Assembly (NCBI GenBank): GCA_965208835.1
Contig: OZ242358.1
Coordinates: 1,984,001-2,048,000 of the forward strand
Direction of reading: 5' to 3'
DNA: 64,000 nt
DNA from: Candidatus Latescibacterota bacterium
Lineage (GTDB): Bacteria > Latescibacterota > UBA2968 > GCA-2709665
Shown here: positions 1 through 64,000 of the stretch, piece after piece
Position numbering within the stretch: the stretch's first letter is position 1
Layout of the letters: each line of letters starts with the position of its first letter
Program-made: the position numbers and the translations under genes
The notes under the pieces: generated by a model
What the model saw: the letters and a program-made list of their open reading frames with translations, nothing else
Told to the model about the DNA's origin: nothing
Database searches by the model: none

Positions 1-2
1 AG

Positions 3-869
3 ATCTCGCATATTTCTTCCGTTGCCCGGCTGGCGGACGACGGCCGTCGGGCGGTCGATCATGCGCTCGAACAGGTCGACCGGGCGCGGGGCAGGGGGGT
101 GGACGTTCAATTCGACATGCACACGCGGCTCTTCGGGACAACCAACCTGAGCGCGGCGCTTCCGCTTCGGGCGCAGGAGGGAAGTTCGGAGGAAATCGCG
201 AGTCGGCTGCGCGTTCCATCCATTCGCCGCGAAATGGAAAACTGCGACAGTATCGTTGCCTCTCTGGCGCAGGGAGACTGGAGTCGGATCGTCGTCTTCC
301 ACTCGCCCATGCAGCCGGAGCATTGCGGAAAGAGCATTGCCGAACTTGCCGCCGCAGGAACCGGGAATGCCTTCGACGCCATCTGCGACATTCTGATTGC
401 GGCATCTGACCGGTTGCACGAGATTATGGTAATCGCATTCAGCTATCGCGAGACGGACGTCCGGGCGGCATTCGAACACCCGTTCTGTATGGTCGGCTCC
501 GACGCGACGGCGCTCGCGACGGACGGGCCGCTGAAGGACGACACGTTTCACGGCGCCTATACCTGGGCATCCTGGTTCTTCCGTCACTTCGTCCGGGACC
601 GGAAGCTGTTCACACCACAGGAAGCCGTGCGCAGGCTGACGTCTCTGCCGGCTTCCCGGCTGGGGTTGACGGACCGGGGCGTGATTCGAAGTGGGGCGCG
701 TGCGGACCTCGCGATTTTCGATCCGAGCGTGTTCGCCGAGCGGGGAACCACATTCGAGCCGAACCGGACCGCCGTGGGCATGCGTCACGTGCTCGTAAAC
801 GGCGGCATTGCGGTGAAAGACGGCGTCCGTTCGGACCACCGGTACGGCCGGGTGTTGCGGCGCACCTGA
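3..869 (+). CDS. N-acyl-D-amino-acid deacylase / amidohydrolase family, 5'-truncated by the window edge
   Basis: Frame is open from base 3 (ISHISSVARL...). Motifs MVGSD, EAVRRLTSLPASRLGLTDRG.I..G..ADL..FD and HVLVNG are typical of the D-aminoacylase C-terminus. Confidence 0.85.
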   Translation: MSHISSVARLADDGRRAVDHALEQVDRARGRGVDVQFDMHTRLFGTTNLSAALPLRAQEGSSEEIASRLRVPSIRREMENCDSIVASLAQGDWSRIVVFHSPMQPEHCGKSIAELAAAGTGNAFDAICDILIAASDRLHEIMVIAFSYRETDVRAAFEHPFCMVGSDATALATDGPLKDDTFHGAYTWASWFFRHFVRDRKLFTPQEAVRRLTSLPASRLGLTDRGVIRSGARADLAIFDPSVFAERGTTFEPNRTAVGMRHVLVNGGIAVKDGVRSDHRYGRVLRRT

Positions 870-917
870 TGTACTTTGCGTCTTTTCACTGCAGTTGTAC
901 GGGAAGTGAGGAATCCT

Positions 918-1919
918 ATGGTTCGAAACTCGATTTCAGGACGAATCCGCTGGACGTTCAGCGATGACAACCCGGTGATCGCCCCGGGTCAGCTGCACGC
1001 GGATATGGATAGCCGGCGCGCCGGCGCCGCCCACGTCCTGCAGCTTGGCGACCGGTACCGGATGTACTACTGGGGAACCGGAGCGAACGGGTTTCACCGT
1101 ATACTGATTGCAGAGAGTCCTGTAGACGAGCCCAACGACTGGCAGCCCGTGGGCGTCGCGCTCAGCCGGCAGCGGGACACGGGCTATAACGACGAGGGGC
1201 CGGGTTTTCCGTTTGTGGTTCCGAGGGACGACGGCCCATGGCTCCTGTATTTCTGCGGTTGGGGGAAGCCCAGGGAAGACGGCAAGCTGCCCAATACCAC
1301 GGGCGTGGCAGTCAGCGACGACGGCGGCTACCGTTTCCGCTGCCCGAAGCGGGAACCGATCCTGCCGCTGGACCGTGACTGGGACCGGGAGGGTACCGGA
1401 AGCGTATGTGTCTTGCGGGTCAACGACCGCTACCATATGTATTATACGTCTATCGGCGCCTATTTCGACCGGCCCGAAGGCGCCGTTACGGGCCACGGAG
1501 ACGTGATTCCCCGCATCGGCATTGCCTATGCGGCGTCGCCGGACGGGATCGTGTGGACAAAGCCGATGGATGACCTGATGGTCGGGCCAAGGGGATTCGA
1601 CACCGAACCCTACGAGTACATCTGTTCGAAGCCCTTCGTCTTGCGGGAACCCGGCGGCTACCGGATGTGGGTGAACACGTTCGGCACGGCCTATCGAATG
1701 AGGAGTCTGGTCGGTCCCGACCTCCGGAGCTGGCGCTGGTGCGACAGCGGGCCGGACGGGGAGTTGGGAGTGGGCAGGGCGGGCGCATTCGATGACAGAC
1801 AGCGGTGTTACGTGAGTATCGTCAAACATGGCGAGGAATACCGGTGCTGGTATACCGGGAACCGCTTTGGCGCTACCGGGATGGGTTACGCGGCGGGAAG
1901 GCTCGAGAGCGAGATTTAG
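918..1919 (+). CDS. five-bladed beta-propeller glycosidase-like protein (GH32/43/130-like)
   Basis: Repeated blade motifs (NPVIAPG, YRMYYWG, YHMYYTS, IGIAYAASPDGIVW, YRCWYTGN). ATG 918 follows GAGG. Confidence 0.7.
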   Translation: MVRNSISGRIRWTFSDDNPVIAPGQLHADMDSRRAGAAHVLQLGDRYRMYYWGTGANGFHRILIAESPVDEPNDWQPVGVALSRQRDTGYNDEGPGFPFVVPRDDGPWLLYFCGWGKPREDGKLPNTTGVAVSDDGGYRFRCPKREPILPLDRDWDREGTGSVCVLRVNDRYHMYYTSIGAYFDRPEGAVTGHGDVIPRIGIAYAASPDGIVWTKPMDDLMVGPRGFDTEPYEYICSKPFVLREPGGYRMWVNTFGTAYRMRSLVGPDLRSWRWCDSGPDGELGVGRAGAFDDRQRCYVSIVKHGEEYRCWYTGNRFGATGMGYAAGRLESEI

Positions 1920-2004
1920 CCGGCTGGTTCCGATGCGGATTCCACCTGCCGGTTCCGCGTGCGGTCAGCCAGTTGTAATTACGGGAAAATTGGGAGATCG
2001 ACCC

Positions 2005-2727
2005 ATGAAGCTGGACGAGTCGAAGTTGCGGCAGTACGAGTACGACGGATATACAACGGTGGAAGGCCTGATATCGACAGCCGAGGCGGCCGCGGTGCGG
2101 AACCGCCTTCTCGAGTTGATGGAAGGTCGGCACGACTGGCCCGACCTGCATTTTCAGGTTCTGGATCCCGGGAAATTCCGTAACAGAGAGGGTGGATTCG
2201 TGCCGGTCGGCGTCCAGAGGCCCGCGAGACAGGAGGCTGTCTTTCGGGAGATTGCGGACCACGACAATCTTCAGGGTGCGATGTCGCAACTTCTGGCCGG
2301 TCCGGTGAAGCGATTTACGGATCAGGCGCTCATCAAGCACCGCAAGATCGACGGGCATTCGTTCTATCACCAGGATTCCTACTACTGGAAGATCGAACCC
2401 GGACGGGGGTGCAATGCATGGATCGCGCTGGACGAAGTGGGCGTGGACGCCAGTGCGCTGGGAATTCTGCCCGGAACCCACAGGGATTGGACGCTGACGA
2501 CCCACGAACGTTACTACGACGAGCCGAACTTTCACGCTGCGCGGACGGGGGAAGCGTTCAGCCGCTGGCGGATTCCAACCGACGGTCTGGACCTGTCCGG
2601 CGAAGTCGTATTGCCCATGCAGCCTGGTGACGCCGCGTTCTTCTCGAATTATACGTGGCATCGGTCTGAGGTAAACCGTTCGGGCGAGCACAAGACGGCC
2701 TATGCGATCGCATATCAGTTGCGGTAA
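2005..2727 (+). CDS. phytanoyl-CoA dioxygenase (PhyH) family Fe(II)/2-oxoglutarate dioxygenase
   Basis: HQD..YW Fe motif, AWIALD, MQPGDAAFF...WHRS..N.S. GGAG RBS upstream. Confidence 0.88.
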   Translation: MKLDESKLRQYEYDGYTTVEGLISTAEAAAVRNRLLELMEGRHDWPDLHFQVLDPGKFRNREGGFVPVGVQRPARQEAVFREIADHDNLQGAMSQLLAGPVKRFTDQALIKHRKIDGHSFYHQDSYYWKIEPGRGCNAWIALDEVGVDASALGILPGTHRDWTLTTHERYYDEPNFHAARTGEAFSRWRIPTDGLDLSGEVVLPMQPGDAAFFSNYTWHRSEVNRSGEHKTAYAIAYQLR

Positions 2728-2817
2728 CGGCCGAAGACGGCGACGGTCTGAGCGTGGACGCTGGTGCAGGCAGGAGACAGGTTTACATCCGTCACAGTTG
2801 ATGGGGAGATGTTCTGC

Positions 2818-4266
2818 ATGGTAAGGAGAAAGGAGCGTGCGCCGACCTCTCGCGTGCGCTTTGGCTTTTCGCGTGTGGATATTACGCCGCCGGTGGGGAT
2901 CTACCATCGCATGTGGGGCGCGGCCAGGCACGACAGGGCCACGGGCGTTCACCGTCCGATTCTGGGCGACGTGCTGGTTTTCGGGTCGGTGGACGCACCG
3001 GGAGAAATTCGGCTGGTTCGCGCGCATCTGGACCTGGTCGGCCTTGTCGCCCGGCAGTATACGGCGCTGGTGACGTCGCTCGGCGACGCCGCGGGCGTGG
3101 GTCCGGAACGGGTGGAGGTGACGTTCTCCCACACCCACGCTTCCGGATGGTACGCGCCGGATCGATTCGTCATGCCCGGAGGCGAGCTGATCGAGCCGTT
3201 TCTGAAAGAGGTGGGAAATAAGCTGGCGAAGGCTTGCGGGGAGGCGATATCGGGGATGGGGGAGGCGTTGGTCACCTTTGCCTCCGGTCATTGCAACATG
3301 GCGGCGGACAGGGACTATCGGGATGACGCGTTCGGAGGTTTCGTCTGCGGATACAATCCGGAGGGTGACGGGGACGATACCCTGCTGGTGGGCCGGCTGT
3401 GCGACGGAGACGGCAGGGCCGTGGCGACGGTGGTGAACTATGCGTGCCACCCGACCACGCTTGCATGGGAGAATACCCTGATCAGCCCGGACTACGTGGG
3501 TGCGATGCGGGGCGAAGTCGAGGGGGTTACCGGGGCGCCCTGCACGTTCGCGCTGGCGCCCTGCGGAGACCTGGGTCCGAAAGACGGATTCGTGGGGGAT
3601 CTCGACGTCGCGGAGAAGAACGGACGCCAGCTCGGGTTTGCAGCGCTTTCCGTTCTGATGTCGATGGGGCCGCCGGGCACGGACTTCGAATACCGGGGCC
3701 CCGTCATCTCGGGCGCCACCATCGGCACGTGGGCGCACGCGGCATTCGGCAGGTATCGTCTGCGTGAGGTCTCCGTTTTTGCCGGAGGTGTGTATTCCGT
3801 GGATCTGCCGATGAAAAAACGCCAGGACCCTGAAACGCTCCAGGATGAGCTGGCGCGGTGGTCGGAAGCCGAACGGGCGGCCGATTCCGCCGGAGACGCC
3901 GTGGAGGCGCGAACCTGCGGCGCAAGGGCGGAGCGGGCCAGGAGATGGCTGGCGCGGATTGCGAACCTGCCGCCGGGCGAGACGTACCCGTATCGATTCT
4001 CCGTATACCGGATGGGAGATGCCATCTGGGTGACCTGCGGCGGGGAACCCTACAGCGATCTCCAGGTGGCGCTGCGCCGGCGGTTTCCAGGGTTCGCGAT
4101 TCTGGTTTCTCCTCTGGCGGGCAACGTGCAGGTCGCTTACCTGCTGCGGAAAGACGCGTACGGCAAGGGACTCTACCAGGAGGAGCCGTCGAGTCTCGCG
4201 CCCGGCTGTCTGGAGATCCTGACCGGAGCGATCGCGGAACGAATTGAAGAGATCACCGCCGAATAG
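2818..4266 (+). CDS. neutral/alkaline ceramidase N-terminal-like hydrolase
   Basis: Motifs RVDITPP, FSHTHA, VVNYACHPT, ISPDYVG, GGEPY. Start could also be 2809. Confidence 0.7.
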   Translation: MVRRKERAPTSRVRFGFSRVDITPPVGIYHRMWGAARHDRATGVHRPILGDVLVFGSVDAPGEIRLVRAHLDLVGLVARQYTALVTSLGDAAGVGPERVEVTFSHTHASGWYAPDRFVMPGGELIEPFLKEVGNKLAKACGEAISGMGEALVTFASGHCNMAADRDYRDDAFGGFVCGYNPEGDGDDTLLVGRLCDGDGRAVATVVNYACHPTTLAWENTLISPDYVGAMRGEVEGVTGAPCTFALAPCGDLGPKDGFVGDLDVAEKNGRQLGFAALSVLMSMGPPGTDFEYRGPVISGATIGTWAHAAFGRYRLREVSVFAGGVYSVDLPMKKRQDPETLQDELARWSEAERAADSAGDAVEARTCGARAERARRWLARIANLPPGETYPYRFSVYRMGDAIWVTCGGEPYSDLQVALRRRFPGFAILVSPLAGNVQVAYLLRKDAYGKGLYQEEPSSLAPGCLEILTGAIAERIEEITAE

Positions 4267-4288
4267 ATTCCAGGACGAGGGAGTGAAA

Positions 4289-5179
4289 ATGGCCGAGTTC
4301 GCATATCGTCCGGCTGCCGACACCTATCGTTTCGAAACCGAGGCGATGACCGGCGAAATCCGCGCGTCCGGAGACTATCACGGGGTGTGGACGCTTACAG
4401 ACAAAGTCACCGGGAGGCAGGTGATCCATCCGAAATATTCCGCGTTGAACCTGTTCCGGTTGTTCGCGGTTCACCAGGGTCTGGATCAACCGCGTCTGAT
4501 GGACCGGACCATCGACGTCCGGGACAACGCCATTGAAATACACTGGCCCGTTACCGAAACGCATCAGGGCGCGCTGACCGCCCGCTACGAGGTGGTAGAG
4601 CCGAATTGTATCGACTTGACGATACGGGTAGCATGCGAAGGGACCTATGCCGGATATGAGCTCTTCCTTTCGAATTATTTCGACAAGAGCCTGCGGCCTC
4701 ACGTCTATCTGCACGGAAGCCGGTACGGCCGGGCGAGCGAGGCCCCTGAGCTGGTTGTTCCCATGGTGAATGACGTCTTTCGCGGGACCGTCATCGTGTT
4801 TCCGAGGGACCCGCACGCCGCGAGGCGCTGCGTCGACGGACGGTGGAACCGCAGTGAGAGCAACTCGCCTACCGTGCAGATGTGCCCGGTCCGGTACTAC
4901 GGCTATCCGTTCTCGTTCCTGACTGACGCAGGGAGTCGGTTGGGCGTTGTGTTGATGTCGACGGAGGCGGACTGCTATGCCATCAGTACCCGGTATCACG
5001 TGGTCGACGAAGCCGATCGAATGACGGATTACAGCGCGTTCGATTTCTCGCTGTTCGGCGACGATCTGGTGCCGGGCAGCAGTCGCACGGTCCGGATGCG
5101 GCTGGTGTTGACGGAGGTCGATGAGGCCCTGTCCCAGCCCCTGACGTACTATCGGGCGTTTGCGGAAGACGGACGGTGA
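4289..5179 (+). CDS. hypothetical protein, possibly beta-sandwich / mutarotase-like
   Basis: ORF with GGAG RBS, co-oriented in the operon, beta-rich; family not recognised. Confidence 0.6.
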   Translation: MAEFAYRPAADTYRFETEAMTGEIRASGDYHGVWTLTDKVTGRQVIHPKYSALNLFRLFAVHQGLDQPRLMDRTIDVRDNAIEIHWPVTETHQGALTARYEVVEPNCIDLTIRVACEGTYAGYELFLSNYFDKSLRPHVYLHGSRYGRASEAPELVVPMVNDVFRGTVIVFPRDPHAARRCVDGRWNRSESNSPTVQMCPVRYYGYPFSFLTDAGSRLGVVLMSTEADCYAISTRYHVVDEADRMTDYSAFDFSLFGDDLVPGSSRTVRMRLVLTEVDEALSQPLTYYRAFAEDGR

Positions 5180-5305
5180 CCGACTGAACGATCGTCCATG
5201 GACGGTTAACCGCGAGGTTCAGGGATTGCGCTGTGTTGCGGGATTCCGGCAACTGAAACAACTTCAGGGTTGAATCGCGGCTGGCTTATTCCTATTTTTT
5301 CAAAG

Positions 5306-6499
5306 ATGAAATTACTGAAACGGCTAAGAGTTCGGCTCGCGTTCGTGGTCTGGGCGTCAGTGGCCGTGGCGGCCTGCGGGAAGACGCCACCCACCGTGGA
5401 CGATGATCTCTACGAAGCGTATCCCGGGTTGCCCTATGGAATCATGATCACCATCGCCGGCACCGGAGATCCGGGGAGGAGTGCCTCCGGATCGGGTCCT
5501 CTCGACTCGGAATTATATTTCCCTCAGGATATGGCCGTCGGCCCCGACGGCCGGACGTACATTCTGGACTGGAACAACAATCGGGTTGTCGTGATCGACA
5601 ACGGAACCTTGCGCCCTCTGATCGGCAACGGCGAACCGGGCGCGGCGCCTGCGGGTCCCGCGCTCGAGGTAGGCGTTGATCATCCGGCTAATATTTCGTT
5701 CGATCCGCAGGGGCGGTTGATCCTGTCGGCCTGGCAGAACTCAAGGATCATGCGATACGACGCTACCTCGCGCCGCGTCGAACCCATCGCCGGCCGGGGC
5801 GATCGCGGGTTCAGGGGCGATGGCGGCCCCGCTCTGGATGCCTCGCTGAATCTGCCGAGCTCCACGGCCTTCGATCCGTCCGGCCGCATGTATATCTCCG
5901 ATCAGGGAAACCTCCGCATTCGAAGGGTTGATCTGAACGGTATCATCTCTACCGTTGCGGGCACCGGACGGGAGGGGTTTTCCGGGGACGGCGGTCCTGC
6001 GACCCTGGCCGATCTGTATGCGCCCACGGGTGACGCCGCGCAGCCTGCCGGCCGGATCACGATGGATGGCCGGGGCAACCTTTATATCGCCGATACGTTC
6101 AACAACCGGATACGCATGGTGGATACCAGCGGCAGGATCAGCACCGTGGCCGGCGGCGGCAGTATTGGCGCGACCGCCGGTACGTACTCCGGAGACGGCG
6201 GGCCGGCAACCCAGGCCAGCCTTTCGCGCCCGAGCGACGTGGCCGTCGACGCGGAGGGCAACCTGTATATTGCTGACACAGGCAACCATTGTATCCGGAA
6301 GGTGGATACGGAGGGGACAATCACCACGCTTGCCGGACGGTGCGGCGAGCCGGGTTTCAAGGGCGATAGCGACCATCCCCGATGGGGAAAACTCAGGAGT
6401 CCGTTCGGAGTCGCGCTCGACCGGGAAGAAAATCTGTACATCGCGGATACGTTCAATCATCGGATCCGCCTGGTGTACAAGCATATCGCCGAACGATGA
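5306..6499 (+). CDS. NHL-repeat (teneurin-like) lipoprotein
   Basis: Lipobox VAAC after a basic/hydrophobic N-terminus. Multiple GDGGPA..A.L..P and GNLYIADT.N.RIR repeats. Confidence 0.88.
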   Translation: MKLLKRLRVRLAFVVWASVAVAACGKTPPTVDDDLYEAYPGLPYGIMITIAGTGDPGRSASGSGPLDSELYFPQDMAVGPDGRTYILDWNNNRVVVIDNGTLRPLIGNGEPGAAPAGPALEVGVDHPANISFDPQGRLILSAWQNSRIMRYDATSRRVEPIAGRGDRGFRGDGGPALDASLNLPSSTAFDPSGRMYISDQGNLRIRRVDLNGIISTVAGTGREGFSGDGGPATLADLYAPTGDAAQPAGRITMDGRGNLYIADTFNNRIRMVDTSGRISTVAGGGSIGATAGTYSGDGGPATQASLSRPSDVAVDAEGNLYIADTGNHCIRKVDTEGTITTLAGRCGEPGFKGDSDHPRWGKLRSPFGVALDREENLYIADTFNHRIRLVYKHIAER

Positions 6500-6564
6500 T
6501 CTCCTGGCTGTTAGGCGGGAGACCTGGTGTTCGGGATTCAATACCGTTTCTCGAGGGTTCGTCT

Positions 6565-7068
6565 ATGTGTGGAACGAATCTGCTGCGTATCGCCGGCATC
6601 GTGCTGGGTGCGGGTCTGATCTGTTGTTTTGCCGACGTCGCGGCAGCCGGAGGCGATAAACCGGGTACCGTGCCGCGTGTGCAGGTTGTCACGCTCGAAG
6701 GTGATACGCTGAATCTTGCCGACGTCTGCGAAGGCAAGCCATCCTTCGTCTATTTGTGGGCAACCTGGTGCAAGTCCTGCAAGAAGGACCTGAAAAACGT
6801 CTTCAAGTTGAGGAAGAAATTCGGCGACAGGGTCCAGGTCTTCGGCATTGCCTGGAAGAACAGCGCGGAGGAAATTCAGACCTTCTTCGCGGACAGGAAG
6901 GAAACGCTGCACAGCTACATTGATTCGGATGGCCGGGTGTTCGAAGCCTTCGAGACGCGTTTGACGCCCACGGTTGTCATTGTCAATGCGCGGGGCGAGG
7001 TCCTTTTTTCCGGTTACCGTTCTTTTAGGACATACAGGAAAATTCTGGAAAAGTCATTGAAGGGTTAG
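6565..7068 (+). CDS. TlpA-family thioredoxin-like thiol-disulfide oxidoreductase, exported
   Basis: WATWCKSC CxxC motif, cis-Pro loop LTPT, N-terminal signal segment. Confidence 0.85.
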   Translation: MCGTNLLRIAGIVLGAGLICCFADVAAAGGDKPGTVPRVQVVTLEGDTLNLADVCEGKPSFVYLWATWCKSCKKDLKNVFKLRKKFGDRVQVFGIAWKNSAEEIQTFFADRKETLHSYIDSDGRVFEAFETRLTPTVVIVNARGEVLFSGYRSFRTYRKILEKSLKG

Positions 7069-7285
7069 CCTCGATTCGCAATTGTTCGGGGACCTGAATG
7101 TCGAATGTATACAGAAGAACAAAGGCGAATTGACGTCAGGGGTCCCGGATACTTCAGGTCACTGGACGTGAGGGGAATTTTCATCCATTTGAACGACCTC
7201 AATACCCCGTTTTCACACGGCACCTTCTGTGCCTTTTGCGCTTTTTGTGGTAAATTGACTGTTGTCTTTTTTCGAACTGAGGTTA
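7066..7285. mobile_element. MITE-like element family A, copy 1
   Basis: Ends TAGCCTCGATTCG...CGAACTGAGGTTA form an imperfect TIR. Similar to 12656-12852, 22468-22687 and 46832-47090. Starts at the TAG of the TlpA gene. Confidence 0.7.
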
Positions 7286-7318
7286 GCTGCAAATAACGTC
7301 GCTGGAGGATCCACGACC

Positions 7319-8293
7319 ATGAGACGCGCGTTACCGGTTTTCCCGCTGATTCTGTTCGCCCAACTGATTCTCACGGACCAGCTCGTACTGGCGCAGCCGG
7401 GCGTGAGTTGACGCCGCCCCGTGCTCCCGGGCGGGAGAATGCTGCAGGGCAGTCTGATTTCGAAGGACCTTCTGGTTCTGAGCATGAATTACGAATACGA
7501 GTATCTGGGCGATGCGAAGTTCGGTACCGGACCGATACCCAACATCAACCAGGAAGTGACCAGTATGTCAACGGTATCCGTATTCGCAAGTTACGGGGTT
7601 ACGGAATGGTTCGGCGCCGCCGTGGTGCTTCCGTTTCGTTCCATAACCAACGATAAAATTCTCCTTCCAGGTCAGTACGACAACCAGTATCTGGGCGGCG
7701 AGTACGTCCGGCACGCCGCCGGTCTCGGCGACGTCGTTCTGATGTTGAACTTTGCGCCGCCTCTGCCGGAAGCGTTGCCCGGGCTTCTTTTTTCGGCAGG
7801 CGTCAAGCTCGCGAACGGGTCGACCCACGCGGTCGATGAGTACGGCGAGCGGTTCGCCGATCTGCTGCAGGTGGGTTCCGGCAGCATGGACCCCATTCTC
7901 TCTGTAAGTCTTTCACGCTCGTTCGACAATCTGTTCTTCTCCGGTATGCTATTCACCCGCATTATTTCCCGCGAGAATGTATACGGATACAAATATGGAA
8001 ACGAGTTTCAAGGCATCTTTTCCATGGATTATCACCACGGGGACAAGCTCATTGCGGGTCTCGGCCTGAACCACGTTCACACGGCCCGCGATTTTTTCCA
8101 ATATGGAAAGATCGCCCGAAAACGTGGGGGCACCTGGGTTTATCTTGCGCCGAAGCTGGGCGTACGGGCGATGGAGAATCTGAGCCTGGAAGCGAGATTG
8201 CCACTTCCTGTTTACCAGAATGTGAATGAGAGCCAGCTGACTTCCAATTATCAGCTCCACGTTGGCGCCACGTATCACTTTTTCGCCCGGTAG
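7319..8293 (+). CDS. outer-membrane beta-barrel transporter (phenol-degradation MetA-like family), candidate selenoprotein with in-frame TGA at 7409-7411
   Basis: GGAGG RBS and ATG 7319 give signal peptide MRRALPVFPLILFAQLILTDQLVLA-QPGVS*RRPVLPGG, in frame with ORF 7421-8293. Barrel motifs GLGD, QVGSGS.D, GGTWVYLAP, LPVYQNVN and an aromatic C-terminus. Confidence 0.75.
7412..7450 (+). promoter_or_regulatory. putative bacterial SECIS hairpin
   Basis: CTCCC-GGGC-GGGAG stem-loop (7424-7437). The G-rich apical loop begins 18 nt after the TGA. Outer GCCC/GGGC pairing is possible. Confidence 0.55.
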
Positions 8294-8343
8294 CAGCGGG
8301 AACGGCTGCACCGCGTGATATCGTCAAATTGCGGGAGGCCGAG

Positions 8344-9075
8344 TTGCCGCTGAATGAAACCGAGAAGATGTGGGCCGAGCTGGCGCCGTTTTACGACGTC
8401 ATGTATCAGTGGAAGGACTATCGGGCCGAGTCGGAGCGGGTTCATCAGTTGATCCGTTCACATTGTGTGTCGCACGGTAACACACTGCTGGACGTCGCGT
8501 GCGGGACCGGGGGGCATACCCGATATCTGCGGGACCACTACGATATCACCGGCATGGATCTGAATCGGGAAATGTTGAAGGTAGCCCGCAGAAAAATACC
8601 CGGTGTCACATTTCTGTCCCGGGACATGACGTCCTTCAATCTCAAGCGTCGCTTTGACGCGGTCATCTGTCTGTTCAGTTCAATCGCCTACGTCAGGACG
8701 TACCGGAACCTGAAACGGACGATCGCCTGTTTTGCAAGACATCTGAAACCCGGCGGCACTCTGATTATCGAGCCCTTTTTCACGAAAGAGACGTTCGTTG
8801 CAGGATCGATTCACGGAGGCACGCTTGAAGCCGACGGCGTAAAAATCTCCAGGCACAACGTGAGTCGCCGCCGCGGAAACCTTGCCGTCCTCGATTTTCA
8901 TATTCTCCTCTCTACGAAAAAAGGCACCCGGTATTTCCGCGACACCCACGAGATGGCCTTGTTCGACAGGGAGAGATTTCTCGAGATTATGGCGCATGCG
9001 GGTCTGCGGCCGAGGTACAAGGAGAGCGGTCTGATGCCGGGCCGCGGACTCTACGTCTCGCTGAAGGCCGTTTGA
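8344..9075 (+). CDS. class I SAM-dependent methyltransferase
   Basis: LLDVACGTG motif I, FDAVICLFSS, HLKPGG. TTG start after GGAGG (alternative ATG 8368). Confidence 0.88.
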   Translation: MPLNETEKMWAELAPFYDVMYQWKDYRAESERVHQLIRSHCVSHGNTLLDVACGTGGHTRYLRDHYDITGMDLNREMLKVARRKIPGVTFLSRDMTSFNLKRRFDAVICLFSSIAYVRTYRNLKRTIACFARHLKPGGTLIIEPFFTKETFVAGSIHGGTLEADGVKISRHNVSRRRGNLAVLDFHILLSTKKGTRYFRDTHEMALFDRERFLEIMAHAGLRPRYKESGLMPGRGLYVSLKAV

Positions 9076-9338
9076 ACCTCCGGTTCAGGCGCTGATTGCC
9101 CGGAATCGCCTATCGATGTCGATCCATATCCCAACTCGATGATCCTGTATTGACCCGCGGATCCGCCCCGTCCCCATTCGCCCCCGTACCGTTTCCTCCT
9201 TTGAGATCCCGCGTCTTTTCCGTATTATCTGGCGAAATCCCATCCATAATGAATGCGAATCACAGGAACGCCTGCCAGTCGGAGCGCCGCCCCGGGTGAA
9301 GGGGACATTTCCGTGTGCCAAATCAGGAGTGAAACGTA

Positions 9339-10703
9339 ATGGAGCCACATTCGGACAACGGCAATGCAGGGACCGACCGGAATCCGCAGGTTCTGGGCAA
9401 GAATTTCATGTTTCCGCCTCATGTGATCGACGATATACACATAAAGGCGAATCTGGGTCGGTACCGCATGCGCGGCATGGCGCTTTTCAAGGAGATCCCG
9501 TCGTGGGACGACCTGACGTTTCTGCCAGGCACGCTCACCCGGTTCGTCATCGAGGGGTACCGCGAGAAATGCGAAACCAGGACGGTGCTTGGGCCGATGG
9601 CCGAACGGCCGCTGGTGCTGGATATTCCCATTTACGTCACGGGGATGAGTTTCGGCGCGCTGTCTTACGAAGCGAAGGTGGCGCTGGCGAGAGGTGCCAC
9701 AATGGCGGGCACGGCAACCTGTTCCGGAGAAGGCGGAATGCTGCCCGACGAGCGTCGGTATTCGGAGAAGTGGCTGTACCAGTGCATTCAGTCCCGCTAC
9801 GGGTTCAATCCGCACCACATGCGTCTTGCCGACGGCGTGGAGTTTTTCATCGGCCAGGGGTGCAAGGTGGGCCTCGGCGGGCACCTGATGGGCCAGAAGG
9901 TGACGGACCAGGTGGCTGAAATGCGCTCGTTGCCGGCGGGGATCGACCAGCGCTCGCCGGCCAGGCACCCGGATTGGCTGGGTCCCGACGATCTGGCCCT
10001 GAAGATCGAGGAGATTCGGGAAGCCACCAACTGGCAGATACCCATCCAGCTGAAGCTCGGCGCGGCGCGGGTCTACGACGATGTGAGGATGGCCGCCAAG
10101 ACCGGCCCCGACAGCATCTACATGGACGGGATGGAGGGTTCGACGGGGGCGGGCCCCCACCTGGCTACCGAGGAGACGGGCGTGCCGGGTATCGCGGCCA
10201 TCAGGCAGGCCAGAAAGGCGCTGGACGACGTCGGAAAGACCGGGGAGATTACGCTCGTCTATGCGGGAGGCATTCGCAACGGAGCCGACGTGGCCAAGGC
10301 GCTCGCTCTTGGAGCCGACGCGGTAGCCATCGGCACCGCGGCGATGGTGGCGCTGAATTGCAACAAGGATATTCCGGAGGCGGACTACGAGGGAACGGTG
10401 GGCGTTCCTGCGGGATCCTGCTATCATTGCCATACCGGGCTGTGTCCGGTGGGCGTGGCCACCCAGGATCCGGTACTTCGCAGCCGCCTGGACCCGGACG
10501 AGGCGGCAGAACGGGTGTATAATTTCCTGCATACCCTCGCCATCGAATGCCAGATGTTCGCCAGGGCCTGCGGCAAGACCGACGTCCATTCCCTGGAGCC
10601 GGAGGACCTTGCCGCTCTCACGATGGAAGCATCCGCCATGGCGGAGGTGCCGCTTGCCGGCACCCGCTATACGGTGGGGCATCCCGAGATGAACAGGTAT
10701 TGA
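9339..10703 (+). CDS. mgsC: FMN-binding glutamate synthase family protein, N-methylglutamate synthase subunit C (MgsC/GlxD)
   Basis: GMSFGALS, GQGCKVGLGGHL, SPARHPDW, CYHCHTGLCPVGVATQD Fe-S motif. Located in a methylamine cluster with gmaS. Confidence 0.85.
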   Translation: MEPHSDNGNAGTDRNPQVLGKNFMFPPHVIDDIHIKANLGRYRMRGMALFKEIPSWDDLTFLPGTLTRFVIEGYREKCETRTVLGPMAERPLVLDIPIYVTGMSFGALSYEAKVALARGATMAGTATCSGEGGMLPDERRYSEKWLYQCIQSRYGFNPHHMRLADGVEFFIGQGCKVGLGGHLMGQKVTDQVAEMRSLPAGIDQRSPARHPDWLGPDDLALKIEEIREATNWQIPIQLKLGAARVYDDVRMAAKTGPDSIYMDGMEGSTGAGPHLATEETGVPGIAAIRQARKALDDVGKTGEITLVYAGGIRNGADVAKALALGADAVAIGTAAMVALNCNKDIPEADYEGTVGVPAGSCYHCHTGLCPVGVATQDPVLRSRLDPDEAAERVYNFLHTLAIECQMFARACGKTDVHSLEPEDLAALTMEASAMAEVPLAGTRYTVGHPEMNRY

Positions 10704-10804
10704 ACGGCGGGAAGACGCAAGTAGGAAGGAAGAAGGAAGAGGACCGCAACGCACACCACCGGTCTTGCGCTCCACTTTCCGGGACACTGAATCAGGAGAA
10801 TCCG

Positions 10805-11221
10805 ATGGACGAAGCCAGAGACGTGAACTACTACCTGAAGTCCACGGGGCTTGACTCGGACCGCGAGAAGGAAATCGGACAGCACATCGGATACCGGTAC
10901 GACGTGAACCTGCCGCCGGACTATGCGCTCCTGACGCCGTTCCTGAAGGGGTACATCGAGGCGATGGGTTGGCGGGACCTGAACTGGCTGGAAGATGTAC
11001 ATATGGGATACGAAGACGGGAAGCCGGCGGTTTTCGACCGGAATATCAACGGCTGGGTGCTGGTGCCCGAAAATATCGCGCTGCCCGACAACCAGCAGGA
11101 ACGGGACATGATTGCGCGGGAACTGCTCGTCAAGTTCCAGATGTCCGAAGAGCATCCCGTCATGGAGCTTGGCGACGCATACGGAATAAAGCTTGAAGGC
11201 GACGGCGGCGCCCACGGGTAG
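10805..11221 (+). CDS. hypothetical protein (138 aa, acidic)
   Basis: AGGAG RBS, ATG 10805, coding-like codon usage, positioned between mgsC and the ACAD-fold gene. Confidence 0.75.
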   Translation: MDEARDVNYYLKSTGLDSDREKEIGQHIGYRYDVNLPPDYALLTPFLKGYIEAMGWRDLNWLEDVHMGYEDGKPAVFDRNINGWVLVPENIALPDNQQERDMIARELLVKFQMSEEHPVMELGDAYGIKLEGDGGAHG

Positions 11222-11263
11222 GGCGCGGTCGTGTGCGGCATCCTGAAGAAACCGGGAGGCGTT

Positions 11264-12658
11264 ATGAGCAAGTCGAAGATGTGGGGCCCGGATGCGTTCT
11301 GGGGTCTGGACTACGACTGGGACCCTCAGTGGGTATTGACGCACGAACAGAAGGCGCTCCAGGAAAGACTGATCGACCTGTGCCGGACGACGCTGCGGGA
11401 TAACGCGGTTGAAAGCGATCGCGAACTCGTGTTTCCGCGGAAGAACTTCGAGGCGCTGGCTTCGCTGGGCCTCCTGGGATTGAACGTGCCCCGGGATTGG
11501 GGAGGCCTGGGAGAAGACCATACGTGTACTGCGATGGTGGTGGAAACGATCGCGCGTTACGGCTGCGCGAGTACTGCAATGTGTTATACCATGCACGTCG
11601 GTGCCGTCGCCGCCGCCATGTTCCGGGCGCACGGCAATCCGACGCTTCAGGACCTCATGAAACGCCTCGACAGAGACGTGCTGGTGGGTACCCTGTCCTA
11701 TTCGGACCCCGAGACGGGATCCCACTTCTGGTATCCGATATCGTCGGGAGCGGAGCGGGTGGATGGCGGCTGGAAGGTGCGCAAGAAGGCATCGTGGACG
11801 ACGTCCGCGGGTTTTGCCGACTGGTACATCGTGCAGACGACGAGTCCGGATTTCGCCGGCGATTATTCGAATCTGTCGTGTTTTCTCGTCATGGCCGACG
11901 AGGTGAAAGCGGAGCCGTCCCTGTGGGACGGCTTGGGTCTGCGCGGGAATCAGTCCGGCACGCTGGAGGTCGATAACGTCACGATGCCGGAGAGCAGGCT
12001 GGTGGGCCCGGTGGGCGACGGGGCGAATTCCAACGACGAGACTGTGGATCCGTTCTTCCTGTTGTGCTCGTCGGCCTGCTGGAACGGAATCTCACTTGGA
12101 ATGATCGATATCGCCAGGCGGCACACCACCGCCAGGAGGCACGCGGACGTGGGCATGCGGGTGGCGGACTATCCCACGATCCAGGATTACGTGGGCGAGG
12201 CCGTGATCGATACAAACACCTCGCGGTCCTTTGTCTACCTGATGGCCCGGGCGATGGACGACGTCACGAATCAGTGCGACTGGTCGATCCACGAGGACCT
12301 CTCCTGCATGCCGAGGGCTGAGGTGCTGCACTGGATGTGGCAGGTGAAGTTCACCGCGGCGAAGAACGTGGCGAACGTCTCCGACAAGATGCTGCACGCC
12401 TGCGGGGGGACGGGGTACAAGCCCGACCTGGGTATCGAACGGTATCTGCGTGACGGAAAGGCTGGATGGGTGATGGGCCCCACGAATGAGGTCCTGCGCC
12501 AGTTTGTGGGCAAGAGCGTGTTGCTGGGGTTCGATTCACTGGACTATTGGAACCAGTCGGTCAACGAACGGATATTGAGGAACGAACTCAAGAAAATGGA
12601 TGGCGATAGCAAGAAGGAACTCGCGCATCAGCTTCTGGCTGAAACCGACGAGGGGTAA
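11264..12658 (+). CDS. acyl-CoA dehydrogenase-fold flavoprotein, possible two-component monooxygenase
   Basis: GLLGLNVP..WGGLG, SDPETGSH, W.GLGLRGNQS, IERYLRD motifs. GGAGG RBS. Confidence 0.85.
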   Translation: MSKSKMWGPDAFWGLDYDWDPQWVLTHEQKALQERLIDLCRTTLRDNAVESDRELVFPRKNFEALASLGLLGLNVPRDWGGLGEDHTCTAMVVETIARYGCASTAMCYTMHVGAVAAAMFRAHGNPTLQDLMKRLDRDVLVGTLSYSDPETGSHFWYPISSGAERVDGGWKVRKKASWTTSAGFADWYIVQTTSPDFAGDYSNLSCFLVMADEVKAEPSLWDGLGLRGNQSGTLEVDNVTMPESRLVGPVGDGANSNDETVDPFFLLCSSACWNGISLGMIDIARRHTTARRHADVGMRVADYPTIQDYVGEAVIDTNTSRSFVYLMARAMDDVTNQCDWSIHEDLSCMPRAEVLHWMWQVKFTAAKNVANVSDKMLHACGGTGYKPDLGIERYLRDGKAGWVMGPTNEVLRQFVGKSVLLGFDSLDYWNQSVNERILRNELKKMDGDSKKELAHQLLAETDEG

Positions 12659-12852
12659 CCTTGATTCGTAATTCTTCGTGGACGTTAAATCGTATATGTG
12701 CAAGCTGATAAAGGCGATTTGAAGGCGGATTACCAGGATACACCAGGCCAATGGACGTGCAGGGAAAAAACGTCCTTCTATACGTCGATAACACCCTGTT
12801 TCGGAGGGTTTTATCGCGTCGCCACGTTGCTGTTTTTTCGAATTGAGGGTGA
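12656..12852. mobile_element. MITE-like element family A, copy 2
   Basis: TAACCTTGATTCG...TTCGAATTGAGGGTGA. Shares GATAAAGGCGATT and GCGGATTACCAGGATACACC with 22468-22687. Starts at the ACAD stop codon. Confidence 0.75.
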
Positions 12853-15185
12853 TGCCTGAAGACGTCCAAATGACCGGGACGGGACTGCTTAGATGGACGC
12901 CGGGCAGGGAGCGCTATCGGGTGCCGGGCGGTGGGGCGATCGCCCTGGGGCTGGCACAGGGCGACCGGCTGGCGGTCGTCGACGTGGAAGGGCGCCAGCG
13001 CTGCGAACTGGGCGTATTCGGTCCGGACGGCGGCGCCGATCCCTCCCGGCTGGGTCTCCGTGCTGACAGTGCGATGGAGGGTTTCACGGAGGCGCTCCGG
13101 CGCGGGGACGAGAGCGCGCTGGCGGCCCGCGCGGCCCTGCGGCGAAGGGGCATCGACCTCGCGGGCGCCCGGGCGGTACAGGTCTTCGGGGGAGAGACGG
13201 AAGCCGGCGCCGAAACGTGTTTCAACGCCCGGAGAGACGCCGTTTGCGTGATTGCGGCTCCCGGCGGGCCGATGCGGGTGGATGCCCAGGATCCCCCGAC
13301 GGACCTGGAAGTCGTGGTCAGACGCTCGCGCGTGGAAACGCCGGAAAGCCCCCCGCTGCCCGCGCCATTGGGTGACATGCGCCTGGATCTGGAGGTGGAA
13401 AGGGCGTCGGCCATTGCCTACGAGGTAAAGGCCGGAGAGTTCATCCAGGTGATCGACGTCGCCGGGCGCCAGTGTTCCGATTTTCTGGCGTTCGACGCCC
13501 GGCAGCTGCAGCATGGCGTTGAGCGTGGCCTGGATGGGACCACCACGCGGACCCTCATGGGCGCGGCCTATCCCGGTCCGGGCCTCTTTTCGAAGTTTTA
13601 CGACCAGGATATGCAGCCGCTGGTCGAGGTCGTCCGGGATACGGTAGGGCGCCACGATACGTTTGCGCTTGCGTGCACCGCCAAATATTACGAGGATATG
13701 GGTTATCCGGGTCACGTCAACTGTACGGACAACTTCAACGCGGCATTGGACCCGTATACGATTCAGCCCCGGCGCGGCTGGCCAGCCGTCAATTTCTTTT
13801 ACAATACGAGAATCGACGGGAATAACGTCCTGTTTATGGACGAGCCATGGTCTCGTCCGGGCGACCATGTCCTGCTGAAGGCCTTAACGGACCTGGTCTG
13901 TCTGTCGTCCGCGTGTCCGGACGATATCGATCCGGCCAACGGCTGGGAACCAACGGAGATTCAGGTCCGCGTCTACCCTGAACGGTACCGGTTTTCCAGG
14001 GGGATTGCTCACCGGATGACGGCAGACGCCGAGCCCAGGTTGACGAGGGAGACGGCCTTTCATCAGCGCACGTCCTCCCTGACTCGCCATTACGAGGAAT
14101 ACCGCGGGTTCTGGCTTCCCGCGTGTTTTACAGGCAAGGGCGCCGTCGAGGAATATTTCGCCTGCCGCGAGACCGCGGCGGTGATGGACCTGTCCGCGCT
14201 GCGTAAATTCGAGGTCCTCGGGCCGGACGCGGAGGCGTTGCTGCAGTACACGCTGACGCGGGACGTCCGCCGGCTTACTCCGGGGCAGGTGACTTATTCC
14301 GCGATGTGTTACGAAACCGGCGGCATGCTGGACGACGGCACGTTGTTCCGGTTGGGCGCCGAGAATTTCCGGTGGATCTGCGGCGACGATTACGGGGGCA
14401 CGTGGCTGCGCGAGCAGGCGAGTCGGCTCGGGATGCGGGTATGGGTCAGAAACTCGACCGATCAACTCCATAATCTTGCCGTTCAGGGACCCGGAAGCCG
14501 GGATATCCTTCGCAACGTCATCTGGACGCCTCCGTCTCGCCCGTCCCTGGCCGAACTGGGCTGGTTCCGATTCACGGTGGGCCGAATCGGCAATGGAAAC
14601 GGTCCGGCGATTGTCGTATCCAGGACGGGCTATACGGGCGAACTGGGCTACGAGGTATGGTGCCATCCCAACGATGCGCCCGCGGTGCGGGATGCCATCT
14701 GGGAAGCGGGACAGCGGGATGGCCTGAAACCGTTGGGGCTGGAAGCCCTGGACATGCTGCGGATCGAGGCCGGTCTGGCTTTTGCGGGATGCGAGTTTGA
14801 CGACCGGACGGACCCGTTTGAGGCGGGGATCGGCTTCACGGTTCCGCTCAGGCGCAAGAAAGACGACTTTATCGGCAAAGAGGCGCTGATCCGAAGGCGT
14901 TCGCATCCACAACGCGTGCTGGTCGGGCTGGAGGTATCCGGGAATGAACCGGTCGCCACCGGCGACGACGTTTACGACGGGCGCGGCCGCGTTGGCGTGA
15001 TCACGAGCGGCACCCGCTCGCCGATTCTGGGCAGGAATATCGCGCTTTGCCGTATCGCTACCCGGTACGCCGCGGTCGGCGCCGAAGTCGAGGTGGGTAG
15101 GCTGGACGGCCACCAGAAACGTATTGCCGCGCGGGTGGTGCGGTTTCCGTTTTACGATCCGGACAAAACGCGGCTACGTTCCTGA
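12852..15185 (+). CDS. tdm: trimethylamine N-oxide demethylase (DUF1989 + GcvT aminomethyltransferase domains)
   Basis: DUF1989 region with HDTFALAC-x12-H-xx-C and a third Cys 64 residues later (SAC), the spacing I recall for Tdm metal ligands. GcvT domain DLSALRKFEVLGPDA, SRTGYTGELGYE, PFYDP.K. Confidence 0.85.
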   Translation: MPEDVQMTGTGLLRWTPGRERYRVPGGGAIALGLAQGDRLAVVDVEGRQRCELGVFGPDGGADPSRLGLRADSAMEGFTEALRRGDESALAARAALRRRGIDLAGARAVQVFGGETEAGAETCFNARRDAVCVIAAPGGPMRVDAQDPPTDLEVVVRRSRVETPESPPLPAPLGDMRLDLEVERASAIAYEVKAGEFIQVIDVAGRQCSDFLAFDARQLQHGVERGLDGTTTRTLMGAAYPGPGLFSKFYDQDMQPLVEVVRDTVGRHDTFALACTAKYYEDMGYPGHVNCTDNFNAALDPYTIQPRRGWPAVNFFYNTRIDGNNVLFMDEPWSRPGDHVLLKALTDLVCLSSACPDDIDPANGWEPTEIQVRVYPERYRFSRGIAHRMTADAEPRLTRETAFHQRTSSLTRHYEEYRGFWLPACFTGKGAVEEYFACRETAAVMDLSALRKFEVLGPDAEALLQYTLTRDVRRLTPGQVTYSAMCYETGGMLDDGTLFRLGAENFRWICGDDYGGTWLREQASRLGMRVWVRNSTDQLHNLAVQGPGSRDILRNVIWTPPSRPSLAELGWFRFTVGRIGNGNGPAIVVSRTGYTGELGYEVWCHPNDAPAVRDAIWEAGQRDGLKPLGLEALDMLRIEAGLAFAGCEFDDRTDPFEAGIGFTVPLRRKKDDFIGKEALIRRRSHPQRVLVGLEVSGNEPVATGDDVYDGRGRVGVITSGTRSPILGRNIALCRIATRYAAVGAEVEVGRLDGHQKRIAARVVRFPFYDPDKTRLRS

Positions 15186-15288
15186 TTACAGCTTCCAGGA
15201 TCCGCAATGCTTCTCCCGCCGACGTCGTACCCACGATAGTGCCCTGAAGCTTCGCGTTGGACGGCGCTCTCATTGAGAGGGTATCGGA

Positions 15289-15780
15289 ATGGCCTTCGAC
15301 CCGATGGAGCAACGTCGGATTATGGGTTGTTTTGCAACCGGCGTCACCGTTGTCACCACGGTTGCAGGCGGCGAATACAGGGGAATGACAGCCAATGCCG
15401 TGACCTCGCTTTCGCTTGATCCCCCTCTGGTCATGGTATCCGTTGACAAGGGGGCGCAGATGCACGCCCATTTGACGGAAAGCCGGTATTTCGCATTGAA
15501 TATCCTCAGCGAGGATCAGGAAGCGGTTTCAACGCAGTTTGCCAGACCGGGTCCCAAGGACTTCTCGAACGTGGCCACGACGACGGTCCGGACCGGTGCC
15601 CCCGTCCTCACGGACGCACTGGGCCACGTGGAATGTCTGCTGGCCGACGTGTTGCAGGCCGGCGACCACGATATTTTCGTTGGCAAAATTGTTGCGGGCG
15701 ATGCGGGTTCAGGTCGTCCGCTTCTGTTTTACCAGGGAGAGTATCGCCGGATTTCGGACGGAACCGCTTCTCAGATCTGA
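15289..15780 (+). CDS. flavin reductase (DIM6/NTAB family)
   Basis: FATGVTVVT, GMTANAVTSLSLDPPLV, AGDHDIFVG, PLLFYQGEY. Confidence 0.92.
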   Translation: MAFDPMEQRRIMGCFATGVTVVTTVAGGEYRGMTANAVTSLSLDPPLVMVSVDKGAQMHAHLTESRYFALNILSEDQEAVSTQFARPGPKDFSNVATTTVRTGAPVLTDALGHVECLLADVLQAGDHDIFVGKIVAGDAGSGRPLLFYQGEYRRISDGTASQI

Positions 15781-15833
15781 CGGACACCTGTCGCGGAGTC
15801 GCGCATTCTTCAGGTTCAATACGGAGGGATTAA

Positions 15834-17228
15834 ATGGACAACGAACTCAGTGCATTGACCGTGGTGTTTACGGAATTCTATTACTGGATTTGTATCGTGC
15901 TCATGTTCCTCATCCACGTCGGCTTCTGTCTGTACGAAGTCGGCGTGTCCAGGAGGAAGAATATGATGCACACCCTTATGAAGAACGCGATGCTGATTCC
16001 TCTGGTCACCATTACGTTCTATTTTTTCGGGTGGTGGATCTATTTCGCCGTGCAGAACGGCCCCGGGATTACGGGCGGGCTGATCGAAGCCGCGTGGGCT
16101 ACGCCCTGGAATGAGCTGATGGGTACGCATATGGGTGGCAAGCCGCACGGCGGCGGGCTGACAGGAGACGATACGGCGCTATGGGCGCGGCTGAACGGCG
16201 TGTTCTGGGCGGCGTTTCTGCTGTTCTCATGGACGGCGGGATCGATTCTCTCGGGTGCGGTCATCGAACGCATCCGATCCGGCGCGTTCTGGATTTTCGC
16301 GGTGCTGGTGGGATCGGTTACCTGGGTGATCGACGCGGCGTGGGGCTGGTCCGCCGACGGCTGGATGGTTCAGGTACTGGGATACCACGACGCATACGCC
16401 TCCGGTGTGATCCACGCGATCAGCGGCGGGTCCGCGCTGGCGATCCTCTACCACCTGGGGCCGCGAATCGGCAGATTCAGGTCCGACGGTTCTCCCAGAA
16501 ACTTCCCGCCTCAAAACACCTGGCTGGTCGTTATCGGTCTGTTCCTGATCTATACGGGGTTCTGGGGCTTTTACGCGGCCTGCAACGTGCCCATCATGGA
16601 CGTGGACCCCGCCAGCGACCGGGCGTTCTTTTCTGCCACCACGATTTACCTGACGCCCACGACGCTCAGCGCCATCACGTTCAACTTTCTGATGTCGCTC
16701 GCCGGCGGATTGATCATGGGGTATTTCGTTTCCAAGGGCGACCCTTACTGGACCTTCTCCGGTGGACTGGCCGGCATCATCACGGCATCGGCCGGCAATG
16801 ATCTGTACCATCCGATGCAGGCGCTGCTCATCGGCGCATTCGGCACGTTCTGCATGTACAAGTTGCACAACTGGGTCGAGAAACGGTTCAGGATCGACGA
16901 TGCGGTGGGCGCCGTGGCGGTACATGGCTATGCCGGGGTTATCGGGGTGATTGTCGCGGGCTTCGTACTCTGGGGATATCCGGGCGCCAATCCCGCGTAC
17001 GCTCCGATTACGCCGTGGGGACAGACGCTCGGCGCCGTCATCATGTTCTTTGTGCTGGGCTTTCTGCCCTGCTACGTCCTGGGGGCGATCCTCAAGAAAC
17101 TCGGCATTCTGCGCATTCCGGCGCGGATTGAAATTGCGGGTCTGGATCATGTGGCCATTCAGAACGAAAATGCGGATGCGGACGAACTCGCTCAGGCCGA
17201 AATCGACGAAGCGCGGGCAGGCAGCTAG
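15834..17228 (+). CDS. amt: ammonium/methylamine transporter (Amt family, divergent)
   Basis: About 11 TM segments, SGAVIER, LGPRIGRF, IDDAVGAVAVHG, twin His retained. Confidence 0.88.
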   Translation: MDNELSALTVVFTEFYYWICIVLMFLIHVGFCLYEVGVSRRKNMMHTLMKNAMLIPLVTITFYFFGWWIYFAVQNGPGITGGLIEAAWATPWNELMGTHMGGKPHGGGLTGDDTALWARLNGVFWAAFLLFSWTAGSILSGAVIERIRSGAFWIFAVLVGSVTWVIDAAWGWSADGWMVQVLGYHDAYASGVIHAISGGSALAILYHLGPRIGRFRSDGSPRNFPPQNTWLVVIGLFLIYTGFWGFYAACNVPIMDVDPASDRAFFSATTIYLTPTTLSAITFNFLMSLAGGLIMGYFVSKGDPYWTFSGGLAGIITASAGNDLYHPMQALLIGAFGTFCMYKLHNWVEKRFRIDDAVGAVAVHGYAGVIGVIVAGFVLWGYPGANPAYAPITPWGQTLGAVIMFFVLGFLPCYVLGAILKKLGILRIPARIEIAGLDHVAIQNENADADELAQAEIDEARAGS

Positions 17229-17460
17229 TGTTCTGTCCCGGAAATAAGTTGCCAAAACTCGACCGTCGAGTCGCCTGGCTCGCAAGGCGCCCGAGCGCAG
17301 CCGACCTGCGTAAGGTCGGCGAGCGAGGTGAACATAGCGAGACGGGATGAATCGGCTGTCGAATGGTGAGGAATTTTTGGGACAGGACACAAGTGTTTTG
17401 TTCCGGAAGCAGGTCGCCTGAATCGGCGGTCGTTTGATCGGATGTTTTCGGGACAGGACA
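17229..17460. mobile_element. two tandem MITE-like elements, family D (17229-17389 and 17394-17460)
   Basis: Ends TGTTCTGTCCC...GGGACAGGACA and TGTTTTGTTCC...GGGACAGGACA, flanked by CTAG, CAAG and TTGA. Internal hairpin GCCGACCT-GCGTA-AGGTCGGC. Confidence 0.65.
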
Positions 17461-17476
17461 TTGATAGAAAGGATCT

Positions 17477-19162
17477 ATGCGCGAGCACGACGGTTTGCCG
17501 GACATCGAGATTGCGAGGCGGGCACGCCTGCACCATATCGGCCAGGTCGCGCAGGAATTGGGCGTGCCGGAAGACCAGCTGGAGGTCTACGGCAGGTACA
17601 AGGCCAAGGTCTCGATGGATTTTTACGACAGCCTTGCCGGAAATGCCGCCGGCAAGCTGGTATTGGTCTCGGCGATCAATCCCACGCCTTCCGGCGAGGG
17701 CAAGACAACCACGACCGTGGGCCTGGGCGACGCCCTTAACCGGCTGGGAAAGCGCACGGCAATCTGTCTCAGAGAGCCTTCATTGGGCCCCTGTTTCGGG
17801 ATGAAGGGTGGCGCTGCCGGCGGCGGGATGTCCCAGGTAGCGCCGATGGAGGACATCAACCTGCATTTTACGGGCGATATCCACGCAATTGGCGTCGCCC
17901 ACAACCTGCTCTCGGCAGCGATCGACAACCACGTCCATCACCGGAACAGGCTGGATATCGATCCCCGGCGCGTCCTGTGGAAGCGCGTGATGGACATGAA
18001 CGACCGCGCGCTTCGGGAAATCGTCGTCGGTCTGGGAGGTACGGGGAACTCCTATCCACGTGAATCGGGATTTGAAATCACGGTCGCATCGGAAGTGATG
18101 GCTGTTTTTTGCCTTTCGGAGTCGCTCGACGAGCTTCGGGAGCGGCTGGGCCGGATCATTGTGGCGTATACGCGGTCCAATGAACCGGTTACGGCGGCGG
18201 ACCTCAATGTGCACGGTGCGATGGCCGTGCTGCTGAGAGACGCGCTGATGCCGAACCTGGTGCAGACCCTGGAGAACAACCCGGCAATCGTTCACGGGGG
18301 TCCGTTCGCCAATATCGCGCACGGTTGCAATTCGGTGATCGCGACCAAGCTGGCCATGCGACTGTCCGAATACACCGTAACCGAAGCCGGATTCGGTGCG
18401 GATCTGGGCGCGGAGAAATTTCTGAATATCAAGTGCCGTCAGGCCGGCATCCGCCCGGACGTGGTGGTGCTGGTGGCGACGGTCCGGGGGCTGAAATACC
18501 ATGGCGGGATGTCACCCAGGCGGCTGTCGGACGCCAACCCGGCCGCGCTGAAAAAGGGTCTCGTGAATCTGAGGAAGCATATCGAAAACATCCGGCGTTT
18601 CGGCCTCACAGCTGTCGTGGCCGTGAACCGGTTTCTTTCCGACACGTCCGGTGAGATCGCTCTGATTCAGGACAGCTGCGCCGATATGGATCTGCCGATC
18701 GTTCCATCGGATCACTGGGCGAAGGGGGGGAGCGGCGCGGAGGCGCTTGCGCGAAGGGTTGTCGAGGCCGCGGAAACGGCTTCCTGCAGTTTCAAGTTTC
18801 TCTATCCCGATAATCTGCGGTTGTGGGACAAGGCCAGGATCGTCGCCCGGGAAGTCTACGGCGCCGACGATATTATGGGGGACAAACGGTTGAGAGCCCG
18901 GTTCGCAAAGCTCGAGGAAGCGGGGCACGGAAAGCTTCCGGTCTGTATGGCCAAGACCCAGTATTCGCTCTCGACGGATCCGGGATTGAAGGGCAGACCG
19001 AGGGGTTTCGACGTGCCCATCCGCGACGTGAGGGTGTCCGCCGGGGCAGGTTTTGTGGTCGTGTATACCGGAGACGTCATGACAATGCCGGGGCTTCCGC
19101 GCAGGCCGTCTGCCGAGGCGATCGATTATGATGAAGCCGGACACACGGTCGGTCTGTTCTGA
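17477..19162 (+). CDS. fhs: formate--tetrahydrofolate ligase
   Basis: [65 protein letters not shown]. Confidence 0.97.
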
Positions 19163-19196
19163 AAGCGGAACCTGTATCGATGTCAGCCACGGACAT

Positions 19197-19403
19197 TTCG
19201 TCTCTTCGTCTTCTCGCTTTGCGAAACTACGAATGTACGAAACTACGAAAAAGCTGGTACATCACTCGTCTTTTCATAGTCTCGTATTCTCGTTTCTTCG
19301 CGTTATTCGTTGTCTGGTTTTCGGTTCTTGGTTTTTTGTCGTTTCGTAGTCTCGTAGTCTCGTAGTCTCGTATTCTCGCTTCTTCGCGTATTTCGTCGTT
19401 TCT
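19197..19403. repeat. 8-bp-phased tandem-repeat hairpin element, copy 1
   Basis: (ACGAAACT)-like arm, core AAGCTGGTACATCACTCGTCTT, (CTCGTAGT)-like arm. Inverted homolog at 47744-47944. Confidence 0.75.
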
Positions 19404-19440
19404 GGCGTAATTTTCCGGGCAACTTCAAAGGAGGAGGCAG

Positions 19441-19671
19441 ATGAGAACGGGTTTGATCGAAACGTGGGCGGGGAATCCGGCCGACGTGGGTCCGATGTAT
19501 CCCTTTGTCGGGTCCGAGGTTCCTCTATTTGTGGTTTGCATTGTTTTATGGATTGCGTACACGATCTGGCAGATCAAACACGAGAATGCAACTTATGCTG
19601 CCGAGCTGGATCAGTTGGCCGAGGCAGAATCGCCCGCATCGGCGACGGATACTGAGAACAGGAATTCCTAA
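19441..19671 (+). CDS. small single-pass membrane protein of methylamine/Amt clusters
   Basis: GGAGGAGG RBS. W......DVGPMYPF.GSE motif followed by one TM helix. Confidence 0.75.
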   Translation: MRTGLIETWAGNPADVGPMYPFVGSEVPLFVVCIVLWIAYTIWQIKHENATYAAELDQLAEAESPASATDTENRNS

Positions 19672-19697
19672 CATGGATTTAGTGGGGAGAACTGACG

Positions 19698-21032
19698 ATG
19701 ACGCTGGACCAGGTTAAAGAATTCGTAGCCGCGAATGGAATCGACTTCTTTCTGTGTTCGTTTGTGGAGATGAGCGGGATGCCGAAGGCCAAGGTGGTGC
19801 CCGTCACCCACCTCGACGACATGGCCTCGGAAGGCGCGGGGTTCGCAGGTTTCGCGGCGGGCAATATGGGGCAGGGCCCGCACGATTCCGATATGATGAA
19901 CATACCGGACTTCAACTCGATGACCGTATTGCCTTGGCGCAAGAATACGGCGTGGGTTGCGGGCAACATCCAGGTCGAGGGGGAGCCGTTCGGATATTGT
20001 CCGCGGACGATCCTGCAGCGGCAGCTCGCAAGGGCGGAAGCGAAGGGATATCGCTTGAATCTGGGCGTGGAAGCGGAATTCATCCTCCTTAAAAAGGATG
20101 ATCAGGGGAACTATGCGCTGGCCGATCCGATGGATACCCTGGAGAAGCCCTGTTACGATCTCGTCACCCTGCATCGCAACCTGGACGTGATGACCACGCT
20201 CATCGGGTATATGCAGGAACTGGGATGGGAACCCTATGCAAACGACCACGAAGACGCCAATTGCCAGTTCGAGATCAACTGGACCTATTCCGACGCGCTG
20301 ACGACCGCCGACCGGCAGACGTTCTTCAGATGGATGGTGAAGGTGAACGCGGAGCGGCTCGGATACCACGCGACGTTCATGCCGAAGCCGTTTTCTCACC
20401 TCACAGGAAGCGGCGCGCACTATCACATGAGCCTGTGGGATCCGGAGAACAGGGCCAACCTGTTTCTCGACGACGGGGATGAAAACGGTCTGTCGAAGGA
20501 GGCTTACTGGTTCATGGCGGGCATCCTCAACCACGCGAAGGCGATTTCCGCAGTGTCCGCGCCCCTGGTGAACAGCTACAAACGCCTCACGAGGGGGGCT
20601 CCCCGATCGGGCGCGTCCTGGGCGCCGATCTGTATCACCTACGGCGGATCGAACCGGACGCAGATGATCCGAATCCCCGACGCGGGCCGTATCGAAAACC
20701 GGGCGATCGATGGCGCCGCAAATCCATACCTGACGACTGCGGCAATGCTGGCGGCCGGGCTCGACGGCATCGAAAACCGTATGGAGCCGGGCGAACGCAA
20801 TGAGGGCAATCTCTATGAGGTGCCCGAAAGCGAATTGAGCGCGCGGGGCATCGACCTGCTCCCGGGTACCCTGGCCGAGGCGGCCGATCACCTGGCGTCC
20901 GATGACGTGCTCCGGGAGGCGCTCGGAACGGAATATGCGGACTATTACGTGCAGGTGAAACGCGAAGAATGGGCGGAGTACCATCTGCACGTGGACCAGT
21001 GGGAACGCGAACGGTATCTGCCGGTATATTAG
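19698..21032 (+). CDS. gmaS: type III glutamine synthetase family, gamma-glutamylmethylamide synthetase (GmaS/GlnT)
   Basis: KAKVVP, GAGFAGFA, DHEDANCQFE, TFMPKPF, NSYKRL...SGASWAP, NRTQMIRIP. Methylamine-cluster context. Confidence 0.85.
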   Translation: MTLDQVKEFVAANGIDFFLCSFVEMSGMPKAKVVPVTHLDDMASEGAGFAGFAAGNMGQGPHDSDMMNIPDFNSMTVLPWRKNTAWVAGNIQVEGEPFGYCPRTILQRQLARAEAKGYRLNLGVEAEFILLKKDDQGNYALADPMDTLEKPCYDLVTLHRNLDVMTTLIGYMQELGWEPYANDHEDANCQFEINWTYSDALTTADRQTFFRWMVKVNAERLGYHATFMPKPFSHLTGSGAHYHMSLWDPENRANLFLDDGDENGLSKEAYWFMAGILNHAKAISAVSAPLVNSYKRLTRGAPRSGASWAPICITYGGSNRTQMIRIPDAGRIENRAIDGAANPYLTTAAMLAAGLDGIENRMEPGERNEGNLYEVPESELSARGIDLLPGTLAEAADHLASDDVLREALGTEYADYYVQVKREEWAEYHLHVDQWERERYLPVY

Positions 21033-21126
21033 GGATTGTCGTCGGGAATCGTCGAAATCCGCACCGCCGCGTGGGCGCCCGCCTGTCGCCAACCGTGTGA
21101 TGTCGAAAACCTGACTGGATGGGTCT

Positions 21127-22470
21127 ATGGAGAACGCAGCCAGACGGCCGGTTCGAGAGGCGCCGCGGGGCGTCGGAGGCTTGCTGCGGAATATCGGACC
21201 GGGCGTGGTCGTGTCGGGTTCGGTGGTCGGGTCCGGCGAGTTGCTGGTGACCACCCGAATGGGGGCGGAGGTGGGCTTCGTCTTCCTCTGGGGGGTGATC
21301 CTGGCATGTCTGGTCAAATTTTTCATCCAGCTTGAACTCGGGCGCCAGTGTGTCCTGCACAACAGCACGACAATTCAGGTGCTGGACCGCGTGCCCGGCG
21401 TGCGTTGGTCGAATACCTCCTGGGCGGCCTGGCTGTGCGTGCTGGGTTATTTCTCGGTGATGATTGCCGTGATCGGCATACTGGGGTCCGTGGCGGGACT
21501 GATGGTGACCCTTCTTCCCGGTGTCCCGTACAATATCTGGGCCATTCTGGTTTTCGCGGCAATCTCGATTCTGCTGTACCGGGGCCTCTACGCCGACCTG
21601 GAGCGGATGATCACGATCCTGGTCGCGGGCTTCAGCCTGGTTGTCATCGGATCCTTGATTGGGATGCAGGCCACGCCATACGCCGTGGGAGGCGCCGAGG
21701 TGCTGTCGGGATTTCGCTTCACGTTGCCCGCGGACGGGGCGTTCGTCGCCATGGCCGTGATGGGGTCCGTAGGCGCGACGGCGGTGGAGTTGTTCATGTA
21801 TCCCTACTGGGTGCGGGAGAAAGGGTATGCGGATTTTGTGGGGCCGAGGGAGGATACGCCGGAGTGGCGCGCGCGATATCGGGGCTGGATGCGTGTGCTG
21901 AAAACCGATGCGCTGGTGTGCACCGGCATCGCATTGGTGATTACCTGCGCCTACTATCTGCTGGGCGCCTCGATTCTGAAGAAGCTGAACGTGGTCCCGC
22001 AGGGCATGGAGGTCGTGGAACAGGTCTCACTGATCTTTACGCTAAGCATCGGAACCTGGACAAAGAACGTGTTCATGTTCGGCGCGTTCTGCACGCTGTT
22101 TTCCACGCTGCTCGTTTTCACGGCCAGTTCCGGGCGCATCAGCGTGGATTTTCTCAGGCAGACGGGCGTCGCCGGACTCGATAACGAAGCGGTGCGTCTT
22201 CGGCTGCTGCGGTCGCTGCAGATCGCCTTCCCGTTTCTGTGGCTCTGCGTGACCATTGCAACCCCCGATACCCCGCTTGCGCTGGTGCTGATCGGGGCAA
22301 ACGCCAACAACCTGCTGTTGATTCCAATGGCCTACGGCGTGGTCCACCTGGCGATGCGCGCCGCGGACGCGGAACGGATGTCCGTATGGACGGAACTCGC
22401 GTTGCTCTTGACGGTCTGGGCGATCGTCAACTTTACCGCGGTCAATCTGTATTTGAACTGGACGCGTTAA
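21127..22470 (+). CDS. Nramp-like (APC-fold) transporter
   Basis: IGPGVVVSGSVVGSGEL, KFFIQLELGR, YPYWVREKG, about 11 TM segments. Confidence 0.8.
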   Translation: MENAARRPVREAPRGVGGLLRNIGPGVVVSGSVVGSGELLVTTRMGAEVGFVFLWGVILACLVKFFIQLELGRQCVLHNSTTIQVLDRVPGVRWSNTSWAAWLCVLGYFSVMIAVIGILGSVAGLMVTLLPGVPYNIWAILVFAAISILLYRGLYADLERMITILVAGFSLVVIGSLIGMQATPYAVGGAEVLSGFRFTLPADGAFVAMAVMGSVGATAVELFMYPYWVREKGYADFVGPREDTPEWRARYRGWMRVLKTDALVCTGIALVITCAYYLLGASILKKLNVVPQGMEVVEQVSLIFTLSIGTWTKNVFMFGAFCTLFSTLLVFTASSGRISVDFLRQTGVAGLDNEAVRLRLLRSLQIAFPFLWLCVTIATPDTPLALVLIGANANNLLLIPMAYGVVHLAMRAADAERMSVWTELALLLTVWAIVNFTAVNLYLNWTR

Positions 22471-22687
22471 CCATGATTTGCCAACTTTCGCGGACGTTAA
22501 TTCGTACACATGCAAGTTGATAAAGGCGATTAAACTGCGGATTACCAGGATACACCTGGTTACTGGACGTTAACGAAAATATCATCCTTATGTACGACCT
22601 CGATACCCCGTTTGGCACCGGTCCCTTCTGTGTCTCGTGTGCTCTTTGTGTGCAATTTGACTGTTGTCTTTTTTCGAAATGAGGTTA
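22468..22687. mobile_element. MITE-like element family A, copy 3
   Basis: TAACCATGATTTG...CGAAATGAGGTTA. Starts at the TAA of the Nramp-like gene. 3' part TTGACTGTTGTCTTTTTTCGAA is identical to copy 1. Confidence 0.78.
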
Positions 22688-22714
22688 AGTACCCGGACGG
22701 ACGAGTAAGTTCTC

Positions 22715-22745
22715 AGGGCGGCCGGCAACGGCCGCCCTTCTTATT
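22715..22745 (+). terminator. probable intrinsic terminator
   Basis: Perfect 10-bp stem AGGGCGGCCG-GCAA-CGGCCGCCCT followed by TCTTATT, between convergent operons. Confidence 0.65.
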
Positions 22746-22790
22746 GAATTGCCAATTCGCGGTACCGGATCACCCGGCCACGATGACAGT

Positions 22791-22860
22791 GTAGGGGCGT
22801 CCCCTGTGGGCGCCCGCACTCCTCCCCTCTCTGCGCCGGGGAGGGGCCGGGGGAGGGGTC
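22791..22860. repeat. REP-like GTAG palindrome plus CCCCTC/GAGGGG palindromic repeat
   Basis: GTAG-GGGCGTCCC-CTGT-GGGCGCCC followed by CTCCCCTCTC...GGGGAGGGGCCGGGGGAGGGG. Confidence 0.55.
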
Positions 22861-22871
22861 AATCGTCCGAG

Positions 22872-25223
22872 TCAATCCGACGTCTCCACCCAGACAGGCG
22901 TGCTCCATCCCTTCGCGCCCATGGCGTGAGCGACGTTGTTGGGGTATTGCGGGATCGGCTCTGGCGACAGAACTTCGAGATGGTAGTAGTGCTTTCCCGG
23001 CCGGTAGCGGCGCAACCGGAATTCCCTTCGCTCTCCCCGGGTCCGTCCGACGAACCTTTCATCGTACATCAGACGCCCGTCCCGGTGGACGCGCAGGATG
23101 TATTCCCGGCCCGCCTCGCCCTCGACGCGCCACTTCAGCACCGGGTCGTCCCTGACGACCAGCGAACTGCCCATCATCCGATCGTTGATCGTGAATTCGA
23201 TCAGGATCTTCTGGCCGGCCGTTGCATAACAGCGCCTGGCCCGGATCGCATCGAGGAAGGCGGCGCGGTCCAGCCGGTCGGCCCAGATGCCCGTGAGCGC
23301 ACCGCTCAGGCCCGGGTTGCGGTGGTGGCTGTCGCCGCTGCCGGTGAAGGCGAATTTCTGACCCGCGTTCAGGTATTTGAAATAGACGTCGTACAGGTCG
23401 ATGTTAATCATCCAGCCGGCGCATACGTCGACACCCCACTCGACGTCCGTGTCGTAGAGGTTCCACTTTCCGTTGTGGGGATGGGGGAGCGGCAGGTAGC
23501 CCCTTTCCTTGAGCCAGTCCAGGCATTCCCTGGTGTCCTTGTGGGTATGCCGCTCGCCCTTCGTGTGGGCTTCCTTGTATTTGAAGTGAAGCAAGTCCAT
23601 TTCCATTTCGTCATCGTCCGACATCACGGACCGGTGGTCCCGCCCGGAGTCCACCCGGTCGGTGATGGTCATCTCGTAGCCCGGAAACATGGCGAATCGC
23701 CCGGGTTCATTCAGGACCATGGCGTTGCCTTTTACGTAGTCCCACTCATAGTCCTTCAGGTGCCGCACATTCCGGCGCGTGGGCAGATTCCAGAAACTGT
23801 CGTTGTCGGAGACGGTCAGTCCGTCGATCTGTGCCTTGTCACGGGCGTAGTGACCCAACTCATCGGGCTCTCCCTCTACTTCGATGGACGCCGCCGAGTG
23901 GCAGTGCAGGTCCACCCAGAAGAGTTGGTACTTGCCGCGTTCCGCGCCGGGCAGTTCATTTCGGGGCCGGGTCGTGTGCCGCCGTTTTTCGAACGGCAGC
24001 CGGACTTCGTTCCATTCGGTCAGGTCGATTCGGCGGTTTTCATCGGGTACGGCTGGGAGGTCGGCGGCGAGGCGCGCGCTTTCCAGGTATTGCTCATCGG
24101 TAATCATGTCTTGGGACATCAGGTGCACGCGGGTGCCGACCGTGCCGTTGTGGGGAAGCTCATAGAAGACGTTCCCTTCCGCCACGCAGAGGGGTTCCGA
24201 CCAGTCGCCGTTCCTGCAGCGGTGGCCGAAGAGGCGACCCCTGGAGGTGAGCGTTCCCTGCTCGCTGTCCATCTTGACCTCGTAGAAGAGCCAGACGCCT
24301 CCGGATTCTGCGGCCTTGAGGACGGGGAAGAGCCGCCTTCCCATGTGTCCAAGATTGGGCGGTTTGGGGAATTCCGTCAACAGCCCGTAGTGTAGCGGCG
24401 CAATTTCCGCCGCGCCGTCAGGGCCCGTCAGGGGTACCCACTCCCGGCCGTCCAGCCGGGCGCCCCGCAGCGAGTACATCTGCTGGAGCGTGCTGCGCCT
24501 GTACATAACGTCCACGCCGTGTACCCACACCGCCCAGAGCGCCCCGCCCGCGTCCCTGCCAAGGCTGGCCCTGTTTTCCCATCCCTCGTCGCAACTGACT
24601 CTGACCGTCTTCCGGGGGCCGTCCGGACCGACGGCGCAGCCATAGACGTCGTAGGTGCAATCGACGTAGCTGTCCCATACAATATAGACGCCTTCCGATC
24701 CCCATTCGACCATCCTGGGCCGATAATTGTACCGACTCCCGTTTCCCGCTGTATAGGTTGTCGTCTTGCCATCCCGAGGGATCCTCAGGATCCGGATGCG
24801 GCTCTCTCCCTTTTCGGACTGGGCCCAGCAGATCCAGAGAGTGCCGCTCTCATCGAGGAGGGCCTGCGGCTCCCAGACCTTCGCCGAAGCGGGCAGGACG
24901 TGGCGCTCCCGGCAGGTAGTGAACCCGTTCCCGTCACTGCCTCGTGTCCGGAACGCGTACTGGCGTCCGGTCTTTTCCAGCCAGACAAACACGGCCTCGT
25001 CGCCGTTCGGGATGCAGATCGGGCGTGTCTGCATGGTGTCGTTCGGTGACAGCGGCTCTATAGAACAGCCGGTTTCCCCGACAAATTTCCGGACGAATGC
25101 CCTCGAACCTGCTGCGCCGTAGGCAGCCCAGCTCGTCCAGCAGGATTTGCCGTCCTGGAGGTTGCAGAGGCTGGGTTCGTAACTGTCGTTCGAATAGACG
25201 CCTTCAGTGACGGCAATTCTCAC
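22872..25223 (-). CDS. PHP-domain metallohydrolase (CehA/McbA, DUF3604-like) with N-terminal beta-propeller
   Basis: DLHCHS, GYEMT, PHPH and GSGDSH metal motifs; DAIRARRCYATAG. Confidence 0.75.
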   Translation of the reverse strand: MRIAVTEGVYSNDSYEPSLCNLQDGKSCWTSWAAYGAAGSRAFVRKFVGETGCSIEPLSPNDTMQTRPICIPNGDEAVFVWLEKTGRQYAFRTRGSDGNGFTTCRERHVLPASAKVWEPQALLDESGTLWICWAQSEKGESRIRILRIPRDGKTTTYTAGNGSRYNYRPRMVEWGSEGVYIVWDSYVDCTYDVYGCAVGPDGPRKTVRVSCDEGWENRASLGRDAGGALWAVWVHGVDVMYRRSTLQQMYSLRGARLDGREWVPLTGPDGAAEIAPLHYGLLTEFPKPPNLGHMGRRLFPVLKAAESGGVWLFYEVKMDSEQGTLTSRGRLFGHRCRNGDWSEPLCVAEGNVFYELPHNGTVGTRVHLMSQDMITDEQYLESARLAADLPAVPDENRRIDLTEWNEVRLPFEKRRHTTRPRNELPGAERGKYQLFWVDLHCHSAASIEVEGEPDELGHYARDKAQIDGLTVSDNDSFWNLPTRRNVRHLKDYEWDYVKGNAMVLNEPGRFAMFPGYEMTITDRVDSGRDHRSVMSDDDEMEMDLLHFKYKEAHTKGERHTHKDTRECLDWLKERGYLPLPHPHNGKWNLYDTDVEWGVDVCAGWMINIDLYDVYFKYLNAGQKFAFTGSGDSHHRNPGLSGALTGIWADRLDRAAFLDAIRARRCYATAGQKILIEFTINDRMMGSSLVVRDDPVLKWRVEGEAGREYILRVHRDGRLMYDERFVGRTRGERREFRLRRYRPGKHYYHLEVLSPEPIPQYPNNVAHAMGAKGWSTPVWVETSD

Positions 25224-25359
25224 GGTAACGGATCCTCGTACAGAGATGTTATCGGGGAAGCTCAGGAGGGTTCAGCGTCGAGGGGCCGGAATGTCCGCCC
25301 TGGATTTTCCGCGACAGGGCGTGCGCGGCGGTTTCTTTATTTCATGGACGTCGCGGGTC

Positions 25360-26988
25360 TCACTGCGATTTCCAGGGCTTTCCCGATTCCGTCAATTCCT
25401 CGCGGGTCGTGGCCTCCGGCCCGAATCGGATATGGCGGAAGGCGAACGGGATATGGCGTCGGCCGAACAGGGCTTGGGTAAGCCCCCAATGGCACAATGT
25501 GATGATGGCTGTTGCGGCCAGGCCGATGATGATCGTGTTCCGGATCCAGCCGGCGTAGGCGCCGGCTTGCGGTACAGTTGGACCATATGCGTGGTCGGCA
25601 AGCGCTATGGAAGCGGCCAGGACCGTGCAGACGATGGCGTTGAACGTAATCAGTCCCTCGGTTACCAGGCGCCGGGGACTGAATTCAACAATCTTCAGGG
25701 CGAAGTTGAAATTGACGACCCACCACAGAAAGACCAGGTAAAGAAGCTGTCCCTTGCCCAGCCAGGTATCCGGTATGAACGTAAGGGGCACAGAGCGGTG
25801 CATTTGCATCAACCAGAAGACGGCGATGCCGATGGCGATGTAAATCAGTTCAAGCCACCCGATCCAGCCCCTGGACCGCACAAACCAGCCCGCTACGGGT
25901 AGTCCGTAGGGTCTCTCCGGCAGGCAGGCGACATTTTCTACCCAGTTTCGCGATGCCTTTCGGTGGTTCAGGTACGTCAGGCCGATCAGAACGAAACCCG
26001 TTGCGAACGTTCCTGTCCACGCCGGCATGGGTAACGCATTGGAATTCTGGGGAGCAATAACCGAGAGCAGACCCATGGTAACAGCGACTGCAATCCCGTG
26101 GAATAAACCCTGGGTCTGCTCCATGACGCTGTGCCAGTTCGTCTGCAATCCGGTACGGATATTCAGCAGTTTCAGGAACTGACCCAGACTGAAGCCGATT
26201 CCTCCGATAAACCCCGTGATCAGCGAGGCAAGCGCTAGTCCGTACAGGTCGTAACGCCAGCAGAAGATCAGCAGACCGGCAGCGAGCCCGACGCAACCGG
26301 CCCAGTTATCGCCCCGCGGCGGCGTCATCCGGAGCTTGAAGCCGACGACGAGCAGCAAAAAGGATACGTACCACCCCACTGTAAGGTGAAGCACCAGAGA
26401 GGTGGCGATGTCGAAGCCTCCGCGAACGGCTGCGACGATCAACCCGGCGACCATCGCCACCAGGGTCGCCAGCCAATCGGTATCGTACCAGGAGAGATTA
26501 GCTCTACCGGACTTTCTGTCACCGGAGAATAGCAGGTCGACCAGTACTGATTGAAGCGCCCATCCCGAGAAGATCACGGTCAGCGGCACAAAGAAAATCG
26601 CAAGCCGGTCTCCGGTGAGAAAAGCAGGCAGCGCGGTTCCGGCGCCGCCCATAAACGCCCATAGAAAGCCAATGACGAACAGGCTGGCAAATCCGTAAAG
26701 CACGGAGGGCGGGTGGCCGGAGTGCGTGTAGCCGACCACGCCCATGTATGACATGCTTCCGCCGAAGGACCAGCCGAGCGCGCCGAACATGGCGAAGTAG
26801 TGAACGTGAGCCAGCCAGTCGGGACGCCCTGAAACCAGCACTGCGGCGATTGCCGCCAGTGCGCCGGGAATGGCCGCGCCGTATTCGTGGCCGAAGTTGC
26901 CGCGGATGCCCCATCCCACCGAAAGAGAAAGCCCGCAGAAAACCACGAGCTGCCACGTAATGCCCGATGTTGCCAGGATAGGGTCCAT
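25360..26988 (-). CDS. uncharacterised multi-pass membrane protein
   Basis: Many TM segments; N-terminal GWGIRGNFGHEYGA motif. Start lies immediately after the hydantoinase A stop. Confidence 0.8.
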   Translation of the reverse strand: MDPILATSGITWQLVVFCGLSLSVGWGIRGNFGHEYGAAIPGALAAIAAVLVSGRPDWLAHVHYFAMFGALGWSFGGSMSYMGVVGYTHSGHPPSVLYGFASLFVIGFLWAFMGGAGTALPAFLTGDRLAIFFVPLTVIFSGWALQSVLVDLLFSGDRKSGRANLSWYDTDWLATLVAMVAGLIVAAVRGGFDIATSLVLHLTVGWYVSFLLLVVGFKLRMTPPRGDNWAGCVGLAAGLLIFCWRYDLYGLALASLITGFIGGIGFSLGQFLKLLNIRTGLQTNWHSVMEQTQGLFHGIAVAVTMGLLSVIAPQNSNALPMPAWTGTFATGFVLIGLTYLNHRKASRNWVENVACLPERPYGLPVAGWFVRSRGWIGWLELIYIAIGIAVFWLMQMHRSVPLTFIPDTWLGKGQLLYLVFLWWVVNFNFALKIVEFSPRRLVTEGLITFNAIVCTVLAASIALADHAYGPTVPQAGAYAGWIRNTIIIGLAATAIITLCHWGLTQALFGRRHIPFAFRHIRFGPEATTREELTESGKPWKSQ

Positions 26989-26989
26989 C

Positions 26990-29095
26990 TTACGACTCTG
27001 CTCGGCCGACGTCGATCACGAGATTGCCGTAGTCGTCGACGTTGACCGTACACCCGGGGGGAACAAGCGTTGTAGAGTCGATTTCCTCGACGATGGCGGG
27101 GCCCGGGAAGCGGTTGTTCGCCTCCAGGCGATACCGGTCGTAGATCGCCGTGGTCGCCAATCCCCCGGACCCCGGCATTCGGACGTCGCGATCCGCCTTC
27201 AGGGCGTTCCGGGCGGAGGGTCCGCCTTCGGGAACCTGCCGCCGGCTGGGGCGGGGTACGGCGCCGACGGCTGAGAGACGGACATTGACAACCTCCGTGG
27301 GCTCATCCCGGGTCGCAAACCCGTACTGGCGCCGGTGTGCCGTAAAGAAAGCGGTGTTCAATTCTCGGGGGAGGTCATCCGAAAGTCGGCCGACCGGCAC
27401 TCGAAGTTCGTAGGACTGGCCCGTGTATCGCATATCCGCCTCCCGGACGAACCGGATGTTGGAACGGGAGACGCCCTCGCTCAACAGCAGGCGGGTCGCA
27501 TGCGCTTCGAATTCGCTGTAGATGTCTGAAAGGCCGGCCACATTCAGTTCATCTGTCGCAGAAATGTAGGTCCGGACGTAGTCGTGGCGCAGGTCGGTTA
27601 CGAGCAGGCCCAGCGCCGTGGTGACGCCGGGACTGGGCGGAACGAGTACCGTGCCGATATGCAGCGCCTTCGCGAGCGCCACCGCGTGGACGGGTCCTGC
27701 GCCGCCGAAAGCGACGAGTACGAACGCGCGGGGGTCCACGCCTTTCTGGACCGAAACGAGTTGAAGGATGCCCGTCATGTTGGCGTTGGCGATTTCAATC
27801 AGGCCGGCGGCCGCGTCTTCGACGGGCAGATTCAGGGGTGTGGCGATTCGCCGTTCGATCGCCTGTTTCGCGAGTGATACGTCGAGGCGGAGTTCGCCGC
27901 CCAGGAAATAGTCGGGATTGAGGCGGCCCAGAACGAGGTTTGCGTCCGTCAGCGTGGGTTCCGAGCCCCCTTTGCCGTAACAGGCGGGTCCGGGCGCCGC
28001 GCCGGCGGATTGCGGCCCGACGGCAAGCGCCCCGCCCGGATCGACGTGGCCTATGCTGCCGCCGCCGGAACCGATTTCGACCAGATCGATGACGGGTGTC
28101 TTTACGGGATATCCCTGCCCTTTGTCCCTGGTGGTGGTTGCGACGGCGGCGTCGCCAACCTCGAATTCGGCGGCCAGCCGCGGCCTGCCGTTTTCGATGA
28201 GGGCGGCCTTTGCGGTTGTGCCCCCGATGTCCAGGGCGATCAGGTTCTCGAATCCGGCGAGCTGGCCGATGTACGTTGCGGCGATGACGCCGGCCGCCGG
28301 CCCGGACTCGATGAGTTGAACGGGCTGTTGTCTGGCGGTACCGGATGCGATGATGCCGCCGCCGGAGGTCATCAGGAACAGGCCGGAGCCGGGGTTTACC
28401 TTCCCGAGCCGGTCCTCCAGCCGTTCCACGTAGGCGCCAACCGCGGGAAGCAGCGCGGCGTTGACGGCGGTCGTGCTGGCCCGTGTGTATTCGCGGTACT
28501 CGGGGCAAATGTCGGATGAGATGCAGACTGGAAGATCGGGACATGCATCTTTGACGATCTCGGCGGCGCGCCGTTCGTGGGTCGGGTCCCGATAGGCGTG
28601 CAGGAAGCAGACGAGAATCGCTTCAACCCGGTCTTTCGCCAATTGACGCGCGGCACGGGCCACGGCGGCTTCGTCCAGAGGAACAAGCACCGCGCCCCGG
28701 GCGTCGATGCGTTCGGGTACGCCGATGCAGAGGTGCCGCGGCACGAGCGGAGGCGGCTTGTCGTAATTCAGGTCGTAGAGGTTGGGGCGGATCTGCCAGG
28801 CGATTTCAAAGAGATCGCTGAAGCCTTCGGAGGCGATGAGGCCGATCCGTGCGCCCTTTTGCTGGATGATCGTGTTGGTCGCCACCGTGGTGCCGTGGAC
28901 CACGAAACGGATCTGATCGGAAGTGAGGCCCCGGTTGGAGAGGCCGCGGGTATACGCTTCCATAAATGCGCGTGAGGGATCGTCGGGAGTGGACGAGACC
29001 TTGACGGGATGGAAGTCGCCGGATTGCTCGTCCATCACCACGGCGTCGGTGAACGTGCCGCCAATGTCGATTCCGATGCGGAATAGATCGCTCAT
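26990..29095 (-). CDS. hydantoinase A / 5-oxoprolinase family subunit (ATP-binding)
   Basis: IGIDIGGTFTD, HGTTVATN, ESGPAAG, DIGGTT, GPQSAGAAPGPACYG, FGGAGP.H. Confidence 0.93.
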   Translation of the reverse strand: MSDLFRIGIDIGGTFTDAVVMDEQSGDFHPVKVSSTPDDPSRAFMEAYTRGLSNRGLTSDQIRFVVHGTTVATNTIIQQKGARIGLIASEGFSDLFEIAWQIRPNLYDLNYDKPPPLVPRHLCIGVPERIDARGAVLVPLDEAAVARAARQLAKDRVEAILVCFLHAYRDPTHERRAAEIVKDACPDLPVCISSDICPEYREYTRASTTAVNAALLPAVGAYVERLEDRLGKVNPGSGLFLMTSGGGIIASGTARQQPVQLIESGPAAGVIAATYIGQLAGFENLIALDIGGTTAKAALIENGRPRLAAEFEVGDAAVATTTRDKGQGYPVKTPVIDLVEIGSGGGSIGHVDPGGALAVGPQSAGAAPGPACYGKGGSEPTLTDANLVLGRLNPDYFLGGELRLDVSLAKQAIERRIATPLNLPVEDAAAGLIEIANANMTGILQLVSVQKGVDPRAFVLVAFGGAGPVHAVALAKALHIGTVLVPPSPGVTTALGLLVTDLRHDYVRTYISATDELNVAGLSDIYSEFEAHATRLLLSEGVSRSNIRFVREADMRYTGQSYELRVPVGRLSDDLPRELNTAFFTAHRRQYGFATRDEPTEVVNVRLSAVGAVPRPSRRQVPEGGPSARNALKADRDVRMPGSGGLATTAIYDRYRLEANNRFPGPAIVEEIDSTTLVPPGCTVNVDDYGNLVIDVGRAES

Positions 29096-30846
29096 CGAGT
29101 TTCACTTTCCTGGATGCGCTGACGCAGGACCCCTGTTTCCTCGTGGTCCACGGTCCAGTTCGCTGAATCGTAGACCACACCGTATGTCTCCCGTGCTATG
29201 CGTGGTGAAATTTTCCTGTCCCGCACGTCCCGCACGACGGCCTCGGGGTCGCGTCCGTCCGGACGGCCGAACCCCCCGCCGCCCGGCGTCTGCACGCTCA
29301 CGCGGCCGCCTTTGGGAACCGTGATGCTGGACTTTGAAGGCAACGCTTCAGCACTGTCCTCGGGGTCCCGGATGAACCGCGCGGGCAGGCCCTCCCCGCC
29401 GCCCTCGAGCCCCCAGGGCGGAAACCGGGTGCCGTCGGAGAGGACGGTGAACGTGGTATCGCAGTCGGGAAACTCAAAGTCTCTCCGGATGCCGAGGCCC
29501 CCGCGAAACCGGCCCGCGCCGCAGCTGTCGGTGATCAGGCCGTAATGTGCGAAGCGGATGGGATAGTTGATTTCCACTTCTTCGATCGGGGCGTTCTCGG
29601 TGTTGTGGATGGTCGTCTGAATGGCGTCGGGGCCGTCTTTCATGGGCCGGGCGCCGTTGCCGCCGCCAACGGTTTCCATGTAGCAGTAATAGGCTTTTTT
29701 TCGCGGATCGTTGCCTGCAAAACCCAGGTTGCAGATAATGCCCTTTCCGCAGGCGGGAATTCTATCGGGCAATGCCTCGTGCATGGCAGTCAGGGTGAGT
29801 TCGGCGGTGAGTTGCGCGAGTTCCCACGCGCCGACCACGGCGGCCGGCCACGTGGCGGTGAGCACAGTATTATCGGGTCCCGCCACCTCCATGCATCGGT
29901 AGAGGCCGTCGTTGACCAGGATCCGGGGATCGATCAGGCTCTTTACGACTACCGCGATGGCCGCCAGGGTCGTCGCACGTGTGGCGTTCAACGGGCCGGT
30001 CTGCTGCGGTGCGGATCCGGTGACGTCAAGCGTGGCGTTTCCTTCGCGAATTCGGACCGCGACGGCGATCCTGACCGGTTCGTCGTCGAGTCCGTTGCCG
30101 TCGCGGTATCCAGTGGCTTTATACTCACCGGCCGGCAGCGCGGCTATTTCGCGACGCGCCCACCGCTCCGTGTAATCGAGCAGTTCGTCGAAAAACGCCA
30201 CGACCTGAGCGACGTCATAACGGTCGATCAGTTCAGCGATGCGCCGCGCGCCCACCAGGTTTGCTCCCATCTGTGCCCGCAGATCGCCTCCGGTCTCCTG
30301 GGGCGCGCGCACGTTTTGCAGAACGAGGCCCAGTACGTTTTCGTCGATTTCACCGCGCCGCACGATTTTCGTGGGCGGTATGATGATGCCTTCCTGGTAG
30401 ATTTCACGGTTTACGCCCAGGCTGCACGGCGTGCTTCCCCCCACGTCCACGTGGTGGGCCATGTTGGCGAGGTACCCCAGCCTCGTCTTTCCGGCGTCGA
30501 CCGGTGCGATCAGGGCGATGTCGTTGAGGTGGCTGCCACCACGATGTGGATCGTTGAGGATGATGCCGTCCCCGGGCGCGAGATTCCCGGCGCCGTATTC
30601 CCGCAGCGCGTTTGGTACAGCGGACTTCAGGGACGAGAGATGCGCCGGCTGCGAAAAGGACTGCGCGACAACCCGGAATGAAGCGTCGAAGAAGGCGCAG
30701 GAAAAGTCCGCGCGGGTCTTGATATTGGTGGAGTACGCCGTGCGGCGTATGGTATACGCCATCTCTTCGGTCGCGTTGAGCAGCGCGTTCTTCATCACTT
30801 CGAAAGTGATGGGGTCCATGGCGTGGTGAGATGACTGATCGGACAT
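29092..30846 (-). CDS. hydantoinase B / 5-oxoprolinase family subunit
   Basis: DPITFEV, NDPHRGGSHLND, HHVDVGG, GAGRFRGGLG, TPGGGGFG. Confidence 0.93.
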   Translation of the reverse strand: MSDQSSHHAMDPITFEVMKNALLNATEEMAYTIRRTAYSTNIKTRADFSCAFFDASFRVVAQSFSQPAHLSSLKSAVPNALREYGAGNLAPGDGIILNDPHRGGSHLNDIALIAPVDAGKTRLGYLANMAHHVDVGGSTPCSLGVNREIYQEGIIIPPTKIVRRGEIDENVLGLVLQNVRAPQETGGDLRAQMGANLVGARRIAELIDRYDVAQVVAFFDELLDYTERWARREIAALPAGEYKATGYRDGNGLDDEPVRIAVAVRIREGNATLDVTGSAPQQTGPLNATRATTLAAIAVVVKSLIDPRILVNDGLYRCMEVAGPDNTVLTATWPAAVVGAWELAQLTAELTLTAMHEALPDRIPACGKGIICNLGFAGNDPRKKAYYCYMETVGGGNGARPMKDGPDAIQTTIHNTENAPIEEVEINYPIRFAHYGLITDSCGAGRFRGGLGIRRDFEFPDCDTTFTVLSDGTRFPPWGLEGGGEGLPARFIRDPEDSAEALPSKSSITVPKGGRVSVQTPGGGGFGRPDGRDPEAVVRDVRDRKISPRIARETYGVVYDSANWTVDHEETGVLRQRIQESETR

Positions 30847-30954
30847 ATCTTTTCTCCGTGACGCGTTTTCCGGGACGTGAAACAAGGGGTATTTATCGAG
30901 ATGTGTTATCCGTTTTGATGCGACGGCTCCTTTTCATCCTTCAGGGGCGGAAAG

Positions 30955-33900
30955 CTACCGCTGCCAGTGGCCCGATCCGAAGATGCGGAATCGATCCACG
31001 CCCGGGTGCAGGGCGGAAAAGGCAATTTCATCACCGGCGGACAGGTGTTCTGCTCCGTCGAGGGCCAGGGCGTACCGTGTTCGGATGCGCGTGCCCCGCT
31101 CATCCAGAATGTCTTCCGAGACCCGGTCGTTCAGGGGTTGGATGAAAACAAGGCGTCGATCCCGTCCTGCTTTGTAGATATTCAGGTTATCTTCCTTGCC
31201 CTGGATGACCGGCGGCGGCTCGACCCAGGCTCGGTCTTTCTCGACCGCGGTGACAAGCAGATAGCCCACGGCCAGGTGCGGATAACCGTCCAGGCGCAGA
31301 GTACAGGCCCCGTCAGGACTCCTTTCGGCGGATCCGATGGTGTATGCGGAGGCACGTTTGCGATGACGTATGGTGATGGTCTTTCCCGGGAGTGCGTTGG
31401 GGTCCGCAATCTCGGCTTCCGGTTGGATCGTCAGGGTTTTTTCGACGTCGTCGAATCCGGTAAGCAGCCCTTCAATGGTGGGCAGGGGTTGGAGCCGGCG
31501 ACCGCCGGCTTCGGCGAAAGTGCCGCCGATGATCGCAAGCATGCGGAGGCCGTGAGCATCGAATGACGCGTAGGCGAGTTCGCCGTCGCTGTGCAATTCG
31601 CCGCCGTCATTGGAGATTTCACAAGGCGCGCCGGAGGGATTGCTAAGGACCAGATCCGTACCCCGGCTGTGCGTCACCTGAAACCCTTCGGCTTCATGAT
31701 TCTCACAGGATAGGCGGCTGGCCCGTTCGATGAACGGGCTGTTGCGGTAGGGTTCATGGACGGCCAGAAACGTGTTCGGGAGGTTACTGTTCCGGCGGCG
31801 GACGGTGACCAGCTTCATCTGCTCGCCCAGGTCGCGGTTGTCAAGCCAGCGCTGTGCGGGGCCGGTGCCGGCGATGATCTCGGATCCGGGCGCGTCAAGC
31901 ATGTGAAGTTTCAGGAATGCTTCCGTGTCGATCTCCTGAGAGCCGTCCGGGTTCGGGTATTCGGAAACGTCGCCCCAGGTTGCCGTCCACGGTCCGTTGC
32001 TGTAACCGGCGCTGAGCTGCGTAACCCGCTGAGTGCCCCACCTGGCGCCGACACGTGGTGTCCGTCGTGAAGGTGTGAACGTAAATCCGCTGAAATCGTA
32101 GAGAGATTCCGACGGGTCTGGCCGATCCGTCAGGTCAACGCCTTCGGTGAAAAAACGATGCCCATTGCCGTGGAACGTCCAGTCGTGATTGTGGCCGCCA
32201 CTCACGCGGAAGACGTCGACAACGTAGCCGTTTTCGGGGTCACAGTCAATGAGGGCGACAGTGCGCTGGTAGCGGCAGGCCCCGGGCACTTTGCCGAGCT
32301 CGTCTGCGTCCTCCTCGGCGGCATCGATCGCCTTGAAGCCGGGCAGATCTGCAAAAAACCGAAGGTCTCCCCGGAGGTTGTCCGTGCCCATTGGATCGCC
32401 GTCCCGGGTGCGGATGGCGACGGTGTTGTGGGCGGGAAAGGTCTTGATCCAATCCACCGTCATAAAGTGAGTGGATCCCATGTAACCGAGGTCGGTTGCC
32501 AGTTCGTGACCAATGGCGAAGAGCGTGAGGTTTAGTGGCGCCATATGGTAATGACCGACACGCTCGGTGTAGTCGAGTGAGAGCGTGCGGGTACGGTCGC
32601 CCTGGCCGCTGCGCAGGATGGCCTTGCGGTTCTGGCCCAGCAGGTGGGATGGGAGGGGCATGGGGAGTTTCAGCGAGACGACAGGATCGCCCTCCGGATC
32701 GATGTTCAGGTATTCGCGGTAGGCATCCGGGATACCGCCCCCGTGGGTCTCGGCCAGGGCGAGTGGCTCCATGGGCATGGCGGCCCTGATTACACAGTCT
32801 TCCCAGGCGATGGGGCGGCCGTCGGGGAAGCCGGTCTTGAGGAACTGGCCAAGTCCGTGCTTGAAGACGGGCAGGGAAAGCATGTTGATCCCGTTGAGGA
32901 TCCCGTCGTAATAGGGGGCATTCCTGTCAAATGCGCCCCGCTGGCCGTGAATGGCCTCCATCACGCTTGAAATACCCCAACTGGTGTATGAGGGAGAGCC
33001 TTCCTTGCCCAACCCGTCGCCGGTGAAGAAGTTATGCAGAAAGTAGAAGATGTCTCTGGCCACGTTTTCCATTAACCGGTCGTCGCCGACGATGCGCCCG
33101 AGTTGCAGCCTGGGCATCTGGGTAGAGGTCGAGAGATTGTCCGCGCCGGTGACGAGCGCATAGGGGTGCAGCGTATATTCCAGAATGCCGCGTTTGAGCA
33201 TTCCGCCGGAGGCCTGCAATTTCAGGGAATCGCCTTCGACGGACGTCAGGATACGCAGTGCGGCCGCTTTCAGGTCGGACTCGGCTTCGTCGAAGGATTC
33301 GGCAACCATGCTGTAACCGACCATGAGATCCTGCGCCAAACTGGCTTTCCAGTTCCACACGCCAGGGTAAATTGAAGCGCCTTTGGTGCCGTATCGGTCT
33401 CCCGGCGCGTTTAACGGGCGTTTCGGGTCGCCCTCAATATGATCGAATGGGGCGTAGAGGCGGTAGCCGGAGTAGGATTTCTCGGGAGTGCCGTTCTCGT
33501 AAAAATCGGCCAGACGTTCTTGCAGATCCGATTCGGAAATTTCCAGGAGTGAGGCAAGATAGGGGTCGCCCAGGAAGGCTCTGGAAAGTGTAACGAGGAG
33601 GACCCGGGCCTTGCGCGCATGTCGCCTCGCTGTTTGTTGGTCTGACTTGAGTCTCGCTGCATGGCAGGCTTCGCCCAGGCGATGTAGCACGTTGCCGGAA
33701 AGGGCGCGGAGAGCATTCATCCAGCAGAGGGCTTTGAAATAGAAGGCATTGGTGGGTTCGACATAGCCGTGGGCCTCGCCGTCCCAGTGTTCCCAGGTGA
33801 TGCCGTCGTGCGCCTTGCTCCAGGCTTCGTCGTGGTCCTCGCGCCACACTTCGTTGGTGGGAAAGCAGCCGTCTCCGTCGTCCGGGTACCGGGGGTTGGG

Positions 33901-34266
33901 ATAATAGGCGAACTGCCGGCCGTCTTTCCTGCAGTACGGACAATGAAGGCGCCATGGGTCGTCAAGGGACCAGTCGAAGGTGCTGTAGTACCGCACCCTG
34001 AAGGGATGGATGGGACAGGCGCAGGTATAGATGCCGCGCGGCTCCCGGTGCCAGGTGGTCTCCAGGAACCACGCATCGGGCTTTACCGACCACTTTTCCG
34101 CTTCGGCGAGAGACTCGTCCGCCCAGGCACGAACCTCCTCGTCTCCGGCCGCGTACCGGCGACGGATCTCGTCGACGGAAACGGGGCCAATCCAGATGTT
34201 GGGTCGATCGGGGAATGCGACCACGCGGTGGCCCTTGCCTTCAGGGGAAGTCCAGGATGCATTCAC
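30955..34266 (-). CDS. large heparinase II/III-like (polysaccharide lyase-type) protein
   Basis: EGSPSY, GHYH...LNL, DLGY, AHNTV, YVVDVFRVSGG..HDW.FH motifs. GTG 34266 follows GGAG; the ORF track's longer start overlaps the upstream gene. Confidence 0.75.
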   Translation of the reverse strand: MNASWTSPEGKGHRVVAFPDRPNIWIGPVSVDEIRRRYAAGDEEVRAWADESLAEAEKWSVKPDAWFLETTWHREPRGIYTCACPIHPFRVRYYSTFDWSLDDPWRLHCPYCRKDGRQFAYYPNPRYPDDGDGCFPTNEVWREDHDEAWSKAHDGITWEHWDGEAHGYVEPTNAFYFKALCWMNALRALSGNVLHRLGEACHAARLKSDQQTARRHARKARVLLVTLSRAFLGDPYLASLLEISESDLQERLADFYENGTPEKSYSGYRLYAPFDHIEGDPKRPLNAPGDRYGTKGASIYPGVWNWKASLAQDLMVGYSMVAESFDEAESDLKAAALRILTSVEGDSLKLQASGGMLKRGILEYTLHPYALVTGADNLSTSTQMPRLQLGRIVGDDRLMENVARDIFYFLHNFFTGDGLGKEGSPSYTSWGISSVMEAIHGQRGAFDRNAPYYDGILNGINMLSLPVFKHGLGQFLKTGFPDGRPIAWEDCVIRAAMPMEPLALAETHGGGIPDAYREYLNIDPEGDPVVSLKLPMPLPSHLLGQNRKAILRSGQGDRTRTLSLDYTERVGHYHMAPLNLTLFAIGHELATDLGYMGSTHFMTVDWIKTFPAHNTVAIRTRDGDPMGTDNLRGDLRFFADLPGFKAIDAAEEDADELGKVPGACRYQRTVALIDCDPENGYVVDVFRVSGGHNHDWTFHGNGHRFFTEGVDLTDRPDPSESLYDFSGFTFTPSRRTPRVGARWGTQRVTQLSAGYSNGPWTATWGDVSEYPNPDGSQEIDTEAFLKLHMLDAPGSEIIAGTGPAQRWLDNRDLGEQMKLVTVRRRNSNLPNTFLAVHEPYRNSPFIERASRLSCENHEAEGFQVTHSRGTDLVLSNPSGAPCEISNDGGELHSDGELAYASFDAHGLRMLAIIGGTFAEAGGRRLQPLPTIEGLLTGFDDVEKTLTIQPEAEIADPNALPGKTITIRHRKRASAYTIGSAERSPDGACTLRLDGYPHLAVGYLLVTAVEKDRAWVEPPPVIQGKEDNLNIYKAGRDRRLVFIQPLNDRVSEDILDERGTRIRTRYALALDGAEHLSAGDEIAFSALHPGVDRFRIFGSGHWQR

Positions 34267-34397
34267 GGACAGTCGATCTCCATTCAGATCCAGGAATAAC
34301 GAAGCGCAATCACACTGAACTGTCCCCCACCCAAGGGGCGAAGGGCGACTATTGGCTGATATTGGCGTATGGTTTCCGGAAAGAGAACGCGTCGTAC

Positions 34398-35687
34398 TCA
34401 GGCAGCTTCTTCTGCCGCGATTTCCGCGAGGCGCTCGCCGTGATTCGCCACTTTTGAAAAAGCCGCGGCAACCTGGTCCACCCACGTGGAACTGGGATCG
34501 ACGGGAGTGGACAGCCAGAAGCCTGAATCATGAATGCGTTCGCTGACCGGCAGATCGCCCCGGCTGTAGGGGATTCTCGTGTCAGAAGGAAGGTCGCCCC
34601 AGGGTCCGCCGAGGTCATCGAACGGGAAGTCGTTGAAAAGCGGCTCCAGGTGCATCACACCGTAGCCGAAGGGCGTAATTGCCGGCGTGGTTGCCACGCC
34701 CTCCGCCACGAGCGCTTTCAGGATGACGGATACCGGCGCGCCGATTTCCCTGGTATCGATGGTGCCGGTATACAGAAGGAGTCCGCCTCGCACCGCCTGC
34801 GGGTAGGTCTCCTGGGGATGTATGCCCTTGACGGTTTCCAGTTTGTTGTTCAGCCGCCCGAACCAGGCGCGCCTCTTTTCGTTCAGCCCGGGCAACCGTT
34901 CAAGCTGCGCGCGCGCCATGGCCACGCCCAGTGGATTCGCCCTGTACTTGATGCCCAGGCCCATGTTGCGGAGGTCCCGGAATCTGTCGGTGACATAAGC
35001 CTTTTCACATCTTCCATAGTGGCCCAGAGCCAACATTCTGTCGTAGAGGTCTTCGTCATCGGTCACGACCACGCCGGCTTCGATCCCGGTGACCGGCTTG
35101 CTCCCCTGAAGGCTGAAGCAGCCGACGTGACCGAGAGAGCCCACCGGTGCGCCGTTCCATAGGGCGCCGTGGGCGTGTGAAGCGTCTTCGATCAGCGTGA
35201 TATCTGTTCCTTCGACGAGTTCGCGGAAGGCGTCCATGTGTGCGGGATTGCCATAAACGTGGGTCACGATGATCGCACACGTATTCTCCGTGATCCGGCG
35301 CTCTGCGTCCGCTGGATCCGCGCAGAAGGTGCCGGGGTCGGCGTCGCAGAACACGGGCGTTGCGCCGCAGTGAAGGATGGGCGTGATGCTTGCGTGCCAC
35401 GTGACCGATGGCACGATGACCTCCTTGCCGATCCGGGCGCCCGATGCGAAGACTGCCGAGTGCAGGGCCGCCGTGCCGTTGCAGGTGGCAATGGCGAATC
35501 GTGAGCCTGTGAACGCGCGGAATTCCTCCTGAAAACCGTCGATCTGGGAGTAGGAATCGCCCAGACCGCCTTCAAGCACGTTCATTACGGATTGTTTCTC
35601 GAGGCCCGTGACGGTTTTCCAGCCGTCACTCTGAGGTTCGGTTACCGCCGGAGGGCCGCCGTCCAGAGCCAGGTCCGATATGGACAT
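34398..35687 (-). CDS. DegT/DnrJ/EryC1/StrS family PLP-dependent aminotransferase
   Basis: LALDGG, NGTAALH, IEDASHAHGA, FSLQGSK (PLP Lys). Confidence 0.92.
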   Translation of the reverse strand: MSISDLALDGGPPAVTEPQSDGWKTVTGLEKQSVMNVLEGGLGDSYSQIDGFQEEFRAFTGSRFAIATCNGTAALHSAVFASGARIGKEVIVPSVTWHASITPILHCGATPVFCDADPGTFCADPADAERRITENTCAIIVTHVYGNPAHMDAFRELVEGTDITLIEDASHAHGALWNGAPVGSLGHVGCFSLQGSKPVTGIEAGVVVTDDEDLYDRMLALGHYGRCEKAYVTDRFRDLRNMGLGIKYRANPLGVAMARAQLERLPGLNEKRRAWFGRLNNKLETVKGIHPQETYPQAVRGGLLLYTGTIDTREIGAPVSVILKALVAEGVATTPAITPFGYGVMHLEPLFNDFPFDDLGGPWGDLPSDTRIPYSRGDLPVSERIHDSGFWLSTPVDPSSTWVDQVAAAFSKVANHGERLAEIAAEEAA

Positions 35688-35835
35688 ATCCAGTGTTCTC
35701 CCCTTATTAACGCCATGTGAATCGCTGCGGTACCACTGTGTACATCCCCGATAAAACCGGTGGGTATCTTGCGCCCGAAACAGGTATCTGAGCCGTGTCG
35801 TCGTGAAGTCGACGGCTGTTTTTCCAAGGTCATGC

Positions 35836-35864
35836 AAGATAGCAAACGGGATGGGAATTGTCAA
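35836..35864 (-). promoter_or_regulatory. sigma70-type promoter for the minus-strand DegT operon
   Basis: Minus strand reads TTGACA-17 nt-TATCTT. Confidence 0.55.
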
Positions 35865-35887
35865 AGCGGAAGCCGACCCGGCGAGGC

Positions 35888-35916
35888 TTGACAGCCGTAC
35901 CGGTGTACGTTATATA
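35888..35916 (+). promoter_or_regulatory. sigma70-type promoter for rhodanese/MauE
   Basis: TTGACA-17 nt-TATATA. Confidence 0.65.
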
Positions 35917-35951
35917 TAGACGGTACGATTCATCTACGGGAGGCCGTTCTG

Positions 35952-36452
35952 ATGGTTCGATTCCGGCTTGTATTGAAGGCGGTCGTTATTCTGCTGGCTG
36001 GATCGGGCGTGGGCCTTGCTTACAACGCCCTGTCCGCCTCCGGAATTCCTCTTCAGACTCCTAAAAACGTGACGCAGGCCGAACATGTGAACTGGAGCCT
36101 GTACCTCGAGGGCGTCCGGGCAAGTCTTGCCGACGCGAAGGCGGCTTACGACTCGGGGTCCGTGCTCTTCCTGGACGCGCGCATGCCGCGCGCCTATGCG
36201 GCCGGACACATACCCGGTGCGGTGAACCTGACGCCTCACGAACTGAATCAGAAGGGCAGGAAGAAGCTCGAAGGTGTTCGGAGGGACGCGCATATCATCA
36301 CCTACTGTGGCGGAGCCAGCTGCCAGGCCAGTGTCAGGCTGGCGCACCTTCTGGCGAACGGCTTCGGGTTTACGCGCGTGCACGCTTTCTTCGACGGCTG
36401 GGGGGCATGGGCCGGAGCGGGATATCCGGTCGCGAAGGGAGTCGACCCATGA
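35952..36452 (+). CDS. rhodanese-like domain protein, membrane-anchored
   Basis: FLDAR....Y..GHIPGAVN, YCGGASC..S, GW..W..AGYPV. Confidence 0.9.
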   Translation: MVRFRLVLKAVVILLAGSGVGLAYNALSASGIPLQTPKNVTQAEHVNWSLYLEGVRASLADAKAAYDSGSVLFLDARMPRAYAAGHIPGAVNLTPHELNQKGRKKLEGVRRDAHIITYCGGASCQASVRLAHLLANGFGFTRVHAFFDGWGAWAGAGYPVAKGVDP

Positions 36453-36907
36453 GTCAGGTCTGGCGCGGCGTCCCCGTCGTCTTGCGCCTCGCGCTCGGCG
36501 GGGTGTTGATGTGGGCGGGACTGGCCAAGATTTCGGAGCCGGCGCTGTTTGCGATGACGGTTCGAGCATACAACGTGCTGCCAAATGCGTTTATTAACGG
36601 GTTCGCCGTGGTCGTGCCCTGGATGGAAGTCGTCGCCGGGACATGCCTGCTGGCGGGTCTCTGGTCCCGGAGCGCCGCGCTTGCCGCCCTCGCGCTGCTC
36701 TGGTCGTTCGGCGTCGCTCTCACGATTAATATCTACCGGGGCGCGAATCTCGACTGCGGCTGCTTCGGGCTGGACGGCACTCGCGGCTCGCTCAATACGG
36801 CGCTCGTGCAGGACCTGTTGCTGATCGCGTGTTCGCTGGTGTTGTTGTTTGTGCGCAATATGCCGCTGTCGCTGGATCGGTGTCTCTTCAAAACTGCCGA
36901 CCCGTAG
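36449..36907 (+). CDS. MauE/DoxX family redox-associated membrane protein
   Basis: RLALGG...AGLAKI, PWMEV..G, DCGCFG. ATGA overlap with the rhodanese gene. Confidence 0.88.
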   Translation: MSQVWRGVPVVLRLALGGVLMWAGLAKISEPALFAMTVRAYNVLPNAFINGFAVVVPWMEVVAGTCLLAGLWSRSAALAALALLWSFGVALTINIYRGANLDCGCFGLDGTRGSLNTALVQDLLLIACSLVLLFVRNMPLSLDRCLFKTADP

Positions 36908-37019
36908 TTGCCCGGCTCGTCTCATTTCCATATTGTCTGTTCTGGCGTGTTCAGGTGCGGCGCCGTTTTGCTACGGTTCCGCTTTTCTGATTTAATAGAT
37001 AAAGGATCGTTCCGATCTG

Positions 37020-40000
37020 GTGGATTCGACTGTGAGATATCTTTGCATCGCGCTGGTACTCGCCTGCCTTTCAGGGGCGTGCGACACCCATGTCCCGGAG
37101 CCCGGAAGCGAGGCATACCGGCAGGCGGTCACCGATTTCTATACGGGCCTTGCGGCGCTCGACGTGGGCGCCCACGACAGAGCTGCCGCCGCGCTCAGCC
37201 GGTTGACAGAAAACATCCCCGGTGAACCCGCGGGGTGGGCGAATCTGGCCCTTTTGCAGTTTTCGCTGGGCCGGGAGGAAGAGGCGATCAGATCGGTGGA
37301 GCGCGCACAGGGACCCGCGCCGGAGAACGCGGAGCTCGCGCTCCTGATGGGGACATTCGAGAGCCGCCGCGGCCGCACGGACGAAGCGGTTTTTCACCTC
37401 CGGCGCGCGTTGAGCCTTGCCGGGGCCGGGCACCTCAAAGCGGGCTACGCGCTGGCGCGTGAGCTGGAACGGAAGGGAGATGCGGCGGGGGCGCTTGCCG
37501 TGGTGGAAAGTCTGCTCGTTGAGGCGCCAACGAATCTGGCGCTCCTTCTGGAGCGGATCCGGCTGGCGGCCAAGGCGCAGGATGCCGATGGGCTGAAGCT
37601 GTATGTTGCACGGGTGTCCCGCCGGACCGGCGGGTGGCCGGAAGCGGCGAGGGCTCAGTTGCAGGCGCTGGCGGATGCGGAAACGGACTTCAGGCTCGCC
37701 GCGAGGCACGCGGCATTCCTGAACAACGCGCTGTTGCGAACGCCGGTTTTCCGCAGAGACCTGAGTCTCGTGCGTCTGCCTGCCCAGGCGGCGGGAGAAC
37801 CACTGCGGCGATTCGTGAAGATGCGAAGTCCGTCCGCAGATCCGGCGCCGGCCGATGCGTCACTCACGTTTGTTTCGAAAACCCTCGACAGCTCCGCGGG
37901 CGGAACGATGCTTGGCATCGCCTGGGCGGATACGCCCGTCGTGCTGATGGCAACTGACGATTCCGTGCGCTGGCTGGATTCTTCGGGACGGACCGTCCCG
38001 ACGTCCAAACCCGGGGGTGTCGGCGTGCGCGGTCTGCTGTCGGCGGACTGGAACAATGACTTCGGAATGGATCTGGTTGTGGCAGGCGGCGGTGGTGTTC
38101 GTCTGTACCGGCAGGGCGACGGCGGGGCACTTCTGGATGTGACCGGCGTCTCCGGGCTCGATGCGGATGTGACCGGGGCAGCCTATACGGGCGTATGGCC
38201 TGCGGACATTGAGATGGATGGGGATCTCGACCTGGTACTCGGAGGTCCGGAAGCGTGCCTGGTTCTGCGCAACAATGGTGACGGTACGTTCGCCGTCGTT
38301 CGGCCTTTCGAGGGCGTGTCCGGCGCGCGGGCCTTCGAATGGACGGATCTCGATGACGACGGCGTTCCCGATGCGGCACTGGTCGACAGCCGGGGTCGGC
38401 TGGTTGTCTTTCTCAATAAGCGCAGCGGGTCGTTCGTGCGGTCGTACGAAGGCCGGTACGAGGCAAGCGCACTCGTGTCCGGTGACGTGGACGGCGATGG
38501 CAGCCTGAACCTGCTCATCCTGAACGGACGCGGCGGGGTTTCGTCGATCTCGCGCGGCGGCGGCCGCTGGGAAGTCAGAGAACTGGTCAGTACGAAGGCA
38601 TTCGAGACGCCGGCGCGTCTGTTTCTGGCCGATATCGACAATAACGGACAACTGGACCTGGTCGCCAGCGGCGAAGCGGAGGGCGCATGCTGGCTGGGCG
38701 ATGCGGAGGGTTCCTGGCGACGCAAAGTTCTGCCGAACGGCGTCAGGATCTTCGAAGTCCTGGACTTGACCGGAGACGGAAGCATCGATCTGCTGGGACT
38801 CTCTGAAGACGGGCGCCCGCGGATGGTCGTCAGCATGGGCAACCGTGAATACCACTGGCAGGTCGTGCGGCCGCGTGTACGGGCGGTCCGCGGGGACGGG
38901 CGGATCAACTCATACGCGCTGGGCGGGGAGGTGTTGGTGCGGTCCGGTCTTCTGGCGCAGCGCCGGCCGATCCGGACGCCCATGGTTCATTTCGGGCTGG
39001 GCGAAAACGATCTGGCGAATGTCGTGCGGGTACAGTGGCCTAACGGAACCATTCAGGCGGAGTTCGACGTGGCGGCCGACCAGACAATTCTGGCGCAGCA
39101 GCGTCTGAAAGGGTCCTGCCCCTGGGTGTTCGCCTTCAATGGCGAAGAAATGGCCTTCATTAAGGACTTTCTCTGGCGGTCGCCGCTGGGGATGCGGATC
39201 AACGCACAGGTGACGGCAGGGGTGTCCCAGACGGAGGACTGGATCCTGATCCGGGGAGACGAACTGGTATCGCGGGACGGGCTCTATGAAATACGCATCA
39301 CGTCCGAACTGTGGGAGACCCAGTTCGTGGACTGGGTTGAGCTGATGGTGGTCGACCATCCGCCGGACGTGGCAGTATTCGTGGACGAACGGTTTGCGAT
39401 GCAACAGCCGGATCTGAGAGTGATTCCAACGGGAACACCGTTGGCCCTGAACGCGGCGCGGGACGAAGAGGGGCGGGATGTTGCGGCAATGGTAAGCGCA
39501 AGAGACGCACGCTATCTCGATACGTTCGAAGTGGGACGATACCAGGGCGTCGCTGCCGATCACTGGGTTGAAGTCGATCTGCCGCAAGCCGCGAAAAACG
39601 GAGGAGGGTGGCTGATCGGCTACGGATGGATCTATCCGACGGACAGTTCGATCAACGTAGCGATGGGGCATGGCGCGGACGTAAGGCCCCGAGGGCTTCG
39701 CCTGGACGCGCTGCGCAGCGACGGCACATGGGAAACCGTGAAACCTGACCTGGGATTTCCCGCCGGGAAGTTCAAGACGATTGCGATCGATCTGGCGGGT
39801 GTGAAGTCCAGCCGCCTGCGCCTTCGGACGAACCTGGAGATCTACTGGGACTGGCTGGCGTGGGCTGAACGCGCAGACGGCGCGCAGCTGCAGACGCAAC
39901 GCGTCAGATCCCGGACCGCGGCACTGAGGGGGCGCGGGTTCTCGGAGATCTCGCATCCGGATCGGCGTTCCCCCGACGTCCCTCTGTATTCCGCGCCCGC

Positions 40001-40388
40001 GAACACCGCGCCCATGTGGTGGGACCTGAGGGGTTACCACACCCGCTTCGGAGACGTGCGCCCCCTGCTTGCGGTGGTAGACGACCGGTATGTGATCATG
40101 AACGCCGGAGATGAGCTCGTGTTGAGTTTTCCCGATCCCGGACCGCCGCCGGACGGCTGGGTGCGGGACTTCGTGCTGATGGGCGACGGCTGGGTGAAGG
40201 ACGGAGATTACAACACGGCGTTTTCCCGGACGGTACTGCCGCTGCCGTCGCACGCCTGGTCGGCGTACGAAACGCCGCCGGGCCGGCTGGAGGACGACCC
40301 CGTCTACCGGCGCAATCCGATGGACTGGCAGGAATACCACACACGGTACGTCACGCCGGAGATTTCCCGGATGCACGCCGGCAGGTAG
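37020..40388 (+). CDS. TPR + FG-GAP/VCBS repeat + ASPIC/UnbV lipoprotein
   Basis: Lipobox LSGAC, TPR helices, DxDxDG repeats, HFGLG...VQWPNG, GSCP C-terminal domain. Confidence 0.85.
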   Translation: MDSTVRYLCIALVLACLSGACDTHVPEPGSEAYRQAVTDFYTGLAALDVGAHDRAAAALSRLTENIPGEPAGWANLALLQFSLGREEEAIRSVERAQGPAPENAELALLMGTFESRRGRTDEAVFHLRRALSLAGAGHLKAGYALARELERKGDAAGALAVVESLLVEAPTNLALLLERIRLAAKAQDADGLKLYVARVSRRTGGWPEAARAQLQALADAETDFRLAARHAAFLNNALLRTPVFRRDLSLVRLPAQAAGEPLRRFVKMRSPSADPAPADASLTFVSKTLDSSAGGTMLGIAWADTPVVLMATDDSVRWLDSSGRTVPTSKPGGVGVRGLLSADWNNDFGMDLVVAGGGGVRLYRQGDGGALLDVTGVSGLDADVTGAAYTGVWPADIEMDGDLDLVLGGPEACLVLRNNGDGTFAVVRPFEGVSGARAFEWTDLDDDGVPDAALVDSRGRLVVFLNKRSGSFVRSYEGRYEASALVSGDVDGDGSLNLLILNGRGGVSSISRGGGRWEVRELVSTKAFETPARLFLADIDNNGQLDLVASGEAEGACWLGDAEGSWRRKVLPNGVRIFEVLDLTGDGSIDLLGLSEDGRPRMVVSMGNREYHWQVVRPRVRAVRGDGRINSYALGGEVLVRSGLLAQRRPIRTPMVHFGLGENDLANVVRVQWPNGTIQAEFDVAADQTILAQQRLKGSCPWVFAFNGEEMAFIKDFLWRSPLGMRINAQVTAGVSQTEDWILIRGDELVSRDGLYEIRITSELWETQFVDWVELMVVDHPPDVAVFVDERFAMQQPDLRVIPTGTPLALNAARDEEGRDVAAMVSARDARYLDTFEVGRYQGVAADHWVEVDLPQAAKNGGGWLIGYGWIYPTDSSINVAMGHGADVRPRGLRLDALRSDGTWETVKPDLGFPAGKFKTIAIDLAGVKSSRLRLRTNLEIYWDWLAWAERADGAQLQTQRVRSRTAALRGRGFSEISHPDRRSPDVPLYSAPANTAPMWWDLRGYHTRFGDVRPLLAVVDDRYVIMNAGDELVLSFPDPGPPPDGWVRDFVLMGDGWVKDGDYNTAFSRTVLPLPSHAWSAYETPPGRLEDDPVYRRNPMDWQEYHTRYVTPEISRMHAGR

Positions 40389-40402
40389 CCATCGAGTGTT
40401 CC

Positions 40403-42163
40403 ATGTCACGTCGAACGGTCCAGGGCATCATGTTCGCTGTCTTCGCGCTGCTGCTGGCGGTTCCCGTCGTCCGCAGATACGGTCCGTGGCCCGCGCGGGA
40501 AGAAGCGGCACATTACGGATTTGCGCTCCAGGAAGTCGCGGGCGCAAGCGGCGTCGATTTCGTACACCGCGGACCCACGCTGGACGCAAAGTTGGAACAC
40601 ATAATGCCGCACGTCGCCGCTATGGGCGCGGCAGTGTCCGTGGCGGATTTCGACCGCGACGGCTGGCAGGATCTTTACGTCACCAACAGCGGCGAGGGTT
40701 CCGCGAACCGGCTGTACCGCAATCTCGGCGACGGACAGTTCGAAGACGTGGCCCGAGGGATGGGCGTGGCGGATTTGAATCAACCGGGTACCGGGGTTTC
40801 CGTCGGCGCGGTATGGGGGGACTACGACAACGACGGTTTCGAGGACCTCTTCGTGTACAAATGGGGTCGGCCGGAGTTGTTTCGCAACAATGCCGGACAG
40901 GGGTTTGCGCGAGTGACAGGTGAGGCGGGGTTGCCCGGCTGGGTCAACGCCGGCAGCGCCGTCTGGCTGGATTACGATTGCGACGGGCGTCTGGACCTGT
41001 TCATCGCCGGATACTGGCCCGATGGGCTTGATCTGTGGCATCTGGAATCCACCCGCATGATGCCGGAGAGTTTCGAATATGCCGAAAACGGCGGCCGGAA
41101 GTACCTGTTGCGCAATCGGGGCGACGGGAGTTTCGAGGACGTTGCGGATCGTCTGGGTATTCGAAGCCGCCGCTGGACTCTTGCCGTGGCCGCAGGCGAC
41201 CTGAACCGCTCCGGTTACCCGGACCTGTTCCTGTCGAACGACTATGGCGTGTCGGAGCTCTACCAGAACCATGGCGGCAAGGCCTTCGAGGAGGTCGGTC
41301 GCCGGGCGGGCGTCGGGTACCAGCCGAAGAGCGGAATGAACGCGGTATTCGGCGACGTGCTGAATCAGGGCCGGCTGGCGATTTACGAGACCAATATCTC
41401 TGAAGCGGGGATTCTGCTTCAGGGTAACAACCTCTGGGTCGCCCGGCAGAGCGATGACCTGGCGTTCGAAAACCTCGCGCAGGTGATGGGCGTGGAACTG
41501 GGCGACTGGAGTTTCGGCGCGCAATTCGGAGATCTCAATAACGACGGAAGGCTGGATCTGTATCTGACCAACGGCTACGTATCCGGCTCGGAGTCGGAGA
41601 GCTATTGGTACGATTTTTCCCAGGTTGCCGGCGGACACAGGGCGGTCATTTCAGACGCGAAGAACTGGCCAGCGATGAAGGGCCGCAGCCTCGCGGGCTA
41701 CCAGAGAGCGCGTGTATGGGTGAACGACGGAATGGGCCGGTTTGAAGACGCGGCTACGGCCGTCGGCGTGGACGACAGATATGATGGCCGCGCGGTGGCG
41801 CTCGTGGATCTCTGGAACCGTGGTGTACTGGACGTGGTGGTGGCCAACCAGCGCGGTCCGCTGTTGATATACAGAAACACCGTGAATTCCGATCGACAGT
41901 GGATCGGTTTCGAACTGGCGGGCGGGACGAGCAATCGAAGCGCGATCGGGGCGCAGGTGAGGCTGTTCTGGAACGGTCAGGAGCAGATGCAGGAAGTGTC
42001 GGGAGGCAGCGGTTTTTCGTCGCAGAACCAGCGGCGGCTGCACTTCGGGTTGGGCGTCCATCCGAAGCTGGAAAAGGCGGTTGTCACGTGGCCGTCGGGC
42101 CGGCGCAGAATTATGGAAAACCCGGTGTTAAACGTCTACCACCGCGTCGAGGAACCGCAATAA
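40403..42163 (+). CDS. CRTAC1 family (ASPIC/UnbV) protein
   Basis: DFDRDGWQDL, DYDNDG, SNRSAIGA, RLHFGLG, WPSG. Confidence 0.9.
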   Translation: MSRRTVQGIMFAVFALLLAVPVVRRYGPWPAREEAAHYGFALQEVAGASGVDFVHRGPTLDAKLEHIMPHVAAMGAAVSVADFDRDGWQDLYVTNSGEGSANRLYRNLGDGQFEDVARGMGVADLNQPGTGVSVGAVWGDYDNDGFEDLFVYKWGRPELFRNNAGQGFARVTGEAGLPGWVNAGSAVWLDYDCDGRLDLFIAGYWPDGLDLWHLESTRMMPESFEYAENGGRKYLLRNRGDGSFEDVADRLGIRSRRWTLAVAAGDLNRSGYPDLFLSNDYGVSELYQNHGGKAFEEVGRRAGVGYQPKSGMNAVFGDVLNQGRLAIYETNISEAGILLQGNNLWVARQSDDLAFENLAQVMGVELGDWSFGAQFGDLNNDGRLDLYLTNGYVSGSESESYWYDFSQVAGGHRAVISDAKNWPAMKGRSLAGYQRARVWVNDGMGRFEDAATAVGVDDRYDGRAVALVDLWNRGVLDVVVANQRGPLLIYRNTVNSDRQWIGFELAGGTSNRSAIGAQVRLFWNGQEQMQEVSGGSGFSSQNQRRLHFGLGVHPKLEKAVVTWPSGRRRIMENPVLNVYHRVEEPQ

Positions 42164-42168
42164 TTCGG

Positions 42169-44139
42169 CTACCCGTTGGCATCTCTGTCAGCGTTGCTCC
42201 CGAAACCGATAAGGACCGCCGGAATCATCGCCAGGCCGATCAGCAGCCCGCACCACACCGGGTAGAAAAATGTCGCGCCGACGTACCCTGCGAGTGCCGC
42301 GATGCCCATTGTGGTGAGGGCGTATGGGAATTGCGTTTTCACGTGGTCCAGATGATCGCAGGAAGTGGCAAGGCTGGACATGACGGTCGTGTCACTTATC
42401 GGAGAGCAATGATCACCGAAGATCGCGCCGTCGAGTACGGCGGCGGCGGCGAGAATAGTGAGCGGGAGACCGCCCAGGCTGTGCGCAAGGGGAACCGCGG
42501 TGGGGATGAGGATCGCCATGGTCGCCCACGACGTGCCGATAGCGAAGGCGACTGACGCCGCCAGGAGGAAGATGAGCAGTGGCAGCAGGCCGGGTACCGC
42601 GATCGGCGACAGCGCTGCTGCGAGATAGGTGGATGTGCCGATGTCCTTGCAGACCGCCTGAATGGCCCACGCCATGATCAGGATGGCGATGGCATAGTGA
42701 ATACCCGTGACCCCCTGCGCCCAGGTCGTTAATGCCGCCAGAGGCCGAATGGGCGCGGGTCCTCCTGAGGGACGGCGCCTGGTAACCGCGATGCCCAGCG
42801 CGATCGCGGAACCCAGTATGGCGGAGAGAAAGAGCACCCGCGCGTTGTCGGCGTTCGAGAAACAGGCGGTCCAGTACGAGAAACTGAAGAGCGAACTCGT
42901 CAGGCGTATCGGTCGGACTTCCGGATTGGTCCAGGTATCCACGGCCATGCCGGCGATGACGGCGACGACGACGATCAGAACAGGCACGGCCGCCGCCCAC
43001 CAGGCGGGCCGAACGCCGTCGGCTGGCAGAACCTCCCTGCTTCGCCGCGCCGCAAGCGGCGTGGCGCCGGGCCGCAGCACCTGTCCGGTCGTCCTGGCCC
43101 GGTACTCTGCGCGGTACATGGGTCCGTAGTCCCGCTGGAGCCAGGCAGACGCTGCGACGAACGCCAATGTAAAAAGGCAGTAGAATCGAGCGGGAAGGGC
43201 GTGGAAGAAGAGTTGATAGCCCGAAAGGCCGGTGTCGAGATCCCGCATGAGGTCGCCGAAGAGTCCGACCTCGAATCCGATCCAGGTGCTGATGACCGCG
43301 ACGCCCGCCACCGGGGCGGCGGTGGAATCGACGATGTACGCGAGTTTTTCCCGGGAGATCCGGAACCGGTCGGCCATTGGCCGAAGGGTCGTGCCCGCCA
43401 CGATCGTATTGGCGTAGTCATCGAAGAATATCGCCAGTCCCATGAAGAATGCGGCCAGACGCGTGGACCGTGCGCTTTCCGATCGGGAGGCAAGGAGCGC
43501 GGCGATCCCCAGGTTGCCTCCCGCGAGCGATGTCACCCGTACCATGCCTATCAGGGCCGCGGTAAAGCCGAGAATGTAGAGTTGAAACGACGATCTGAGC
43601 GGGGTCCAGACGTAATTCACGGCGGCCTTTTCGAAGGCGGCGAACGGGAGTTCGTAGAGTGGGACCTCGCCTACCGTGAGAACGCCTCCGCAGAGAACGG
43701 CCAGCGACAGACCCAGGAGAACGCGTCCGCTGAAAATGGCCACCAGAATGGCCGCTATCGGCGGGAAGAGGCTCCAGCCGTCGATGGACCTCAGGCGCGT
43801 CCGACGTTGGGAAGCCGTTGTCGACGCGGTCAGAACCAGTCCATCCGCGCCTTCACGGCACGTAATCACGATTTCCGGCGCGCCGGACTCGGGAGTCTCT
43901 CGGCGTCGGCGCACCTCCTCGAAACCGGAACGGCAGCGGGGGTCCCCGTCGTCCGCGAGCCGCCACGGGCCGTCGCCCATGGCCTTCGACAGAATGGGTA
44001 GCTCGGTCACGATCTGCTGATGAATAACGCGGTCCCGGTTTTTCGGCAACACCGCTACGAAAACCGCGGCCAGCGAAAGTGCTGCCAGAACGCGCACCGA
44101 GGTGACTGTTATGCTTCTTTCCTTCGTTTCCGGATTCAT
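42169..44139 (-). CDS. Na+/H+ antiporter NhaC family transporter
   Basis: FFDDYAN, SREKLAYIVDSTAAP, GTSWATM, GDHCSPISDTT..SS, DHVKTQ. Confidence 0.9.
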   Translation of the reverse strand: MNPETKERSITVTSVRVLAALSLAAVFVAVLPKNRDRVIHQQIVTELPILSKAMGDGPWRLADDGDPRCRSGFEEVRRRRETPESGAPEIVITCREGADGLVLTASTTASQRRTRLRSIDGWSLFPPIAAILVAIFSGRVLLGLSLAVLCGGVLTVGEVPLYELPFAAFEKAAVNYVWTPLRSSFQLYILGFTAALIGMVRVTSLAGGNLGIAALLASRSESARSTRLAAFFMGLAIFFDDYANTIVAGTTLRPMADRFRISREKLAYIVDSTAAPVAGVAVISTWIGFEVGLFGDLMRDLDTGLSGYQLFFHALPARFYCLFTLAFVAASAWLQRDYGPMYRAEYRARTTGQVLRPGATPLAARRSREVLPADGVRPAWWAAAVPVLIVVVAVIAGMAVDTWTNPEVRPIRLTSSLFSFSYWTACFSNADNARVLFLSAILGSAIALGIAVTRRRPSGGPAPIRPLAALTTWAQGVTGIHYAIAILIMAWAIQAVCKDIGTSTYLAAALSPIAVPGLLPLLIFLLAASVAFAIGTSWATMAILIPTAVPLAHSLGGLPLTILAAAAVLDGAIFGDHCSPISDTTVMSSLATSCDHLDHVKTQFPYALTTMGIAALAGYVGATFFYPVWCGLLIGLAMIPAVLIGFGSNADRDANG

Positions 44140-44286
44140 GGGTCGCCTGTCGCTGCGACGGACTGGATGGAAGCCTGTTGAGGTTGCGATTCCGCGCGAG
44201 GGATGCGCTCGTTGGAAAAAGACGTTTCTATTCGAACGATAGCGTCCTATCTTTATGGTGGACGAGTTGACCGGGGCAGGCCTTAG

Positions 44287-44446
44287 CAGTCCGTTGATAA
44301 AGTCGCTCTGCAGGCGAGGCCGAGCCATTGTGGCCGAAGACAAGGCGCGCAACCGAGTCCCATCCTGCGATTCGGCGAGGGCGCGCAACGCGGTATTTCG
44401 ACCGCAAGGGCCGGCCGCAGCCCGGATGGGCTTTTTCTACGGGCTT
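44287..44446. mobile_element. MITE-like element family C, copy 1
   Basis: Ends CAGTCCGTTGATAAAG...CTTTTTCTACGGGCTT, flanked by TTAG on both sides. Inverted copy at 58268-58420. Confidence 0.78.
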
Positions 44447-44591
44447 TTAGGCGAAGATCAACGACCGACACCCGGAAGCGGCGAGCGAGCGCCGAATGTC
44501 ACTCGGTCGAGGGCAGGTTGAAGGGCGTTGCCATCAACGTGGCAACCCGTCGTCTGCAATGACACCGATCAGCTTTATCTGAAGGGGTGCC

Positions 44592-45386
44592 ATGATAGAC
44601 CGGTTTAAGGAACGAGCCAACGAAATTCTGGACAAGGCGCAGACGGGCGACAGGACGAGTCGACTGATCGACCTGTTCATCATGGGATTGATTGTCCTCA
44701 ACGTCGTGGCGGTCATCCTGGAAACGGTGGAGACCGTGCTGGCGTCGTACCGCTGGGCATTTGAGGCGTTCGATGCTTTTTCCGTGGGTGTCTTTACCAT
44801 CGAATACCTGCTTCGCCTGTGGTCGTGTACCGCGGACGGTCGGTATTCCCGTCCCGTTCGGGGTCGGATACGGTTTTTCCTGACGCCACTGGCCCTCGTG
44901 GACCTGATTGCGATCCTCCCGTTCTATCTTCCTCTGGTGACAACGGTCGATCTGCGGGTCCTTCGCGCCATGAGGCTCTTGCGGTTGTTCAAGCTGGGAC
45001 GGTATTCCACTTCGTTGCAGACGCTTGGGAATGTGCTGCGGAAGCACAGGGGCGAACTGGTCGTGACACTCTTCGTCCTGCTGATCATGCTGGTCATTGC
45101 GTCGACGTTGATGTATTTTGCCGAACATCGTGCTCAGCCCGATGCCTTCTCAAGTATACCCTCGGCGATGTGGTGGGGCATCGTAACGCTCACGACGGTG
45201 GGGTACGGAGACACGTACCCGGTAACCGGCGTGGGAAAAGTACTGGGTGCGGTGATCGCGCTTCTGGGAATCGGAATGTTCGCCCTTCCGGCAGGTATCC
45301 TGGGTTCAGGGTTTGCCGGAGAGATCGACCGGCGAAAGGAAGAAGGCGGTGTCTGTCCGCACTGCGGACGTGAGATGGAGTCGTGA
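44592..45386 (+). CDS. voltage-gated-type potassium channel (ion transporter)
   Basis: TVGYGD selectivity filter, Arg-rich S4 (RVLRAMRLLRLFK), C-terminal CPHC. Confidence 0.93.
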   Translation: MIDRFKERANEILDKAQTGDRTSRLIDLFIMGLIVLNVVAVILETVETVLASYRWAFEAFDAFSVGVFTIEYLLRLWSCTADGRYSRPVRGRIRFFLTPLALVDLIAILPFYLPLVTTVDLRVLRAMRLLRLFKLGRYSTSLQTLGNVLRKHRGELVVTLFVLLIMLVIASTLMYFAEHRAQPDAFSSIPSAMWWGIVTLTTVGYGDTYPVTGVGKVLGAVIALLGIGMFALPAGILGSGFAGEIDRRKEEGGVCPHCGREMES

Positions 45387-45573
45387 GAAGCTGTTTTAAG
45401 ATTACCGGCGAATTCCCGAGCGCGAGCGAAAAAGTGGCGGTCAAGGCGGAAAAATCCGGCTATGAGAGGCGAGCAAGCGCAGCCTCGATCTCGTAAGACG
45501 GGTGGATTTGACCAACGCCGACCGGCGCTTTTGCAGCCGTGCGAAGACCGCTGGGAATTTTAAGACAGCTTCT
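45386..45573. mobile_element. MITE-like element family B, copy 1
   Basis: TIR AGAAGCTGT...ACAGCTTCT. Homologous to 58540-58704. Overlaps the K-channel stop codon. Confidence 0.78.
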
Positions 45574-45616
45574 GCACCTGTCGTAATTCGAGCGAATCAG
45601 CAAAGGAGCGTCCAGA

Positions 45617-46414
45617 ATGGAGACGACTGTTGGATGTACGACCCGGCCCTACGGCCAGCTGAGTTACAGCGAAGCCTACGGCCGGATTGCGGAAGCCGGC
45701 TACTCGGACGTGGCGGTTTTTGCGAATGAAGGCCAGGTGCCTGTGGGACCCGGGAGCTCTCCGGCCGAGGTCGCCGCGGTGCGCAACGCGGCGGATGCAG
45801 CAGGCGTGGTCCCTTCGATGCTCATCGGTGGCACCCAGCTGGGCGGGGGGCTTGAGGCAGCGGTGGACGCCTACAAGCGGCTGATTGACAATGCGGCCGC
45901 GCTGGGCACGACCTGGCTCCTGGATTGCGGGACCAGCAACGAGGCCCACTTCGACGACTATTTCGAGTTGATGCGGCAGTCCGCGCCCCATGCGTACGAG
46001 GTCGGCGTGAATATAACCATGAAGCCCCACGGTGGCATCAGTCTCACCGTATCCCACCTTCTTGCGGCCAACGGCAACGTCAACCACCCGGCCTTCGGCA
46101 TCTGTTTCGATCCAGGCAATATCATCTACTATACGAAAGGCGACCTGCGGCCCGAGACAGACGTCTCGGAAGTGGCGTCCGTGGTGACAACGGGAATTAT
46201 CAAGGACTGCACAGTCACCGACGGTGTTCCCGAGGTGATGGTAACTCCGGGCGACGGGCTTGTTGATTTCCATTCGGTGTTGTCCGGACTGGCCGGCGGC
46301 GGTTTCGGCGGGCCGCTCTACGTGGAATGCGTGGGTGGGAAGGAGCCGGATGAGGTGGACCGGGACATCGCATTTACGCGGGGGTACGTCGAGGGGATCC
46401 TTTCCGGGCTCTAA
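45617..46414 (+). CDS. sugar phosphate isomerase/epimerase (xylose isomerase-like TIM barrel)
   Basis: KPHGG, FDPGN, IKD, PGDGLVDF, YVE. Confidence 0.8.
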   Translation: METTVGCTTRPYGQLSYSEAYGRIAEAGYSDVAVFANEGQVPVGPGSSPAEVAAVRNAADAAGVVPSMLIGGTQLGGGLEAAVDAYKRLIDNAAALGTTWLLDCGTSNEAHFDDYFELMRQSAPHAYEVGVNITMKPHGGISLTVSHLLAANGNVNHPAFGICFDPGNIIYYTKGDLRPETDVSEVASVVTTGIIKDCTVTDGVPEVMVTPGDGLVDFHSVLSGLAGGGFGGPLYVECVGGKEPDEVDRDIAFTRGYVEGILSGL

Positions 46415-46428
46415 CGGCGATTCGATCG

Positions 46429-46812
46429 TCAGTCCAGAACCGCCGTGACTTCGATTTCAACGTTGGCTCCGGCCGGGAGGGCAACCACCTGCACGCAGCT
46501 TCGCCCGGGAGGGTCATTCGGGAAATATTCAGCGTAGACGGCGTTCATTTCGGCAAATTCCGATATGTCCGTCATATAGACAACCGTCCGGACCGCGTGG
46601 TCCATCGTGGCGCCCGCGGCCTCCAGGATCGCCGCGATATTTTCCAGCGTCTGACGGGTTTCCGCGGCAATACCGCCGCTGACAATTGTGCCTGTTGCGG
46701 GGTCGATTCCCTTTTCGCCCGCGACGAAGATCAACTCGCCGGTTTTTATGGCCTGCGAATAGGGACCCACTGGAAGCGCGGCTCTATCGGTGGTAATCAC
46801 CTCTTTCTGCAT
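46429..46812 (-). CDS. ridA: RidA/YjgF/UK114 family enamine deaminase
   Basis: GPYSQAI, FAEMNAVY..YF, PP.RS.V.V..LP..A.VEIE with the catalytic Arg present. Confidence 0.88.
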   Translation of the reverse strand: MQKEVITTDRAALPVGPYSQAIKTGELIFVAGEKGIDPATGTIVSGGIAAETRQTLENIAAILEAAGATMDHAVRTVVYMTDISEFAEMNAVYAEYFPNDPPGRSCVQVVALPAGANVEIEVTAVLD

Positions 46813-46831
46813 GACGCGATATCTCCATTCT

Positions 46832-47090
46832 TAACAATGATTAGTAAGTTTTCATGGACGTCAATTCGAAAGCGGGTAGACGGGAGACGTAAGACGGTAG
46901 AAGATGTCCTCGCCGGCTAATTTATACCTCCTTGCCTCCGGCACGAAGAGAAGCCTCACAAGGCAGGATATCTCTACCCTCTACCGGCTACCGTCTCACC
47001 GCTCTTGGTCTACCGTCTTCCCTTTACCCTCTACCCGCATTCAGGCTTTTTGTGGCCAATTTGACTGTAGTCTTTTTCGATTTGAGTTTA
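46832..47090. mobile_element. MITE-like element family A, copy 4, with internal 7-bp-repeat hairpin
   Basis: TAACAATGATT...TTCGATTTGAGTTTA ends. Interior carries (CGGTAGA)-like and (TCTACCS)-like arms at 46874-47036. Confidence 0.6.
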
Positions 47091-47317
47091 ATTGTGGTAC
47101 GTCTTGTGTCAATATCGAAGGGACGGTTGCGTGCCGGGGTCTGCGGCGGATGGCGTTGCCCCCTTCCGTGGTCGTCTTTGATAACGTCATCCTGCGGGAT
47201 TGTCAAGGAGAAATACCCGGATCGTCCGCACCGGCGCGTCGAACACGGGTCAGAAAACGCGTGCCGGTCCGGATTCCTGTCTGCGGCGGCTCCGAATGTG
47301 AATGAGGGAATGCGTCT

Positions 47318-47743
47318 ATGGGTAATGGATCTCGAGATGTCAGACGACTGGAACTGCCCAGTTGCGTAGAGTCGCTGCATGAGGCAGTGGATGCCGCGGC
47401 GCGGGTCACTGCCGATCTGGAGATGAGCGAAGATGCCTGCGACGAGGTGGCCATTGCGCTCACCGAAGCCGTGAACAATGCCATTTTCCATGGAAATGAG
47501 GGTGTGCGGGAGAAAGCGTTCACGGTCGAATTCACCGTGGTGGACGGGATGCTGGATATCGCGGTCCTGGATCAGGGTCCGGGCTTCGACCCGGCGGAGG
47601 TACCGGATCCGCTCGCTGAGGAAAACCTGTTGAATCCGTCCGGACGCGGCCTGCTGATGATGCGTGCCATGGTGGACGACGTCCAGCATCATTTTTGCGA
47701 GGCCGGTACGAGGGTCGTCCTACGCAAACGCATCGCATCCTGA
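47318..47743 (+). CDS. anti-sigma factor / Ser kinase (RsbW-like HATPase_c)
   Basis: EAVNNAIFHGN, DQGPGFD, GRGLLMM. Confidence 0.88.
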   Translation: MGNGSRDVRRLELPSCVESLHEAVDAAARVTADLEMSEDACDEVAIALTEAVNNAIFHGNEGVREKAFTVEFTVVDGMLDIAVLDQGPGFDPAEVPDPLAEENLLNPSGRGLLMMRAMVDDVQHHFCEAGTRVVLRKRIAS

Positions 47744-47944
47744 AGAATAGACGAGAATACGAGAAAACCAGAAGACGAATGATGTATTCCCGCTCTTTCG
47801 TAGTTTCGTCTTCTCGTAGTCTCGCTCTTTCGTAGTTTCGTCTTCTCGTAGTTTCGCTCTTTCGTATTCTCGCAGTTTCGCTCTTTCGTAGTTCCGTTCT
47901 TTCGTAGTTCCGTTCTTTCGTAGTTTCGTAGTCTCGTTCTCTCG
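47744..47944. repeat. 8-bp-phased tandem-repeat hairpin element, copy 2
   Basis: 19 consecutive 8-mers starting with CG (47791-47942), preceded by a short inverted arm. Core is the reverse-complement homolog of 19237-19293. Confidence 0.85.
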
Positions 47945-47954
47945 AGGTCTCTCC

Positions 47955-49028
47955 ATGCGTATCGAATCTATTGAGACAATTTTGCTTTCCTGTTTCTGGG
48001 GGCCGTCCGATCGGGGAGTCAAGCGGACCTGGCCCCTTCAGCTTGTCCGGGCGGATAACGGGCTCGTGGGCATTGGAAGGGGTGGTAGCGCCGAGCTGAT
48101 CGAGCGGGAATTCGCGCCGATACTCGTGGGCGAAGATCCGCGCCGGCCCGCCCGGCTCTGGCAGCGGATGTATGATCTCGCGTGGCGATTTCGGGGTCCG
48201 GGACGTTCCGCGATGGGCACGATCGGCGCTCTGGACGTGGCGATCTGGGATTTGTATGGCAGGGCGTGCGGCGAACCGGTCTGGCGGCTGCTGGGCGGCT
48301 TTCGGGACCGTGTCACCGCGTACGCGGACGGGATCGGCTACGAACACCAGAACGCGGAAGAGGTTGCCGCCCTGGTCAGGAAACACGCGGACCTGGGATT
48401 CAAGGCCGTGAAGTTTCATCTGTCGAATGACGATCGGGAACTCGCGCTGGACAAGGTCAGGCTGTCGCGCCGGGCTCTGGGCGACGACACGAGGTTGATG
48501 ATCGACATCCACAGGATGTGGGAGGGGAAGACGGCGGCTCAGATGGCGCGTCGGTTCGAGCCGTACGACCTGTACTGGATCGAGGAACCCGTGCGCGGCG
48601 ACGACGAGGCGTCGCACATGCGGATGGTGCGGGAGGCCACGGGGTCTCTGGTTGCCGGCGGCGAGAGCGAGGGCACGCTTTATGGCATTCGTCACCTGAT
48701 CGTAGACGGCGGCCTTCAGGTCGTCCAGTCGGATATCATCGGAGGCGGCGGGTTTACCGGACTCATGCGGATGGCGGCGCTGGCCGAGGCGCACCACGTC
48801 TACGTTGCGCCTCACGGTGCCTCGTTTCCGGAAATCAACTGCCACCTGATCGCCGCCGCGCCCAACGGGCTGATGGTTTCCGCATGCCCGCATACCGAGC
48901 CGTACCAGATCTGGTCGGAACTCTACGATCCGCCTTTTCAGATCGTAGATGGAATGATCCAAATGGGGGACGAACCCGGCCTCGGGCTGACGCTGAACGA
49001 AGAATTCATCGCTGCGCATAGGGTGTAA
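47955..49028 (+). CDS. mandelate racemase / muconate lactonizing enzyme family protein
   Basis: ALDVAIWDL.G...G.PVW.LLGG, KAVKFH, LMID, WIEEP, GGE, PGLG. Confidence 0.9.
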   Translation: MRIESIETILLSCFWGPSDRGVKRTWPLQLVRADNGLVGIGRGGSAELIEREFAPILVGEDPRRPARLWQRMYDLAWRFRGPGRSAMGTIGALDVAIWDLYGRACGEPVWRLLGGFRDRVTAYADGIGYEHQNAEEVAALVRKHADLGFKAVKFHLSNDDRELALDKVRLSRRALGDDTRLMIDIHRMWEGKTAAQMARRFEPYDLYWIEEPVRGDDEASHMRMVREATGSLVAGGESEGTLYGIRHLIVDGGLQVVQSDIIGGGGFTGLMRMAALAEAHHVYVAPHGASFPEINCHLIAAAPNGLMVSACPHTEPYQIWSELYDPPFQIVDGMIQMGDEPGLGLTLNEEFIAAHRV

Positions 49029-49075
49029 GGCAAGGAATAAGGCACTGTCGTACTGTCGTGCCGGAGTTGCCATCC

Positions 49076-49642
49076 ATGACCAGACCAGGCCAGTTGGAAC
49101 GCGCGGAACTGAACGAGGAACAGGCGCGGATTTACGACGCCATCATCGAGACCAGGGGCAGCATCGCCGGGCCGTTCGGAATCTGGCTGTACAGTCCCGA
49201 GTTGGCCGACCGTGCGCAGAGCCTGGGCGAATTCGTCCGGTACCGCACCTGCCTGGAGCCGAGGCTCAGCGAGCTCGCCATTCTCGTTACGGCGCGATTC
49301 TGGGATTGCCAGGTGGAGTGGTCCCTGCACGAACCCTTCGCCGTGGAAAGCGGGTTGAGCGAAAGGGCCATCGACGCGGTCCGTCACGGGAGGGATCCCC
49401 ATTTCGGCCGAGACGACGAACGCGCGGTTTTCGACTACGTCAGCGAGTTGCTCAACAATCGATTCATTCCGGACGGCATTTTCAACGCCGCACGGGAAGC
49501 GCTCGGCAAGACCGGTGTCGTGGAGTTGACCGGGATTGTCGGCTACTACAGCCTGGTGGCGCAGACGCTCAATGCGTTTCAGGTCCCGGTTCCCGAGGGT
49601 TGCGCGCCAACCCTTGTCGACTGCACCACGTTCAATCCTTAG
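49076..49642 (+). CDS. carboxymuconolactone decarboxylase (AhpD-like) family protein
   Basis: GPF..WL.SPELA, RLSELAIL..A, EW..H, VVEL...VGYY. Confidence 0.85.
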   Translation: MTRPGQLERAELNEEQARIYDAIIETRGSIAGPFGIWLYSPELADRAQSLGEFVRYRTCLEPRLSELAILVTARFWDCQVEWSLHEPFAVESGLSERAIDAVRHGRDPHFGRDDERAVFDYVSELLNNRFIPDGIFNAAREALGKTGVVELTGIVGYYSLVAQTLNAFQVPVPEGCAPTLVDCTTFNP

Positions 49643-49752
49643 CGGCGCTACGTCGTCAATGCCTGGCTTTGCTCCAGGCGACGCCAGATTCAGACAGAAG
49701 TATCCTCGAGTGTTGGATCGAACGTAAGAAGTTGAAAATATGCATCTTCTGT

Positions 49753-50967
49753 ATGGAATCAAACCTGAATATCAGTAATCCGAGTCTCCGTCCGAAGCTG
49801 CGCGCGGCAGGTCTGGTACTGCCGCTGATGGCCTTTGTCGGATTCACCTTTGCGGCCCCGCTCGGGACCATGCTCGTGCGAAGCGTTTACGATCCCGTGG
49901 TCGCCGACGCGATGCCGCGTACACTCGAACTGCTGAGCGACTGGGACGGCAGGGGCGCTCCCTCGGAGGCGGTCTACGCATCCGCCGCCCGCGAACTCTT
50001 GAAGGCACGCGAGAGTCGGACCCTCGGGCAGATTGCCAGCCGCGTGAACCGGGTCCAGGGCGGGCTGCGAAGCGTGTTGACGAAGAGCGCGCGGCGGCTC
50101 CGGCGCGTGGACAGCGGACCATGGCGCGACGCGATGATCGGCATCGACTCCGACTGGGGCGATGCTCGAACCTGGCACGCCATCCGAAGCGCCGGTGAGC
50201 GTTATACCGCACGCCACTATCTGAACGCCCTCGACCTTCAGAGCCTGCCCGGCGGTTCAATCGCACGCCAGCCAGAGGAGCGCCGCATCTACCTTCCCTT
50301 GTTGTGGCGTACCCTCTGGGTGAGCCTGACCATAACGACGCTCTGCCTGTTGCTCGGCTACCCCATTGCTCATCTGATCGCGCATTCGCCCCCGCGTATC
50401 GGCAATCTGCTTCTGATTCTCGTATTGATCCCCTTCTGGACATCGCTGCTGGTTCGTACCACCTCCTGGATCGTCCTGCTGCAGACCCAGGGCGTCCTCA
50501 ACGACCTGTTCGTGGCTCTCGGTCTGATCGGCGACGACGGACGTCTGGCGATGATTTACAACATGACCGGAACACTGGTGGCGATGACGCACGTACTGCT
50601 TCCGTTCATGATTCTCCCGCTTTATTCGATCATGCGCGCCATCCCGCCCATTCAGATGAGCGCCGCGGCCTCACTTGGCGCGAGTCCCTTTCAGGCATTC
50701 CGGCGCGTGTACTGGCCCCAGACCCTGCCCGGCGTGAGCGCGGGATCGCTCCTGGTGTTCATCCTCGCGATCGGTTACTATATCACCCCCGCGCTTGTGG
50801 GCGGAAGCAGCGGGCAGCTTATATCGAACATGATTGCCTTCCATATGCAGACCTCGCTCAACTGGGGTCTTGCCGCGGCGCTGGGCGGCATCCTGCTGGC
50901 CTGCGTAGGCGCACTGTATGTGCTCTACGACCGCATGGTGGGAATCGAGCGGATGAGGTTGGGCTGA
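49753..50967 (+). CDS. polyamine-type ABC transporter permease (PotB-like)
   Basis: LLGYPIA, PFWTSLLVR, AAASLGA, ITPALVGG. Confidence 0.9.
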   Translation: MESNLNISNPSLRPKLRAAGLVLPLMAFVGFTFAAPLGTMLVRSVYDPVVADAMPRTLELLSDWDGRGAPSEAVYASAARELLKARESRTLGQIASRVNRVQGGLRSVLTKSARRLRRVDSGPWRDAMIGIDSDWGDARTWHAIRSAGERYTARHYLNALDLQSLPGGSIARQPEERRIYLPLLWRTLWVSLTITTLCLLLGYPIAHLIAHSPPRIGNLLLILVLIPFWTSLLVRTTSWIVLLQTQGVLNDLFVALGLIGDDGRLAMIYNMTGTLVAMTHVLLPFMILPLYSIMRAIPPIQMSAAASLGASPFQAFRRVYWPQTLPGVSAGSLLVFILAIGYYITPALVGGSSGQLISNMIAFHMQTSLNWGLAAALGGILLACVGALYVLYDRMVGIERMRLG

Positions 50968-50968
50968 G

Positions 50969-51793
50969 ATGGCGCCAGTCGAAACGCGGGAACGCGTGGG
51001 CCGTTATCTCTACACCGGCTTCTGTGCCGCGGTGTTTTTGTTTCTTGTCGCGCCAATCCTGGTGATTGTACCCCTGAGCTTCAATGCCCAGCCTTACTTC
51101 ACGTTTACCGAGGGCATGCTGCGCCTGGATGCCGAAGCCTGGTCGTTGCGCTGGTACCGGCAGATCATCGAGAACGAGGTGTGGACGCGCGCGCTTCTCA
51201 ACAGCCTGATTATCGGGGTCGCCTCCACGGTCCTGGCGACCGGCCTGGGTACGCTCGCGGCGATGGGCCTTTCCAACCCGGCCATGCCCGGCCGGCGCCT
51301 TGCGATGGGACTGCTCATTTCGCCCATGGTGACTCCGGTGATTATCGCGGCGGCGGGCATGTTCTTCTTCTACTCGAACCTGGGACTGGCGCAGACGCAT
51401 CTGGGCCTGATTCTGGCGCATGCGGCGCTGGGAACCCCGTTTGTCGTAATCACGGTGACCGCCACGCTGTCCGGCTTCGACACCAACCTGACGCGCGCGG
51501 CCGCGAGTCTCGGCGCGGGGCCTGTGCGGACCTTTCGTCGCGTTCAATTCCCGTTGATCGCGCCCGGCGTGATCTCGGGGGCGCTCTTCGCATTCGCCAC
51601 GTCTTTCGATGAAGTGGTCGTGGTGCTGTTCATGGCCGCGATCGAACAGCGTACGATTCCGCGCCAGATGTGGGCCGGCATCCGGGAGCAGATCAGCCCG
51701 ACCATCCTTGCGGTGGCGACGTTTCTGATTGTATTCGCCGTTCTGCTGCTCTTCGCCGTCGAGTGGATGCGAAGGCGTTCCACCTCGAGATAG
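50969..51793 (+). CDS. polyamine-type ABC transporter permease (PotC-like)
   Basis: SLRWY, RAAASLGA, FATSFDEVVV. Confidence 0.9.
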   Translation: MAPVETRERVGRYLYTGFCAAVFLFLVAPILVIVPLSFNAQPYFTFTEGMLRLDAEAWSLRWYRQIIENEVWTRALLNSLIIGVASTVLATGLGTLAAMGLSNPAMPGRRLAMGLLISPMVTPVIIAAAGMFFFYSNLGLAQTHLGLILAHAALGTPFVVITVTATLSGFDTNLTRAAASLGAGPVRTFRRVQFPLIAPGVISGALFAFATSFDEVVVVLFMAAIEQRTIPRQMWAGIREQISPTILAVATFLIVFAVLLLFAVEWMRRRSTSR

Positions 51794-51865
51794 GCCGCGG
51801 CGCATCGGCAATTCTGAGCCAACAACACACCAGGCAGAAAGCAAATGGATCCAGAGGTCGCCCCA

Positions 51866-52975
51866 ATGCACGCAAACGAGACCGCGCACGTCGAGTTCGA
51901 GGGTGTCAGCAAGAGCTTCGACGGCCGCACCCTCGTCGTCGATAATCTCGATCTCGATGTCCGAAAAGGGGAATTCCTGACGATGCTCGGGCCTTCCGGG
52001 TCTGGTAAGACCACATGTCTCATGATGCTCGCGGGATTTGAAACGCCCTCGTCCGGCGCCATTCGTATCAACGGGCGTTCCGTGCACGAGTTGCCCCCGC
52101 GCAAACGGGGGATCGGCATGGTCTTCCAGAATTACGCGCTCTTTCCCCATATGACGGTTGGCCGGAACCTCGCCTTTCCGCTGGAGGTGCGCGGGCTGGA
52201 CCGGTTGGAATGTCGTGAACGCGTGGCGCGGGCCCTTGAACTGGTCCGCCTCGAAGGATTTGAGGAACGAGAGCCATCCCAGCTTTCCGGTGGCCAGCAG
52301 CAGCGGGTCGCCATTGCGAGGGCGTTGGTCTTCGAGCCCGATCTGGTGCTGATGGACGAGCCGCTCGGGGCGCTCGACCGGCGCCTGCGGGAGGAAATGC
52401 AATATGAAATAAGGCGTATACAGAAAGACCTCGGCGTAACGGTGGTGTACGTGACCCACGACCAGGAGGAGGCGATGGTCATGTCGGACCGGATCGCTGT
52501 GCTCCGGAGGGGCGATATCCAGCAGGTCGCCGCGCCCGAGGTTCTCTACGAAGAGCCGGAACGCTCGTTTGTCGCCCGCTTCATCGGGGAAAACAACCGT
52601 CTCCACGGCCGGGTGCGGAGCGTCGACGGGGACATCTGCGAAGTCGAGACGGGCGGTCGGACCATCAGCGCCCTTCGCGTCGCTCCGTGCGGAGCGGGGG
52701 ACGCCACCACGCTTTCGATCCGGCCCGAGCGGGTTGCCATCTCGCCCGATCCCGGCCTCTATACGAACGAGCTCGACGCAAGAATCGAGGACATCACCTT
52801 TCTGGGCGACCATTTACGGGTTCGTGTGAGCGTTTGCGGCCGTTCGGATTTTATCGCGAAGATACCGAATATCGTGGGGCACGGCGCCATGCTGGTCGGA
52901 GACGAGGTCCGTGTCGGCTGGACGCCGACGGACTGCCGGGTACTGGACCTGGATGACGAGGCTGAGACCACGTGA
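51866..52975 (+). CDS. polyamine-type ABC transporter ATP-binding protein (PotA-like)
   Basis: GPSGSGKTT, FQNYALFPH, LSGGQQQR, DEPLGALD, TOBE tail. Alternative start 51845. Confidence 0.93.
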   Translation: MHANETAHVEFEGVSKSFDGRTLVVDNLDLDVRKGEFLTMLGPSGSGKTTCLMMLAGFETPSSGAIRINGRSVHELPPRKRGIGMVFQNYALFPHMTVGRNLAFPLEVRGLDRLECRERVARALELVRLEGFEEREPSQLSGGQQQRVAIARALVFEPDLVLMDEPLGALDRRLREEMQYEIRRIQKDLGVTVVYVTHDQEEAMVMSDRIAVLRRGDIQQVAAPEVLYEEPERSFVARFIGENNRLHGRVRSVDGDICEVETGGRTISALRVAPCGAGDATTLSIRPERVAISPDPGLYTNELDARIEDITFLGDHLRVRVSVCGRSDFIAKIPNIVGHGAMLVGDEVRVGWTPTDCRVLDLDDEAETT

Positions 52976-54072
52976 AACAGTTTGGCAAGGTTGTCGTGCC
53001 CGTCGCGTTTGCGGCTTTAATGTCTGTGACGATTGTGGTCCCCTCCGGCGCCGACGACCGGCCGCTGACCGTCGTTTCATGGGGTGGGTCCTACGCGCAA
53101 GCCTGTGTCAAGGGCTACCACGAGCGGTTCACCGCGCAGACGGGGATCGCGATCAATCTGGAAGACTACAATGGCGGTCTGGCGCAGATACGCGCTCAGG
53201 TGGACGTGGGCAACGTTTTCTGGGACGTGGTGGACCTGGAGATTGCCGACCTCGTGGCCGGATGCGACGAGGGCCTCCTCGCGCCCGTGGACGTGGAATC
53301 CCTCCCGGCAGGCGCCGACGGTACGCCCGCGGCGGAGGACTTTCTGCCCGGTACGATGACGGACTGCGGGCCGACCTCGTTGTTCGGTTCCACGATTTTT
53401 GCATACAACAGGAAGCGTTTCCGGGGTGACAAACCGGAAACCATCGCCGACTTCTTCGATCTGGAGGCGTTTCCGGGCCGTCGCGGCATGCGTCGCTCGC
53501 CGCAGGTGAATCTGGAATTCGCGCTGATGGCCGACGGGGTGCCGATCGACTCGGTATACGCGGCGCTCGACACGCCCGCCGGCGTTGACCGCGCGTTCCG
53601 GAAACTGGATACGATCAAGGAATACATCGTGTGGTGGGAGGCCGGGGCGCAGCCCCCGCAATTGCTGGCCGACGGGGAGGTGGCGATGACCACAGCCTAT
53701 AACGGGCGTATTTTCAATGCACAGGTGCTCGAAAACCAGCCCTTTGTCGTGGTGTGGGACGGCCAGGTCTACTACACGGCGGGGCTGGGTGTCGTGGCCG
53801 GCACGCGCAACCTGGAAGCAGCCAGGCGGTTCGTCAGGTTTGCCACGAGTGCGGAGTCCCTGGCCGGTGTCGGCCGGTACATCGCATACAGTCCGACGCG
53901 CCGTTCGGCGATGGCGTTGATCGCGACGCACGCCGAGACGGGCGTGGAGATGAATCCGCACATGCCCACCAGCCCTGAAAACGTGAAACGCGCCCTGCGT
54001 AGCGACTGGGCGTGGTGGAGCGATCAGCTTGACGAGATGAACGAGCGTTTCAGCGCGTGGCTGGCGCGCTGA
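52972..54072 (+). CDS. ABC transporter substrate-binding protein (PotD/PotF-like), paralog 1
   Basis: Signal peptide, VSWGGSY, DFFD...FPGRR, AYNGR. Confidence 0.9.
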   Translation: MKQFGKVVVPVAFAALMSVTIVVPSGADDRPLTVVSWGGSYAQACVKGYHERFTAQTGIAINLEDYNGGLAQIRAQVDVGNVFWDVVDLEIADLVAGCDEGLLAPVDVESLPAGADGTPAAEDFLPGTMTDCGPTSLFGSTIFAYNRKRFRGDKPETIADFFDLEAFPGRRGMRRSPQVNLEFALMADGVPIDSVYAALDTPAGVDRAFRKLDTIKEYIVWWEAGAQPPQLLADGEVAMTTAYNGRIFNAQVLENQPFVVVWDGQVYYTAGLGVVAGTRNLEAARRFVRFATSAESLAGVGRYIAYSPTRRSAMALIATHAETGVEMNPHMPTSPENVKRALRSDWAWWSDQLDEMNERFSAWLAR

Positions 54073-54133
54073 ACCAGCCGGTTACTCACGACCGGCTGCA
54101 GATTGTCGGAACGGATGACGAGGAGGAATCATC

Positions 54134-55234
54134 ATGACGGACGTATTAAGCAAGGTCGTTCGCATCGCGTCGCTGGCAGGACTGTCCATATTGACCGCGG
54201 GCGGAGCCGCCGCCGATGACCGTCCATTGACGGTTGTTTCCTGGGGCGGGTCATATGCCCGCGCGTGCGTCAAAGGGTACCACGAGACATTCACCGCCGA
54301 AACGGGCATCGCGATCAACCTGGAAGACTACAACGGCGGCCTGGCGCAGATTCGTGCGCAGGTGGACGTGGGCAATGTCTACTGGGACGTTGTGGACCTG
54401 GAGATTCCGGACCTGGTGCGCGGCTGCGACGAGGGACTGCTTGAACCGATTGCCGTGAGTTCGCTTCCTGCGGGGCCCGACGGCACGCCCGCTGCGGAGG
54501 ACTTTGTGCCAGGCACTCATACCGATTGTGGACCTGCAACGATTTTCTACTCGACAGTGTATGCTTACAACAAGGAGAACATCAAGGGCGACAAACCGGC
54601 CACGATCGCAGACTTTTTCGATCTGGTGAAGTTCCCGGGGCGCCGAGGCATGCGCCGATCTCCACTGGTGAACCTGGAGTTCGCGTTGATGGCCGACGGC
54701 GTACCCATCGACTCCGTCTACGCCGCGCTCGACACGCCCGCGGGCGTGGACCGCGCGTTCCGAAAGCTGGACACGATCAAGGAGCACATCGTATGGTGGG
54801 AGGCGGGGGCGCAGCCGCCACAAATGCTGGCGGACGGAGAGGTCGCTATGAGTACGGCCTACAACGGTCGCATCTTCAACGCGCAGGTGCTGGAAGACCA
54901 GCCCTTTGTCGTGGTGTGGGACGGCCAGGTTCTCGATACCGGCGGACTGGCCATTGTCGCGGGCACGCCCAACCTCGAAGCGGCAAGGAAGTTCGTCAAC
55001 TTCGCCACAAGCGCGCGGGCCATCGCCGGTGTGGGCCGATATATTTCCTATAGCCCGACGCGTCGCTCGGCGATGGCGCTGATTTCGACGCATGCAGAAA
55101 AAGGCGTGGATATGATTCCGCACATGCCCACCAGCCCTCAGAACGTGAAGCGCGCTCTGCACAACAACTGGGAATGGTGGAGCGATCACCTGGACGAAAT
55201 GAACGAGCGCTTCAGCGCCTGGCTGGCGCGTTGA
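54134..55234 (+). CDS. ABC transporter substrate-binding protein (PotD/PotF-like), paralog 2
   Basis: Same motifs; collinear with paralog 1; AGGAGG RBS. Confidence 0.9.
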   Translation: MTDVLSKVVRIASLAGLSILTAGGAAADDRPLTVVSWGGSYARACVKGYHETFTAETGIAINLEDYNGGLAQIRAQVDVGNVYWDVVDLEIPDLVRGCDEGLLEPIAVSSLPAGPDGTPAAEDFVPGTHTDCGPATIFYSTVYAYNKENIKGDKPATIADFFDLVKFPGRRGMRRSPLVNLEFALMADGVPIDSVYAALDTPAGVDRAFRKLDTIKEHIVWWEAGAQPPQMLADGEVAMSTAYNGRIFNAQVLEDQPFVVVWDGQVLDTGGLAIVAGTPNLEAARKFVNFATSARAIAGVGRYISYSPTRRSAMALISTHAEKGVDMIPHMPTSPQNVKRALHNNWEWWSDHLDEMNERFSAWLAR

Positions 55235-55308
55235 ATTGGCACATTGTTTGCAGGGTTCTTTTCGGCGATATTAAACATCGTGCTGGACAAGCCGAAAGGA
55301 GAGACGCT

Positions 55309-55722
55309 ATGGGCGCGACGTACGTTGACGTAACGATCCGAAATCCGGCCGATCTGCAGCGAAGCTGGACCGGAACATTCCTGGTGGACACTGGCGCGTT
55401 CGACTCGCTCGTACCCAGGGCTCGGTTGGAATCGATCGGACTTGAACCGAAAGGCAGTCGCGAGTACACCCTCGCCGATGGGACCGGCATCAGCCTGGAG
55501 ATTACGACCGCCGACCTGGAGTTCGAGGGAGAGGTCGTGGGCGGCACCATCGTATACGGCGAGGATGGTGCGGAACCGCTGCTTGGCGTGACGGCACTCG
55601 AATCGGGTGGTTTCGAGGTGGATCCGCGCAACCAGGAGTTGAAACGGTTACCTGCGATCCTGTTGAAGAGAATCGAATGTTTGGCTGACTTGGAGAATGA
55701 CGACCATGGGCGAGGACATTAA
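55309..55722 (+). CDS. clan AA (retropepsin-like) aspartic protease
   Basis: FLVDTGA, LADG flap, LLGVTALE. AGGAG RBS. Confidence 0.85.
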   Translation: MGATYVDVTIRNPADLQRSWTGTFLVDTGAFDSLVPRARLESIGLEPKGSREYTLADGTGISLEITTADLEFEGEVVGGTIVYGEDGAEPLLGVTALESGGFEVDPRNQELKRLPAILLKRIECLADLENDDHGRGH

Positions 55723-55743
55723 GGTCGAAGAGGGGATTTCGCG

Positions 55744-56943
55744 ATGCCCCAGGTTCGCAAGCTAAGAATCGCGCAGGTGGGATGCGGCAGCCGGGGACTG
55801 GGCGTGCGGCTGCCCGCAATCCGCATGATGTCGGACGTGTTCGAACTGGCGGCCGTGTGCGACGTGGATGAAGCGAAGGCGCGGTCGGTCGGCGCAGAAT
55901 ACGGGGTCCCTGCCTATTCGCGGGTCCAGGACCTGGCGGCGCATGAACACCTCGACGTCGCGGCGATCAGTACGCCCGGCGATTCGCACCACGCCGTCGG
56001 CGCGTACCTGGCCGAGCGAGGCGTGAGTCTCATCGTGGAAACACCGATCGCGCCGATGCTGCAGACTGCCGACGTGCTCATCCGGGCGGTCGAACGGGGT
56101 GGTGTGAAGCTGGAAGTCGCCGAGCAGTTCTGTCGGGAACCCATGCACCTGATGAAGCGCAAGGCGATCGAGGCCGGGCACATCGGGGATGTACTTCGGG
56201 TGTTCTCTCTCTTTCAGACCGGCGGCTATCACATCGTGAGCAACGTCCGGGCGATGGCGTGTGATTCCGAGGCCGTGCGCGTCACCGGCATGGCGATGAA
56301 TTCGCCGATTCCCAGGGTGAACGTAAGCGACATTCGGCAATACGAAACCGAATCCTGGACGATGGACATGGTCGAATTCGCGAACGGCGCGCTGGCCGTG
56401 ATGTCCTACTCTTCCATGTATCACGGCAGGGCCCTCGGTCGCAAGAGCCAGACGTTGTTTCAGGTCGACGGCACCACCGGAACCATTGTCGAGGATGACG
56501 TGCATACCACCACGGAAGCACAGCGGCTGAGCGGCGGCCGCGCCACCGTCTGCCCGATAAGGACGCAAACGCGCGAAATGGACGGTATACAGGTGCTGGA
56601 CCGGATGGTAGTGGAGACCGACCCGCCGCTCGTTTGGCGGAATCCGTGGCCGCAATACCGGACTTCCCCGCGCGGGTTGGCGATTGTGGAGGAGATGGAC
56701 AGTATTGCAAGGGCAGTACGTGACAACCTGCCGACGCGATATGACGGGTACCGCGCGCGGAAGGACATCGAGATCGAACTGGCGGTGGCCGAGTCCGGGC
56801 GGTTGGGGGGGAAACCGGTGGACCTGCCATTACGGGAACCCACGTCGCGGGAAACGAACATGCTTGAACGATTCGAGCGAGATTATGCGTGCGATCCATT
56901 CGACGTGGATGCGTGCGTGGACGTGTTCTTTCCGAAGCGGTAG
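55744..56943 (+). CDS. Gfo/Idh/MocA family oxidoreductase
   Basis: VGCGSRG, AVCD, STP..SH, ETPIA. Confidence 0.85.
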   Translation: MPQVRKLRIAQVGCGSRGLGVRLPAIRMMSDVFELAAVCDVDEAKARSVGAEYGVPAYSRVQDLAAHEHLDVAAISTPGDSHHAVGAYLAERGVSLIVETPIAPMLQTADVLIRAVERGGVKLEVAEQFCREPMHLMKRKAIEAGHIGDVLRVFSLFQTGGYHIVSNVRAMACDSEAVRVTGMAMNSPIPRVNVSDIRQYETESWTMDMVEFANGALAVMSYSSMYHGRALGRKSQTLFQVDGTTGTIVEDDVHTTTEAQRLSGGRATVCPIRTQTREMDGIQVLDRMVVETDPPLVWRNPWPQYRTSPRGLAIVEEMDSIARAVRDNLPTRYDGYRARKDIEIELAVAESGRLGGKPVDLPLREPTSRETNMLERFERDYACDPFDVDACVDVFFPKR

Positions 56944-56982
56944 TCAATTCAGATGAAACGCCGGGTCCAGGAGAAATCGAGA

Positions 56983-58061
56983 ATGGGCAGGGGACACGCA
57001 TTCGCTTCCGAGACGAGAAGACTGACGGACCAGAGAACGGGTGCATCGATCCGTCAGATGACGGATCATCCCGCCATCAGTCACAATCTTTACTTTTCGA
57101 ACCCGTCGTGGACGCCGGACGGAAAGACCATTGTATTCACCTCGTATCGCTCCGGGAAACCGACCTCTTCAAAATCGACGAGGCGGCCGGCACGATCACG
57201 CAGTTGACCGATACGGAAGGATTCGGGGGCTTCGCCGCCTGCCCTTCTCGAGACGGGCAGAGTGTATTCTACAATGCGGGCGGACAGGTACGTGCCGTAG
57301 ACTTAGACACGCTCGAGGAGTCGGTCCTCGCCGATTTCGGGAGCGGCAGCGCAGGTGGGTGCAGTCTCTCGTCAGACGGCGCGCGCCTCGTGACCTCGTT
57401 GCATCGGGACGGAACTTCGGCGGTGGTTGCCGTAGAGACTGACGGGACCGGTTTCCGCGTGGTGCGTGAACCGCCCCGCGCCGTCGGCCACGTTCAGGTC
57501 TGCCCGGTCGACCCGGACCTCATCCTTTACTCGAGCGACGTGAATCAGCGCATGTGGGAGGTAAGGATTGACGGGAGCGCTGAACGTGCGCTGTTTGTGC
57601 ACGACAAGTCGGTCTGGATCACGCACGAGACGTTTCTGGGGCATTCCGATGAAGTGATGTTCGTGCATTGGCCATACGCCCTGCGGGGAATCAGGGCGGG
57701 GGAGGACGAAGACCGGACCATCGCTTCCTTTAACGCCTGGCACCCGTCGCCCCGTGCTGATGGCTCCCTCATCGTGTGCGACACCACCTGTCCCGATGTC
57801 GGGTTGCAGCTGATCGATCCGAAGACCGGCAAGCACGAGACACTGTGCTTTCCCGGCAGTTCGAACGGAGGATCGCAGTGGGCGAAAACGGTCCCCGAGG
57901 ATGACCACAAGACGCGTCCCGAAACATACGGGCCTCAGTGGTCCCACCCGCACCCTTCCTTCAGTCCCGACGGGAAACGGGTCATTTATACTTCGGACCG
58001 GACGGGCGTCAGCCAGATTTACGTCGTGGATGTGCCTGTTTGGGGTACCTCGCTCAACTGA
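56983..58061 (+). pseudogene. oligogalacturonate lyase / TolB-like beta-propeller, frameshifted at about 57156
   Basis: The N-terminus (MGRG...TD..TG..IRQMT...LYFSNPSWTPDGK.IVF.SYRSG) is in one frame. The rest (DLFKID...HE.F...HPHPSFSPDGK) is in the -1 frame. Confidence 0.8.
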
Positions 58062-58102
58062 GTGCCCCGCCCCGGCCGCGCCCGACTTCAAGCAAAAAAC
58101 GC

Positions 58103-58131
58103 TTGACTCCCGATGCGCAATCCTGTAGATT
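58103..58131 (+). promoter_or_regulatory. sigma70-type promoter candidate
   Basis: TTGACT-17 nt-TAGATT, with an upstream A-tract and AT-rich downstream region. Confidence 0.5.
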
Positions 58132-58267
58132 TGCGTTCCGCCTTTTCTTCGAATTATCCTCATTAAAATAAAGAAGATATAAATATCCGCTTTCAATTGT
58201 GGGAAGGGCGGAAGCGGCCATCTCATTCCGGAGGACTTCTGTCGGGTGCGGTTGGATCTGGTGTTGG

Positions 58268-58420
58268 AAGCCCGTTGAGGAAGTCCATCCGGGGCTACAG
58301 CCGGCCCTTGCGGTCGAAAACCTGCGTTACGCTCCCGCCGAATCGCTGGATGGAACTCGGTCGCGCGCCTTGTCTTCGATCACAACGCCTCGCCTGCAGA
58401 GCGACTTCATCAACGGACTT
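58268..58420. mobile_element. MITE-like element family C, copy 2 (inverted)
   Basis: Reverse-complement homolog of 44287-44446, e.g. GCCTCGCCTGCAGAGCGACTT and CCGGCCCTTGCGGTCGAAA. Confidence 0.78.
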
Positions 58421-58539
58421 CAGGGCCGGCCCGTGACGCACTTAGGCGCGCCCTCTTGATGCACGGCGGAACAAGGGTGACCCCTGAATATGTCGTTGAG
58501 AATTTCGGAACTCGGATTCGGTTGAAGTGTTGTCTTATA

Positions 58540-58704
58540 AGAAGCTGTATTAGAATTGCCGGTGCGTTCCCGAGCGCGAGCGAAAGGGTGTCGGTCCAGG
58601 CGGGCGAATTCGCCCCTATCTTAATGATAAGGGTGGATTCGACCAACGCAGACCGACGCGTTTGCAGCCGCGCGAAGACCGCTGGGAATTGCAATACAGC
58701 TTCT
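58540..58704. mobile_element. MITE-like element family B, copy 2
   Basis: AGAAGCTGTATT...AATACAGCTTCT TIR. Shares TTCCCGAGCGCGAGCGAAA and GCGAAGACCGCTGGGAATT with 45386-45573. Confidence 0.78.
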
Positions 58705-58727
58705 GAAGGAAGGAGCGGAATTTCAGA

Positions 58728-59219
58728 ATGATCCGGTGGACGTGTGTCCTGGGATTGGCGGCCTCCCTTATTGTCGGGTGCGCCCGCGAGTCCGCGGACG
58801 AGTTGTTTTCAAAAGGGGAGGCGGCGGCTCACAAGCAGGCGACCTATCCGCAGGCGGAAGTACATCTCAGAAAGTTCCTGGATTTTTATCCGGATGATCC
58901 AAGGGCAGACCTGGCGCTACACGGTCTTGCGCGCGTGCTGCTGAATCGACACAAATTCGACGAGGCCGTCGGGACTTATGAAACGCTGGTTCGGCGTTTC
59001 CCGGAAAGCCGGTACGCCGATCAGGCCCAGTTTATGATCGGGTACACCTACGACCTCCAGGGTGAATTTGAAAAAGCCCGCGAAGCTTATCAGAAGGTCA
59101 TCGATATGTTCCCGAAGTCTGAATTGAATGACGATGCCACCATTTCGATCCGGAATCTCGGTAAGCCGCCCGAGGATTGGTTTCCCGTCGATTCGACTTC
59201 GGCCGCAGGTGGAAACTGA
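58728..59219 (+). CDS. TPR lipoprotein (BamD/YbgF-like)
   Basis: Lipobox IVGC. TPR helices with YP.D, FPES and FPKS turns. Confidence 0.82.
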   Translation: MIRWTCVLGLAASLIVGCARESADELFSKGEAAAHKQATYPQAEVHLRKFLDFYPDDPRADLALHGLARVLLNRHKFDEAVGTYETLVRRFPESRYADQAQFMIGYTYDLQGEFEKAREAYQKVIDMFPKSELNDDATISIRNLGKPPEDWFPVDSTSAAGGN

Positions 59220-59350
59220 ACCTGGGACGGATGTGACAGGTTCGGAACGAGATCCGTGCCGCCGCGCCCGACCCGACTTCACTCACCGTTGCAGGCTGTC
59301 AACAAGCCCGTGGAGCCATGGTTTCTCAACATTCTGTCAACGCAACCCGG

Positions 59351-59393
59351 CCGGACGGTATCGGTGTATTCGGAAACCGTCCGGTGTTCTTTT
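59351..59393 (+). terminator. possible terminator hairpin
   Basis: CCGGACGGT...ACCGTCCGG followed by TGTTCTTTT. Confidence 0.4.
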
Positions 59394-59430
59394 GGAACCT
59401 GATTTTGAATCAGCTTCTTAGGATACAACG

Positions 59431-60426
59431 ATGACGATCGCAGCCGATATACAGCAACTGAACGATGAAGTGGAACGGGAGAGCGCGTTCGTCCAGCGCC
59501 TCACGGGCGAGGTGGGCCGGGTGATCGTGGGTCAGCAGCCCATGGTTGAACGGCTGTTGATCGGGTTGCTGTGCAACGGCCACGTGTTGCTGGAAGGCGT
59601 GCCCGGTCTGGCAAAGACATTAACGATCACCACGATGGCGCGGGCAATCCAGTCCTCTTTCAGCCGCATTCAGTTCACGCCCGATCTGTTGCCTGCGGAC
59701 CTGATCGGCACCATGATCTACAACCAGGCGACAGGCGAATTCGTACCGAAGAAAGGGCCTGTCTTCGCGCAACTCGTACTCGCCGACGAAGTGAACAGGG
59801 CGCCCGCCAAGGTTCAGAGCGCGATGCTCGAGGCGATGCAGGAGCGCCAGGTGACCATCGGCGACAGGACCTTCCTCATGGACGATCCGTTTCTTGTCCT
59901 TGCCACTCAGAATCCAATAGAGCAGGAGGGAACCTATCCCCTTCCCGAGGCGCAGGTGGACCGCTTCATGATGAAGGTCCGCGTCACCTATCCGCGGCGT
60001 GAAGAGGAACGGGAGATCATCGACCGGATGGAGGGCGGTGAACCCCCGGCCGCTAACCCCGTTGTCCGGCCTGAAGACATCATTCGGGCGCGGGGGGTCG
60101 TCGACCGGGTGTACGTCGACGATAAGATCAAGGACTACATCGTGAACCTGATGATGGCAACTCGGGATCCGGCGGCTTCAGGTATCCAGGATCTCAACGC
60201 GCTGATCGAATGTGGTTGTTCGCCGCGCGGCTCCATCTTCCTGACGCGCGCGGCAAAGGCCCACGCCTTCCTGAGGCGCCGGGGTTACGTGACGCCGGAG
60301 GACGTGAAAGCCATGGGTCTGGACATTCTCCGCCATCGGGTGATCGTAACGTACGAAGCCGAAGCGGAAGAGGTCGATTCAGAGGACATCGTCCGCCGGA
60401 TATTCGATCACGTCGAGGTGCCCTGA
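59431..60426 (+). CDS. moxR: MoxR family AAA+ ATPase
   Basis: HVLLEGVPGLAKT, RIQFTPDLLPAD, DEVNRAPAKVQSA, ATQNPIEQEGTYPLPEAQ.DRF. Confidence 0.95.
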   Translation: MTIAADIQQLNDEVERESAFVQRLTGEVGRVIVGQQPMVERLLIGLLCNGHVLLEGVPGLAKTLTITTMARAIQSSFSRIQFTPDLLPADLIGTMIYNQATGEFVPKKGPVFAQLVLADEVNRAPAKVQSAMLEAMQERQVTIGDRTFLMDDPFLVLATQNPIEQEGTYPLPEAQVDRFMMKVRVTYPRREEEREIIDRMEGGEPPAANPVVRPEDIIRARGVVDRVYVDDKIKDYIVNLMMATRDPAASGIQDLNALIECGCSPRGSIFLTRAAKAHAFLRRRGYVTPEDVKAMGLDILRHRVIVTYEAEAEEVDSEDIVRRIFDHVEVP

Positions 60427-60430
60427 CACG

Positions 60431-61312
60431 ATGATTCCTGCTGAAATACTCAAGAAAGTGCGTCGCATCGAACTGCGCACGCGGTACCTGGTCGACACCG
60501 TGTTCTCCGGAGAGTACCATTCCGTTTTCAAGGGGCAGGGGATGGCGTTCGCCGAAGTCCGTGAATACCAGTTGGGAGACGATATCCGGTCGATAGACTG
60601 GAACGTCACCGCCCGGATGGGACACCCCTTCGTCAAAGTGTACGACGAAGAACGTGAGCTGACGGTGATGTTGATGGTGGACGCCAGCGCATCCGGAGAT
60701 TTCGGCACGGTGTCGCAGATGAAGGGGGAAATCGGGGTCGAGATCTGCGCTCTGCTGGCATTCTCGGCCATTCAGAACAACGATCGCGTGGGCCTGATCG
60801 TCTTCACGGACGACGTGGAGGTGTTTATCCCGCCCAAAAAGGGCAGGATGCACGTGCTGCGCGTGATCCGGGAACTGTTGTACTTCAGACCCAGTCGCCG
60901 GGGTACGGACATCGGCGCGGCGTTGGACTATCTCAACCGGATCAACAAACGAAAGAGCGTAGTTTTTCTCGTCTCCGACTTTCTGGCGTCCGGCTATGAG
61001 GCCGCGTTGCGGGTGTCCGGCAAGCGACACGACCTGATTGCGGTCGTTCTCCAGGACCCGAGAGAACGTGAATTGCCCGATGTCGGTCTGGTTGAGCTGG
61101 AAGACGCCGAGACGGGACGGGAGATGCTCGTCGATACGTCCGACCCGGAGTTTCGGTATCTCTTCAGGCAGTTGAACGACAGGGCGGAGGAACGCAGGGA
61201 TCAGGTGTTCCGTTCGGTGGGCATCGACCGCGTCGATATCCATACCGAGTCGACGTACGTGGACGCGTTGATGCGTTTCTTCAGGAAACGGGCGCAACAG
61301 ATCGCGGCGTAG
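60431..61312 (+). CDS. DUF58 domain-containing protein
   Basis: G..FAEVREY..GDDIRSIDWNVTAR, EERE, D.SAS, SDF. Confidence 0.93.
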   Translation: MIPAEILKKVRRIELRTRYLVDTVFSGEYHSVFKGQGMAFAEVREYQLGDDIRSIDWNVTARMGHPFVKVYDEERELTVMLMVDASASGDFGTVSQMKGEIGVEICALLAFSAIQNNDRVGLIVFTDDVEVFIPPKKGRMHVLRVIRELLYFRPSRRGTDIGAALDYLNRINKRKSVVFLVSDFLASGYEAALRVSGKRHDLIAVVLQDPRERELPDVGLVELEDAETGREMLVDTSDPEFRYLFRQLNDRAEERRDQVFRSVGIDRVDIHTESTYVDALMRFFRKRAQQIAA

Positions 61313-61322
61313 GGAGGCCGAT

Positions 61323-62258
61323 GTGATCGAAGTTGATCATTTGACCAAACAGTACGGGTCGCTGGTGGCGGTGAAGGACCTGACGTTTAATGTCGAAAAG
61401 GGAGAAGTGGTCGGATTCCTCGGTCCCAACGGCGCGGGAAAGACCACCACCATGCGTATTCTGACGTGTTTTCAGCCGGCGACGCTGGGGACCGCCCGGA
61501 TCGCCGGATTCGACGTTTTCGACGAACCGATGGAGGTCAAGAGGCGCATCGGGTACCTTCCGGAGCATCCGCCGGTCTACAGCGACATGTACGTGCATTC
61601 GTATCTGGACTTTGTCGCGCAGATAAAGGGCGTGCCGTCACATAATCGAAGGTCTCGGGTGGACAGCGCGATGGAACGATGCGGGATAACGGATCGGGCG
61701 AAACAGCTGATCGGCCAGTTGTCGAAGGGTTATCGCCAGCGGGTGGGAATCGCCCAGGCCATTCTGCACGATCCGGACGTCATTATCCTGGATGAGCCGA
61801 CCATCGGACTGGACCCCAACCAGATTCAGGAGATTCGCCGGTTAATCCGCGGACTGGGCCGCGAACACACGGTGATTCTGAGCACACACATACTGCCCGA
61901 GGTGGAAATGACCTGCGACCGCGTGATCATCATCAACAGGGGTCGGATCGCGGCCGTGGATACGCCTGAAAACCTCACGGCGAATGCGTCGGGCAACCGG
62001 CGGTATTACGTCGCGGTGTCGGGCGATTTGGATGCTGCCGCCGACGCTATCGGGGAAGTCCCGGGTGTCGTGGACGTCAGGCGCGCAAGCGAGAACCCGG
62101 CATTGGAGGTCGACGTTTCCGGCGAAACCGATATGCGCCCGGCGATTGCGTCCAGGCTGGTGGAGCGCGACCTCGGGCTGGTGGAATTAAGGCCGATTAC
62201 CGCCAGACTGGAAGACATCTTCCACGAATTGACGACAAGCGAGGAGGCGACCTCCTGA
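61323..62258 (+). CDS. ABC-2 transporter ATP-binding protein (GldA-like)
   Basis: GPNGAGKTT, LSKGYRQRVG, LDEPT.GLDP.Q. Confidence 0.92.
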   Translation: MIEVDHLTKQYGSLVAVKDLTFNVEKGEVVGFLGPNGAGKTTTMRILTCFQPATLGTARIAGFDVFDEPMEVKRRIGYLPEHPPVYSDMYVHSYLDFVAQIKGVPSHNRRSRVDSAMERCGITDRAKQLIGQLSKGYRQRVGIAQAILHDPDVIILDEPTIGLDPNQIQEIRRLIRGLGREHTVILSTHILPEVEMTCDRVIIINRGRIAAVDTPENLTANASGNRRYYVAVSGDLDAAADAIGEVPGVVDVRRASENPALEVDVSGETDMRPAIASRLVERDLGLVELRPITARLEDIFHELTTSEEATS

Positions 62259-63034
62259 TGGGAAACATCGCCGCGGTATTCTGGAAGGAAATGCGTTCCT
62301 ATTTCGGCTCGCCGATCGCCTATGTGGTTGCGACGGGGTTCCTGGTGATGATGGGATATCTCTTCCAGAACGAGGTCGTGGAGTTTCGCGCGAAGTGCCT
62401 GAATTATACGTTTCAGCATCAGGAGCATGGCGTCGATCCGCCGAACGTGAACGAGGACGTCGTTTTCCATTTTTTCCTCAGCCAGTGTCTCGTCTGGCTG
62501 GTGGTGACGCCAATGCTGACGATGAGACTGTTCGCGGAGGAGAAGGGGTCCGGGACGATCGAACTTCTGATGACGTCTCCTCTGACCACGTGGCAGATCA
62601 TACTCGGCAAATTCGCTTCCTGTCTCGGCCTGTATGTCATTATCGAACTGTTGCTTCTCTCATTGATCGTTGTCGTGTCGTTCTACGGTGATTTGAACTG
62701 GGCGCGGGTACTCTCCGCATGCGCCGCGATCATGCTGCTGGGAGGATCGTTCATCAGCGTGGGCATTCTGGCCTCCTCGCTCACCGACAAGCAGATCGTC
62801 GCGGTGGTCATCGCGTTTGTCCTCCTCCTTCTGCTCTTTGTCGTGCGGTATTCGCCCGAACTCATCGGGCGCGAATGGGCAACCGTTCTGTTCTATCTTT
62901 CGCTGATCGATCACACGAGGGATATGGCGCGCGGCGTGGTCGACAGCAGCGATGTGATCTTCTTTCTGACTTTTACATTCTTCTTTCTCTTCTTAACGCA
63001 CGCCGCGCTTGAATCGCGCCGCTGGAGGCGATAG
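62258..63034 (+). CDS. ABC-2 transporter permease (GldF-like)
   Basis: KE..SYF.SP.AY, TMRLFAEEK.SGT.ELL.TSP. Confidence 0.9.
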   Translation: MGNIAAVFWKEMRSYFGSPIAYVVATGFLVMMGYLFQNEVVEFRAKCLNYTFQHQEHGVDPPNVNEDVVFHFFLSQCLVWLVVTPMLTMRLFAEEKGSGTIELLMTSPLTTWQIILGKFASCLGLYVIIELLLLSLIVVVSFYGDLNWARVLSACAAIMLLGGSFISVGILASSLTDKQIVAVVIAFVLLLLLFVVRYSPELIGREWATVLFYLSLIDHTRDMARGVVDSSDVIFFLTFTFFFLFLTHAALESRRWRR

Positions 63035-63037
63035 AGG

Positions 63038-64000
63038 ATGATGGGAATCTTCCGTTCACGTCTGTTCAAATTCGGTTCGAGTACCATGGTTGCCGTTCTC
63101 GCGCTGCTTGCGATTGTGGTTGCGATCAACTATCTGGCCACGCGCTATCACCAACGGATCGACGTGACCGAGGGCAGTATGCACAGCCTTTCCGATCAGA
63201 CCGCGACACTGCTGGATTCGTTGACGACGGACGTGCACGTCCTGGCCTTTTTCCACGATACCGACCCGGAAACGGCCGGATTCGTGGAGAGACTTGAAGC
63301 TTACGCATACCACTCCGGCAGGTTCACGTTTAAAATGGTTGACCCGGCGGTACATCCCGGTGAAGCCAGGCGATACGGCGTGGGCAAACCACGCATCTCG
63401 GTCGTGATGTCGGCCGAACGTGAAGAACGGATTTCGGGAACCGAGGAGAATCACCTGACGAATGCGGTGGCCAAGGTCGTCCGGAAACGCGACAAAACCG
63501 TCTACTTTTCAACGGGACATGGAGAACGGACGCTGACGGCGCCTGAAGGGGATTTCATCCGCGTCGGGCAGGCATTGAAGGAAGCGGGGTACGGGGTTCG
63601 GGACACCCTCGTCCTGGATGCGGGGAAGGGCGTGCCTGCGGATTGCGATCTGCTGATCGTGGCCGGACCGACGGTTGCATTCTCCCGGACCGAGGCGGAT
63701 TCGATCCGCAACTATCTCGCCGGAGGCGGTTCCGGGTTGTTTATGTTCGACCCGGGCGGCGAAACCGGTCTCGAGTCGTTGCTCGCGGGATGGGGTATCC
63801 AGGTCAACAATGACTACGTCCTGGGATGGGGACCGGGCGACCCCTCGATGCCGGGCTCGGTCTGGTATGCGAGGCATCCGGTTACGGAGAAACACCGAAA
63901 ACGCAATCTGCGGACCTTCTACAGGCTTGCGCGATCCGTCGCCTTGTTGGAAGGCACCGCCGGTATGCAGACTCACGAATTGGTGACGACGCATCCGCGC
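63038..64000 (+). CDS. GldG-family ABC transporter auxiliary component, 3'-truncated by the window edge
   Basis: N-terminal TM, R.D.T....SLS.QT, YFSTGHGE, VP.DCDLLIVAGP, YL.GGG. Frame is open to the window end. Confidence 0.85.
   Translation, partial: MMGIFRSRLFKFGSSTMVAVLALLAIVVAINYLATRYHQRIDVTEGSMHSLSDQTATLLDSLTTDVHVLAFFHDTDPETAGFVERLEAYAYHSGRFTFKMVDPAVHPGEARRYGVGKPRISVVMSAEREERISGTEENHLTNAVAKVVRKRDKTVYFSTGHGERTLTAPEGDFIRVGQALKEAGYGVRDTLVLDAGKGVPADCDLLIVAGPTVAFSRTEADSIRNYLAGGGSGLFMFDPGGETGLESLLAGWGIQVNNDYVLGWGPGDPSMPGSVWYARHPVTEKHRKRNLRTFYRLARSVALLEGTAGMQTHELVTTHPR

Follow-up and report, generated by a model that had tools for sequence, protein, structure and literature searches.

A family of outer-membrane β-barrel proteins with a predicted selenocysteine near the mature N-terminus

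Introduction

Two 12-stranded outer-membrane barrels of known structure stand closest to the protein considered here: Pput2725 of Pseudomonas putida F1, which belongs to COG4313/PF13557 (Phenol_MetA_deg), and FapF, an amyloid secretion channel (5o65/5o67). The N-terminal ~14 residues of Pput2725 are folded inside the lumen, and the word 'cysteine' is absent from the sections of the paper covered here (PMC4493636). Selenocysteine (Sec) has been predicted in outer-membrane barrels of other kinds, and two such families are catalogued, the GSU2204 family MtrB/PioB barrel (NF041027) and the FCYXU-type TonB-dependent receptor (NF049945) (PMC13188914).

Here we describe a barrel gene from a Candidatus Latescibacterota bacterium, found within a 64,000-nucleotide stretch of contig OZ242358.1 that we refer to as the window and whose positions are used throughout. 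Positions 7319-8293 very probably constitute a single gene for an exported outer-membrane β-barrel in which codon 31, a UGA, is read as selenocysteine, a reading built on comparison of sequences.

Results

A preliminary description of this DNA had proposed that the barrel listed from GTG 7421 in fact begins upstream, at an ATG preceded by GGAGG and followed by a signal peptide, and runs through an in-frame TGA and a SECIS-like hairpin. This layout is borne out by the sequence, with the following features.

7304..7308, + strand: Shine-Dalgarno-like GGAGG, 10 nt 5' of ATG 7319; the motif is read directly, its function putative
7319..7393, + strand: part coding for the putative signal peptide, M1-A25, MRRALPVFPLILFAQLILTDQLVLA, with predicted cleavage VLA|QPGVSU
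7409..7411, + strand: in-frame TGA as predicted selenocysteine, precursor residue 31 and approximately residue 6 of the mature protein
7412..7423, + strand: 12-nt spacer from UGA to hairpin, codons RRPV
7424..7437, + strand: SECIS-like apical hairpin CUCCC-GGGC-GGGAG, with a stem of 5 bp and a loop of 4 nt
7469..8290, + strand: β-barrel body, residues 51-324 in the model (AF2 model and Foldseek)
7319..8293, + strand: whole gene, a 324-residue precursor of a predicted 12-stranded outer-membrane barrel, stop TAG 8291-8293

ATG 7319, the signal peptide, TGA 7409-7411 and the listed barrel ORF (GTG 7421..8293) share one frame, which stays open from the TGA to TAG 8291-8293. The 25-residue signal-peptide-like segment terminates in VLA and is followed by QPGVS, with the cleavage site placed by the -3/-1 rule rather than by a signal-peptide predictor. 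Within the hairpin, CTCCC (7424-7428) and GGGAG (7433-7437) flank the loop GGGC (7429-7432); 17 nt intervene between the UGA and the loop, so that the first loop base is the 18th nucleotide, as had been proposed. A promoter and terminator scan of 6900-8500 returned nothing exceeding shuffles.

The protein is predicted to be a COG4313/FapF-type barrel with 12 strands. The AF2 model has ~12 strands with a pLDDT of 81.9 and a pTM of 0.78, and its N-terminus (residues 19-45) falls to a pLDDT of ~40-60. The best Foldseek match was FapF (5o65, E 1.1e-11, identity 12-14%), and Pput2725 also matched (4rl8, E 6e-11, TM 0.63/0.75). By sequence profile, FapF was the sole PDB match of the barrel protein (E 3e-4). 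At E up to 1, the window protein matched no Pfam family, PF13557 included; PF13557 matched seven of 25 aligned family and superfamily members, with a best E of 1.5e-10. Likewise, no NCBIfam model, NF041027 and NF049945 included, matched at E up to 0.1.

The TGA occurs at one column in all 112 related loci, whose identities span 37-100%; these loci are mutually related, and the counts are not of independent events. It is kept in 28/28 close-family loci taken from the genomes of relatives, in the 29/29 loci examined out of 43 on genome contigs, and in every metagenome locus that has the N-terminus (55/55; six of the 61 metagenome loci lack it). By record titles, carriers belong to the Latescibacterota, KSB1, Calditrichaceae and Marinimicrobia/Fidelibacterota, and the GC content of TGA-bearing barrel genes spans 29 to 58%. 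Sequencing error at 7409 had been raised as a concern; contigs assembled independently in three other studies leave TGA 7409-7411 unchanged and differ from the window at seven sites (7333, 7346, 7363, 7420, 7423, 7450 and 7472), of which the two checked, 7420 and 7423, are the third bases of a Pro and a Val codon. The final stop is itself TGA in 32 of 105 complete family genes, and TGA is therefore not reassigned in the carriers. Conservation of the column is far beyond chance, and its presence in 112/112 loci from several phyla argues that the TGA is neither a mutation nor a sequencing error. This comparison also answers the earlier call for a look at homologues. We regard the TGA in this frame as an almost certain selenocysteine codon.

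Two neighbouring genes accompany the barrel.

6382..7068, + strand: TlpA/ResA-like exported thioredoxin-fold gene with a WCKSC motif (Pfam AhpC-TSA/Redoxin; NCBIfam ResA/TlpA-like below cut-off)
5270..6499, + strand: NHL-repeat β-propeller gene, 5' of the thioredoxin gene (Pfam NHL/TEN_NHL), in the same arrangement as at locus L061

For the thioredoxin gene, ATG 6565, which lies past the end of the NHL gene, is a likelier start than the listed 6382. A thioredoxin homologue lies directly upstream of the barrel in the window and in 9/12 other diverse loci, and a β-propeller lipoprotein gene lies downstream in 11/12 other loci (partial in L087); the genome's own barrel paralogue is also accompanied by a propeller gene. 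A single database homologue, P0026, combines the barrel and a thioredoxin domain in one fusion protein. The TlpA-like thioredoxin upstream and the β-propeller lipoprotein downstream are thus conserved partners of the barrel. Across barrel loci, the neighbours comprised thioredoxin, NHL and other β-propellers, FG-GAP/ASPIC proteins and a methyltransferase; the likeness of the NHL protein to the downstream propeller of other phyla is at the level of repeats only (E 0.005). Hydrocarbon-degradation genes were absent among the scanned neighbours of barrel loci, as were Fap-family genes among neighbours scanned against Pfam, so that this is not a fap operon. Window positions 1-5200 and 9339-10703 (amidohydrolase, PhyH, glutamate-synthase-like) hold no metal or selenium genes.

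The motif surrounding the Sec, GG[VI]S-U-RRPxLPGG, is the best-conserved part of the N-terminus, and Cys is absent from the mature window protein and, across the family, from 81/82 distinct mature proteins, so that the Sec would stand alone. The preliminary description had mentioned Cys motifs in related transporter barrels, and such a motif does exist: a wider superfamily (5998 clusters, E up to 1e-3), about 25-31% identical in its aligned distant forms, carries ASCGxxxC at the N-terminus. With U scored as C, Cys occupies the Sec column, inside this motif, in 111 of 134 distant full-length relatives; an unbiased alignment (U as X) places U one column ahead of the second Cys, and the exact correspondence of Sec and Cys therefore depends on the scoring. 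In a local hmmalign alignment to a profile built from the Cys relatives only, the N-termini did not align. Three close homologues lack the TGA and have Ser (P0013, P0017) or Trp (P0136) in its place, never Cys; each is a singleton, and their contigs measure between 634 and 7102 bp.

It is conceivable, though we think it improbable, that Sec is inserted mainly for regulation, tying channel synthesis to selenium supply while the residue itself is chemically dispensable. The two homologues with Ser and the position of the Sec in a low-confidence, probably flexible segment would fit such a role; the conservation of the motif flanking the Sec, the CGxxxC motif at that place in relatives and the conserved thioredoxin partner speak against it and together suggest a chemically active residue. 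The regulatory role is compatible with the decoding part of our explanation.

Whether the genome holds Sec machinery had been posed as a decisive point, and selA, selB, selC and selD were all found. Matches to SelA, SelB and SelD score 483, 361 and 359 bits, respectively, and selB adjoins tRNA-SeC. The SelD gene has its own in-frame TGA, and the protein is Sec-containing; its TGA is followed by a 7-bp hairpin with a GGUC loop at the same 17-nt spacing as in the barrel gene. SelA was found in this genome (G000), in 13/13 same-genus genomes searched, and in 13/15 carriers beyond the genus, as 11 full-length proteins and two fragments at contig ends. The two carriers with no clear SelA were G065 (80% complete, 820 contigs) and G068 (1.6 Mb).

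The hairpin had been likened to bacterial SECIS elements, and its geometry holds up: the loop is spaced as in the SelD SECIS of this genome, and the stem shows covariation. One stem pair is free to vary, being formed by two third codon positions, and is paired in 71/71 distinct sequences (CG 40, UA 19, UG 6, AU 4, GC 2; unpaired 0). The four pairs fixed by the amino acids are paired in 68 to 71 of the 71, with only +15/+28 failing, in three, and loop position 2 is always G. Codon usage follows the stem: the hairpin-encoding Leu is CTN in 85/85 genes as against 67% elsewhere in those genes, and at +27, Ser is AGY in 63/63 (39% elsewhere) and Arg is AGR in 17/17 (18% elsewhere). Codon choice thus appears bent toward upkeep of the stem. 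Because four of the five pairs are fixed by the conserved LPGG(S/R), RNA-level selection rests on one pair and on codon choice.

On its own, the hairpin makes a weak case. Its folding energy does not improve on that of shuffles (z 0.69), a crude filter for like hairpins matched 897 of 141,459 TGAs genome-wide (0.63%), and at E up to 10 an Rfam scan of 7300-7560 matched no family. In E. coli fdhF, a minimal hairpin that starts 11 nt past the UGA is reportedly enough, and the paralogue has a 6-bp form that begins 11 nt past its UGA. An extended lower stem taken from the MFE fold was rejected; it is not conserved, with 82% of cells paired and many pairs broken.

These data bear on the idea that the UGA is read through without Sec, either by a near-cognate tRNA inserting Trp, Cys or Arg or by way of some other recoding signal. 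The Trp in one homologue and Ser in two, the minimal hairpin and the lack of a SECIS match in Rfam lend themselves to this idea. We nevertheless regard it as quite unlikely, given the co-occurrence of SelA in 27/29 tested carriers, the hairpin spacing and loop type shared with the same genome's SelD SECIS, the stem covariation and codon bias that indicate a structured RNA signal at SelB distance, and the Cys at or adjoining the column in distant relatives.

Coding selection is apparent on both sides of the UGA. All related loci have an open, hydrophobic, variable N-terminal stretch 5' of the TGA, and all six Arg codons are in use across the family at the two Arg positions immediately after it, which points to protein-level selection directly 3' of the UGA. 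No start position is conserved downstream: the first in-frame ATG lies at least 21 codons past the TGA in 56/112 loci, and the first ATG, GTG or TTG does so in 39/112. A division into two genes, one for a leader peptide of 30 residues that stops at the TGA and one for a signal-less barrel starting at GTG 7421 or ATG 7439, is accordingly very hard to sustain. Both start codons do exist in the window, and a GTG, TTG or ATG is found four codons after the TGA in 42/112 loci; a barrel without a signal peptide, however, could not reach the outer membrane, the RRP that precedes any start is conserved through synonymous and six-fold Arg codon turnover, and in the 39 loci with distant first starts these fall within sequence conserved up to or into strand 1. 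That the gene is simply broken at codon 31, by nonsense mutation, pseudogenization or sequencing error, we dismiss as having a negligible chance of being right: the lone in-frame stop with an ordinary-looking GTG start after it, and the database family proteins that are nearly all short calls of 253-289 residues, are set against a TGA column shared by loci of several phyla and unchanged in the contigs of three other studies, coding selection on both flanks, and an identity range that excludes one contaminating sequence as the source.

Discussion

From the comparative evidence, we propose that the short hairpin would recruit SelB and Sec-tRNA(Sec) to the UGA through a 4-nt loop of the form N-G-G/U-N, starting 17 nt past it. 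Cleavage of the signal peptide would then leave the Sec at about the sixth residue of the mature protein, in QPGVS-U-RRPVLPGG, ahead of the 12-stranded barrel. Pput2725 suggests by analogy that this stretch may sit within or at the barrel's periplasmic mouth. The preliminary description placed the Sec at mature residue 6 of an N-terminal plug with a redox- or metal-reactive function, and we infer the same position, plug and function. Most likely, the lone selenol would serve as a soft-metal or chalcogen ligand or as a redox-reactive site on the channel plug. The periplasmic TlpA-like thioredoxin (WCxxC) may keep the Sec reduced or recycle it, as synteny and the one fusion protein suggest.

We speculate, tentatively and with the odds against it, that the selenolate on the plug is the working ligand or relay of a small channel and passes a soft metal, for instance Cu(I), or else a compound of sulfur or selenium, from one side of the outer membrane to the other, with the thioredoxin resetting it and the propeller lipoprotein as third partner. 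MbnP and MauG-type genes are involved in copper handling, and the leads toward a copper relay come from Cys relatives that adjoin such genes: of eight same-phylum loci of Cys relatives scanned, three adjoin di-haem CCP/MauG genes (L151, L154, L157) and one adjoins MbnP (L163). The thioredoxin-propeller pair was not adjacent to the Cys relatives at these eight loci. If correct, this relay would represent a selenium-dependent device for transport or gating at the outer membrane of marine and sponge-associated bacteria of the FCB group, including the abundant Marinimicrobia.

The sequence comparisons point to a bacterial family of outer-membrane channel proteins that is widespread and has one Sec near the N-terminus, truncated by gene callers; truncated, signal-less ORFs account for 22 of 24 close public protein matches. 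The family is absent from the 119-family selenoprotein catalogue of 2026 (Table 1, PMC13188914) and from NCBIfam, to which it would add a selenoprotein family. Term searches of the portions of two selenoprotein reviews that were covered (PMC13188914, PMC9312934) found no PF13557, phenol, porin, Latescibacteria or Marinimicrobia. Within the parts of the literature on outer-membrane β-barrel selenoproteins and on selenoproteins of Latescibacteria and Marinimicrobia that were covered, the family was not found described, and a search for work pairing selenocysteine with Phenol_MetA_deg found none. The unclassified candidates of the GOS paper (PMC2398784) may include a TGA read of this family. Discovery methods that need close Cys homologues would have a blind spot here, with a close family that is TGA nearly throughout and Cys relatives that are remote. 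The family also puts a single Sec, in a Cys-free protein, into the oxidising surroundings of the outer membrane and periplasm, which raises the questions of how a lone selenol would act on the plug of a channel and for what reason a dedicated thioredoxin and propeller lipoprotein would accompany it.

As an RNA element, the hairpin resembles fdhF/SelD-type SECIS elements in lying 3' of the UGA, in the G of its apical loop and in a UGA-loop distance of 17 nt, as in this genome's SelD; it differs in having 5-6 bp and a 4-nt loop, without a conserved lower stem or an Rfam match. As a protein, the predicted 12-stranded barrel is like FapF and like Pput2725. In contrast to the ~14 residues that fold into the lumen of Pput2725, ~25 residues, the Sec among them, precede strand 1 here, and the Sec, the thioredoxin partner and the β-propeller lipoprotein partner set the window protein apart. 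The ASCGxxxC superfamily shares the homologous barrel and, in the same position, a chalcogen motif directly behind the signal peptide, with two Cys where the window family has one Sec and no Cys. Lastly, NF041027 and NF049945 are likewise outer-membrane barrels with predicted Sec, but they belong to other barrel families, and the predicted Sec of the window protein lies at the mature N-terminus.

Gene layout and an in-frame TGA

The preliminary description had proposed that the window holds a missed selenoprotein gene, coding for an outer-membrane β-barrel with a signal peptide, an in-frame UGA and a SECIS-like hairpin. Our reading of the sequence gave the same layout on every point, in a gene at 7319–8293 (+) that specifies a 324-residue precursor with TGA as codon 31:

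7304–7308 (+), GGAGG upstream of the start codon
7319 (+), start ATG
from 7319 (+), signal-peptide-like stretch of 25 codons, basic then hydrophobic, ending in VLA (MRRALPVFPLILFAQLILTDQLVLA), with QPGVS next
7409–7411 (+), in-frame TGA, with RRPVLPGGRMLQ directly after it and the frame open to the stop
7421 (+), GTG at which the mechanically listed ORF (290 aa) starts
7424–7437 (+), hairpin CTCCC-GGGC-GGGAG, 17 nt from the UGA to the first loop base
8291–8293 (+), stop TAG

Contigs from three other, independent studies (runs X5, X7 and X11) are unchanged across 7409–7411, which rules out a sequencing error as the source of the TGA, a concern raised with the original proposal. All seven differences between these contigs and the window lie outside the codon, and the two that were checked, 7420 and 7423, are the third bases of a Pro and a Val codon. 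Of the runs that contain the stretch 7150–8400, identical or as a close variant, many are labelled sponge metagenome, in several studies, and the organism may be sponge-associated.

Conservation of the TGA and evidence for read-through

Among 61 related genomes searched, the barrel gene occurs in a sister genus and in all 14 same-genus genomes, each with two copies, an orthologue at 85–99% identity and a paralogue at ~52%; every close match contains exactly one in-frame TGA. In all 28 close-family loci cut out from the relatives' genomes, the TGA occupies a single column, in the context AQ[PG]GVS-TGA-RRPVLPGG. A scan of genome contigs yielded 43 loci labelled Latescibacterota, Gemmatimonadota (MAGs), KSB1, Calditrichaceae and Fidelibacterota/Marinimicrobia; TGA stands at the Sec column in 29/29 examined (L061–L089), the remaining 14 being near-identical orthologues (85–99%). 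Among 61 metagenome-contig loci, six lack the N-terminus and the other 55 all carry the TGA. Homologues thus keep TGA at this column, one of the outcomes that the proposal had named as a check. The three sets, the first two of which share some genomes, pool to 112 loci, corresponding to 71 distinct 48-mers after the TGA and 85 distinct genes. Near-identical orthologues (88–99%; L047, L049 and L057 versus L048, L050 and others) come from MAG records under two different labels, Gemmatimonadota and Candidatus Latescibacterota, one of which is probably wrong.

The pooled loci indicate that the ribosome reads on through the UGA. All six Arg codons occur at both Arg positions directly 3′ of the TGA, a turnover that, with no start codon before it, argues for protein-level selection right after the TGA. 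The first in-frame ATG lies at least 21 codons downstream in 56 of the 112 loci, as does the first ATG, GTG or TTG in 39. Upstream of the TGA, the frame is open, signal-peptide-like and variable in sequence at every locus. Lastly, the codon still serves as a stop in these organisms, since TGA terminates 32 of 105 complete genes.

A selected hairpin downstream of the UGA

By itself, the hairpin is weak evidence. Its minimum free energy is no better than that of shuffled sequences (z 0.69), a crude filter for similar hairpins passes 0.63% of the genome's TGAs, Rfam models gave no match to the region, and the MFE fold has a lower stem that is not conserved. The conserved residues L-P-G-G-(S/R) dictate four of the five stem pairs. 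The remaining pair, between the third bases of the Leu codon and of the second Gly codon, is free to vary; in 71 distinct sequences, which are related and not independent trials, it is CG in 40, UA in 19, UG in 6, AU in 4 and GC in 2, and is never unpaired. The stem Leu is CTN in 85/85 genes versus 67% for the other Leu codons of these genes (52% within the 45 genes of low GC), Ser after GG is AGY in 63/63 versus 39% elsewhere, and Arg in that position is AGR in 17/17 versus 18%. Loops are AGGU, GGGC, GGUC and a few others, always with G at position 2 (71 distinct sequences), and the stem and codon pattern is constant from 29 to 58% GC. As judged from these related, non-independent loci, codon choice maintains the stem. 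The selD gene of the same genome (G000), used as a positive control, has an in-frame TGA and, downstream of it, a 7-bp stem whose GGUC loop starts 17 nt after the UGA, a spacing common to the barrel gene, its paralogue and selD. The invariant pairing, the codon bias and this match in spacing together support a SECIS-like element.

Selenocysteine machinery

The genome encodes selA, selB, selC and selD, all four of which the preliminary description had named, with SelA, SelB and SelD scoring 483, 361 and 359 bits, respectively. They lie outside the window:

G000:C1:3536430–3539724 (-), tRNA-SeC, selB and selA, side by side (loci L001/L036)
G000:C1:4401300–4402223 (+), selD, a selenoprotein gene itself, with TGA at 4401327 and site CG-U-AAK (locus L043)

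SelA is also present in 13/13 same-genus genomes searched and in 13 of 15 carriers of the barrel gene outside the genus (11 full-length, 2 contig-end fragments); of the other two carriers, G065 gave only weak PLP-enzyme matches and G068 (1.6 Mb) gave none.

The Sec column in distant relatives

Run against all 1.84 billion representatives, the family profile returned 5998 clusters at E up to 1e-3, and we inspected the best 149, of which 134 include the N-terminus. Cys occupies the Sec column in 111 of these 134, inside an ASCGxxxC motif just after the signal peptide; the profile had C in place of U, so this alignment is biased. With X for U, MAFFT places Sec one column ahead of the second Cys, and a local profile alignment built on the Cys relatives did not reach the N-termini. 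On a cautious reading of these alignments, Sec coincides with, or directly neighbours, the second Cys of an N-terminal motif shared across the superfamily, with Gln or Gly in place of the first. The Cys motifs mentioned in the preliminary description are present in distant relatives, with exact correspondence to Sec only under the C-for-U profile, and do not extend to close homologues without TGA. Such homologues are rare, and none has Cys at this column, which is Ser in P0013 and P0017 and Trp in P0136; all three are singletons, on contigs of 1209, 7102 and 634 bp, respectively. The Trp of P0136 (AGVS-W-RRPILPGG) may reflect a genuine TGG codon or gene calling under a code with TGA as Trp.

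Fold and N-terminus

The window protein matched no Pfam or NCBIfam family; PF13557 matches 7 of 25 aligned relatives. An AF2 model from 25 sequences (pLDDT 81.9, pTM 0.78) has ~12 strands, with low confidence at residues 19–45. In Foldseek the model comes closest to FapF (5o65, E 1.1e-11) and to the COG4313 channel Pput2725 (4rl8, E 6e-11), and a sequence profile against the PDB found only FapF (E 3e-4). [quoted passage not shown] The N-terminus that bears the Sec may, by analogy, act as a plug, although the AF2 model of the window protein does not display one. The family has a single Sec, and 81 of 82 distinct mature proteins contain no Cys, which leaves Sec as the only chalcogen nucleophile.

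Gene neighbourhood

The neighbours in the window, and the paralogue outside it, are:

5270–6499, NHL propeller gene, upstream of the barrel gene and before the thioredoxin gene
6382–7068, ORF of a TlpA/ResA-like thioredoxin-fold gene (WCKSC), directly upstream of the barrel gene
downstream of the barrel gene, methyltransferase gene
G000:C1:2535338–2536270 (-), paralogue barrel gene (locus L152), ~50% identity, TGA at 2536210, 6-bp GGGC hairpin

The listed thioredoxin ORF (ATG 6382) shares 118 nt with the end of the NHL ORF (6382–6499); ATG 6565, ahead of a hydrophobic stretch, is the likelier start. Among 12 diverse loci from other genomes, nine have a homologous thioredoxin gene (WA[TS][WY]CxxC) immediately 5′ of the barrel gene and in the same orientation, often only a few bases from the barrel start; it was not found in L064 (a genus paralogue), L086 or L087. 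Eleven of the 12 have a gene for a conserved β-propeller protein (~350 residues) 3′ of the barrel gene (L062, L063, L064, L069, L079, L080, L081, L084, L086, L089 and, partial, L087), and the N-terminus of this protein looks like a lipoprotein signal. The L152 paralogue likewise has a β-propeller lipoprotein gene downstream, without an adjacent thioredoxin gene. In the database homologue P0026, a thioredoxin domain (PF00085) is fused to the C-terminal end of the barrel; the N-terminus of this protein as called is truncated, and an upstream stop may be hidden there too. Seven loci also encode, near the cassette and on either strand, large FG-GAP/ASPIC (UnbV) proteins that carry a type-IX sorting domain (L063, L069, L080, L081, L084, L086 and L089).

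We also scanned the neighbours of distant CGxxxC relatives of the same phylum at eight loci. Di-haem CCP/MauG genes adjoin three (L151, L154 and L157) and an MbnP gene adjoins one (L163); the loci listed with such neighbours are L151/L153, L154, L157 and L163. MbnP and MbnH function in copper handling, and TlpA reduces copper-site cysteines. As a lead, these neighbours point to a possible role in metal handling.

Proposed mechanism and comparison with known selenoproteins

Comparative evidence supports a single gene whose conserved UGA appears to be read through and is followed, at a distance suited to SelB, by a hairpin under selection. It also supports the presence of Sec machinery, a predicted 12-stranded barrel in which Sec stands alone, and conservation of the thioredoxin and propeller partners. 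That the UGA is decoded as Sec is very probable; the specific function of the barrel is much less certain. SelB would insert Sec at the UGA, and cleavage at VLA|Q would make Sec residue 6 of a mature N-terminus that could serve as a plug. The selenol may then act as a redox site or soft-metal ligand, reset by the thioredoxin.

Of the 119 families in Table 1 of a 2026 review (PMC13188914), two are outer-membrane proteins, namely the GSU2204 MtrB/PioB barrel and an FCYXU TonB-dependent receptor, and PF13557 has no entry. In the literature searched, we found no published description of the Sec-barrel family. Both outer-membrane entries belong to fold families different from that of the window barrel. 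The latter would bring standard Sec decoding to a barrel of known fold, and neither this pairing nor the operon appears to have been described so far.

Follow-up and report, generated by a model that had tools for sequence, protein, structure and literature searches.

The locus described here encodes a TMAO demethylase (Tdm) and a GmaS-type glutamine synthetase, and it raises the question of which enzymes would carry out the TMA and DMA steps of methylated-amine breakdown, as neither tmm nor dmm lies in the window (the whole stretch of 64,000 nucleotides that was analysed). The source genome, a member of the Latescibacterota, is a single contig of 5.18 Mb with 97.8% completeness, and the absence noted in the initial annotation for the window extends to all of it. 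No match was found anywhere in this genome to the Tmm model NF058570, to FMO-like genes (PF00743) or to the DMA monooxygenase alpha subunit (PF11927, HODM/DmmC); the same PF11927 search recovers the alpha subunit in 5/50 genomes that carry the ACAD-fold gene discussed below. A TMADH-like gene is likewise missing from the source genome, its sole PF00724 match being weak (73.6 bits) and not TMADH-like. Two candidates for Dmm components were rejected. The PF01645 gene of the window is not DmmC, as Pfam gives the Dmm subunits as PF11927, PF22289/PF22290 and Fer2 proteins, and the GCV_T gene at 1.949 Mb is not dmmD, being YgfZ/GcvT-like and located beside folK and panBC.

The methylated-amine cluster comprises eight genes, all on the forward strand and positioned as initially annotated (Table 1). 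Pfam and NCBIfam searches bear out the earlier calls of tdm, flavin reductase, amt, fhs and gmaS. The Tdm start codon is uncertain, with the NF053776 match starting at residue 19 of the TTG open reading frame. The Amt-family transporter is 58% identical (tblastn) to the amt in the cluster of a SAR11-size genome. An Rfam scan of positions 7000-24000 returned nothing at E <= 0.1. Canonical mgsABC and mgd-like genes are located at 3.18 Mb in the source genome, with the canonical MgsC copy at 3.187 Mb.

Table 1. Genes of the methylated-amine cluster, with positions counted from the first letter of the window.
Feature	Position	Strand	Details
MgsC2, PF01645 protein, FMN-domain glutamate-synthase-like, MgsC paralog	9339..10703	+	454 aa; PF01645, 303 bits
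unk138, orphan of 138 aa	10805..11221	+	AGGAGA site upstream; zero Pfam/NCBIfam matches
ACAD-fold flavoprotein, candidate oxygenase component	11264..12658	+	PF02771, PF02770, PF00441
Tdm, TMAO demethylase	12843..15185	+	NF053776, 1235 bits (cut-off 1100); DUF1989, GCV_T and GCV_T_C domains
NAD(P)H:flavin reductase, candidate reductase component	15289..15780	+	PF01613, 153 bits
Amt-family transporter	15834..17228	+	PF00909, 193 bits
Fhs, formate-tetrahydrofolate ligase	17477..19162	+	PF01268, ~868 bits; NF010030, 866 bits (cut-off 652)
GmaS-type type III glutamine synthetase, canonical set	19698..21032	+	TIGR03105, 593 bits (cut-off 470)

The Pfam domains of the ACAD-fold protein, together with its Foldseek matches to ACADs, identify a three-domain ACAD fold. 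The HMMER alignment of 'kagwvmgptnev' in this protein to 'kitqiyegtnqi' of the solved ACAD 8i4p places MGPT opposite YEGT, so that Gly occupies the site of the MCAD-type catalytic Glu. The loss of this residue, read earlier from the WVMGPTNE motif, is thereby confirmed, and G401, W402, V403, M404, G405, P406, N408 and E409 are invariant among 23 family members. In the region presumed to hold the alternative catalytic Glu of IVD/LCAD-type enzymes, on helix G, the same alignment has 'vdpff' for the protein against 'ldhtr' for the ACAD, with no Glu among these residues. No NCBIfam cut-off is reached by the protein (the top model, NF049984, scores 218 bits against 600), which leaves it with neither the YEGT Glu nor the curated equivalog score of a catalytically competent ACAD. 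Foldseek against the PDB ranks ACADs and DszC/TdsC/XiaF equally and does not separate dehydrogenase from monooxygenase; the AF2 model used is of moderate confidence (pLDDT 69.8), with low confidence at residues 400-407, where the motif is replaced.

An ACAD fold devoid of the dehydrogenase base, accompanied in the operon by a separate NAD(P)H:flavin reductase, is the arrangement of group D enzymes. The closest NCBIfam models for the reductase, all below cut-off, are HPA hydroxylase reductase (135 bits) and HsaB (132 bits), both of them partners of ACAD-fold oxygenases. Of the 50 well-flanked ACAD loci, 31 contain a reductase homolog, which in 25 cases lies no more than 3.5 kb from the ACAD gene; in the other 19 none was found.

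The linkage of the ACAD-fold gene to tdm is not a peculiarity of one genome. Among genomes of 185,579 species we detected 363 related loci, and family members from Latescibacterota, Gemmatimonadota, Acidobacteriota, Alphaproteobacteria and Udaeobacter (at least five phyla) share 72-97% identity. Tdm is encoded within 10 kb of the ACAD gene in 43 of the 50 well-flanked loci, across phyla, and within 1 kb in 29. In 401 sampled Alphaproteobacteria the ACAD gene occurs in 9/33 Tdm-positive versus 1/368 Tdm-negative genomes (Fisher 5e-10, a value that, like those below, overstates the case because the genomes are related and not independent). Antisense ORFs in the high-GC DNA distorted a greedy ORF clustering of 80 loci, so that the ACAD gene was recovered in only 57/80; the clustering served only for choosing neighbours to annotate and contributes no counts.

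If the ACAD-fold protein replaces a known oxygenase, its distribution should run counter to that of the enzyme replaced, as the initial annotation anticipated. This anti-correlation is seen for Tmm and not for Dmm. Among Tdm-positive Alphaproteobacteria, Tmm scores above cut-off in none of the nine genomes with the ACAD gene versus 15/24 without it (p = 0.0014, a split that may track lineage or habitat in these related genomes), while Dmm displays no contrast (2/9 versus 6/24, p = 1). The profile therefore favors TMA -> TMAO as the step in question. The same step is singled out by Xanthobacter flavus, where one locus reads ACAD-reductase-Tdm-permease-DmmA-DmmB-DmmC and Tmm is missing, so that the sole step left open is TMA -> TMAO. 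DmmC is found in the ACAD-Tdm locus, again without Tmm, in two Xanthobacter genomes and one Rhizobiales MAG, the full DmmABC locus being annotated only for X. flavus. The complementarity is not strict. Tmm occurs in 3/50 genomes with the ACAD gene, each time in the same cluster: Virgifigura deserti has the order Tdm-Tmm-ACAD-reductase within ~7 kb, in a second genome the two genes adjoin, and in a third they lie ~11 kb apart. These cases could reflect redundancy or separate jobs. In addition, 9/33 of the Tdm-positive Alphaproteobacteria have neither Tmm nor the ACAD gene. Tdm-positive genomes can thus do without a step-1 enzyme, and the argument from a gap to be filled loses force accordingly.

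Taken together, the gene content and the profile suggest that the ACAD-fold protein and the PF01613 reductase form a two-component, group-D-type TMA N-oxygenase standing in for Tmm, a proposal to which we assign about an even chance. Of the amine oxygenase proposed initially, N-oxygenation of TMA stands as the best reading and the DMA option becomes less likely given the flat Dmm profile. We hypothesize that the 'undescribed step' of the initial annotation would be a known step performed by a non-homologous enzyme. We propose the following course. The reductase would use NAD(P)H to reduce free FMN or FAD, and the ACAD-fold protein would take the reduced flavin and O2 to form a C4a-hydroperoxyflavin, which the lone pair of the amine would attack to give TMAO. 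Tdm, encoded alongside, would convert TMAO to DMA and formaldehyde or methylene-THF; the C1 units would proceed to Fhs, and methylamine to GmaS and the mgs/mgd genes at 3.18 Mb. Among papers outside subscription, nothing relevant was found on an ACAD-type or two-component TMA monooxygenase, on growth of Xanthobacter with TMA or on the function of Rv1679/FadE16.

The same data were weighed against three other readings. A broad-range N-oxygenase would act on both TMA and DMA, iteratively with Tdm; alternatively, its substrates would be different tertiary amines or sulfides, with Tdm-like enzymes processing the resulting oxides. The close coupling of the ACAD gene to Tdm and the absence of both Tmm and Dmm from 42/50 genomes with the ACAD gene would fit such breadth, and flavin hydroperoxide enzymes, e.g., Tmm, take several soft nucleophiles. 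We nevertheless regard it as unlikely, since 46/50 of the genomes with the ACAD gene contain unk138 and the DMA step already has a candidate in the second Mgs-like set described below; moreover, Tdm is not known to accept a hydroxylamine. That the pair oxidizes DMA by N- or C-hydroxylation in place of the haem enzyme DmmABC appears quite unlikely. PF11927 is missing from 45/50 genomes with the ACAD gene, the source genome included, and the clustering of Tmm with the ACAD gene in three genomes would fit consecutive rather than redundant roles, but Dmm is not anti-correlated with the ACAD gene, the Xanthobacter and Rhizobiales loci combine it with DmmC, and the module that is complementary to Dmm consists of GS2, the second Mgs genes and unk138 instead. 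It is very improbable that the protein is an ordinary dehydrogenase or oxidase of acyl-CoA/acyl-ACP, with no part in methylated-amine use and near tdm by chance: its top PDB and NCBIfam matches are ACADs, and the source annotation says acyl-CoA dehydrogenase, but the lost Glu has an invariant replacement, no equivalog cut-off is reached, the tdm linkage spans five phyla with the co-occurrence given above, and the operon contains no CoA ligase or fatty-acid genes.

The remaining two genes of the cluster belong elsewhere. The gene initially named mgsC is indeed MgsC-like (PF01645), but it is not the canonical MgsC: the encoded MgsC2 is 58% identical to the canonical copy at 3.18 Mb and 84-98% identical to unk138-linked copies from other phyla, with which it forms a clade apart from the MgsC genes of mgsABC operons (support 100/100). 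The 138-aa protein had been grouped with the ACAD enzyme as a component, an assignment that we withdraw, because unk138 is paired with the MgsC paralog (of 29 loci in which the two were detected, 27 have them side by side), even in Tmm-positive genomes without the ACAD gene. MgsC2 is thus part of a second set, comprising GS2, MgsA2, MgsB2, MgsC2 and unk138 and present in the SAR11-size genome too, and not of the ACAD enzyme. In the source genome, MgsC2 and unk138 are in the window, GS2, MgsA2 and MgsB2 are at 3.18 Mb (GS2 scoring 301 bits with TIGR03105, below the cut-off of 470), and a SAR11_1304-type DAO-like oxidase is encoded at another site.

As for unk138 itself, it has no match in Pfam, NCBIfam or the atlas. 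At least 8000 candidate homologs were retrieved at E <= 0.001, and the best 120 of 8000 are named only 'hypothetical protein' where the source names them; 267 representatives yielded no remote relatives. Its AF2 model (pLDDT 60) has no Foldseek match at E <= 0.001, and the complex prediction of MgsC2 with unk138 scored 0.00, which counts neither for nor against their pairing. In the tentative reading set out next, unk138 would act as a new subunit peculiar to the second set.

With a single exception, genomes that have the second set have no Dmm, and this complementarity makes the set a candidate for the DMA step. GmaS and NMG synthase serve as the model for a possible route, in which gamma-glutamyl-dimethylamide and/or N,N-dimethylglutamate would be the intermediates. 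Tentatively, the window would then hold parts of two non-homologous replacements: the ACAD-fold protein and reductase for Tmm, and the second set with the DAO-like oxidase for a DMA route without DmmABC, SAR11-type genomes included. Two studies present the DMA step in Pelagibacter as unknown and describe a 'metabolic bottleneck' (Smith 2013, PMC3870248; Lidbury 2017, PMC5520151). To the question as they pose it, a perfectly co-inherited, Dmm-complementary second set with unk138 contributes a concrete gene set. On glutamyl-dimethylamide or dimethylglutamate, and on SAR11_1305-1309, the search of non-subscription papers returned nothing relevant.

As currencies of nitrogen and C1 units, TMA, TMAO and DMA are of major importance; they are also aerosol precursors. 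Surveys of TMA oxidation count tmm. Should an unrelated two-component enzyme do the job of Tmm, TMA oxidizers of soil and freshwater would have been overlooked, with Acidobacteriota, Latescibacterota, Gemmatimonadota, Dongiaceae, Xanthobacter and Udaeobacter as the carriers.

Comparison with known systems delineates what is shared and what is new. Acyl-CoA dehydrogenases (Tfu_1647, PDB 7w0j/8i4p; Rv1679/FadE16, NF049984) share the three domains and are the best matches in sequence (E ~5e-30), whereas the candidate has Gly for the catalytic Glu, falls far short of the NF049984 cut-off and resides in a methylated-amine context. The N-methylglutamate pathway enzymes GmaS and MgsABC share their domains with GS2, MgsA2, MgsB2 and MgsC2, but the second set consists of distinct paralogs with unk138 as an extra orphan gene. 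DmmDABC, the haem-dependent oxidative N-demethylase (PF11927, PF22289, PF22290), performs the step on DMA for which the second set may be responsible; it is missing from the source genome and homologous to no gene of the window. With the group D enzymes (DszC/TdsC, HsaA, HPA hydroxylase C2, DnmZ, XiaF) the candidate has in common the ACAD fold without the catalytic Glu, a partner reductase of HpaC/HsaB/StyB type, weak sequence matches (DnmZ 3.7e-14, DszC 2e-10) and a Foldseek TM of ~0.7. Amine N-oxygenation has a precedent in this group in the nitrososynthase chemistry of, e.g., DnmZ. In contrast to the group, the candidate is closer in sequence to true ACADs, the group's NCBIfam models reach 47-70 bits, under cut-off, and its substrate, a small tertiary amine, would be a novel one. 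Tmm (class B FMO, NF058570) shares with the candidate the proposed TMA -> TMAO reaction and the place beside tdm, the two being mutually exclusive in the sampled Tdm-positive Alphaproteobacteria; it differs as a single-component FAD/NADPH enzyme of Rossmann type from a non-homologous ACAD fold with a separate PF01613 reductase. Judged from sequence, the candidate oxygenase would work like Tmm without being a Tmm.

The ACAD-fold protein is encoded within a run of genes (9339-21032) that all lie on the plus strand and are separated by short gaps, and domain annotation of the window bears out the coordinates that the initial annotation had assigned to them. The longest gap of the operon, 535 bp in length and upstream of gmaS (19163-19697), matched no Rfam family. 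The cluster is flanked by a class I SAM methyltransferase upstream and an Nramp-like transporter downstream, which probably stand outside the pathway, as the locus comparison finds them kept in the closest relatives only.

Positions of the cluster genes, their flanking genes and two genes of the SAR11-size locus L127 (window coordinates unless L127 is stated)
Feature	Position	Strand	Match or remark
SAM methyltransferase, class I	8329-9075		upstream of cluster
MgsC2 (MgsC paralog), FMN-domain protein	9339-10703	+	PF01645, 303 bits
unk138, orphan 138-aa ORF	10805-11221	+	no Pfam or NCBIfam match
ACAD-fold protein	11264-12658	+	three ACAD domains
Tdm	12843-15185	+	NF053776, 1235 bits (cut-off 1100)
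Flavin reductase	15289-15780	+	PF01613, 153 bits
Amt transporter	15834-17228	+	PF00909
Fhs	17477-19162	+	about 867 bits
GmaS-type GS	19698-21032	+	TIGR03105, 593 bits (cut-off 470)
Nramp-like transporter	21127-22470		downstream of cluster
116-aa ORF	L127 3013-3363		after Tdm; no NCBIfam match
DAO-like gene	L127 3463-4788		'monomeric sarcosine oxidase' type; after 116-aa ORF

The known conversion of TMA to MMA proceeds through TMAO (Tmm), DMA (Tdm) and a final Dmm step. The initial annotation had reported tmm and dmm as missing from the window, and this absence extends to the whole genome, which consists of a single 5.18-Mb contig with a completeness of 97.8%. Whole-genome profile searches returned no NF058570 match (Tmm), no FMO-like match and no match to PF11927, the haem alpha subunit of DMA monooxygenase, which the same search does detect in other genomes. 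Nor did we find a TMADH-like gene, the sole PF00724 match being weak and not TMADH-like. Outside the window, a minus-strand run at ~3.18 Mb (L011, G000:C1:3176000-3195000) carries canonical mgsA, mgsB and mgsC with soxBDAG-like mgd genes, followed by GS2, a diverged GS, and by a further copy each of mgsA and mgsB. With this gene content, both the canonical set and a complete second set (GS2, MgsA2, MgsB2, MgsC2 and unk138) are divided between L011 and the window. The run is neighbored by a radical SAM/SPASM protein whose C-terminus bears a SEC-C motif.

The ACAD gene is closely linked to Tdm. The best 80 of 363 ACAD loci were compared with the window proteins, and among the 50 with at least 5 kb on each side, Tdm is present in 43, in 29 of them no more than 1 kb away. 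A reductase homolog occurs in 31 of these 50 loci, within 3.5 kb in 25; it was not found in the other 19, which counts against a TMA N-oxygenase. Among 401 evenly sampled alphaproteobacterial genomes, 33 carry Tdm and 10 the ACAD-fold protein, nine of the latter being Tdm-positive and the tenth holding a divergent 61% copy (Fisher 5e-10, a value that is too strong since related genomes are not independent). Within the own phylum, Tdm is found in 17 of 168 genomes, nearly all from one family (15/21), yet the proteins of the cluster share 72-90% identity with counterparts in Acidobacteriota and Alphaproteobacteria, a pattern that suggests transfer of the cluster between phyla.

The distribution of Tmm and Dmm offers a way to assign the step. 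Across the 33 Tdm-positive Alphaproteobacteria, Tmm scores above cut-off in 0/9 genomes with the ACAD gene vs 15/24 without it, while strong Dmm matches appear in 2/9 vs 6/24. The anti-correlation expected with the replaced enzyme is thus seen for Tmm and not for Dmm. Among 50 ACAD-bearing genomes, drawn from the 80 loci mainly for long contigs, three have Tmm, five have PF11927 and none has both. One locus of Xanthobacter flavus carries, in order, ACAD, reductase, Tdm, an amino acid permease, DmmA, DmmB and DmmC; no Tmm was detected in this organism by profile search, and TMA to TMAO is the step without an enzyme there. This locus, together with the Tmm/Dmm profile, favors a Tmm-like role. 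Two observations point the other way: 9 of the 33 Tdm-positive genomes have neither Tmm nor the ACAD gene, and the two genes share a cluster in Virgifigura deserti, G045 and G036. At L098 (G003:C23, 198-1475), the second Tmm copy of V. deserti directly follows a Rieske oxygenase that distantly resembles GbcA, the glycine betaine monooxygenase (172 bits vs a cut-off of 670).

The motif change noted initially in the ACAD-fold protein is confirmed by alignment, in which the YEGT of a solved ACAD reads MGPT, unchanged in all 23 family members compared. The protein reaches no cut-off of the NCBIfam ACAD equivalogs, the top match being the Rv1679 family (218 bits vs 600). Its sequence resembles true ACADs more closely than it does the known ACAD-fold oxygenases, which again speaks against TMA N-oxygenation. 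Family members share 72-97% identity over Latescibacterota, Gemmatimonadota, Acidobacteriota, Udaeobacter and many Alphaproteobacteria, including X. flavus, Dongia deserti, V. deserti and Zavarzinia. A divergent sister form, at 61-62% identity, was seen in one case without Tdm and in another as an additional copy, and one alphaproteobacterial MAG holds a pair of 77% copies, neither of which has Tdm within 10 kb (loci for these cases: G098:C1:2654838-2656223 and G038:C17:24936-26318; L033 and L049).

The 138-aa protein, initially noted among the genes flanking tdm, is no part of the ACAD enzyme, since 20 of 29 other Tdm-positive genomes contain unk138, mostly with Tmm and without the ACAD gene. 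It is found in 46 of the 50 ACAD-bearing genomes; three of the remaining four, two from Xanthobacter and a Rhizobiales MAG, carry Dmm. Where both are found, unk138 adjoins MgsC2 in 27 of 29 loci, and the linked MgsC2 proteins form a clade of their own (support 100/100). In one database protein, P0312, a C-terminal portion of MgsC2 runs into the C-terminal half of unk138; the join is probably due to a frameshift or to faulty assembly and not to a natural fusion. GS2 is present in exactly the 23 of 33 Tdm-positive genomes that have unk138. Dmm is, we presume with Pfam names as the backing here, a haem N-demethylase; unk138 accompanies strong Dmm in 1/8 genomes vs 22/25 without it, so that 29 of the 33 hold exactly one of Dmm and the second set. 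Judged by this distribution, unk138 and MgsC2 indicate a separate, possibly more important, candidate pathway for DMA. Our literature search returned no assignment for the second set.

The same set recurs in a 1.3-Mb, SAR11-size genome (L127, G436:C2:485000-504999), in the order Tdm, 116-aa ORF, DAO-like gene, GS2, MgsA2, MgsB2, MgsC2, unk138, Amt, MgsA, MgsB, MgsC and GmaS. This order agrees with the HTCC1062 locus tags in passages of Smith 2013 (PMC3870248), which also describe strong induction of the counterpart of the DAO-like gene under N limitation. The Pelagibacter DMA step is stated to be unknown in passages of Lidbury 2017 (PMC5520151) and Smith 2013 (PMC3870248). An ortholog of the DAO-like gene, 60-76% identical, lies at 2645150-2646487 of the Latescibacterota genome, where its neighbors encode a TPP enzyme and a homocysteine-methyltransferase-like protein.

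Hence, the initial proposal of a two-component flavin monooxygenase is retained in part: the pair of ACAD-fold protein and reductase is a good candidate TMA monooxygenase, non-homologous to Tmm, while the 138-aa protein and the gene first called mgsC (MgsC2) point to the separate candidate DMA pathway. With the substrate read from gene distribution, the odds that the ACAD-fold protein is a TMA N-oxygenase appear evenly balanced. No ACAD-type TMA monooxygenase was found in our literature search. In the proposed mechanism, the reductase would supply reduced flavin and hydroperoxyflavin would form in the ACAD-fold protein, the chemistry being that of group D two-component monooxygenases.
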